A stretch of DNA of 63,441 nt, the filler included, from Reclinomonas americana ATCC 50394 (lineage: Eukaryota): assembly GCA_048213135.1 (NCBI GenBank). It is 5 parts of 3 records of this genome, joined end to end, with 100 filler letters (N's around TTAATTAATTAA, not from the genome) between each part and the next. Parts side by side here need not be neighbours in the genome. Positions count along the whole stretch, not along the records: positions 25,781 to 50,902 come from PS015517.1; 4 more parts are not named here. One strand, 5' to 3'. This document shows, in pieces, positions 1 through 63,441 of this stretch. A model generated the notes under the pieces. The model was given only the letters and a program-made list of their open reading frames with translations. It was not told the origin of the DNA and ran no database searches. Both the position numbers and the translations under genes were made by a program. Position 1 is the first letter of the stretch, and each line of letters opens with the position of its first letter.

Positions 1-46
1 GGATCAACAACAGCACGAGGTGAAAGAGCATTGCGACACAACTCAC

Positions 47-3000
47 CACTCGCCACCACACCCATCGCGCCGCACACAGCGTCCATCAGCTCCGGCACGG
101 CTACATGACGCTGAACAAGCGAAACGGTCTTCTGGATCAGGCCGCCTGTTATCGCACGCTGCTTGTTCTCGTTGAAGGCTGACAATGGACAGAATCAGAA
201 ACGCATCCACTCGCAATCTCCCCTGCCCCCAGTTCCCGACGCACAAACGCATGAGTTCCACAAGGCACGGATGCACGACTCGGCGGCCTTTGGATCGGCC
301 GAATAACGTTCCAGTGCATCGCAGAGAAGCTCCACACCGCCGGCGTCACCGAAACGTTCACGGCACAGGCGTTCATCTGGTCGTGGCAATGAGCAAATGA
401 CTGCAGCAACAAGACGGCACTCTCACGCACTTGCATTCAGCGCACGCACGGCGTCACATGCGGAGCGCACGATGCGCACGTCGGCGATGTTCTGGCGGAT
501 GAGCTCGGCCAGCTTCTCCAGGCATCCGGCTTCGCCCATCTGTACTTGGTTCTCCACAACGCCTGGCGGAGGGAGGAGAGTGAGAAAAAGAGGGGAGGGA
601 GAAGGGAGAAGAAACGGGGAATGGAATAAAGGAATGAGAGAAGGAGTGGTACGAGTAACATGGACAAGAAAGGAAGACACGAGAGAAAAAGAATGACGAG
701 AACAAGAAACAATCAAGAGAGAAGAAGAGGGAGGAGGTTGTGAGTAAAGAGGGAAGCAAGAGGGTATACAGTAACGAGTGTGACGAGAAGGAAAGAATGA
801 AGAGAACAAAGAAATAATCATGAGAGAAGAAGAGGGAGGAGGTCGTGAGTAAAGAGGGAAGCAAGAGGGTATACAGTAACGAGTGTGACGAGAAGGAAGC
901 GGAAAAGGTCCCAGTGAGAGCCCAGAGAACTGGGAGCAGAGGAGACGGGGAGGACAAGAGTATGAGAAGAAAGCACAAGATGCGGGAGAATGAAGAAAGA
1001 ATATACGAGTAGAAAGTGCCAGTCAGAGCATGCACAGGGAGGAGAGACATTCGCAAGACGCGAAGTTCGGCGGAAGGTACTGCAAGATATGCAAGACGAG
1101 ATCCGTAAAGCTATGTGAAAACAAGTAGAGCGAGAATGCTGAGGAGAACGGCTTTGTTAGGAGAGAGAGTAGAAATGTACAATGCGATAAAAGTGAAGGG
1201 TGCGAGAGACTCCGCTTATTCGCTACCTCCCCAGCCACCCTCTGACTCACCAAACACCAAGTTGTAAATGGCGTCGCAGATGTTGGTGGCCGCGGGTGAA
1301 CCCTTGTCGTGAATGGCCAAGGCCTCCATCAACAGCGACGGCAGTCCCAGGTCCCGCAGCTTCTGCTTCACGGGAGCCAAGCCTGCGACATCACATGACA
1401 ATGAATACATCACCGTCGCTCCCCCTGAGTTTGTCATGAGAGCGAGCGTACCAGCCATGCATGTGCACGTCGCCGCGCACACACTCGACACGGCGTCCAC
1501 GTCTTGAATGTGGCGGCGGAAACTGTCGATCAATAGTTGTGGCCCATCGACCGCCGCGAAGCGCTCCTTGTTGGGGGCGCACGCTGAAGATGAGGAGATG
1601 ATAAGTGGAACATGCAATGAGCGAAGAAGCCCACCAGAAAAACGCACTGACACAGCAGCCGTAGATGGCGCCGAGGCAGCCGCTGGCGGCTTCTGAGTCG
1701 TCCATAACTGCGCGCAATGTCTCCGCGACCAGCTCAACGCCGCCACTGTCGCCAAACTCGGTACGTGCCGGTGCATGTCCTACTCAGCGCACACCTCTGT
1801 CAGCTCACGCTCGTTGACGGAGATAAAGAGTACTTGCCCACGAACCCATCATCAGACTGTACAGTGAATTGTAGATGCACGACGGCATGCGAGGACTGTA
1901 CTTGTACTGGCTGGCGACAGAGAGCAGCAGCGCAATGGCTCCGAGTTCGCGGAAGCGAGTTTGCGCGGCGGGGTTGCCTGCGATGAGAAGCATGAAGGAC
2001 GAGGAACGCGAAAGAGAGAAATGAAGCATGTCAGCTTGTGTGTGCGCATGAAACCCATGCTCCTGGTATGTGTGGGCGGCCGTGCCTCTGCCTGTATTCT
2101 CTGTCGTCTATCGCAACAAAGCAAATCATGCAGCAGTTCAAGTCCCATCTTCTTCCACTTTTACAGCTCACTCATAGATCGAAACGACGCAAACCTTGTC
2201 CTTCCCTCACACTCGTTCTCGATATGTACTAGTCAGAGATCCTCTTCGTATGGCCTCCCGCTACATCTATAATCACTCCCTGTCTCTCTCCCTTCATCCT
2301 CTCCCATCTCGAAATCTCGCTTCTTTACATGTGCCTTCTATAGACTATACGTGTCTCACAACTCAACCATCACTCACGCACTTTTCGACACGTGGCTTCA
2401 GCATGGGTGCTCTCACTTTTGTTTTCAACGCGGAGAGTCTCGTCTGGTCTGTGTCTCATTCTCGGCTCGTCGTCCTGCCTCAACTGCACGTTTCTTATCA
2501 TCGACGACTGCCATCCCTATCTCTTCCTCCTTCTCCCTTCCTCACCAATAACACAATTGCCAACCGCCCGACCAGCCGACAAGCACGCACTCTCCGACTC
2601 CAGGTGGTCGCGCATGGCCGTCGACAGCAACTCCAATCCACCGGCCTCCATCATGTGCACCTGATTGATCTCGTTATCTGTATGCGCGCACACACACACA
2701 CACACGTGAGATCGATTGCCAAGGAGGAGCACTACGCTGAGAGAGAACCTCGAGTTCCATAGCGCACAGCATTCGCGACCAGCTCCACCATGGCAGCGTC
2801 GCTGCCGTATCGTCGCAGCAAGTCGGCCATCAGCTCATTCCCGTGCGCCGCGGCATACTTGTCACGCAGTCCCGAATACTGCTTGTCGTCATCCCATTCT
2901 TCCTGAACTGCATGTGCGTGCGCGTGTAAGGGGAAGGGAGAGACCATTATTCGCCAGTCGATGCGTACCATACACTGCGTAACGGAGGGCCGAGCAAAAC

Positions 3001-4219
3001 GCCGTCGCCAGCTTGGGATGCTCGACATGCTTGCGCACAAGTCCAACCAGCAGGGCAATCGAATTGACGGAGCTCGCTTGCACGCGCAGTGAAGGGTCTG
3101 CTCCTCATCATGAGAGAGGAGGGCAAATGGCGAGCATGTCGCGACAGGAGTGACGCAACGCTCCAACAAGAAATCGCGCGCTGCGTTGCCAATGCGTTCG
3201 AGCTCATCAGCGTCGACGGTCGCATCCAGCGCGTCGGCGCGCACCAGCTCATCGATTACGTGTTGCACGGCGGGGTCGACTTCCACTGGCGAGAGGGCAG
3301 AGTGAGGCGAGGAAAAGAGATGAGGGGATGGGGAAAGGGCGGAAGGCGATGATACCTGGTACGTCGGCGGCGACAGCGGCGGCGGCTGAAGAGGATGCGG
3401 CGGAGGGGTCGACGGGAGCTCTGCGTGAAGGGATGATGAGAGGGAGAAGGAGGAGGATGAGGAGGAGAAAGAGAAANNNNNNNNNNNNNNNNNNNNCAGG
3501 AGACAACCAAGCGAGACGCGAGAAGAGATTGCGATTGCCTCATGTGCATGAAGAGTATGCGTTTTGAAGGAAGGACGGAGAGAGAGACAGACAGACAGAC
3601 AGAGAGCGAGTGTGTGTAAGAGAGAAAGAGAAGGGAAGGGCGAAGGAAACCGAACTCTGAGTAACTCTGAATTCTTCCGCATCTCTCCCCTCTCTCTCAC
3701 GCACACACACGTTCTCTCTTTCTCTCTCTCACACACACACACTCACACACACACAGACAATCTCTCTCAATCTCTCTCGCCCTTCCTTCCCCATTCATCC
3801 CCTCCACCCTCCCTCTCCCTCTCCCACGCAACTCCTCCTCCACCTCCTCACCCTCCACCCTCGCCTCCATCAAACACACACTGCCATGACTCACACCAAT
3901 CTCCCGCAGCGTTCTCTCATCGCCGCTCACATCGATCACCACCTCACTCAACGCCGTCACCAGTCGCACAATCACAAATCGACGACTGTTGTCTTCTCTC
4001 TGCAAATGCTGTTGTTGTTGTTGTTGGAGGAGGAGGAGTGCGTCTATGGCGGTTTCGGCGACTGCGGAGAGACGAGTGTGCAGTGGGATTGCGGGGAGCT
4101 CCGCGCGCAGTTGTGAGGTGCAGTCGACGAGGATGGTGGCGTGCTCGTCGTCCTGTGGTGAGTGAGTGAGTGGGTGGGTGAGGTGGAGGGAGAGGGAGAG
4201 GTGTGTGCGCAACAGCCAT
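47..4219 (-). CDS. Ubiquitin-like domain + armadillo (ARM)-repeat protein, paralog 1 (multi-exon; 3' end runs off the window)
   Basis: Probable first exon ATG GCT (4219-4214) with GTTGCG donor. Exon 2 from 4152 encodes a UBL-like segment (…ERTLREIGVSHGSVCLM). Then ARM-like exons 2546-2677, 1846-1977, 1648-1779, 1452-1583, 1251-1382, 431-562, 245-376 and 47-178, each 132 nt and phase 1-1, with N..F..aGGvelL..l..h....v...c.Al motifs. Confidence 0.85.
716..898. repeat. Intronic direct tandem duplication, about 105-bp period
   Basis: gagagaagaagagggaggaggt(t/c)gtgagtaaagagggaagcaagagggtatacagtaacgagtgtgacgagaaggaa occurs twice. Confidence 0.85.
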
Positions 4220-4973
4220 GATTGGATTGTGCTTGGACAACAACAGGGGGACGACAAGGACAACTGCAGCTTGCCTTCGTTGTTTGCAGTCTGTGGGTCC
4301 TGTTTGTCTCGCAGCGTATGCTGGATTATGTGATCTCTGTGCCCTTGCATTTGACCACTGGCGTTGCGATGACTTTGATCGATATCACGCATGCAACGTC
4401 AGAACTTCTCGCCATACTTATAATTAGAAGCACGCAACAGCTGCCTTGACAACAACAATTCATTCACCAACAAACAAGCAACAGTTGTCATGCTGACCAA
4501 GTTCAACCATATCCAAAACATCAACACAGACACCAATCTTGAGGCAGCATCAGGTTTCTTGTGTGTGTGTGTTCGCTCTCGGAGCTCCGAACAAGTCGAG
4601 AACTGCGATCTTCATCGCATCAAGCGTGGTTGACCAGTGGATTTGACGCACTTGCATAGACGCTCGGCGATTTCTGCGATCGGTGGTATACGGCACATCG
4701 AATTCGTAGAAAGGCAAAGCCGGGTCCGGATCCGTGAAGCATGCAACGCAGCGGAGGCGTCGTCATTGATGGTGTGGTTGAAAAAATGAGAGCTTGTCGT
4801 GTTGTTGGAGAATCAGTGGTGATGCATGTGGCGCTCGCTAGTAGTGACCGCCAGCAAGCCTCGTTTGCTATCCTTCAACAAGTAAAACTGTCGACAAGTC
4901 ATGATCATGCACCTACCAGAGGCTGTCTTGATGGCCAACGCCAACACCAGTTTTGACGGCAGCCTTCTTGCAC

Positions 4974-7900
4974 TCAATCATACCCATCACCTCTCCCTCC
5001 TCCCCCTCCCTTACTCTGCTTGCGCACCCGCCGAGTCGTCTTCTTGCGACGCACCACCCGCCGACGACGAGCGGCACTGCGACTCTTCGCACCACCATCG
5101 TCATCGTCGCTGTCACTATCGTCACCAGCGCCGTCGTCATCGACGTCGTCATCGTCATCGCCGTCGTCGTCGTCGCTGCCCCGGCGCCTGCTTCTTGCCT
5201 CCACTTGCGCCTTTGCCGCCGTCAGCAACGACAGCATCGCCAGGCGCATCAGGTGGTTCGCTGCGCCCTCCACCATAAAGTGCATCGGATTCATCACCAC
5301 CTTCATCATCATCACGTCGGCGCCCTGCGCGGCCGCAAATCGCCGCAGACCCTCCGAGCCATCTGCGCATCCACACGTGACTAGTCAACAAACACACACT
5401 CCCTTCCTCCCTCACTAACTCATTCCCTCACCCTTCACCACCGTAGTCAGCAACGCCACTGCCGACCCGACCAATCGCGGATCCTGCGAATGCTCCCGAA
5501 TCACGTCCAGCACAATTTCCACCCCGCCGCCCGCCACAAACTGCTGCTCGTGTTGTGGTTCATCTGCAAAGGCCAAGTGAGAAGACCGGAATAAATTGAC
5601 CGGCAGAGTTCCTCCCCCGCGCCCACGCACCACAAATCACCATCACCAAGGCGGCGCATACACTGCCAGCCGCCTCCTCCGAGGCCACATGCAGGCGGAG
5701 CGCCTGCAGCAACAGCTCTGCTCCACCGGCCGCCAAGACGGGCGCACGACTCTCATCCTCTGTGGCGCCATTCATGATCAACACGAAAGGAGCAGGAAGA
5801 ACGAACAGGCTGCCTACCTTGGCACAATTCTCCAATGAGATTGCTGGCCTCCTTCACCACCGTACTGGCCTCGTTGATGTGCCGCCGTAGGCACTCCACG
5901 GCCAGCTGCAGACCGCCGGCGTCGCGAAAGTATCTCTTGTTTTCGCCTGCGGTGAAGAGAGAGACTGTGAGTGGGAGAAAGAATGAAACATGAAGCGCGT
6001 TCCACTCCCACACACACCTGTTGCAGCAATGCGTGCCACCGGCAGCACCTTGTCGACGATGCGCCAGTCGTCCATGTGCATCTGCAGCACGTCGACAATC
6101 TGTTGCATGCCACCAGCGACACCAAAGCGCTGCTTCAAATCGCCAGAATCTGTGTGACCGGGAAACAGTGAGCCGGCATCGCCAAATCATGAAAGGAAAG
6201 GAGGAAGCTCACCAGCAATGGCGCGGCGGAGGGCGCCAAACGCGGTCTGGACGACTTTTGAGTTTGCCGAGTGTTGGCGAATGACCTGTGCCAGCAGCTC
6301 GTAGCCGCCCGAGTCGGCGAATCGCACCTGCGGCTGCCCGCGGTCTGCCCGAGGAGAGAGTGTTGAGGAGGGGTGAGGGAGAAGAAAGGGAAGGAGAGAG
6401 ATAAGGAGTCCTGCGCGTAGTGCTTTGAAAGGGTTCCGTTGTCCTCTGCCCTTCGCTTTCTCTCTCATTTTCAACTTCAGGCATTCGGACTTCTTTCCTG
6501 TTTCTCTTCCTCCGTGCCAAAAATACAGAGAGGATCCGGAGGGTAGAGAAGCAGAGCAACCAGGAGCACGCAAACACTAAGAATTGATGACTCTGGCTTG
6601 GGAAATTAAACACACAGACGACAACACTGAATGGCGTCGAGATACTCAAGATGCGCAAAGACACAAGCACTCGGCCACACACAAGAGATTCGCAGAACCG
6701 CACGCATCAAGGGAGGATGAAGCGCCTCAGAGAGAAAACCACTTCCCCGTCCACCCACTCCCTTCTCGCAACTGAGAAAGTTCCACAGCGCTCCACACGC
6801 GTATTCGACAATGAGAGCCTCGTCCGGATGCTGCTTGATCACCTGGACAGCCGCATCAATGATACCACATTGAACGTAATGCTCCTTGATTTCGCCTGTT
6901 CCGGATCCTGATCAGACGATGAGCATTCATCGGTTGGCAGCTTGCTGACACACACATACACACTTTCGCGCACACACCGCTATTGGACTTGTTGATGGTA
7001 CGCAGCGTGTTTCGTACGACATCCTTGTTGTCAATATGCTCCCGCAGCATCTCGACAAACAACTGCGCACCTCCTGCATCAATCAGCTCCTCGCACACTT
7101 CGGCCTCTGTACGCGTGGTGAGCGACGGCACTGAAACACGACAAGCATTCCCTCCACCACGTACGAACCCTTGCAAAGTGGCTGAATGGCAGCAATAATG
7201 TGCTCCACTGCCTTGGCGTCTTCGTGGTGCTTCTTCAGCAAGTCAAGCAGTAAGGACAAGCCGCCCAGCACAAGAAACCTGCTCGCATTCTCGGCTGTCG
7301 GGCCATCTGCGCGCACGGACGAGTGAGAGGGTGGCAAACGCGGACGGAAACACACGGGAAATATGCGAAACGCTCAAGGCACGCGCACACCACTTCCGAG
7401 GCCCGCGCGATGAATAATTTCCTGTCGGAATGGTCCTTCAGTGCCTCGACAAGGAGGCCTATGCCATCGACAACGGCAAAGAGCGCGGAGGCGTGCGCAG
7501 TGTCCTCCGGATCGTCTGTGCACCGCGTGAGATGATACGCGACACGCACGGCGGCTCTATCTCTTTCTTTTGTCGTTGTGCTTCTCCCTCATCTTCCTCT
7601 CTTTCATCAACTTTTCTTGTCGCCCTTCTCTCCCACACCCAGTCACTTCCCTTCCCCTCTGTCTCACTCTTTCCTCTCCTCCCTCTTCCTCGCCCCCCTA
7701 CAGAACCTGCGGGAAGGAATAGCCACAACAGGCGCAGAGTGTGCCTTGTGACGCTGAAGTCCGACATGTGCGCGTACAGAATCTCGGCCAGCATGTCGAT
7801 GCCGTTGGCGGCAACAAAGGCCTTCTTATTTTCGACGGAGCCTGCGGGCCAGATGGAGTGAGAGGCGGAGCGAGACAAAAGTAACGAAACAGCAAGCTCA

Positions 7901-10900
7901 CCATCCAAGATCAACGTAAGCAGGTCAAACAGCTCGTTAATAGTATCGTCACTGTCGGCGTGCAGGCGAACGAGATCTACAATCAACTCCACACCGCCCG
8001 CCGCACGAAACGCTGCCGGCCCGGCGTCATGGAAAACTGGTGCGCGCGAGCGTGAGAAACAAAAGGCCGAACGCGGGGGAGGGGGAAAAAAAGAGTGTAC
8101 GCACCGGCGTTGTACATGGCCCAGTTGGCCATAGAGACTACGGTTGTCAACATGGAATGCTGGCGAGCGCAGTCGACCACCACGGAAAGCAGTCCGTTTT
8201 CGCAGCATGCGATCCCCGCGGTCTCAGCTGAGGGCAGAGTGAGAGAGGGGAAGGGGAAAGAGGGGAAAGGGGGGAAAGAGGGGAAAGAGGGGGAAAAGGG
8301 GAAAAAGGGGAAAGAGGGGGAAAGAGGGGAAAGGGTGGGGGAGGGGGAAAGGGTGGAGGAGGGAGGGGGAAGTGGAGGGAGAGAGAGCAGAGAAGAAGCT
8401 GACAAAGCGACACACGGCAACTTGCAAAGAGAGGAGACACACGCAGAAGGTGGGAAAAGGAGCAGCAGAAGAGAGACGGAGAGAAAATCGGGTAACAGCG
8501 ACATGGGGAGACAGAAAGGACAAAGCGAGAGGGGAGACACCGAAAGTGAGTGAGGCAAAAGAGGAACATTAAGGGAGACATGCAGGTGAGGGAGAGAAAG
8601 AGATTAAGGCCAGCCTGAAATGGGGAGAAAGAGAAGACAGAGAGCAGAACGAGAGACAGAGTCAGCGAGTCAGAAAGTGAGAGAGTGACGAAGCAGACGA
8701 CAGAAACGCAGAGAGACAGGAAGACAGGGCACAGACAGTCGACAGACAACGGCAGATGCGATGAAGAGACCAGTCTGTTCAGCCCACGCACCACGACAAC
8801 TCAGTCGAATCACATCAAACGCCCAGCACACGACCATTGGATTGCTGCCATGGTTCCGCAGCACCTGTGCCAGCACAGACAATCCACCGGCCTCCACAAA
8901 TGCCTCGCGAAGATCATCAGCGGCCTTGTCTTCCTCCGCATCGGTGTTCTCTGAGGAAAGACTGGATGAATAGCATCCCACATAACATGCCAAGACAACA
9001 ACCGGGCGACCGTGCTCACCGTACACCACTTCGCAGAGGGTGCAACACAGCGCCAGCACAGTTGCCTGGCTGTGTCCGACATTGGAGCGCAGCAAGTCCA
9101 GCAAACCAGCAGTGCCGCCTTGCTGTACAAACGGGCGGCACAAATGTCGGTCTGCATTCGCACACGTGTGAGAGAAGGACGCAAGCGAAGAGGGTCAGGC
9201 GCCATCAGCGAAGCAACGATCGTGCAGTGATTCGTTAATGGCCCAGACGGCGCGCTCGACCTCATCTCCGCGCGACACTTCCAACACTCGTGTGATTTCT
9301 TCCATGAGTGAGGTCACTGTGGGCGAGGGGGGCAATGGTGAGCGTGGGATGGTGAGAGATGCTAGAGGGTGAGGGGGAGGAGAAGACGGACCACTAGTAC
9401 TGTCGACGGCGGTGATGCCCTCTGGCTCTGGGATATCACAGTCCTTGCTGTGGGGGGGGATCAGAAGGGGAGAGTGGAAGAGAAAAAAGTGAGGATGCAG
9501 GAAGAGCAAAGGAACACAATTATGAGAGACAGCGAAGGCAGAAATAAGACAAGAGAGAGAGAGAGAGGTAGAGATAGACAGTAGGAAGGAGTGGGGAGTA
9601 GGGACGGAGGATAGACAAATGAGCACATGTTCAGAGAGCAAGGACAGAAGGAGGAGACGGGAGAAGGTGAAAGAGAGACTTTGACGACTGCAAGCATGAA
9701 CGGAGGACGATGTGGACTGAGCGGGGAGAGAGAAGGAGAAGGCAGGATACACAACGGTGTAGAGACTGACAGAGCAACAGTCAAAGAGCACATCCGCAGA
9801 CCAGGAAACATGAAGGGAGACAGCGAAGAGAATGAGGGAGAAGGATCAACAGGTGGGAGAACACAGCATGAGGGAAGAAACTTGAAGAGTGACAGGCGAA
9901 GTGCTGGAGTGGAGAGAGACAAGGAGACGAAGGGAGGGAAAGGATGCAAGACTGGAAGAGTGACAGGCGAAGTGCTGGAGTGCAGAGAGACAAAGAGACG
10001 AAGGGAGAGAAAGGATGCGAGAAAGCGCCGGAAACATCACAGGAGCGAGAGGAGACGGAGCTGGATTCCAAGAATGGAAAGAGAGAGAGAGAGAGAGAGA
10101 GAGNNNNNNNNNNNNNNNNNNNNNNNNNNNNNNNNNNNNNNNNNNNNNNNNNNNNNNNNNNNNNNNNNNNNNNNNNNNNNNNNNNNNNNNNNNNNNNNNN
10201 NNNNNNNNNNNNNNNNNNNNNNNNNNNNNNNNNNNNNNNNNNNNNNNNNNNNNNNNNNNNNNNNNNNNNNNNNNNNNNNNNNNNNNNNNNNNNNNNNNNN
10301 NNNNNNNNNNNNNNNNNNNNNNNNNNNNNNNNNNNNNNNNNNNNNNNNNNNNNNNNNNNNNNNNNNNNNNNNNNNNNNNNNNNNNNNNNNNNNNNNNNNN
10401 NNNNNNNNNNNNNNNNNNNNNNNNNNNNNNNNNNNNNNNNNNNNNNNNNNNNNNNNNNNNNNNNNNNNNNNNNNNNNNNNNNNNNNNNNNNNNNNNNNNN
10501 NNNNNNNNNNNNNNNNNNNNNNNNNNNNNNNNNNNNNNNNNNNNNNNNNNNNNNNNNNNNNNNNNNNNNNNNNNNNNNNNNNNNNNNNNNNNNNNNNNNN
10601 NNNNNNNNNNNNNNNNNNNNNNNNNNNNNNNNNNNNNNNNNNNNNNNNNNNNNNNNNNNNNNNNNNNNNNNNNNNNNNNNNAGAGAGAGAGAGAGTGAGA
10701 GACAGAGACAACAGAGAGACAGAGACAGAGACACGACCGCAACTCAGACGCCACACTGAGCTCCATTGTCGTTCCATTGCCAATGCCGAGTCCCACCAGT
10801 GGCACCTCCTCCATCTCCCAATGCGCAAACTGCAATGGGCGCCGAATGGCCACCACTCGCAAGACAGCATCGCAAGAGCTCTCACGCAAAGCGGCTGTGG

Positions 10901-11198
10901 CGGCCTTGATTAGGTTGGAGAGTGGAGAGTGCGCGTGCAGTGTGTGCAGTGAGACGGAGGGGGCGTAGTGTGGGCATTGAGTGGTGATGTGGATGGTGAA
11001 GTCCTCCTGTGCGTGTGTGGGTGAGTGAGTGAAGGAGGCAGGGAAGGCAGGGAGAGAAAGTCAAGGAGACGACACAAGAGAGAAAAGAGGAGAAACTGCA
11101 CAGGCAGAGAATGAGAGAGAAAGACAGACAGACATAAAGAGACAGAGAGAGGGGGGAGGGGAGAGAGAGATGCGGAAAAATAAGCGCGCAACATCCAT
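4974..11198 (-). CDS. Ubiquitin-like domain + ARM-repeat protein, paralog 2, with an acidic then basic (NLS-like) C-terminal tail
   Basis: First exon ATG GAT (11198-11193) with GTTGCG donor. Exon from 11006 reads EDFTIHITTQ…PLVGLGIGNGTTMELSV (UBL-like). Pro-rich linker exon about 9197-9447. ARM exons include 7372-7515, 7169-7306, 6978-7106, 6773-6907, 6213-6344, 6018-6149, 5818-5946, 5631-5759 and 5432-5563, all phase 1-1. The last exon ends in poly-D followed by RRRRVVRRKKTTRRVRK and a stop at 4974. Confidence 0.85.
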
Positions 11199-11389
11199 GT
11201 TTGATTGTGTGTTTGTTCGGAAATACATCGTGGGACCAATTGCAAGCCGACATGCATGTAGACAACAACGCTCAGACCACCTTTCTGAGCACCAGAGAAA
11301 CTGCGATATCTCAGCAAAACGTGTTGTCTTGTGCATATCTCTCCAGATCCGTGCATCGTTGGTCGTCGAATAATTATAAGCACCCAGCG

Positions 11390-11723
11390 ATATTGATCTT
11401 TGCGGACGCAGCCCTTTTTCTCAGCCTGCTTGAATGTGCCTGCGAACTCCTTCATGTGCATCATCAGCGCAGCTTCATCACTCATCACCACCCTCTCCTC
11501 TGCTCACTTCACTCCAAAAAACAACTTAACAGGACAGCAGGGAAGTGCGCATATAATAATGCACAAAATCGGCATCGATGTTGGTCTTTGCGCATGCGGA
11601 TAGCCATTTTTCTCACCCTGCTTGCACTTGCCTGCGAGCTCCTTCGTATGCAGCTTCAGCACTCATCACCACCCTCTCCTCTGCTCACTTCACTCCCAAA
11701 AAAAAAAACAACTCAACAGGACA
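11390..11723. repeat. Diverged tandem duplication (about 140 bp, about 185-bp period) in a divergent promoter region
   Basis: cagcttca(t/g)cactcatcaccaccctctcctctgctcacttcactcc(A)n caact(t/c)aacaggaca occurs twice between the ATG at 11198 (-) and the ATG at 11746 (+). Confidence 0.8.
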
Positions 11724-11745
11724 CGATCTTTCCGCCTCTTTCTCA

Positions 11746-24744: not shown

Positions 24745-26301
24745 ATGACTGCGGCTCCGCTAAAGGCCTCGGCGGATCCCTTTGATTTCTATCACACCCG
24801 CTCCGCCGCCACCTTCACGTACGTCAAGCCGCTGGAGAGCAAGCCGGTGGCGAAGCGCTCAGGCTACTCGGCCAACGAACCAGGGCCACAAGATCCCACC
24901 TCGTATGTGAGCGATGCACGTGTGCCGAGCATGCCCTCGAGGTGCGTGTGTGCAATCTGCCCTCGACAGTCGTGAGTGTCACACTGCTCATTGCGCGCAT
25001 GTGTGCAGGCCGGCGCCAACAGTGAATCCACTCATCGACCTGGTCAGCGAGGCCACTGTGCGCGCACAGTCCACAGCGCATGCGGCATATGCGTGAGTCC
25101 ATCCTTGCTTCTCACACTTCTCGTCCACTCTGCTCACTCTTTCTCTCAAATCCGCTCTGCTGCAGTCCACGCACGGCCGTGGTGAGTTATACAGATGCAC
25201 TCTTCCATCGCACACACTCGTTCTCATCCCACGTCTCGCGCACGTAGGCAAGACACGCTCCGGTGTACGACAACACCGGCTACTCACTGGAGACGATGAA
25301 GCAGCCGTACGGCGATCGGACAAGGAGCATCATGCGACCGTGGGGTGCACCAGAGCCCGTGCTTGTCAAGATGAAGAAGAGCGATCCCATTGAATCGGAG
25401 AACGCTGGCAAGGTGCGTCGCCTCGCCTCACGGACGCTCTCACCTCGTTGCGCCTCTTCTCATCCCCCTCTCCTGCAGGGTCCGTCACCAATGTCCACCA
25501 CATTCGGCACACACTTCCTTGCCGACCAACCACTCATTCGCCGTCGCCACTCGGAGAGTCCGACACGACGCACGAAAGCCACCGACATGACCGCCAGTGG
25601 ATATGCCTCGTTTCGTACCGCATGCAGATCAACTCCCTCTTCTCCACCCCCAGCACTTCTCACATCGACCACAGAAACTCNNNNNNNNNNNNNNNNNNNN
25701 NNNNNNNNNNNNNNNNNNNNNNNNTTAATTAATTAANNNNNNNNNNNNNNNNNNNNNNNNNNNNNNNNNNNNNNNNNNNNGTCACTGGCGCCCCTGGGCT
25801 CGCCCGCGGGAACCATGCGCACCTCGTATCAGGAGTCGTTCGTCAATCCGCGAGACAAGTCGCCCACCGGACGCGTGACCCCAGGCTCCCTCCGCAGCAC
25901 CCGTCCAACTGCATACTCGCGCCTCCGTTCACATTCGTGGGATCGGAGCCGCCCACTGTCGGTGAGGCGGCACCATCCTCCACAAGCTCGCCCCTTCTCC
26001 CCTCTTTCCTCACATCCTCGCCATCCACAGATCCCAGCGAGCTGCACCCGTCGGTGCTGAAGCGCATCCGATGGAAGAGCCCGGTCGAGTACGCCACCAT
26101 TGTGAACCCGAATCCGTTCACCACTCTCAACGCCACCACCTACACCATGCCCAAGGAGCAGCAGCCGCGTGAGCCTCTCACCGGCTCAGTGTCGCCAGTG
26201 AAGAACCGACGCGGACCAATGTCCGGCTTCTCCAGCAACACTGGCGGCCTGGATCTGACCGCTGGCGCCCACTCGCCGGCCGGCGCCATGCTCAGCACGG
26301 C
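24745..26301 (+). CDS. PPP1R32: SAXO4/PPP1R32-like ciliary microtubule inner protein (3' end lost in a gap)
   Basis: Motifs DPFDFYHTRSAATF, SGYSAN and KKSDPIESENAGK|GPSPMSTTFGTHF resemble recalled PPP1R32 motifs (DPLKFYATSY, TGYKSN, DPLERENFRHGPRFMTSEY). Repeated T(S/T)Y and SGF/SGY motifs and LHPSV are also present. Many short GT-AG introns. Confidence 0.65.
25681..25780. other. Artificial scaffolding linker N44-TTAATTAATTAA-N44 (also at 50903-51002, 54096-54195 and 58934-59033)
   Basis: An identical 12-mer carrying stops in all six frames sits at the centre of 100-nt gaps four times. Confidence 0.95.
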
Positions 26302-27400
26302 NNNNNNNNNNNNNNNNNNNNNNNNNNNNNNNNNNNNNNNNNNNNNNNNNNNNNNNNNNNNNNNNNNNNNNNNNNNNNNNNNNNNNNNNNNNNNNNNNNN
26401 NNNNNNNNNNNNNNNNNNNNNNNNNNNNNNNNNNNNNNNNNNNNNNNNNNNNNNNNNNNNNNNNNNNNNNNNNNNNNNNNNNNNNNNNNNNNNNNNNNNN
26501 NNNNNNNNNNNNNNNNNNNNNNNNNNNNNNNNNNNNNNNNNNNNNNNNNNNNNNNNNNNNNNNNNNNNNNNNNNNNNNNNNNNNNNNNNNNNNNNNNNNN
26601 NNNNNNNNNNNNNNNNNNNNNNNNNNNNNNNNNNNNNNNNNNNNNNNNNNNNNNNNNNNNNNNNNNNNNNNNNNNNNNNNNNNNNNNNNNNNNNNNNNNN
26701 NNNNNNNNNNNNNNNNNNNNNNNNNNNNNNNNNNNNNNNNNNNNNNNNNNNNNNNNNNNNNNNNNNNNNNNNNNNNNNNNNNNNNNNNNNNNNNNNNNNN
26801 NNNNNNNNNNNNNNNNNNNNNNNNNNNNNNNNNNNNNNNNNNNNNNNNNNNNNNNNNNNNNNNNNNNNNNNNNNNNNNNNNNNNNNNNNNNNNNNNNNNN
26901 NNNNNNNNNNNNNNNNNNNNNNNNNNNNNNNNNNNNNNNNNNNNNNNNNNNNNNNNNNNNNNNNNNNNNNNNNNNNNNNNNNNNNNNNNNNNNNNNNNNN
27001 NNNNNNNNNNNNNNNNNNNNNNNNNNNNNNNNNNNNNNNNNNNNNNNNNNNNNNNNNNNNNNNNNNNNNNNNNNNNNNNNNNNNNNNNNNNTTTTCTCCT
27101 TGTGTGGACTGCTCTTCTTTCTCATCAAGTGTACATTTTTGTTGGGTGGAAAGTTTGCCGCTGAAGAGCACTCTATCAATCAATCGAGGAGTAAGAATCA
27201 AAAGAAATAAGGGGAAAAACCGACATGGATACAAGGGAAGAAAACGGGGTGAGGGATGCGGAAGAAATAAGAAAACAAGGGCATCATCGTACACACATCC
27301 CACCCCAGAGACACACATGATGACGCACTTCGCGAGAGCGTCCATGGTAACTAACACACACACTAGGTACAAAAAAAAAGACAACATCATCACCACCCGC

Positions 27401-28944
27401 TCATGCACGAGTACCGGCGGCGACCGCCTGCGCCGTAGCCGCCGGCATTTTAGGTGTACAGTGCGCGGCGGGAGTCGCACGATCATTCTCCGGCGCCTTG
27501 GGGAGCGGCATGCGCGGCGGACCCGACGTACGCATAACAAACATACTGGCCGCGCGCGTGCGCAGCAACCCCGACGTCGCCTGCGACAGCGTCCCCGCCA
27601 GCCCACCACTCGGCACCGGCGCTGTTGCCGACGACGACGGCGGCGACTGCTCAAACACCGCCGGGACGACTGCAGTCGGCGACGACGGCGACGGCTTTGG
27701 CAGGCTCGTCGGCGGCGGTGGCGGCAAGTGCTCATTGGGNNNNNNNNNNNNNNNNNNNNNNNNNNNNNNNNNNNNNNNNNNNNNNNNNNNNNNNNNNNNN
27801 NNNNNNNNNNNNNNNNNNNNNNNNNNNNNNNNNNNNNNNNNNNNNNNNNNNNNNNNNNNNNNNNNNNNNNNNNNNNNNNNNNNNNNNNNNNNNNNNNNNN
27901 NNNNNNNNNNNNNNNNNNNNNNNNNNNNNNNNNNNNNNNNNNNNNNNNNNNNNNNNNNNNNNNNNNNNNNNNNNNNNNNNNNNNNNNNNNNNNNNNNNNN
28001 NNNNNNNNNNNNNNNNNNNNNNNNNNNNNNNNNNNNNNNNNNNNNNNNNNNNNNNNNNNNNNNNNNNNNNNNNNNNNNNNNNNNNNNNNNNNNNNNNNNN
28101 NNNNNNCGCCACCACGCGACGTCGGAACGAGGCCGCCAGTGGCGAGTTGCGTGACAAACCGCCGCCTCCACTCGCCGCCGCCGCCGCCGCCGCCGCCGCA
28201 GTTGCAGCCAGCGGACTTGATGACGACGACGCCGATGAAGCCGGCGAGCGCAGTGGCGAGTCAATCGACGATGATCGACCGTGACTGTTACCGCTGCCTC
28301 CGCCACTGGAGCGCGATGGCGGAGATGAGGCCTTGAAGGGCGGCGGTGGCGGCTGCGTCGGCATGGCCATGGGAAGCGACGCACGGCGACCCTCTGTCAT
28401 CATGTGCGCCGGCAACGAGGATGCTGGTGGCGCCGCTGGCGGAGTTGGTGATCCACGCAGGCTCTCACGCGGAGGCGGAGTCGATGAGGCGCTCGAGGCC
28501 GCCGACGATGCTGCTGATACTGCCGCCGCGGCTGTTTGCGTGTGTGAGAGAGTCGGTCAGTCATCTCGCTCTCGCCATGCTCACTCCCTCCCACGACACA
28601 GACGCACGTTTCTTTGCCACTGGCGCCACTGGGAGCTGACTCGGGTGCGCAGGAGGCGAGCTGGAGCGTGGCTTGGTGGAGGGAGCCGATGATGATGATG
28701 ATGACAGCGGGGCAGCAGCAGTGACAGTGGCGGTGGAGGAGGCCACATGTGCTGCTGGTGGCTGCGTGCCGCTCACTGTTGTTGTTGTTGTCGTTGTCGT
28801 GGACGAGGCGGTGACAGTGGTTGCAGAGGTGATGGCCGCAGGTGATCGCCTCCGACGGCGCATGCGCCACAGCATGTACAATGCAATCGCTGCGATGGCT
28901 GCAGCACCGCCCGCCAGCAGCAATCGCACGCTGAGGCGGCTCAT
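27401..28944 (-). CDS. Low-complexity Ser/Pro/Ala-rich protein with an N-terminal signal-anchor
   Basis: MSRLSVRLLLAGGAAAIAAIALYMLWRMRRRRRS is a hydrophobic helix followed by a basic cluster. Short GTGCGT intron near 28540-28607. The gene spans an N gap and probably stops at 27401. Confidence 0.6.
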
Positions 28945-29398
28945 GTGTGTCTCTCTTTCTTTTCTACTCTAAACCCTCTCTCTATGATCACCGCCTTGCG
29001 CGCGCGCCGACCGGATAAAATCTTTGTCCAATTGTTTTGTGCGCGGCTCGCGAATGAATCACTGCCAAATTTGGAAACACCTGACGCAAGTTGAAGCGGG
29101 TAGCCTGCACAGCAACGGCCATGATGGACGACTTGTGGCATTTCGGTGATGAAGCAAACCCCTGGGTCAATACAGTGGGGGGGGGGGGGAGGTGGAAGAG
29201 AGAGAGAGTGGAAGAGCGTGAATCCAGATCATAGAGGCAGTTGCCAAGCTGCAACGTGACAAGCTGGATGAGCTGAGCCTTTCATCACATGGATGGTCAA
29301 GGAAGAGTGAGAGTGCATTCCAAGAGAATGTTGCATGCCAAGCAATTCTTTCACTCGTGTCGCTGCGCAACGTGGTTTAGTTCGCCTGCTGCCAGCTG

Positions 29399-31756
29399 TC
29401 ACTTTGCAAACCAGTTCACCACCTCGCGCACCGCCATGCTGCCGTGTTCAGTGAGTGCAAGTTTGCCTGCAATTGTGTGGTGTGGATCGAGTCAGTCAAC
29501 CTTCTGACCCACGCCCTGCGCTGCGCATGCGCCACTCACCCTGCTGGTTCACTGTCTTCAACACCACAAAGAACAAGTCCTCCTGCGTCGACACCACCGC
29601 CGGCACCAGTGCTGCACGCGCCGCTGGCACAAGGGACGCCACGTGCGCTTCGTCCACCAGGAGAACCAGCGTCGATCGTCCGTCCATGAGGTTCACTGTG
29701 CGTCGTTGTCAGCACACAGACAGACAGCCACCCTGTCGCGAAGGCACTCAAGCTCACCGTTCTTCTCAGCTGCGACACTTGCAATCATCGCAGCGTCAAT
29801 GGCACCACGGCCGACAACATCTTGCACCAGCACCACGCCGACAGCCGGACCGGCACCGGCTGCACCGCCGCTCCAGTCCCAGCCAACGCTGCTGCCGTGC
29901 CGCATGGCAAGCTGCACCTTGACGGCATCGAACGCAGGCGACGATTGACCAGCTGCGGCGCCGTTGATCACCTTTACGGAGGGGAACACGCGTCGCTCAC
30001 GATCAGCGGCACCGCCGGCTCGTGCCACGAAGAGCGGAACTGCTGGCATTGACGGAGCCGGCTCGACAACCACTCGCGCTTGTCGTGCTCGGTCGCGCGC
30101 CGCCAGCTCCAAAAGACCGCGCTTGCACTCACCCAGTCGTTCGAGCATGCTCTTGTCGCGGTTGTCTGCCGACGGCCGTCCGAGAAGCTCTTCCTGGAAT
30201 TCAACACTGGCCACAACGATGTCGTGGTGTAGATATCGAAGGAGGTAATCCACGCGCGTTGTCATATCTGCGCCTGGTTCTGCCTCACCGCAACCGTACG
30301 CCATTTCGCACAGATTGACTGCTCCCTCCACCCGTGGCACCCAGCTCGTTTCCGCTTCCGCCCTCACTCGGGCAAGCTCCTTACCCGCTGCTTGAAGTGT
30401 CTCTCGCAGCGTTTGCTCGAGCTCGCAGTTGTCGTGGACGCCGGAGTCCTGGTCAGCGGTGCATGACCGCCAACGATTGAGATCCACGTCCGCGTAAAAG
30501 TCGAGGCGAATCAGCCGCTCCATTACACACAGGAGCACAGCGCCACGCTCCTCCAGTACTTTTTTGTTCTTGGCGGCTGCGTCTTCGAGCACCTGCTTGT
30601 CCTTGTTGAGCTGTTCCACTGTGCTGCGGAGTGTGGTGACGCGCTCGTCCAAGGTCTTGCACTCTGCTTGTGTCTCCACGAGCAGACGCCGCTGCTCCGC
30701 TCGTGCAGCCTCCTCCTCCGCCATCTCCACGGCTGCGGCAAGTTGCGTCTCCAACGTGACCACCTGTGCCTTCAGTCGCTCGATACAGTCGTCCGCTGCC
30801 GCGACCCCACCACAAAGCTCCAAATGCTGCGCTTGCAGCTGCTCGTTGATGCATTGCATGTTGTGAAGGTCGATCGTGAGTAACTTGATGGTGTTCTCGG
30901 CATCGTCTAGTTGCTTCTCGTGTTGTTGGCGCATGGTCTCCAGACACTTGTCGCTCTCCTCCGCAACTGTAATCACTTTCGTGCCGAGTTCAACGTAGTC
31001 GAGCCGCAGTTGTTGCAGTTCAAGTTGCAGTCGGTCACGATCATCACGGAGGCCGTCAAATTCGGATTTCAGCCTGTCTCTCTCGCCTGTCAACTTGTCC
31101 ATCGTCTCCTGCAACTCGACACGGAGGTCGTCAACGGCAACCGCCAGTTCGTCTCTCTCGTGTTGTGCTGCGAGTCGCATCCGATACTCCTCATCTGGTG
31201 ACTGCTGGGGCGGCTCACGAACAAGAATGCGATTGACCTGACACTTGAGCTGCTCGTCGTCGACTACGTCGTGCGCCGCACTTACTCGCCACTCGTGATG
31301 ACCAGCCTGATCGACCACATAGAACTGCGCGCACAGTAGCACATCAGCGTCTCGTTCAAGGGGCTGCAGACAAGCCAGCACACATGCACACACACACCCC
31401 GATGTGATAATCTCCAAACTCCAAATTTAACTTGACTTGCCAGCGCTGCTTTCCTGGCACGTACCGCAGCTTCTTGACCCCTTCAACTTGATCACACTCG
31501 TACTCTACGACAGGCCTCACTGATGCCCACGCTCCTGTCGTGGCCTTTTTGAAAAATGCGAACACTGTGTCGGAAGAATGCTTGTCATCATCAGCCACCA
31601 CCATGACAGATGACAGGCTAACGTACCTTTGCTGAGTGCCAAACCCGGCTCTCCGCGCTTAGGCGTGTAAATCGCTTTGACTATCATTTGCAAACGCTCG
31701 CTAAGTGGGCAACAGACAACAAATTGTATGCTGTCCGTCCTGTCAATGCCTGACAT
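29399..31756 (-). CDS. Long coiled-coil protein with a small beta-rich N-terminal domain and an alpha/beta C-terminal domain
   Basis: A 574-aa ORF (29693-31417) with heptad periodicity. Upstream exons …ALSK|VFAFFKK… use a GTACGT donor. Downstream exons join via GTGAGC (about 29757) and GTGAGT (about 29539) donors to …AVREVVNWFAK* at 29399. The start could be 31756 or 31687. Confidence 0.7.
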
Positions 31757-31846
31757 AAATGAAATCCGGCAAGCCCGAGTGTTTCGGGAAACGAGCCACA
31801 GATGTCGCTATCGAACAAACGCGCTCGACACGTGCAACACACAGAA

Positions 31847-34800
31847 CTACTCTTCCGGATCCGATTGGTGTGGTGGCTCAACTGATGGCGAACGGGTGGC
31901 AACTCACTCTCTCCTAACCTGAACATACTCCCTGTCTGTCTGTCTCTCTCCCCTCAACCCACTCCGACACCCTCTCCATCTCGCCCTTCTCCCTCTCCCC
32001 CACCCCCGTGACAGACAAACCGCAAAAGATTATATTGTAAGTAATCGCATAACTTGCAAAATCGCTTCCACCTCTCCGCTGCGTCAACCGTGTGCCGTGC
32101 CGATCGTAACCTCCTGCACACACTCCATCATGAGTGCACAACAAACACACCCACGCACACCTCGCACGACTCCCACACTGAACCTTGGTGCCACCCAGCG
32201 TGTCGTCTTGCACGCCATTGACATAGAACGGCACGTTCGCCACCGCAGCATTGTTGCACGAGTCCAGCACGTACATGTACAGGCTGCGTGCAGAACGCAT
32301 GTCAGCGGACAGACAAGAGTGTGTGAGGGAGAAAGAGAAAAAGAAAGAGGAGAGAGAAATGTTGCCCCCGTATAGTGCCAAGTATCCACGATAGAGCACA
32401 TCATTGGCTTGGTATGGAGTGAATAAGAGCAGATTGATCTTGGCCATCTAGGTCGCTGATAACCGCACTGAAGAACGGCTGCCAGCTGATGAGAGGCCGC
32501 AGGAAAAGGGCAAAGGAAGAGTGGAGAAAATGGAATGCGAAGTGCACAAGCGAGCGTGTCAGCTTCTCCAGATTGAACAGGGAGCAGAGAGAAATAGCAT
32601 GAAGGAGAGAGAGAGAGAGGAGTAGGATGACTGCATATGTGCGAGGGCAAGAGAGAGCACTGCAATCTTTCGCTCGCAGTGTAGTGCCGCGCAAAAGGAG
32701 AGAGAGAGAGACAGCACTACAATTTTCACAGGGAGAGTGTGATGGACGACGGCGGCAACATGGCGTGCACAAGACAAGAGACAGCACTGCAGTTTCCACG
32801 AAGAGTAAGAAGACAAAGTGACATGCATAAGACAGTAAAGAGCACAGGGAGAGTGAGAACGATGAGTGCAACTTGACATGCAAAAGAGACAGCACTGCTA
32901 TGCCACATGAAACGTATGAAGGCAAAGTGACATGCAAAAGACAATAAACAGCACTACTATCGCCACAAGGAGAGTGCGAAGGAAGATGACTGCAACATGG
33001 CATGCACAAGACAAGAGACAGCACTTCAATTTCCACATGAAGAGTATGAAGGCAAAGTGATATGCACAAGACAATAAACAGCACTACTACCTCCACAGAG
33101 AGAGTGAGAACGATGAGTGCAACGTGATATGTGAAAGACAATAGACAGCCGTGCAATGTTGTGCAATGAGAACGCTTGTAAAGTGGAATGCAAAGCGCAG
33201 AAGTCTGCCTATCATTCGCCTTCACTCCACAGCGACAAAGAAAACTGATCTGTTTTCAAGCCACTCTCCGCTGCTTTCAATATTTCAGCACTCCTCTAAA
33301 TCAGCGCACTAGTACCTCCCTGCAACAATTTCTTTCAACTTTTGTTCCCTCGCGCATGTGCCAGTGCATGCGTCCCATCATAATGTGCACCACCTTTCTG
33401 GTCCTCTAACTGCATTCGCTCATGTTCTTCTGCTTTTCCTGCTTCACTACATTGCACCGTTCGCTCTCTCTCTCCCCCTTCTCCTTCTCCTTTCCCTCCT
33501 CCCTTCCCTCCTCTCTTCCCTACTCCCTCCCTCCTCCCTTTCCCCTCTCCTTTTCCCCGTTTCTCACCGATACTTCCACGGCCGCGACGGCACCAAGAAC
33601 GTCACACGGTGATGATTGTCCTCGCCCACCGGCACGACAGTGAAATCGTCGGGCCACTTTGACACGGCCGTATCGTCGCCGTGCGAACCGTCGGTGCGCA
33701 CCTGCCACGAGAAGCGCAGCGGACCGCAGCGCACATCGAACGAGTCGACCCATCCGTCGACTGTGTGCTGCGACAGCGGGTCGACCTTGTTGCGCGCCAG
33801 TGTGGGTGCCGTGATCGGCACATACCACAGCACGGGCGCTGATGTCCACGTGCCGGCAAACTCCCACGGAAGCTTCTGATCCTCGAGCCACAGAGAGCGG
33901 ATGGCGTCGAGAGGCTGCGTGCGCGGGTAGCCGCTGGCGATTTCCGGTGCAATCAGTCCCGAGTACCACGTAAAGGTGGCCATGTTGTCGTAGTACGCAT
34001 CCCTGTTGTGGGAGAGTGAGGTGAGCAGGTGGAGACACGGCAGACAAAGGCTGGGGGAGGAAACACACTGACACACTGACACACTGACACAGAGGGGCAC
34101 ACCAACACACTCTCTCTTTCTCTCTCACCAGATAAAGTGGAATGAGCCGAGAATTCTGGCGTCGAAACGTGTCGTCTGGTACGTTCTCCAAGCCTACAGG
34201 AGTTGTGGTGAGGAGAGTGGACAAGTGCTGAACGCACACATCTGTGGTCACACACCCATTCGGCCTTGTCGCGCGAGCTGCCTTCAATCGGGGATCCCCA
34301 AGTGGTCTACACGTCACAAGGAAACATGGTCAGTTAGCGATGCGAAGGGATAACTGCAGGTGGCACGCTTGGCACTCAACAAAGTCGGTCTCGCCGCCCC
34401 ACCAACCGGGCACGCCAACTACGCGAAACCAATAGATGAGTGGTGCAGAAAGAGAGTCTGGCGACGAGAGGCGACGTGTACGAAACACTCGGTGAGAATG
34501 TAGGCACCCTCGTAGCCCCACGCATCGAGCGTGAACAGCAAGTCGGGAGCGAGGCCGAAGGCACTGAGCACATTGTTGCGTGAGCGGAAAACTACGACGA
34601 TGCGTGGCGACAAATGGAACGAAACTTGCGACCGATAATGTCAACATGCGCAAGTGAATCCTGTACACACGCACGCCATGTAAGCAGGTGAGCAAATATG
34701 TAGCCTTGTCGCTCTCCGTGCCCCGCTTCTCACTCCTCTCTAACAAATCACTCCTACTTCATTCCCTATCTTCTGCTTTCAATAAACGTTCTCGCTCTCC

Positions 34801-37800
34801 TCTCTCTCTCTCTCTCATCCTCACTCTCCCATTGTCTCCTCCGCAAGGAATCCATTCCCTTTTCCACTCTCTCCTTTCACCTCCCAACAAACGTTCTCGC
34901 TCTCCTCCCTTCTCTTATCCTCGCCCTCCCATTATCTCCTCTCCACTCTGTCCTTTCCGCTATCAACCAAACATTCCCTCGCTCACTCTCCTTCTCTCTC
35001 GTCGTCTCTTCTCCAAGGAATCCCTTCCCTCTTCCACTCTCTCCTTTCCCCAACCAACTTGCCTTCAGCTCTGGTGTCACCGTCGCAATGACCGTTGACG
35101 TAAGCGTCACGTGCGACGGGTCCTCGGCCTTGACCATGGCAGCCAGACGCTCCACGGCCTTGAAGACACGACTGTGCTCCGAATGATCGGTCCACAGCTC
35201 CATCTGCAACAACGGAGTGAGTGCTTTTGTACTTGGAAAGACGTCTATGCATGGAATGCCATCAAACCTCATTGCCAACGTTCCACGCCAGCAGCTACGC
35301 GACAGGGTGTTAGAATCCACACATGGCAAACAACGCTGTGAGTGACTCCAACACAACTGCTGGGTGGTACTTCCAGCGCTTGACGACACCAATGGCCAGC
35401 TCGTCTTGCTGATCCTCGTACGGGCTTCCGGTGGTGTCTGCACAAGGTGAATGAGTTGCTGAGTACTTGCCACATAAAAAGCCGAGAACACGGGTGCCAC
35501 GCAACAGTTGAAGGCAGGGAACCGATCGGGAATCTTCTCCGGTTGCATCTTCAAGCCAATGACCACAGAGAGGCCGAAACTCTGCGCAATGTCGAGAATG
35601 TTCGGCGTGCCAGCCAGCTGGTCCGGATCGTACAGACGAATGGTGTTGCCACCGGAACTGCAATGAAAGAGGGATGATGAGCTCCACAAACACAGCTCAT
35701 TATCGTCTCTGATAACCCTCTGCTCCACTGAGCTCGCATTCCCTTGCTCGTTTGCTTGTGATATCTCCCTTCTCCCTTACCCTCTCCCCTCCCTTTCCCC
35801 TCCCTCACCGAGACAAATAATCGAGGGCCACTGGATTGTCGGTGACGGCACCATAAATGCGGAACGGCTGCTCGCACCGATACAACGTCCACGTGGTGCG
35901 TCCAAACTTGTCGGGCGCGCCCTTCTCCAGTCTCGAGTTGACGCGGCAGCCACCTACGCACACATCGAACTCGCCGCAGGCTCGCTCGCACTTGTCGCCA
36001 AACCAGCCGGCATTGCACTGGCACTTGGTGGGACTGAGCGCGCCGAGACCGCACGAACCATTGCCGTTCTGCACGTGGTTGCTGTCAGGGCAATGCGAGG
36101 CGCAGAGGCAAACGAGATAAAACACACGCAACGCATTGGACTTTCGGATCGCACTTGGAGCTGGCGCTGATGTCGCCGCCGGGTGGCACATAGTCGACGC
36201 CACCCACCGGCAGCAATCGGAACGCACGGTCCACGTACTGCAGACACGCACACGCCATCTTCAGCAGTCTTGCAAAAAAAAAAAACCGAAAGCTTGGCGC
36301 CCTCGTCACACACGCACCATTCCATTGCCCTTGTCGGTGCCTCGAATGACGAGTTGCAGGGGAACGCGATTGGCCGGCGGCATAAAGACTGAAATCAGAT
36401 TGCCGTTGGGGCCACTGAGCACCACAGAGTTGGCCGGAGACTGACTCTGAATGGTGAATGTGTGCTGATCGCCAGGCTCGTCCACTGCAGTGAGTTTGCC
36501 AATGATGGAGTCCTTGACGGCCGGGTACTGTGCGGAAAAGAACATCCATGTCAGTCAGCGTGTGTGCCACAGAATGCATCTCATGCCGATCCCTTCACTG
36601 CTACTCACCCAATACTCGACTGTCGACAGCAAAATATCCGTGGGCGCATTGTTGACTGCAGCCATGCAAAGTGAGTAAGTAATCCCAGCTCTCTCTCTCT
36701 CTCTCTCTCTCTCACAGATTCCGGCCCTAACGAAACTCGGAATGGCAAACTGCTTCTCGATAGTGAAGCTGGCGCTGTCGGTGCACCGCACACGAATGTG
36801 CAGCGGCGATTGGCGACCGCTGCTCAGCCACTGGCCGGCGGCGGCATGCACCGTGGTGTCGGACACCTGGAACAAATTGTTGTCGTTGCTGCCGTCGCCG
36901 CCCACGAGAGCGCACAGGAAGGTGTCGAAGAAATTCGGGTCCACCGGAATCAGACTGCCGACGATCGAGCCGCCGGCAATGGGCAACGGCAGTGGGCGCG
37001 GATAGGAGAGCAACTTGAGGCGCAAATCCAGTGGCGCAGTCGGAGTGGTGGTGTTGGTCAGCGGCAGCTCCTTGATGGTCAGGATCTTGTCGAGACGGCC
37101 ACCACCATTGTCGATGGTGGCACGGAAGTTGATCGACAAGTCACCGAACGGCGGCTGATCAATGATCAACGAGGTATTGTCTTGCGGCGAGAGCTTGACG
37201 GCGGTCTCGGGGAACTGGCCACGAATGGTGAATGTTGCCGTGTCGGTGGGAGCCAGTCCAACAGCCGTGAGCGAGCCGACAAAGAAACCGGCAGGCGGAT
37301 TGATGGGGTACGTGGTTGGCTTGACAGTGATGTCGGTCGGCGTCTTGCGACCCGACAACGTGGGGTCGATGAACGGGAGCGACAGTGCCTGCTCCAACCA
37401 CAGACCATCGCGGTCAGTCACGCGCACGCGCAGCTGCATCGGCGACGTGATGGAGCCAGACGGGATGCCAGTGCCGCCAGTGACCGTCACAAAGAGACCG
37501 TCGCTGTCCACAATGAACAGGCTGTTGTGCGTCGAACCGGCACCGGAAGCCAGTGAGTAGGTGAACTTCTCGTTCGAGTTGGCGTCGGTGGTGGTGAGGC
37601 CGAGGAGGCGCTGGCCAGGCAACAGCGGAAGCTGCAGCGGTGGGTCGTCAATGGCGTAGACCATTGCGGCGGGTGCGGTGGGTGCTGTGCGAGAAGAATG
37701 AGTTGGTGAATGAAGCAGGCGCGAGAATGGATGACAGACCTTCGCCCACGAGGAAGTCGGCCTCGCCGACGGCCCCGTTGGCATCGGTGACACGCACTCG

Positions 37801-40800
37801 CAGGCCGACGCGGCCGGCGACGGCGCGTGCAACCGTGAGCGCGCCAGTAGTGTTGGAAATCGCAAACGCGCCGACAGGACGCTGGTACAGGATGCGATAG
37901 AGGTACGGAGCCTTGCTGGCGTTGGTGACCGACACGGAGCCGATCTGCGCGCCGGCAGTGGCCGGCACCGGGTACGTGCCAGCACCACTCAGCAGCAGCG
38001 TGAGTGTGTTGGACGTCGGCTTGGTGGTGTCGTCGAACAGAATGACAAACGACTTGTTGATGATGGCGCCGGTGGAGGTCTTGGTGGCCTGAATCGTCAC
38101 CGAACCCTGCATCGGGAACGGGGCCGCGGACAGATTGCTGACCATCAGCTGGGTTGAGGCCAGCGAGAAGAGGTTGCCGGGCGTCTGTGACAGCAGCGTA
38201 AAGGTGTACGCCAGGCCGGCGCTGCCGGACACCGACACGAAGCCAATGACGGACTTGTCGGCGATCGGCACGGCGATTTCGCTGACCGACAGCGCCACCG
38301 TCTCTCCCGCCGAGGAGTCGACTGAGTGAGGAGGACAAGTGAGTGAGGATGAAAAAGGAAAGGATGGTCCGAGGTTGGAGAACTCACCGACAGCCACCAG
38401 GAACGACCGCGTGACGGCGGCACCGGTCAGCGGATCCGACGCCTGCACCGTGAGCTGCACCGTCAGGGTGCCACTCGGCGGCGCCTTTTGCACCTCCACA
38501 GTGTTGCCGTTAAGGCGCAGCACGTCGGCCGGTGTCTGCGACACAATGCTCAGCTTGTCCGTGGCAACGTCGACGGCGTCGTCGACAATGGTGAGGGTGC
38601 CGAGGGAGAGGGTCGAAGCTGCCGGCAGCGGGATGGTGATGGGGTCCAGGACGCCGGTGATGTCGCGGGGAGGGTTGTTTACTGAAGGGGAAGGGGGAAG
38701 GAGGTGAGAGGGGAAGGGGAATAGGGGAACGAAAAGGGGAAGGAGAATAGGGGAAGGGATAAGGAGAAGGGAAAAGGGAAAGGGAGAAGGGGGAAGGGGG
38801 AAGGGAGGTGAGAGGGGAAGGGGAAAAGGGGAAGTGAAAGGGGAAGGGAAAAGGGGAAGGGAGAAGGGAAAGGGAGAAGGGGAAGGGAGAGGAAGGGAAA
38901 GGGAAAATGATAAGGGGAAGGGAAAAGGATAAGGGGAAGGGAAAAGAATAAGGGGAAGGGAAAAGGGGAAGGGAAAAGGATAAGGGGAAGGGAAAAGGGG
39001 AAGGGAAAAGGGGAAGGGAAAGGGAGAAGGGAAAGGGATAGGGAGAAGGGAAAGGGATAGGGAGAAGGGGAAGGGAAAAGGGGAAGGGAAAAGGAGAAGG
39101 GAAAAGGGGGAAGGGGGAAGGGAGGTGAGAGGGGAAAGGAGATAAAAAGCAATGGAGAGAACAGAACAGGCGACACTTTAACGAGAAGAGAATGAGCCAG
39201 AAGAGGAGAAGAGAGCAACTGGAGAGCACGTGCTTTCCAACGTAATGTACACGTGAAGGAGAAAGAAAAATGAAGAAAGCACAGCAAGCGATGAGAAAGT
39301 ATCACAATAAATTGAGAGCGAGAAAAGAGATAAATAAATGGGAAGAGAAGGGCGAGGAGCAATAGAAGAGAGAAGAGTGACACAAGAGAGCACAAGAGAG
39401 CAGAGCTGACAAGTGCTATGCAAGCGAGAAAGGAAGGCGAAGAGAGGTCATTTCAACAAGAACGAACTACAGGAGCGAGGGGAACGGAGTAAATAAGAAG
39501 AAAAGGAAGGGATCATACTTAAAAACGCAGTTGAAGAAACAATGCAAAGAGTGTCCAAGTCACCAAGTACGAATAACACAAGCGAACGGGATGGAAAAGT
39601 CCGTAAACAAGAAAAGAAAAGAGTGACTCTCAGAGCGCGAAGAGCACAGCTTGCAGGTGTGTTGCGTACTCGTGAAAACAAAGAGTAGAGTCCAGGTTGG
39701 CAAGTAGAGAGGAACAGCATAGAAGGAGGACGTCATAATGAATGGAAAGAAAACAGAATGAATGTTGACAAGCAAGAAAGGATTGACAGCTGTGTTATGC
39801 ACCGGGGGAAATCGTGAGAACGAAAGTCGGAAGCAACAAGGAAAGAACAGCAGATAAGCGAAGGGATATGAAGAGTCGTCGCCCTTGAGCGAGATCGGTG
39901 AATTGTCTCTTCATCACCGATGCACTCACCTCCCACAACAAACAGCATGCGCGAGGTGACAGTGGTGCCGCTGATGCTGGCCTGCACCGTCACCGACAGC
40001 GTCGAGACAACTTGCGGGGGGAGACCACCGCTGGCCACCACTAGTTTGTTGCCCTGGCCAATGGCGAAGAAGCTGGGCGAATCCTGCACGGTGAACAGCA
40101 CGGCGCTGGCCGGTGCACCCGTGTCGACGGTCAGCGTGCCGACCAGAGCGCCAGCAGAGGCCGGAAGCACCATGCGTGTGGTGGCCAAGGTGATTTGCAG
40201 GTTGGCCAGAGTGCCTGCGACAAGCGACAAGTGATGAGAAAGCTTGTCATGTAACGCAATTGACGGTGAAATTCACGCACCAATCGGCAACACAAACGAC
40301 CGCTCGACAAACTGCATGCGCAGCGACTCAATGGCTCGCACCGTTACCGTAATCGGCGACGCGATGCTGCTCAGGGCACCGACCACCACCAGCTTGTTGC
40401 CGGATAGGGAAACTGAGCCAGTCGGCTGTTGCGACACGAGCTGGAAGGAGATGTTGCTGGTCACGTCAGAGACCAGAGTGCAGGCTGTCGCACCGCTCGG
40501 CAGCGGCGAGGGGATCATCGTCTCCTGGCAGTTGACGCGAGTGGGGGCGGGAGGGGCTGTGTGGAGGGGGAAGAAAGGGGGAGGTGAGACAAGAGGGAAC
40601 AAAGGGAAATGGAAGCAACAAAAGGCAAGGAGAAGGGACAGAAATGGAGAGACAAGACGGCAAGGAAAGAGAACGAGAGACAAAGGGCGTGGGAAGAGAT
40701 GGCGAGACAAGCGGGACAGTGACGTGAAAAGAACCCAAATGGTAAGGGATGAGAACGAGAGGCAAGAGAAGAGGAAGAGATTTGGAGAGACAAGAGGGAA

Positions 40801-43610
40801 ACGAGAGACAAAGGGCATGGGAAGAGATGGTGAGACAGGCGGGAAAAGTGACGAGAAGAGAACCCAAATGGTAAGGGAGGAGAACGAGAGGCAAGAGAAA
40901 AGGAAGAGGTTTGGAGATGACAGGAAAAAGGTAGAGAAGCGACAAAGGGCATGGGGAAGGGAAAGAGATGGAGAGACAGGGGAGAAATGGACGAGAAGAG
41001 AAACCAAATGGAAAGGACAGAGATCGAAAAGGAAAAGATGTTGAGATAAGAGGGAAAGAGTAGAGATGCAAAAAAGAGAAAAGAGAGGGAAGGAGACAAA
41101 ACGGATAAAAAGAGGAGCAACAAATTGATGTGTGCTTGCAAGATAGAAATCGAAGAGACGGAAACGACCAACTATCTGCAGTGAACAAGAGAGCACAACA
41201 CGGAATGTATCTGGAGGCCATGAGAAAGGGGCGTGAGTGAGAAGGGGACGGAAAAGTTTGGGCAAATGCGACCGCTATCATGAAAGCATGAGATTTGAAT
41301 GAGCAGTCACAATGCGACCGCATTGAGATACAAGTGAGAAAGCGAAAGCAGGAGAAAGTGTTTGAAGAGTCTGAGCAGCTTTGGCATCATGGAGGAAGCA
41401 AGGTATAACTAAGATGAAAGCAGACCCTGACAACAACACAGAAATTGTAAAATCCCGCAAGACGAGGCATAAGCAAGATAGTCTCGAAAGAGCAAAATCG
41501 ACATCGTGAACGACGGATAGAGAGAGAGAGAGAACGAAAGAAAAACGGACATGAAGACATGCAGAAGAAGGAGAATGAATGCATATTCCCCTTTCCCTTC
41601 CTCCCTCTCCCCTTTCCACCCTTCCCCTTCGCCCCCTCCGGCCCACTCACCCGACACCACCGGCAACGACAGAGTCTTGTTGAAGTAGGCCTTGGTCACC
41701 GTGTCCGTGGCACGCACCACCACCGACACCGATTGCACACCGTTGGGTGTGCCCGACAGAATGAGCGAGTTGCCCGACAGGCTCACAATGCCCGCCGGCG
41801 TCTGCGACACGAGCGACAAGAGCAGCGCGTTTTGCACTGCCGCCGCGGGCACGGCCGTCAATTGCGCCACCACCGACTGCAAGGTGATTGGCAGGTAGAG
41901 CGACGGCGTCGCCGGTGTCGTCACAATGTCGATGGGCGGCAGCGAAACTGTGCGTGCAAAATTAATCAAAGAAAGAGCGCGATTGGTAAGTGGGTGTACG
42001 GCACCTTGCAGCTGCACCGTGCCCTGTGCCGAGGTGCCCGTGCTGGTGGCCACCGCCGAGATTGTCACCGAGATAATCGGTTGCGCGCTCTGGAGAATAC
42101 CGGCCGCGCCAACAATCAGCTGGGACCCGCTAATGACGAACGGGCTGTTCGTGGTGCCCAAGGTGAACACGACGGGTCCAGTGAGCGAGGACGACAACGA
42201 GCCGACCACCGTCTGCGGCGCCAGTGGGAGCGGCAACGGCGAGCCGGCAGTCGCCACGAAGCGAATCGTGAGGGAGGGGAAGATGGTGAAGTTCTGTGCG
42301 TGCAATCACGTGAGACGAAGAAGACATGGCAAAATATGGTCTCATTACGCACTCCAACGATGCTCATGTTGGTGGAGCGCTCGGTGGCCTGGATGACCAG
42401 CGTCACCGACGTGGAGAGCACACTGGCCGCCTGCAGTACGTTGCCAGACACCAACTGCACCGAGTTGGGCGGCGTCTGTGACATGATCGAGAAGCCGACG
42501 GGGTCGACGCCGGGGTCGTTGTCGACGAGGATGGTGGTGAGGGTGGAGCCGACGGGCGCCGGTGACGTGAACTGTGTCGCAGTCAGGCGCAGGTTGGTCA
42601 GCGGCTTGTTGACGGGGATCGTCAGCGGTGCCTCCCAAGAGGAGCCGGCTGTGTGTGTGTGGTCAAGAAAACAGTCTTCGTCAGCACGCAGAAGGTGGGG
42701 AAAAAATGGAAGAGGCGGAACCGCAACTGCCGTCAGTGACCCGCACGCGAATGCTAAAGTAGCTGGCCGTCGGCACTCCACATTGCACGCAGTAGACCCA
42801 CTGATTGAGGTAGACGGCAAAGGAGGCGTTGTCTTGACTGCCGGCGCCGCTCACGAGTTGCACGTCGGTCAGCGGTGCAGTGGCGTCGGTGAGGATCCAC
42901 CCGGCCACCGAGTAGGAGCGTGGCACGGGGAGGCGGTCGAACCACATGTTGTAGGTGATGCTGCGGGAGGTAAGAAGGGAAGGAGAGGGGGAAGGGAAAG
43001 GGATGGGGAAGGGAGGTAAGAAGGGAAAGGAATGGGGAAGGGAGGTAAGAAGGGAAAGGGATGGGGAATGGAGGTAAGAAGGGAAAGGGGGAAGAGGAAG
43101 GGAGGTAAGAAGGGAAAGGGATGGAGAAAGAGAAGAAAGGTAAAGGATGCAGGAGGGGATACGAGTAATAGAATATGGCAAAGATTACTGAAGGGAGCGG
43201 AAAAAGAATCAGAGACGACGGCCAAGGACACCAAGAAACTAGGAGAGGGCAAAGAAAGGAAACAAGATGAGATATGAAAGAGAGAGAGAATCGAGATTGC
43301 AGGTTTTCTGTGGGAGAATGCACCACTGAGAGAAAAAGGAGAAAGGAATAGGGAGGAGATCGAGACGCAGGAGAGTACGGAGGAACATAATGTATACAGA
43401 GGGTTCAGAGTCCGCGCCATGAGGCAAATGTGGAATGTGCTAGATGTTGAAGGACAAGGGGGAAGGGAGCAACATGGCAAATATGCGTGCTAGAGCGAAT
43501 ACTTTGTGTGCAACGTCCACAAGCGAGGAGAAGAGTAGAGAGTCGAAGAGAGAGATGACCCACGAACGCACACGGGCATATACACACACAGTAAGAGATC
43601 AGAATGAGAA

Positions 43611-43647
<37 letters not shown>

Positions 43648-44266
43648 ATACATAGAAGTCTGCCCGCGAGGAGAGTACAGGAGAGACAACTGGCGGATGC
43701 AGAGACAAAGGCAGAGACAGAGACTGAGAGTAAGAGAGACAAACAGGCGGACAACCCGAAGGAGAACGGGGGAAAACAGAAGAGGACACACACATGCACA
43801 CACACACACACACACGCACACACACACACAGAGAGAGAGAGAGAGCGACATAGATGAACGCACACGCAACCCAAAGAGGGTGAGTGTGAGAGAAACTCTT
43901 GATACAGAGAAACAGCGACTGTTGCACCGTGGTCACACAAACACACAGAGTGTGAGACGAGACAGGATAGGCACCAGCGACACGCATAAAGAGCACAAAA
44001 GGGAGCGCCAGAGAGACAAAAAAAGAGAAAAAGTGCAAAAAATGCAACGTCTCTCTGGCCACCAAAAAATTGAATGCACTCAACTCACAAACACACACAC
44101 ACAAGAGAGAGAGACTCTCTCCTCACACACACATAGCAACACTTGTGAAAGAGCACATGCGAAGGGAATCACGCAACATCTTTCCACCAAACGCCACCGA
44201 GGCCATCATCACCAGCAGACACGAGGCACATAACAGCAGCAAGAGCTGCCGCCGTGGCACCATCAT
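31847..44266 (-). CDS. Secreted multidomain protein: signal peptide + about 12 bacterial-type cadherin-like repeats + EGF-like module + clan GH-A (GH2-/GH157-like) glycoside hydrolase + Ig-like C-terminal domain
   Basis: Signal peptide MMVPRRQLLLLLCASCLLVMMASVAF. Repeats such as NNAPTDILLS and TTDANSNEKFTYSLASGAGSTHNSLF…LRVRVTDRDG. EGF-like GNGSC…KCQCNAGWFGDKCE. Spliced catalytic domain GGNTIRLY…KYHPA|LLAWNVGNE|…AEDPSH…YILTE|FGVPGWW…|TTWGSPIEGSSRDKA…TFTWYSGL…PWKYR|LYMYVLDSCNNAAVANVPFYV. Probable stop at 31847. Confidence 0.85.
32640..33165. repeat. Intronic tandem repeat, about 59-bp monomer arranged as an about 118-bp dimer
   Basis: Recurrent gacagcact…ccaca..gagagtg…tgacatgcacaagaca units (about 8-9 monomers) inside the 32284-33567 intron. 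Confidence 0.8.
38685..39140. repeat. Intronic polypurine (GGGAA/GGGGAAGGGAAA) tract
   Basis: About 450 nt that are almost purely G/A on the + strand, i.e. a pyrimidine tract upstream of the acceptor on the coding strand. Confidence 0.9.
40675..40960. repeat. Intronic tandem duplication, about 130 bp
   Basis: gagacaaagggc.tgggaagagatgg.gagaca…gaacccaaatggtaaggga.gagaacgagaggcaagagaa.aggaagag.tttggaga occurs twice, plus a partial third copy. Confidence 0.8.
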
Positions 44267-44654
44267 ATCTCTCTCTCTAACAGAAGAAACAAGACAGACA
44301 GACAGAGAAGAAGGAGCGCAACGAGTCTCTCCTTTCTCCAACAAAGCTTGAGAAAAAGGGCGGCAAAACGTAACGGTAAGTGGACAGACCGGCTCGCGCG
44401 CGCGGAACTGTCCATTGCTGCTCATTGTCGGTGTGTGAGAGAGAGCAAGTGCATTTGCGCGCGCGTGTTTGTGCGCAGTGTGTGTCAGTCAGTCAGTGAG
44501 TGCATCAGTGTCTGTTTGGTGAGTGTTTGTCGAGTGTGAGGTTCGGACGAATTTTTCCTCTTTGTTTGTTTGTTTTTGTGATGGTTTGACGTTGGATTTG
44601 CTTCTTGTGTTATATGTGCGCAGAGTGTGTGAGAGGCATTTTTGTGCTGCTGGA

Positions 44655-44906
44655 ATGAGTCATCACGAGGCTGTGTTGCAGGCGACGGCGGCTGATGATT
44701 TGTTGGTGAGTGGGTGTGTCCGGAGAAACATACACAGAGGGAGGGAAAGGGAGAGAGAGAGAGAGAGAGAGAGAGAGTAGGAGAGAGAGAGACAGAGAGG
44801 GAAAGGGAGGAGAGAGAGAAGGGGAGAGAGTCATGCATTCCGAGCACTTACTCTCTGCCTCCTTCCTCTCTCACTCATTCACTCACACACACACTCACTC
44901 ACACAC

Positions 44907-44949
<43 letters not shown>

Positions 44950-46711
44950 CACTCACTCACTCACTCACTCGCTCACACTCACTCACTCACTCACTCACTC
45001 ACTCACCCACTCACTCACCCACTCACTCCCTCACTCACTCCCTCACTCACTCCCTCACTCACTCCCTCACTCACTCCCTCACTCACTCACTCTCTCTCAC
45101 ACACACACACTCACTCACTCACTCACTCACTCACTCACTCACTCACTCTCTCACTCACTCACTCACTCACTCACTCTCACACACTCTCTCTCTCTCTCTC
45201 ACTCACTCACTCACTCACTCACTCTCACTTATCACACTTTATCCTCACCTAATTCTTCACCTAACCTCACCTAAACCCTCTCCTTCCCCTCTCTTCTCCC
45301 TCCCCTCGCTTCCCCTCACTCTTCCCCACTTTTCCCCTTTCCAGGAACACGCCCTCCGCGTGGTCGCCGAGTCCGAGCGACTGGCACGCGAAAAGAAGGC
45401 CCATCGCGACCGCCTCGCCGCCATTGGCAACAGCGAAGCCACGGCCGCCATCACCCCCGCTTCTGCAGCCACAGCCGCACACGCACTCGTCCCGCTCATC
45501 GACACTGACGAGCGCGAGGGAGAAGCCATGGGTGGGCGACCGGAGGAGGTCAGTGAGTTTTTTGTCAATGAGCTGGAGCCGGAGCAGCAGGCGGGCTCGG
45601 TGCGCAAGCGACGCAGTCAGCTGTATGGCGTGGCGGCGGTCCCGTCGCCTGCCGGTGCACCTCCGCCTCCGCCACCTCCCCCGCGTCGCGATTCGCTGCT
45701 GCCGGCGTCGCAGTCGAGTGATGCTGGCGATGGTGGGTCGGTGGGCGGCGACGGCGACGGCGATAGTGTGAATGAGTTGAGCGGGTGGAGGGCGGAGGAG
45801 ATGGCGCCGACGCGGATCGAGCACTCGTTGGATGAGTGGAAGGCGCAAGTCAAGTGGGACTCGCTCACGGCGGAGGAGCGACGCGACATGAGCATTGTGC
45901 GACGCGCGGAGCAGACGCGGCAGATTGTGCAGCGGCGGTGGGCGGCACGCGAGGATGTGCGCAAGATCATGGAGGCTCAGACGTACCTGCGCGTGTCGGT
46001 CGACAAGGAGAAGCGCGAGCAGGCGTTTATCGATGGCATTCAGGAGCGGCAGACGCGCAAACAAATGGAGCGTGAGCTCGGCAAGCAGCGCCTGGGGCGC
46101 GAGTTTGAGCGCGAGATGCAACGCACGGCGCACGACACAAACTACGCGCTGCAGCTCAAGGACGAGAAGGCGCTGGAGGATGCCGAAAAGGCGGAGCGCA
46201 TCCAGGCCGACAAGGATGCACGGGCGGCGGCGCGAGAGCAGGAGCGGTTGGCCAAGGGTTCGTTGGTGGAGTCGTCGATGGTCTCCTACACTGCGTGAAA
46301 CTGACTCTTTTCGTTTCGTGTAGCCGCGTCCGACGCACATACCGCCGACTTGGAGGCCCAGCGGGCGGCGGTTATTGCCGAGCGCGAGCGGCAGCGACAG
46401 GAGCGGTTACAGCGCGAGTGGGAGCAGTGGTACGAGGCCAACCAGCGTCGCGAGAATGGACTGGTGGTGGAGCGCAATGCCAAGGACGAGAGGAAGTTGC
46501 GTCTCTCATCGAGTGAAAATTGGATAAGGGAGTGTGTAGCTAACTCTGCTTGCGTGACAGACGAGTCGCCTCGCGCCAGCTGCAGGATCGCGTGCGAAGA
46601 CAGGCTGACTTGCAGCGCGAGCGGGAGCAGGTTCGCATCAAGCGCCAGCAGAATATTGCCGAGCTGGAGGCGCGTCGTGCAGAGCGGCATCACAGTGAGT
46701 TGTGCACGTGA
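44655..46711 (+). CDS. E/R/Q-rich coiled-coil protein (possibly ciliary)
   Basis: Exons 44655-44705 (MSHHEAVLQ…), 45345-46257, 46324-46495 and 46561-(46694/46711) splice in frame, using GTGAGT, GTTCGT and GTTGCG donors. Long charged helical region. Family not identified. Confidence 0.7.
44860..45235. repeat. (CACT)n/(CT)n microsatellite in an intron
   Basis: Direct reading of the sequence. Confidence 0.95.
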
Positions 46712-46994
46712 TGACAGCCGACACAATTTTGTAAAACAGTGTGTGCGGAAGAGGGAAGTGCGTTGGGAATGAGTGAGAATCGCGATCTCCGAGAGCGAAC
46801 TCTTACAAGCGGGGAAAGTATCAAGCTGCGAGTGGGAAGACTTGTTGTTTGTGTTGATGAGTTGGATGACAGCTGCTGATAACTTCATTCAGTCTTCCCC
46901 CCTCTCTTGCCGACCATGAAAGTCTCAGGAGACGGAGCCAAGAAGCCGTGTGCTGGCTTAGTCTCGCTCTCCTGACATTGTAAAACGCGCTTCA

Positions 46995-47310
46995 AACACA
47001 AAGAGGAGTGGTTCTTCACCCAGTGTCGAATGAGCGACACGAAATCTCGACTTTTGCACAATCGGTCTCCACTGTTCTGTCAGGCAAAAAACAAAGACAA
47101 AGAAGAGTGGTTCTTCACAAAGTCGCGACTCATGCGCAATCGTCCACCACTGTTCTGTCAGACAAAGACAAGAGGAGTGGTCTTTCACTCAGTGTGGAGT
47201 CAGCGACACAGCGACTCATGCACAATCGCTCTCCACTGCCCCGTCCAGCAAAGAGGAGTGGTTCGACACGAAGCCGCGACTCTTGCACAATCGCTCTCCA
47301 CTCTTCTGTC
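46995..47310. repeat. Degenerate tandem repeat (70-95 bp, 4 units) between convergent genes
   Basis: aagaggagtggttcttcac…gcgactc.tgcacaatcgctctccact.ttctgtca units. Confidence 0.8.
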
Positions 47311-47407
47311 ACACTTGCTTGTCATGCACAGTCACAAGCTCAGCCTTCTTACCGTCAATTGCAGTGCTTGTCGCCTCCTTGTTTTGATGGCGCACGCATG
47401 TCTCATA

Positions 47408-50400
47408 TCAGTCATACTCCTCGAATCCGTAATCTTCAGCACCACCCCAATCGCCCTCGCCGTCATACGGCGCACCGTACCCAACGTCACCATCTCCCTC
47501 CTCCTCATCCTCGTCCTCCCCAAACGCCTCCTCCTGCTCGTCGGCATAGTCGTCATCGTCCTCCTCCTCGAATCCCGTCGTGTCCATCGGTGCCACAGCA
47601 GTCGTGTCACCAACTCGACCACCTTGCACCGTGCGCTCGGATGCGACAGCACCAGCAGTGCGTTTTGCGCTCTTGCGAGGCGGACGAAGACGCAACTTGC
47701 GCCACAACGGGAGTGGGCGCTTTTTCGGCTCACGCACGTGCGGAACGGGCGGGACCGACGATGGAGCAGCAGTCGTAGTAGTTACAGATACCGCAGTTGG
47801 AGCTGCTGCCGTCGCTGTAGGCTCAGCGGGCTCATCTCCACTGGCATCACTGGCAAATGGATCGTCATCATCGTCGTCCCTTCCATCATCGTCGTCATCG
47901 TAATTGCCGTCACCATCGTCGTCCTCCATCTCACGCTCCAGTTCCACGTGATGCACCACCAGGGCGCGCAGTTTGGCCAGGTCGAGAACCTGGCCCTCCT
48001 CGGCGGGCTGCAGATGGAGAAGGGGGGAAGAGAAGGGGATAAGAGGGAGAAGGGGGGAGGAGAAGTGGATAAGAGGGAGAAGGGGGGAGGAGAAGGGGAA
48101 AGAGGGAGAAGGGGAAGCGGAGAATAAGGAAAGAGAGGGGGAAAGAGAAGGAGAGGAGAAAGTGAAAAGAAAGGGAAAGCGGGAGGTAAGCAGGGAGACG
48201 AGGAAGAGTCGACGGGGGAGATGAAGGAATAGATGGAGAGAGATGACGGGATAAATGAAAGGAGTGAAGAAGAGATGAGGCGAGAGAGAGAGCAGAAGGG
48301 AGAAAACAACGAAAGAGAAGATGGGAGATGACAAAGAAAATACCGGGGGAAAGGGGGTTGACGGAAAAGAACTGGGGGATAGACAGGGGAAGGAGGCGGG
48401 GGAGGAAACAGTGGACAGAGATGGGAAGGAGCAGAGAAATAGAACAAGGAGGGAAGGGGATGATCACGGAATCGCAAAAGATCTGGGAGGAGAAGGGGAC
48501 GGAGAAGGGGAAGGAGAAGGGGACGATGAAGGAGGAGATGAATGGAGAGATGATGGAAATGATGAAGAAGAAAGGAGTGTAGAAGAGCGAGGTGCGAGAA
48601 GAAGGGAAAGGTGAAGGGAAAGGAGGAGGGAAAGATGAAGAGAGATGACGGGAGAGATGAAGGGGTATAAGAGAAGAGATAAAGAGATGAAAGAATAAAA
48701 GGAGATGCAGGCAGATGGAGAAAGGGAGGGGAAAAGGAGGAGAAGGGAGAAAAGTTGGCAGGAACAGAGAGAAGGGAAAGTGACAATGAGAGAGAGAAAG
48801 AGAGATTCGCGCAACTTGCTTGGCGAGCAGAATTCTCTGCATCTCTTCCGCAGACACCGTGCTCGACAAATCCTCGCTCTTGTCCTCCTCCCGCGCCGTG
48901 GCGGGGTCCGTGAGCGCCAACAGCGCCTCCTCCGAGAACCCATCCAAAATCAGCGTCCGCGGAACGCCGGACAGCAGCAGTCGCACATACGACTGCAAGT
49001 GCTTGTCCAAGCGCAGAATGCGATCACCATTGTCACCTCCGACTGCGGTAATTCTGCGCAGCACTTGTTCCGCCTCCTCGAGTAGTGCAGCTCGACGACG
49101 ACGCCGAGCTTCCTCCTTGCGCAAGTACTTCGGTTGATCCAGCGACTCGAGCAGGTCGCGCTGACGCCGTCGGAGTCGGCGAGGAGGTGGGGGAGGATGC
49201 GGAACAGGAGCAGGTGTGCTTTCGGCGGTGGTGGCGACAGTCGTCGTGGAAGTGATTTGTTCCTCTCTCGATTTCTGCTCCGCCTGTCGCTGTGCGAGTT
49301 GCTGCAGCATCTCGTAGTGGCGCAGAATGAACTGCACGCGCTCGCAGCCGACGGTGGAGGGGATGTCGCGGCCGCTGATGGTTTTGTAGACGGGGAGGGT
49401 GCGACCGACGGCGGCCTGTGAGAGGGGGAGGGGAATGAGGGAGAGGGAGGGGAAGGGAGTAGGAGGGGAAAGGAGAAGGAAGCAGACAAGGAGGAGGAGA
49501 GAGAGCAAATGACGGACAAGAACATAGCAAACTGATGGAGGCACACGAGAGGGGAAGAGATATGGGGCATAATGAGATGCAGTGTGGTGATTGGAAAACG
49601 AGAGAAGAGCTGGAGGACAGGGGAGAGAGCGACGAAAAGAACACATGGATGGAATCAAGGCACTGGACGGCAGAAAGCGTGAGAAATGTGGCAAGACAGG
49701 AGGGCTAGTGTCTACAAGCGAGATGAAGGGACAGTGGAAAGGAACAATTTACATAAAGAATCAATCAGCGATGGAAGGAAGCTGAGATTCAGCAACGAGT
49801 GCACCCAAAACAGAAACGTACACAGGAATGGTGATCATGGGAGGTCTGACAAACGAAGGGAGAGGAGACACTGTCGTACATCGACTTGATCGCGTAGACT
49901 GCAGATAAAGAAACAGCTCAAGAAAAAAAGCAAAGAATGCACCCATTACAGCAAAGGAGAGCATGTGATCGTGAAAGACTGTTGCGGAAAAGACGAGAAC
50001 AATGAGAAAAGATCGGCCAAATGGTATCCGGTGTCAACCTCCATGCGGCCACCACAGAAACCAAGACAGTGAATCACAGATCCTCTTGATCACCTCCCCC
50101 CTTGTCCCCTTTCCCCTCTTCCCCCCTTTCCTCACCACCGCCTCCTTCAGCTCCGTCACCCGCTCGGACATTTGACTGTAGCCGCGGCCCACCAACTCCG
50201 ACACGGTCTTGCACACCTGCGTCTGCGTCTGCACTCCCGGCACCGCACCCGTCACGTGCACGGCAAAGGCCAGCGACGCCGACGCCACAGTGAGTGGATG
50301 GCGGCCGGAATCCAAGCCGCGATCCATGGCCACTCGCAGCACCTGGCGCGCCATTTTGATCACCGCCGTCAGCTTGGCCGCCGACTCGACCACACGACCG

Positions 50401-50809
50401 AGGCGACTGGCCATGCGCGATACGTGGCCGGCCAGGTTGACGTCGGGCAGTTGTCGCTTTAGCTTCCCACACACCTGGCGCACGGCGTCGGCCAGCACCG
50501 GAATCTCCACGTCCAACGCCCGTGCGCATTCGCTAATGGTCAGCGGTTCTTCCGAGCCACGTCGGAGAATGTAGATGCAGGCGAGGGCGCAGACTTGCAC
50601 GGTGCGACGGCGGGTCCAGCATTTGTCTGGCAGGGGGAGGAGTTGTGGGTGGAGGGGGAAGGGAGAGAGGGACGAGAGGAAGCGAACCTACACAGTGGTA
50701 CACCATGAACTGGACTTCGGCGCGCGATGCCTCGGCATGCAGGCGATTGCAGACGTCGCCAATGCTCTCCATGGCCGCGCGACGGGCGTACTTTTGGGCT
50801 TTGTTTTGA
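47408..50809 (-). CDS. TFIIB-family (BRF-like, TFIIIB subunit) factor; N-terminal Zn ribbon not visible (gap)
   Basis: Two cyclin-fold repeats with TFIIB/BRF motifs: RRTVQVCALACIYILRR..EPLTISECA and GLDSGRHPLTVASASLAFA. Acidic C-terminal tail ending …FEEYD* at 47408. Confidence 0.7.
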
Positions 50810-61797: not shown

Positions 61798-63100
61798 NNN
61801 NNNNNNNNNNNNNNNNNNNNNNNNNNNNNNNNNNNNNNNNNNNNNNNNNNNNNNNNNNNNNNNNNNNNNNNNNNNNNNNNNNNNNNNNNNNNNNNNNNNN
61901 NNNNNNNNNNNNNNNNNNNNNNNNNNNNNNNNNNNNNNNNNNNNNNNNNNNNNNNNNNNNNNNTGTGCGCAGATTGAGGCTCCAGTCCTCCACGTCGCGC
62001 AAGTTCTGCTCCACAAACTCCTCCAGATTGACGCTGCCAAACGACACGTATGGTGCGAAGCGCTCCTTCTCCTTGGACAACTTGGCGAACAGCTGCTCGG
62101 CCTTGGCGTAAACGGCGATAATGTAGCGCTGGTTGCGGCCAATCATGCGACGCAGCAGCGTGTTGTCGCCTGTGAAGCTGGGGAAGGTGGCCGGCAGCGA
62201 GATGAACTCGTTCATCTGGCGGTAGTACGTCTCACGAATGTTCTCGTACGAGGGGCGGTACTGCAGGCGGCCTTCGGTGAAGGTGAGATCCACGTTGATG
62301 TCGCGGAGAGTCTCGTTGAGGGTCAGCAGGCCGAGCTTGTACTGTGTGGGGAAGGATTGAGGATCAAAATGACAGGGGGAAATCAACCGATGTGTCACCA
62401 CGCACCTGGAACTCGAGGGCTTTGTACAGTTGGCACTCCCAGTGCCGAACCCAGTCGTCCATGAACTTGTAGCCTTGGTGGCTGAGCTTCTCGAACGTGT
62501 CGCGGATTTCGCGGCAACCGTCGCGCCACTTTTGTGCCTCGCGCACGAGACTTGTCGACATGAGCTCCACCAGCTTCTCGCCGACCAACACGTGGTACTT
62601 GCGGAGCTTGCGGCTGGCGCCGTTGAGGCGGTCGTGAGCCTGTGGGAAGGCGGAAACGGGAAAGGGGAAGGGGGAAGGAAGGGGAAAGGGGAAAGGGGGA
62701 AGGGGGAGCAAGGGAAAGGGGGAAAGGGAAGGGATGAAGGGATGGGAAGGGAGAGGGAAGGGAGGGAAGGGAGAGAGGGAGGCAGGCAGGGGAGAGAGAG
62801 AGGAGGGCGAGGGAGGAGGGAGAGGGAGAGGCAGATACGAATTCAGCACAACAAGCGACCGACTGCGACAAGCAGAAACCATTGAATCACCTCCTTCAGG
62901 AATCGCATGTACTCGTTCTCGCGACCGACATCGTTCCAGGTGGCACGTGTGGCACCGCGACGCTTGGTACCGCTGTTGCACACATCGACGAACTCTTGAA
63001 TGTCGGTGTCGAGCATCTTGCGCTGGCTCGGCACGAGTTGTTGCTCCATGGTGTTGTATGAGTTGCACACTTGTTTCAGCACCTTGGCGCTGGAGTAGAA
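59063..63100 (-). CDS. DYNC2H1: Cytoplasmic dynein 2 (IFT retrograde motor) heavy chain, internal fragment (tail to AAA1)
   Basis: [108 protein letters not shown], and [14 protein letters not shown] in the tail. Exons such as 62891-63100 and 62406-62639 splice canonically. Confidence 0.93.
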
Positions 63101-63352
63101 CTGTGGACAGAAGAGTGAGGGGGATGTGGGGAAGGGGGATGTGGGGAAAGTAGGAGGAGGGGAGGAAAGGTCTCTCGATCGCTCTCTCTCCCCTTTGCTC
63201 TTTCTTTCTCATGTGCCCAGCGTAGAGTCCAACAGGGATCATCCGAGAAAAAGAGAGAGAAAATAGGAAGGATGGAAAGAGAGACCAAGCAGACATGCAC
63301 ACATGCAGACAGACAGACAGTATTAGCAACATAGAAACCAGCAGAGATCATG

Positions 63353-63397
<45 letters not shown>

Positions 63398-63441
63398 AGA
63401 GAAGAGAAGAAGAAAGAAGAAGAAGAAAGAAAGAAAAGAAA

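Follow-up and report, generated by a model that had tools for sequence, protein, structure and literature searches.

In the genome of Reclinomonas americana ATCC 50394 (GCA_048213135.1), two genes lie head-to-tail on the minus strand, each of which codes for a long ARM-repeat protein with one repeat per exon. This raises the question of whether the exons are still exchanged or skipped, or whether their regular size and phase are the trace of an old duplication. The window, which is the whole stretch of DNA analysed here, comprises 63,441 nt in 5 parts of 3 records joined by 100-letter filler, and positions 1 to 25,680 are derived from PS015517.1. Gene A extends from ~4615 to below position 1 and thus runs past the window start, with 10 ARM exons inside; gene B extends from ~11006 to 4974, contains 14 ARM exons and has its stop codon in the last exon. 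The two genes are probably tandem paralogs coding for ARM solenoids, in which the array arose by old tandem exon duplication and was then copied with the whole gene.

Exon organization of genes A and B

Exons were searched for as AG...GT segments that keep ARM-like frames open, and the chain was then assembled and translated. Exon boundaries were set by visual inspection with knowledge of the repeat; the splice sites given below are inferred, and all features are located on the minus strand. Gene A starts with a tentative 12-nt first exon containing an ATG (4604-4615), followed by a 301-nt exon for an N-terminal, possibly ubiquitin-like domain (3852..4152; phase-0 acceptor, phase-1 donor GTGAGG) and a tentative pre-ARM helical exon of 126 nt (3160..3285; phase 1-1, GTTGCG donor), or of 261 nt if an acceptor at 3420 is used. 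A run of Ns (3477-3496) is located directly upstream of this pre-ARM exon. The first ARM exon has 129 nt with a CAG acceptor (2969..3097) or 132 nt with a GAG acceptor at 3100, and the second has 159 nt and encodes an acidic N-terminal extension (2749..2907). The eight successive 132-nt phase-1 exons described for the first paralog in the initial annotation were found at 2677-2546 down to 178-47: exon 3 (2546..2677), followed by a 568-nt intron, exon 4 (1846..1977; GTTCG donor), exon 5 (1648..1779; sole TAG acceptor), exon 6 (1452..1583), exon 7 (1251..1382), followed by a 688-nt intron, exon 8 (431..562; Pfam Arm E 0.0033), exon 9 (245..376; Pfam Arm E 0.0012) and exon 10 (47..178; phase 1-1, acceptor CAG, donor GTGAGT), beyond which the gene goes on past the window start. 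The 688-nt intron (563-1250) contains a direct duplication.

In gene B, an ORF for the N-terminal domain, which is again possibly ubiquitin-like (10746..11006), is cut short by a run of Ns (10104-10681). It is followed by a tentative 53-nt exon (9395-9447) and a pre-ARM helical exon of 99 nt (9218..9316; phase 1-1, GTTGCT donor). The first ARM exon has 132 nt (9020..9151), and the second, of 159 nt or alternatively 156 nt, encodes an acidic N-terminal extension (8792..8950), as does its 159-nt counterpart in gene A. A 564-nt low-complexity intron (8228-8791) separates it from exon 3 (123 nt; 8105..8227), after which come exon 4 (135 nt; 7902..8036), exon 5 (7707..7841; 135 nt with a GTTCTG donor or 174 nt with a GTGAGA donor at 7668; Pfam Arm E 0.048), exon 6 (7372..7515; 144 nt with a GTTTCG donor, or 162 nt if extended to 7354), exon 7 (138 nt; 7169..7306; Pfam Arm E 0.035), for which GTTCGT was the only frame-keeping donor found, exon 8 (129 nt; 6978..7106; Pfam Arm E 0.023) and exon 9 (6773..6907; 135 nt, or 123 nt via an acceptor at 6895; GTTGCG donor). 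Downstream of a 428-nt intron lie exon 10 (132 nt; 6213..6344), exon 11 (132 nt; 6018..6149), exon 12 (129 nt; 5818..5946; Pfam Arm E 0.0099), exon 13 (5631..5759; 129 nt, or 126 nt via a donor at 5634) and exon 14 (132 nt; 5432..5563). The last exon (4974..5362) encodes a helical end part plus an acidic and then a basic run, carries the stop codon and gave weak low-complexity Pfam matches only. For this second paralog, nine exons of 129-144 nt, multiples of three and phase 1-1 had been reported; phase and divisibility apply to all 14 ARM exons and the size range to 12 of them, but the exons of 159 and 123 nt fall outside.

The N-terminal domain of each gene (~90-100 residues) may be ubiquitin-like, as had been claimed. 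Language-model neighbours of the N-terminal pieces of both genes are ubiquitin-like families with a score of 0.88, which falls below the tool's line of 0.9. However, no Pfam family was found for either domain and no sequence relative in the databases, and a single-sequence AlphaFold model of the gene A domain was all-helical with a pLDDT of 58.

ARM identity of the exon-encoded units

The assignment of the exon-encoded units as ARM repeats, one per exon and in register with H1-H2-H3, is supported by profile comparisons and structure prediction. Positions 1-41 of the Pfam Arm profile align with exon residues 1-42, and the Pfam gathering score of 20.6 is reached by one exon, ARM exon 9 of gene B (21.4 bits). 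When ARM exon 10 of gene B was modelled by AlphaFold with the other 23 exons as alignment, a single H1-H2-H3 ARM unit was obtained with a pLDDT of 95 and helices at residues 4-10, 13-23 and 28-42 of 43; one exon thus encodes one structural unit. The Gly-Gly turn that links H1 to H2 is conserved in 19/24 and 17/24 repeats. An alignment and a profile of the 24 ARM exons were made from our own exon calls; matches of this profile back to the 24 exons are circular because it derives from those calls. In the PDB, the profile matched SmgGDS best (5zhx, E 8.5e-9), in a single stretch and no better than expected of a generic ARM repeat, and also designed ARM proteins, plakoglobin, HMP-2 and ODAD2.

In total, 2,244 database proteins match the profile, and Pfam Arm is present in 19 of the 20 best relatives, many of which also carry ARM_ARMC5 or ARM_LRRK2. 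RING/U-box, kinase, caspase, TIR, BTB, CAP and SH3 domains occur at the N-termini of relatives, and TIR, caspase, kinase, U-box/RING or BTB domains, which are frequent in immune-type proteins, are found in 6 of the 20 best. No close relative was found in the databases searched, and none of the matches listed exceeds 50% identity. Generic ARM proteins (Pfam PF00514; protist ARMC5-like and LRRK2-ARM-like arrays) share the three-helix unit of ~42-44 residues, the Gly-Gly turn and the long tandem array, but possess other N-terminal domains. In the exons identified here, Pfam revealed neither NB-ARC nor ROC-COR nor any other signalling domain. In the proposed proteins, the N-terminal domain would be joined through a linker and a capping helix exon to at least 10 (gene A) or 14 (gene B) ARMs, with an acidic and then basic tail in gene B, and, by analogy with other ARM solenoids, the proteins might act as peptide- or protein-binding scaffolds.

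Splice sites, reading frame and exon skipping

With the inferred splice sites, all 24 ARM exons have a length divisible by three and phase 1-1, with two bases of a split codon at the start and one at the end. In-phase alternative boundaries exist at a few exons (first of gene A; second, fifth, sixth, ninth and thirteenth of gene B), and all frame-keeping alternatives found likewise have phase 1-1 and a length divisible by three. All 24 inferred introns start with GT, 19 have G at +5 and 23 end with CAG; 19 are 54-71 nt long, with a median of 67.5 nt overall. Keeping the intron would shift the frame or bring in a stop codon in 21/24 cases, and the ARM frames can therefore be joined only by intron removal. 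The other three (69, 69 and 60 nt) contain no stop codon and preserve the frame, and could in principle be coding. Open AG..GT segments of 132 nt are common by chance in 9.6 kb, and for this reason a length of 132 nt alone is uninformative; the exon-size pattern matters because it coincides with 24 repeat units.

The arithmetic behind the earlier proposal that any exon could be skipped or doubled without a frameshift thus holds for 24/24 ARM exons, and the architecture, although produced by old duplication, might persist because the skipping of individual ARM exons in some transcripts yields solenoids that differ in length and specificity. Seven of the 24 donors carry an unusual T at +3 (GTT...), and such non-consensus donors often accompany alternative exons. 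The gene of the best PDB match offers a parallel: the exons of RAP1GDS1, which encodes the all-ARM small-GTPase chaperone SmgGDS, may overall follow a one-ARM-per-exon pattern, and the human gene is a known precedent for one skippable ARM in one exon. There, exon 5 (of 15) encodes ARM C exactly, and its in-frame skipping converts SmgGDS-607 into the functional shorter isoform SmgGDS-558 (PMC8242357). The likeness to genes A and B consists of the ARM solenoid and of at least one ARM encoded by a single exon; however, SmgGDS consists of 12-13 ARMs without further domains, whereas an N-terminal domain is encoded here, together with at least 14 ARMs and a charged tail in gene B, and isoforms are known for SmgGDS only. 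Furthermore, the SmgGDS match does not go beyond what a generic ARM repeat would give, and in a genome rich in introns, most of them short, all 24 could be retained without any such role. We therefore regard regulated skipping as the reason for the conserved exons as rather unlikely.

Divergence, colinearity and origin of the arrays

The 24 repeats share a mean pairwise identity of 19.9% (maximum 39.5%), so that the repeats are divergent while exon phase holds in 24/24 cases and size is largely kept, as had been noted. Non-self nucleotide matches between exons are confined to words of 14-20 nt, and one 14-nt word is all that the 24 introns share. Repeats next to each other show no greater similarity than repeats far apart. 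The two genes are colinear repeat by repeat, in agreement with the claim of tandem ARM paralogs: the diagonal score of like-numbered exons of A and B was 131.8 (p = 0.00055 against 20,000 permutations, which gave 0 +/- 40), and for the colinear path p was 0.0035 (2,000 permutations). This colinearity is statistical and not visible exon by exon, with only the second ARM exons of the two genes being reciprocal near-best partners. Both genes also share the 159-nt second ARM exon with its acidic extension and the pre-ARM exon with a GTTGC donor. Beyond genes A and B, no further copy was found in the 63 kb window. Colinear exon trees and no family expansion had been named beforehand, together with a single constitutive isoform, as the outcome that would indicate ancient tandem exon duplication only; the colinearity without local expansion seen in this window points in that direction.

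Rather than an actively shuffling system, the arrays appear to be the well-preserved remains of an old exon duplication. An ancestral array would have grown as units of one exon and its intron were duplicated in tandem, a process that necessarily yields phase-symmetric exons of repeat length. Every intron falls at the same place, between the last helix (H3) of a unit and the first (H1) of its successor, and splits the codon behind its first base. The finished array would next have been copied as a whole gene, and both copies would later have diverged to ~20% identity per repeat with every intron retained; the exon length of ~132 nt would be maintained by packing constraints within the ARM fold and not by ongoing exchange. 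Ankyrin genes, in which one 33-residue repeat is encoded per 99-nt exon, and other arrays with one repeat per exon are likewise interpreted as products of tandem exon duplication; they resemble the arrays described here in their symmetric, repeat-length exons and differ in fold and exon length.

The analogy drawn in the initial annotation would imply a more dynamic system, in which one-repeat exons are duplicated, deleted and swapped among family members and the binding surface is thereby diversified. Such a mechanism has been proposed for LRR-ROCO and NB-ARC-TPR genes in the brown alga Ectocarpus (Zambounis et al. 2012, PMC3341825). In that genome, a screen was made for runs of exons that share one length, itself a multiple of three, and such runs were almost confined to TPR and LRR loci. 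The locus of R. americana would pass this first screen, as gene A contains seven successive equal-length exon pairs, and the immune-type domains in 6/20 of the best relatives of the repeat would suit such a role. However, the case for shuffling in Ectocarpus is built on large families and low exon divergence (dS below 2; PMC3341825), whereas the repeats here are ARMs and not LRRs or TPRs, are ~20% identical with neighbours no closer than distant repeats, are colinear between only two genes in 63 kb and are accompanied by no signalling domain in the identified exons. Shuffling of the Ectocarpus type is thus improbable, though less so than the two remaining explanations.

Compared with duplication of an exon-intron unit, parallel intron gain, in which the same proto-splice site was hit in each repeat of an intronless array, e.g., by a spreading intron element, is very improbable. 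The exon junctions are biased in sequence, with G as the final base of the exon in 19/25 and A or G as the next base in 20/26, and several of the best database relatives are located on short metagenome contigs, where they were presumably called as single ORFs and would lack introns. However, the 24 introns lack a common sequence apart from the 14-nt word, and 24 separate gains, all in one position and phase, make a much less parsimonious explanation. Moreover, the intron pattern is older than the split of A and B because both genes carry it. An artefact, in which frames open by chance or remnants of a decayed pseudogene were made to look regular through the choice of splice sites, is scarcely credible: despite the frequent 132-nt open segments, the boundaries chosen by eye and the lack of a homolog above 50% identity among the matches listed, the ARM signature recurs, the three-helix fold is predicted with high confidence, the profile matches ARM proteins in the PDB and 2,244 database proteins, the GT/CAG signals are uniform, and the gene B chain translates stop-free over 790 residues before ending in a stop. 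In addition, GC content by codon position is biased (0.64/0.45/0.72 in gene A and 0.66/0.40/0.69 in gene B), which fits real coding frames.

Gene models of the two ARM paralogs

Two genes, A and B, lie head to tail on the minus strand in region 1-11300 of this eukaryotic window, and both encode arrays of armadillo (ARM) repeats. Gene models were derived from stop-to-stop frames, frame-keeping AG...GT segments and the phases of acceptors and donors, and the resulting chain of exons was joined and translated by coordinates. Gene B opens with an N-terminal frame at 11006-10746, ends with a stop codon at 4974 and is interrupted by a run of N's at 10104-10681. It comprises a tentative exon of 53 nt (9447-9395), a pre-ARM helical exon of 99 nt (9316-9218), 14 ARM exons of 132, 159, 123, 135, 135, 144, 138, 129, 135, 132, 132, 129, 129 and 132 nt, and a last exon of 389 nt, which encodes an acidic run and a basic run before the stop. 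With the predicted splicing, the chain starting at 9316 encodes 790 residues and has no internal stop. Gene A starts around 360 nt downstream of the gene B stop. Its ATG is tentatively placed at 4615, its N-terminal exon occupies 4152-3852 and its pre-ARM exon ends at 3160, after which come ten ARM exons of 129, 159 and eight times 132 nt, the last of which ends at base 47; the gene continues past the window start and its 3' end lies outside the window. The initial annotation had placed the ARM-exon series between positions 47 and 9150 and had reported eight successive exons of exactly 132 nt in gene A; the ends of the series agree with these positions within one base, and the eight exons were confirmed by the assembled chain with its predicted splice sites. 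The window contains fifteen N runs with 2,789 bases in total, among them 3477-3496, 10104-10681, 26302-27091, 27740-28106 and 51809-52304; part of the gene B 5' region is hidden in this way, and another run is located within the linker region of gene A.

The length of all 24 ARM exons is a multiple of three, and each exon begins with two split-codon bases and ends with one, hence all introns between ARM exons are in phase 1. The inferred introns invariably start with GT, carry a G at +5 in 19 of 24 cases and end with CAG, except for one that ends with TAG. Of these introns, 19 have a length of 54-71 nt; five longer ones of low complexity span 191-688 nt. Only three of the 24 could be read through in frame without meeting a stop codon (69, 69 and 60 nt); the ARM frames can be connected only if the remaining 21 are spliced out, which argues, independently of the choice of splice sites, that these are true introns. 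The GC content by codon position is coding-like in both genes (0.64/0.45/0.72 in A and 0.66/0.40/0.69 in B). Since many 132-nt open AG..GT segments occur in the region by chance, exon length alone is no evidence for the models; the weight of the pattern lies in the boundaries, which recur at one and the same point of all 24 recognisable repeat units. Five gene B exons have in-phase alternative boundaries, the use of which changes the exon length and leaves the phase as it is.

Eight inferred donors start with GTT (GTTCG, GTTCT, GTTTC or GTTGC), with the last exon base at 1846, 2749, 3160, 6773, 7169, 7372, 7707 and 9218 on the minus strand, and the other donors start with GTG or GTA. Seven of the GTT donors belong to the 24 inferred introns, where they account for a T at +3, and the eighth closes the pre-ARM exon of gene A. 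They reflect either a habit of this lineage or weak, possibly regulated splice sites. The gene A intron at 563-1250 (688 nt) contains, as judged by eye, a direct duplication of about 75-105 nt in purine-rich low-complexity sequence (copies at around 716-800 and 821-905, plus-strand coordinates), and in the gene B intron at 8228-8791 (564 nt) C and T make up 82% of the sense strand, a short GGGGAAAGA-like unit recurring in runs on the plus strand.

Correspondence between exons and ARM units

The proposal that each of these exons encodes one ARM repeat is supported by a structural model and by a profile search of the PDB. The 43-residue product of gene B ARM exon 10 was folded with AlphaFold using the other 23 exons as alignment (pLDDT 95), and the model contains helices at residues 4-10, 13-23 and 28-42, which corresponds to the ARM unit of approximately 42 residues with a short H1, an H2 and a long H3. 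According to this model, one exon represents one H1-H2-H3 unit, and the predicted position of the introns is the junction between ARM units. The first base of the codon split at this junction is G in 19 of 25 cases. Foldseek of this very small model against the PDB gave no match at E <= 0.001. When single short exons were scanned, Pfam Arm (PF00514) was listed for eight of 23 ARM-exon queries (E 0.00026-0.048), one of which reached the curated Arm score (21.4 vs 20.6 bits), and positions 1-41 of the Arm profile overlie exon residues 1-42. The alignment of all 24 exons shows hydrophobic positions in H2 and H3, two glycine columns at the H1-H2 turn (19/24 and 17/24 repeats) and an R-x-H motif after H2 (R in 15/24, H in 18/24), and the units form tandem arrays of at least ten in gene A and 14 in gene B. 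The profile of the 24 exons matched SmgGDS, the product of human RAP1GDS1, in the PDB with an E-value of 8.5e-9, and also designed ARM proteins, plakoglobin, HMP-2 and ODAD2.

Given the predicted ARM fold, the proteins encoded by genes A and B are long ARM solenoids, which probably act as binding scaffolds. A conserved Asn/Trp ladder is a feature of importin-alpha; the H3 helices of both proteins are without it, and NLS-type binding is therefore not assumed. SmgGDS consists of 12-13 ARMs only. Besides their ARM repeats (at least 14 in gene B), the genes described here encode an additional N-terminal domain and, in gene B, a charged tail, and the profile match to SmgGDS covers one stretch rather than the whole length. 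In RAP1GDS1, according to PMC8242357, exon 5 codes for ARM C, a single ARM that is skipped in frame. By analogy, the layout of genes A and B may be in functional use, for instance by in-frame skipping of single ARMs. We regard it as improbable that the two genes represent an undescribed family combining a ubiquitin-like domain with ARMs that are each an independently spliceable phase-1 cassette; combinatorial skipping along the whole array, in contrast to the one exon skipped in SmgGDS, would then lead to a graded solenoid length and specificity, and the same layout would permit exon exchange elsewhere in the genome.

Origin of the array

An analogy had been drawn to the brown alga Ectocarpus, whose one-repeat-per-exon genes are proposed to diversify by exon shuffling. 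According to PMC3341825, the Ectocarpus case rests on large gene families and low divergence among exons. Genes A and B resemble it in having one repeat per exon, lengths divisible by three and runs of exons of equal length, and this is the only feature that they are seen to share with it. Their repeats are highly divergent, as had been noted before, with a mean pairwise amino acid identity of 19.9% and a maximum of 39.5%, and non-self nucleotide matches between exons are only 14-20 nt long. A fusion to NB-ARC or ROC-COR is likewise not seen in the identified N- and C-terminal exons, in which no such Pfam family was found, part of the gene B 5' region and the gene A 3' end being outside view.

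The order of the repeats also argues against shuffling. When exons of the same rank in both genes were compared, with row and column means removed, the diagonal sum was 131.8, as opposed to 48, 48, 20 and -88 for offsets of 1-4 and 0 +/- 40 for 20,000 random assignments (p = 0.00055); the best colinear path between A and B had a p-value of 0.0035 (2,000 column shuffles). Colinearity between the paralogs, which had been named beforehand as part of the evidence against shuffling, is what was found. In both genes, the second ARM exon is also 159 nt long and carries an acidic extension, and the pre-ARM exon closes with a GTTGC donor in phase 1. Colinearity and common landmarks indicate that the array is older than the gene duplication, and, judging from these comparisons, neither copy appears to have detectably exchanged or gained repeats since then. 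A search of all six frames of the window with the 24-exon profile returned the 24 exons themselves (E <= 1.8e-10, a match that is circular by construction) and no further repeat copy in 63 kb, everything else having E >= 1.1; there is no local family expansion within the window. With repeats of around 20% identity, colinear paralogs and no other copy in 63 kb, Ectocarpus-like shuffling is not supported at this locus.

Recent tandem duplication of exons also finds no support in either gene, since neighbouring repeats are not closer to each other than distant ones (19.4 vs 22.9 BLOSUM units in A and 30.2 vs 29.4 in B). An origin from an intron element was rejected, as the 24 introns have one 14-nt word in common and nothing else.

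The most favoured reading of the layout is that it preserves the trace of duplications of an exon-intron unit followed by duplication of the whole gene. The array would have grown by tandem duplication of such a unit, the whole gene would have been duplicated after the array had formed, and the exon length would have been held by the ARM fold. If the gene models are right, the locus is an unusually clean natural case of a gene structure mirroring structural units, with 24 of 24 ARM repeats in one symmetric exon each, an arrangement that has persisted although the repeats have diverged to about 20% identity. It can serve as teaching and test material for the growth of solenoid arrays via exon duplication, and its ARM modules of 44 residues are a natural collection for comparison with designed ones. 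On the present evidence, genes A and B open no new mechanism: exon-per-repeat arrays are already known from other repeat classes, as is a skippable one-ARM exon from RAP1GDS1, and what is new here is a very regular array for which no close relatives were found. Full-text searches of literature mostly outside subscription journals found no description of a one-ARM-per-exon array, and nothing on ARM exon structure was found in PMC1553488 and PMC5100051.

Relatives, N-terminal domain and neighbouring genes

A search of 1.84 billion representative proteins with the 24-exon profile gave 2,244 matches at E <= 0.001, 459 at 1e-10 and 25 at 1e-30. When the best 150 of the 2,244 relatives were compared with the window by tblastn, 116 pieces were obtained; none of the best 12 of these 150 query proteins showed more than 50% identity to the window and only single repeats were covered, suggesting that the two genes and close relatives are absent from the representative collection. 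Ten of the best relatives were looked up and are metagenome or transcriptome proteins. Among the best 20, Pfam Arm is present in 19, ARM_ARMC5 or ARM_LRRK2 is also found in most, and eight carry other N-terminal modules, namely RING (P0004), CAP, U-box with kinase (P0009), U-box (P0012), caspase (P0014), BTB (P0017), SH3 and TIR with kinase (P0020). Such a range of modules, fused to ARM arrays of this type in protist or metagenome proteins, recalls immune adaptors or ubiquitin-ligase adaptors; no RING, U-box, kinase, caspase, BTB or TIR module was found in genes A and B. A word-based protein search with the 24-exon profile yielded one match of 677 residues (E 1.2e-8), which is vacuolar protein 8 according to one source. 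The 119-residue read-through of the first two gene B ARM exons and their intron gave no match among longer proteins in a word-based search, and none of its 599 pattern matches among metagenome loci was confirmed.

It is plausible that the N-terminal domain of both proteins is ubiquitin-like, as the initial annotation had suggested. Pfam searches with the N-terminal pieces found no family at E <= 1 for gene A or E <= 0.001 for gene B, and neither piece matches ubiquitin-family profiles. Compared with each other, the two pieces show no significant similarity (BLASTP E 0.075) and align poorly in MAFFT, a search among longer proteins revealed no relatives of the gene A N-terminal exon, and single-sequence AlphaFold models the gene A piece as all-helical at low confidence (pLDDT 58). 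The language-model neighbours of both pieces are the Rad60-SLD, ubiquitin, TmoB and YukD clusters, with 127-134 features in common and a score of 0.88 against a line of 0.9; by the tool's own rating this is no more than a lead, and it is this same answer from two unrelated-looking sequences that makes a ubiquitin-like domain plausible.

Other genes were also observed in the window. Long frames at 36555-42305 on the minus strand contain a repeated beta-rich module of around 100 residues that looks cadherin- or Ig-like by eye; assignment as a cadherin-like gene was rejected, as two pieces matched no Pfam family at E <= 0.001. A dynein heavy chain gene occupies 59260-63400 on the minus strand, where Pfam identifies DHC_N2 (E 8.5e-45) together with the beginning of the AAA_6 motor region; by eye it resembles the dynein-2 type of intraflagellar transport, which, if the subtype is right, would point to a ciliated organism. 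The minus strand encodes an EF-hand pair protein at 21004-21762 (EF-hand_7, E 5e-20), and the plus strand encodes a dual-specificity phosphatase at 55468-56250 (DSPc, E 8.8e-22).

Follow-up and report, generated by a model that had tools for sequence, protein, structure and literature searches.

A gene on the minus strand of Reclinomonas americana ATCC 50394 is predicted to encode a secreted protein in which a glycoside hydrolase module of the GH158 family follows 13 cadherin-fold repeats and an EGF-like module (Table 1). The best explanation, which we hold with modest confidence, is a GH158-descended beta-glucan-cutting enzyme on a cadherin stalk, whose bacterial GH module was joined to the stalk in a eukaryote. 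The window, i.e., the whole stretch of DNA that was analysed, comprises 63,441 nucleotides, filler included.

Table 1. Features of the predicted gene, with positions along the window.
Feature	Position	Strand	Details
Predicted gene model	32084..44266	(-)	26 exons, 25 introns, 1813 aa; GH-part junctions agree with homologues
Signal peptide, aa 1-27	44186..44266	(-)	From sequence; hydropathy maximum 2.65; exon 1 extends to 44178
Cadherin-fold repeats R1-R13, aa 28-1293	36205..44185	(-)	Exons 1-13; phase-1 introns at 7/12 repeat borders
Exon 10, repeats R10-R12	36737..37684	(-)	Bacterial resemblance strongest in R10 and R12
EGF-like module, aa 1311-1345	35985..36153	(-)	Interrupted by intron 13; six Cys
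GH158-type catalytic module, aa 1377-1795	32211..35891	(-)	(beta/alpha)8 barrel and C-terminal Ig domain; exons 14-25; profile E 5e-71
Exon 17 (27 nt), Asn1489 and acid/base Glu1490	35268..35294	(-)	N and E in 74/74 bacterial relatives
GC-AG intron 18	34661..35062	(-)	402 nt
Nucleophile Glu1574	34488..34490	(-)	End of exon 20; E in 74/74 bacterial relatives
Altered subsite loop, Tyr1629 and Asp1631	33987..33995	(-)	Replace Lys283 and Glu285 of GH158(Pro); common to P0017
Cys1718, Ig domain	33726..33728	(-)	Also in P0017 and P0018
Cys1780, Ig domain	32256..32258	(-)	Also in P0017

Splicing by coordinates yields a single uninterrupted frame, read from 44266 to 32084; the initial annotation had the same start and placed the end at 31847. 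The final intron is ambiguous, and the last 10-20 residues depend on its choice. All introns but the GC-AG one are GT-AG (24 of 25), 18 of the 25 are 55-81 nt long, and GC3 is ~0.6-0.9 in 25 of the 26 exons. Omission of each of four frame-neutral GH exons lowers the GH158 profile score, as does the alternative intron 19, whose GC donor was rejected at a score 12 bits lower. Bacterial contamination was rejected in view of the 25 spliceosomal introns and the eukaryotic neighbouring genes, dynein-2 heavy chain among them. No additional cadherin or GH158 pieces were seen elsewhere within the window or inside long introns. It had been pointed out that the hydrolase is hidden from the ORF track; indeed, its catalytic residues are encoded on exons of 27 and 77 nt, and genes of such type therefore escape ORF-based scans.

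With regard to the catalytic module, a profile comprised exclusively of bacterial GH158 relatives (16 in number) covers it from end to end (profile positions 1-389), and 57 of the 81 highly conserved columns are retained, with an identity to bacterial GH158 of only 25-33%. Direct PDB searches with pieces of the module returned GH158(Pro) (PDB 9ORO) as the sole match (E 0.035 and 2.7e-4). The best bacterial relative (L074, a member of the profile) matches the GH158 structures 9ORO and 6PAL at E 2.5e-104 and 2.8e-88, as against ~1e-6 for GH2 structures, over ~120-150 aa only; a bacterial relative also has a 147-aa match to Pfam GH2_C (8e-9), and GH2 N-terminal domains are absent from the predicted gene model. 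A GH2 identity was rejected on this partial similarity of the bacterial relative and the lack of the GH2 multidomain layout, and the earlier assignment to GH2-related enzymes of Bacteroidota gives way to GH158, whose relatives are spread over many phyla and are not specific to Bacteroidota. Among the 36 PDB matches of L074, no chain is labelled GH157, a comparison made by chain labels. Fusion to GH17 or GH3 is common among the long bacterial relatives, and a few carry GH16. The alignment is collinear across both domains, which suggests a barrel with an Ig-like domain on its C-terminal side, as in GH158. The motifs WNVGNE, ILTEFG, WGSPIE, and YRLYMYV..D..AAVANVPFYV, listed by the initial annotation, all occur in that order, the last being part of the C-terminal Ig domain, outside the barrel.

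By alignment, the module keeps the clan GH-A Asn-Glu acid/base pair after strand 4 (N1489 and E1490) and the Glu nucleophile after strand 7 (E1574), so the two glutamates previously described as intact are indeed in place. W1581, F1624, and Y1639 correspond to Trp236, Phe278, and Tyr291, which are included in the aromatic platform reported for GH158(Pro) (PMC13195107). Besides the altered subsite loop, Tyr1413 stands where GH158(Pro) has Trp77; among 74 bacterial relatives, the columns of Lys283, Glu285, and Trp77 hold K in 70, E in 74, and W in 68. It was reported that Glu285Ala lowers the activity of GH158(Pro) by 99.8% (PMC13195107). The Arg104 column holds Lys1445 in the multiple alignment, and with Asp in place of Glu285 the module appears to lie outside the processive subgroup of GH158(Pro), which is marked by the Arg104-Asp382 tunnel salt bridge and Glu285. 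Cys1718 and Cys1780, an extra pair in the Ig domain, are possible disulfide partners. Every characterised GH158 enzyme described in the literature sampled acts on beta-1,3-glucans. Specificity for beta-1,3-glucan is thus probable, though not proven: the beta-glucan substrate proposed earlier agrees with the family, but is less certain because conserved glucan-contact residues (Lys283, Glu285, and Trp77) are replaced.

These replacements could also mean a changed chemistry, which is possible but rather unlikely, with remodelled -1/-2 subsites; the module could then act on another beta-glycan or by transglycosylation, or its activity could be weak and its main role glycan binding at the end of an adhesin-like stalk. 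K283Y and E285D are common to a related fragment, P0017, and are thus an inherited feature of the branch, not a splice error. W77Y, too, would fit this reading, as would the rarity of such a loss, since WG.K.E is absent from only 18 of the 202 bacterial domains examined (half of the 18 lying in tandem two-domain proteins), and the cleft-capping Ig loop, in which the GG of the GGD motif is replaced. On the other hand, the alignment register of that loop is ambiguous, the changes from W to Y and from E to D are conservative, and both catalytic glutamates, the preceding Asn, and three of four stacking aromatics are retained.

The repeats are predicted to adopt the seven-stranded cadherin beta-sandwich, similar to bacterial cadherin-like repeats, as judged from R7 (Z 10.8 against cadherin, rmsd 2.5 over 95 residues) and R10-R12 (E 9e-11), the repeats that were folded by prediction. 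All 13 repeats beat 100/100 shuffles on a profile of exclusively bacterial repeats. The type proposed by the initial annotation was correct, while its count of about 12 becomes 13 and its consensus fits only R1, R10, and R12 well (41-55 bits), the other ten scoring 9-17 bits. The closest repeat sequences have cadherin Pfam matches, and those with names are bacterial; relatives of exon 10 are 14 cadherin-domain proteins of 27-38% identity. Solved cadherin structures gave no significant sequence match to the repeats. Six repeats carry 0-4 acidic residues, compared with a mean of 10.8 in bacterial repeats. The LDRE and DxND calcium motifs are absent from the alignment of the 13 repeats, and with no predicted TM segment either, this is not an animal-type (true) cadherin by sequence. 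Introns at repeat borders are in phase 1 in 7/7 cases, versus 2/11 introns of the GH part. In a tree limited to these and bacterial repeats, with too few columns for showing origin, one side (SH-aLRT 95) holds 12 of the 13, and R1 lies among the bacterial repeats.

As far as found in the literature, GH158 has so far been described only in bacteria, and the titles and abstract openings of papers naming GH158 indicate no eukaryotic member. A search with exon 24 against 1.84 billion representatives returned only two matches, both Logan singletons. These two fragments (P0017 and P0018, 48% identity), which are probably eukaryotic, group with the module on a long branch, whose stem measures 1.3-1.5 substitutions per site in trees without outgroup; these trees resolve no bacterial donor lineage and no firm bacterial sister. 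In JGI metagenomes and viral contigs, 0/135, 0/128, and 0/104 pattern matches to this branch were confirmed, and scanning viral contigs for a short motif produced four chance matches. A word-index search, for which exons 15-18 were taken as a natural read-through, gave no match in 931 candidates, and ESM Atlas searches gave none of at least 0.9. A broad, vertically inherited eukaryotic clade was not found, although the eukaryotic branch is represented by the two fragments only.

No cadherin-GH158 fusion was seen among the 120 long relatives listed or at 80 bacterial loci, and a GH158 domain is absent from all 14 bacterial-type cadherin-domain proteins. The fusion probably arose within the eukaryote; inheritance of a ready-made bacterial chimera is unsupported, given the absence of such a fusion from the bacterial proteins and loci examined, the EGF module as linker, and the one-exon-per-domain layout of the repeats. 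Of the bacterial-derived chimera proposed initially, what stands is that the nearest sequence relatives of both modules are bacterial. As a separate question, the GH module might instead descend from an old eukaryotic GH158-like family, inherited vertically and often lost. The very long stem, the lack of a firmly resolved bacterial sister, and intron positions that appear to differ in the two fragments, judging from their read-through tails, are consistent with such a history, which is nevertheless doubtful given the scarcity of exon 24 matches, the empty JGI metagenome scans, and the titles and abstract openings mentioned above.

In the favoured explanation, a single gene would yield a single secreted glycoprotein, the C-terminal module of which would act as a retaining clan GH-A endo-glycanase, with Glu1574 attacking the anomeric carbon and Glu1490 serving as acid/base. 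Probable substrates would be beta-1,3 or mixed-linkage glucans, such as laminarin-type storage glucans or prey walls, met extracellularly or within food vacuoles. A cadherin domain is ~4.5 nm long, so the 13 repeats may form a spacer of ~55-60 nm. Given the loss of most acidic residues from six repeats, this spacer is probably flexible, and even with no membrane anchor it may hold the enzyme to a surface or substrate. The GH module would be an old acquisition from bacteria, later joined, within the eukaryote and via the EGF linker, to repeats of a family already resident there.

The signal peptide and the EGF-like module bear out the initial annotation, although Pfam EGF matches to the latter (E 1e-3 to 3e-3) are below cut-off and Pfam and NCBIfam searches with single exons gave sub-threshold matches only. 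As previously noted, a TM anchor is lacking: the signal peptide is the sole segment above 1.7 in a 19-residue hydropathy scan of the 1813-aa frame, and no membrane anchor was found in the predicted protein. The proposed tethering of the enzyme is accordingly left without an anchor and is unproven.

A signal peptide is compatible with any secretory-pathway compartment, and the target might be the cell's own beta-glucan, in a vacuolar store or in a cyst or surface coat, rather than food. Storage of beta-1,3-glucan in some flagellates (PMC10161547) fits this idea, but bacteria-derived CAZymes in flagellates have been linked to feeding (PMC10161547), and a 1270-aa stalk would seem of more use outside the cell; an own-glucan target is hence improbable. 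Likewise improbable is a wider scheme, in which an undescribed eukaryotic GH158 subfamily, its glycone pocket rebuilt and a disulfide added, would be carried on the cadherin-fold repeats that make up giant surface fibres, the stalk docking on fibres or prey to give a surface digestion apparatus that would be built by exon shuffling and functionally resemble bacterial surface glycanases. It is very improbable that the model joins two genes or lacks a last exon with a TM/GPI anchor. The exon chain was put together by hand from DNA, with an ambiguity at its last intron, and hydrophobic tails arise in a few of the 1473 3' splice combinations enumerated, but these tails depend on weak acceptors and on reading far into intron-like sequence. 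The introns separating R13, EGF, and GH module are 64-151 nt long with ordinary splice signals, a second promoter has no space because every R13-to-GH gap is at most 151 nt, and GTT donors follow 9/10 non-G exon ends versus 2/15 ends in G (p 2e-4).

If confirmed, these results would extend GH158 to eukaryotes, suggest a route for the digestion of laminarin-type carbon by heterotrophic flagellates, and provide a directly assayable natural variant at Lys283, Glu285, and Trp77, residues recently linked to substrate recognition and processivity. A cadherin-fold rod would here be paired with an enzyme, not with adhesion, in a protist. The surprise is limited in that lateral CAZyme gain by protists is already well known.

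Among known systems, the flagellate Diplonema papillatum likewise secretes polysaccharide hydrolases gained laterally from bacteria; a search of its supplements gave no GH158, GH157, or cadherin, and the portions of the article available describe no comparable stalked architecture (PMC10161547). Eukaryotic cadherins of animals, choanoflagellates, Thecamonas, and oomycetes, as far as outlined in PMC2926784 and PMC4265756, share the cadherin fold and the order of repeats then EGF, whereas the protein described here lacks LDRE/DxND (as defined in PMC2926784) and a TM or cytoplasmic part and bears an enzyme at its C-terminal end. Bacterial cadherin-domain surface proteins (PF00028/PF17803), such as those from Rhodopirellula (P0005) and Microvirga (P0014), a cluster with T9SS tails (P0010), and, from partial accounts, Saccharophagus CabC/CabD (PMC12153261, PMC3124978), also have ~95-aa tandem repeats behind a signal peptide and a signature common to R1, R10, and R12; in contrast, 10 of the 13 repeats here are strongly diverged, six are acid-poor, the layout is exon-per-domain, and a GH158 domain is added. 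GH158(Pro) (PMC13195107) and BuGH158 (PDB 6PAL; PMC7157763), within the parts of these reports available, are the closest parallels for the enzyme, with a barrel then a C-terminal Ig domain in equal order and length, the Asn-Glu acid/base, the Glu nucleophile, and the matching aromatics. Compared with both, the module of R. americana is eukaryotic, contains 11 introns, differs at the glucan-contact residues, the GGD loop, and the Ig-domain Cys pair, and sits behind 13 cadherin repeats and an EGF module.

The gene model was built from a list of candidate splice sites and a three-frame reading of the minus strand, with junctions based on homology and splice signals. Spliced by coordinates, the studied gene comprises 26 exons from 44266 to 32084 (minus strand) with one open frame of 1813 aa, in agreement with the intron-rich secreted gene described in the initial annotation. 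Its introns are 24 GT-AG and one GC-AG, and 18 of the 25 measure 55-81 nt. A donor rule, examined only once the model was fixed, is apparent across introns 1-25: GTT donors (GTTGCG, GTTTCG and similar) occur after nine of ten non-G exon ends versus two of 15 ending in G (p 2e-4). The model is uncertain at its end, in the final intron and the C-terminal 10-20 residues. Four introns exceed 1 kb, their length consisting partly of tandem repeats of 60, 129, 29 and 6-32 nt.

With regard to the catalytic module, the read-through of exons 15-18 had GH158(Pro), a characterised bacterial GH158 (PDB 9ORO), as its sole and weak PDB match. In the available text of two papers, GH158 enzymes are described as retaining and as built of a barrel plus an Ig domain (PMC7157763, PMC13195107). 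Scanning bacterial and archaeal genomes for a motif yielded at least 111 loci, 80 of them with flanks, and near-complete GH domains were recovered from 74 of these 80; the spliced module aligns with them end to end at 25-33% identity. This comparison set was chosen by a C-terminal motif and therefore over-represents one part of the family. A 16-sequence bacterial profile spans aa 1377-1795 with E 5e-71. Eighty-one columns are conserved in 90% or more of the 74 domains; the module retains 57, and every one of exons 14-25 supplies conserved columns. Deletion of any of four tested frame-neutral GH exons costs 28-54 bits. The best bacterial relative (locus L074) gives E 2.5e-104 with GH158(Pro) and 2.8e-88 with BuGH158 (6PAL), but only about 1e-6 with GH2 enzymes, so the initial call of a glycoside hydrolase stands while its GH2 affinity does not.

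Some bacterial proteins (P0047-P0055; the named ones from Verrucomicrobia and Kiritimatiellae) carry two tandem GH158-like domains, the first highly diverged and devoid of the WG.K.E motif. Others have the domain joined to MFS sugar transporters or a TonB-dependent receptor (P0056, P0058-P0061, P0104, P0148; L023:5989-8892).

GH158(Pro) numbering was transferred through alignments (paper number = chain number + 8). Against the bacterial alignment, Asn1489-Glu1490, Glu1574, Trp1581, Phe1624 and Tyr1639 are all conserved, so that the clan GH-A glutamates are intact, as first annotated (Glu1490, Glu1574). The module is most likely a retaining beta-1,3-glucanase serving food uptake, a reading held with slightly better than even confidence. 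Its main rival, a shifted specificity, is rather unlikely and concerns three pocket replacements: Tyr1413 for Trp77 (W in 68/74 bacterial domains), Tyr1629 for Lys283 (K in 70/74) and Asp1631 for Glu285 (E in all 74). In GH158(Pro), Glu285 touches the -1 glucose at O4 and O6, and mutation of this residue to alanine is reported to abolish 99.8% of the activity (PMC13195107, available text). The Lys283 and Glu285 replacements sit directly after intron 23; P0017, a relative of the module, has the same Tyr/Asp pair in continuous frame, so the replacements are no splice artefact. The WG.K.E motif is missing in 18 of 202 bacterial GH158-like domains. The GG pair of the Ig loop from which the processive tunnel is formed has been lost in the studied protein, where the loop register is ambiguous. 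Cys1718 and Cys1780, new relative to bacterial GH158 and common to P0017, may form a disulfide.

Among 1.84 billion representatives, exon 24 retrieved two matches, P0017 (48%, E 1e-28) and P0018 (48%, E 2e-11), both singletons on Logan contigs of 1.0 and 1.7 kb. Their similarity stops abruptly into intron-like sequence, at points without an intron in the studied gene, and they are therefore probably exons of other eukaryotes. Bacterial relatives fell below the threshold of this search, which may likewise have missed eukaryotic members that are more distant. Two trees were computed without outgroup: one has 56 rows, obtained by thinning 204 domains to <58% identity, and the other has 50 rows and leaves out six divergent first domains. 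In both, the studied module and P0017 form one group (100/100), its stem 1.3-1.5 long; in the 50-row tree this group adjoins one unnamed domain and a compositionally odd sequence from Balneolales (96/87). Being unrooted and with so long a stem, the trees are taken to fix no donor lineage, and Bacteroidota, named in the initial annotation, are not specifically indicated.

The stalk consists of 13 repeats (R1-R13) of 90-106 aa, where about 12 cadherin-like repeats of about 95 aa had been annotated. A search with exon 10 scored 8000 candidates and retrieved 14 proteins with cadherin domains, at 27-38% identity; those bearing a name are bacterial. Scored with a bacterial repeat profile, each of the 13 repeats beats all of its 100 shuffles; R1, R10 and R12 reach 41-55 bits and the others 9-17. 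R2-R6 and R9 contain 0-4 acidic residues each, versus a bacterial mean of 10.8. AlphaFold models of R7 (pLDDT 82; built with the gene's own repeats only) and R10-R12 (pLDDT 81; built with a bacterial cadherin alignment) have cadherins as best structural match. Introns lie at seven of the 12 repeat borders, all in phase 1; of the 11 introns within the GH module, two are in that phase. We read the stalk as a resident module of the host genome.

A search found 259 GH158-like proteins of 728-2075 aa. Among the matches listed, covering 120 of them, there was no cadherin Pfam family, and neither repeat profile produced a match (best E 0.19). No cadherin-like repeat lay within 6 kb in 80 of the at least 111 bacterial loci, and all 14 exon 10 cadherin proteins lacked a GH158 domain. 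Since none of these sets contains the fusion, and the linker is an EGF module, the evidence favours assembly inside the eukaryote over the bacterial-derived chimera initially proposed. No TM segment was found in the gene model, as noted before, and no convincing GPI signal. Cadherin domains of bacteria reportedly bind carbohydrate as well as one another (available text of PMC12153261 and PMC3124978, citing Fraiberg et al.); by analogy, the stalk could possibly retain the protein without an anchor.

The dynein heavy chain in the window matches human DYNC2H1 at E 3e-80 versus 1e-45 for dynein-1; together with the EF-hand protein, phosphatase and TFIIB-like gene, it shows the host to be a eukaryote, probably flagellated. 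The GC3-rich frame gave no Pfam match at 1e-3, resembles lactonase structures only weakly (E 0.06), and possibly encodes a secreted beta-propeller of bacterial type. Between the studied gene's stop and the start of the downstream coiled-coil-like frame lie a few hundred bases. The four filler joins, at 25681-25780, 50903-51002, 54096-54195 and 58934-59033, share one pattern of two 44-N runs with 12 bases between.

Features located in the window
Feature	Position	Strand	Remark
Tandem repeats within long introns of the studied gene	32889-33105, 40672-41016, 42991-43128, 38684-39142		
Dynein-2 (intraflagellar transport) heavy chain exons	~59260-63350	minus	best PDB match human DYNC2H1
EF-hand protein	21007-21762	minus	
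TFIIB-repeat (TFIIB-like) protein	50037-50687	minus	
Dual-specificity phosphatase	55468-56247	plus	
GC3-rich frame, ~350 aa, signal peptide	57532-58659	minus	
Coiled-coil-like frame, 577 aa	29693-31426	minus	weak leucine-zipper match

The available text of the literature naming GH158 reports no eukaryotic member, though CAZy, subscription papers and bioRxiv supplements may hold some; that on cadherins, glycoside hydrolases, protists and horizontal transfer describes no such protein, and GH158 goes unmentioned in the supplementary data published with the Diplonema genome (PMC10161547). Non-animal cadherins are already known from oomycetes and Thecamonas (PMC2926784, PMC4265756), as is lateral CAZyme gain in flagellates (PMC10161547), as far as the available text goes. 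Beside these, the secreted glycoside hydrolase on a cadherin-like stalk, upheld here as GH158-like with 13 repeats, apparently represents an undescribed eukaryotic branch borne on a cadherin-fold stalk.
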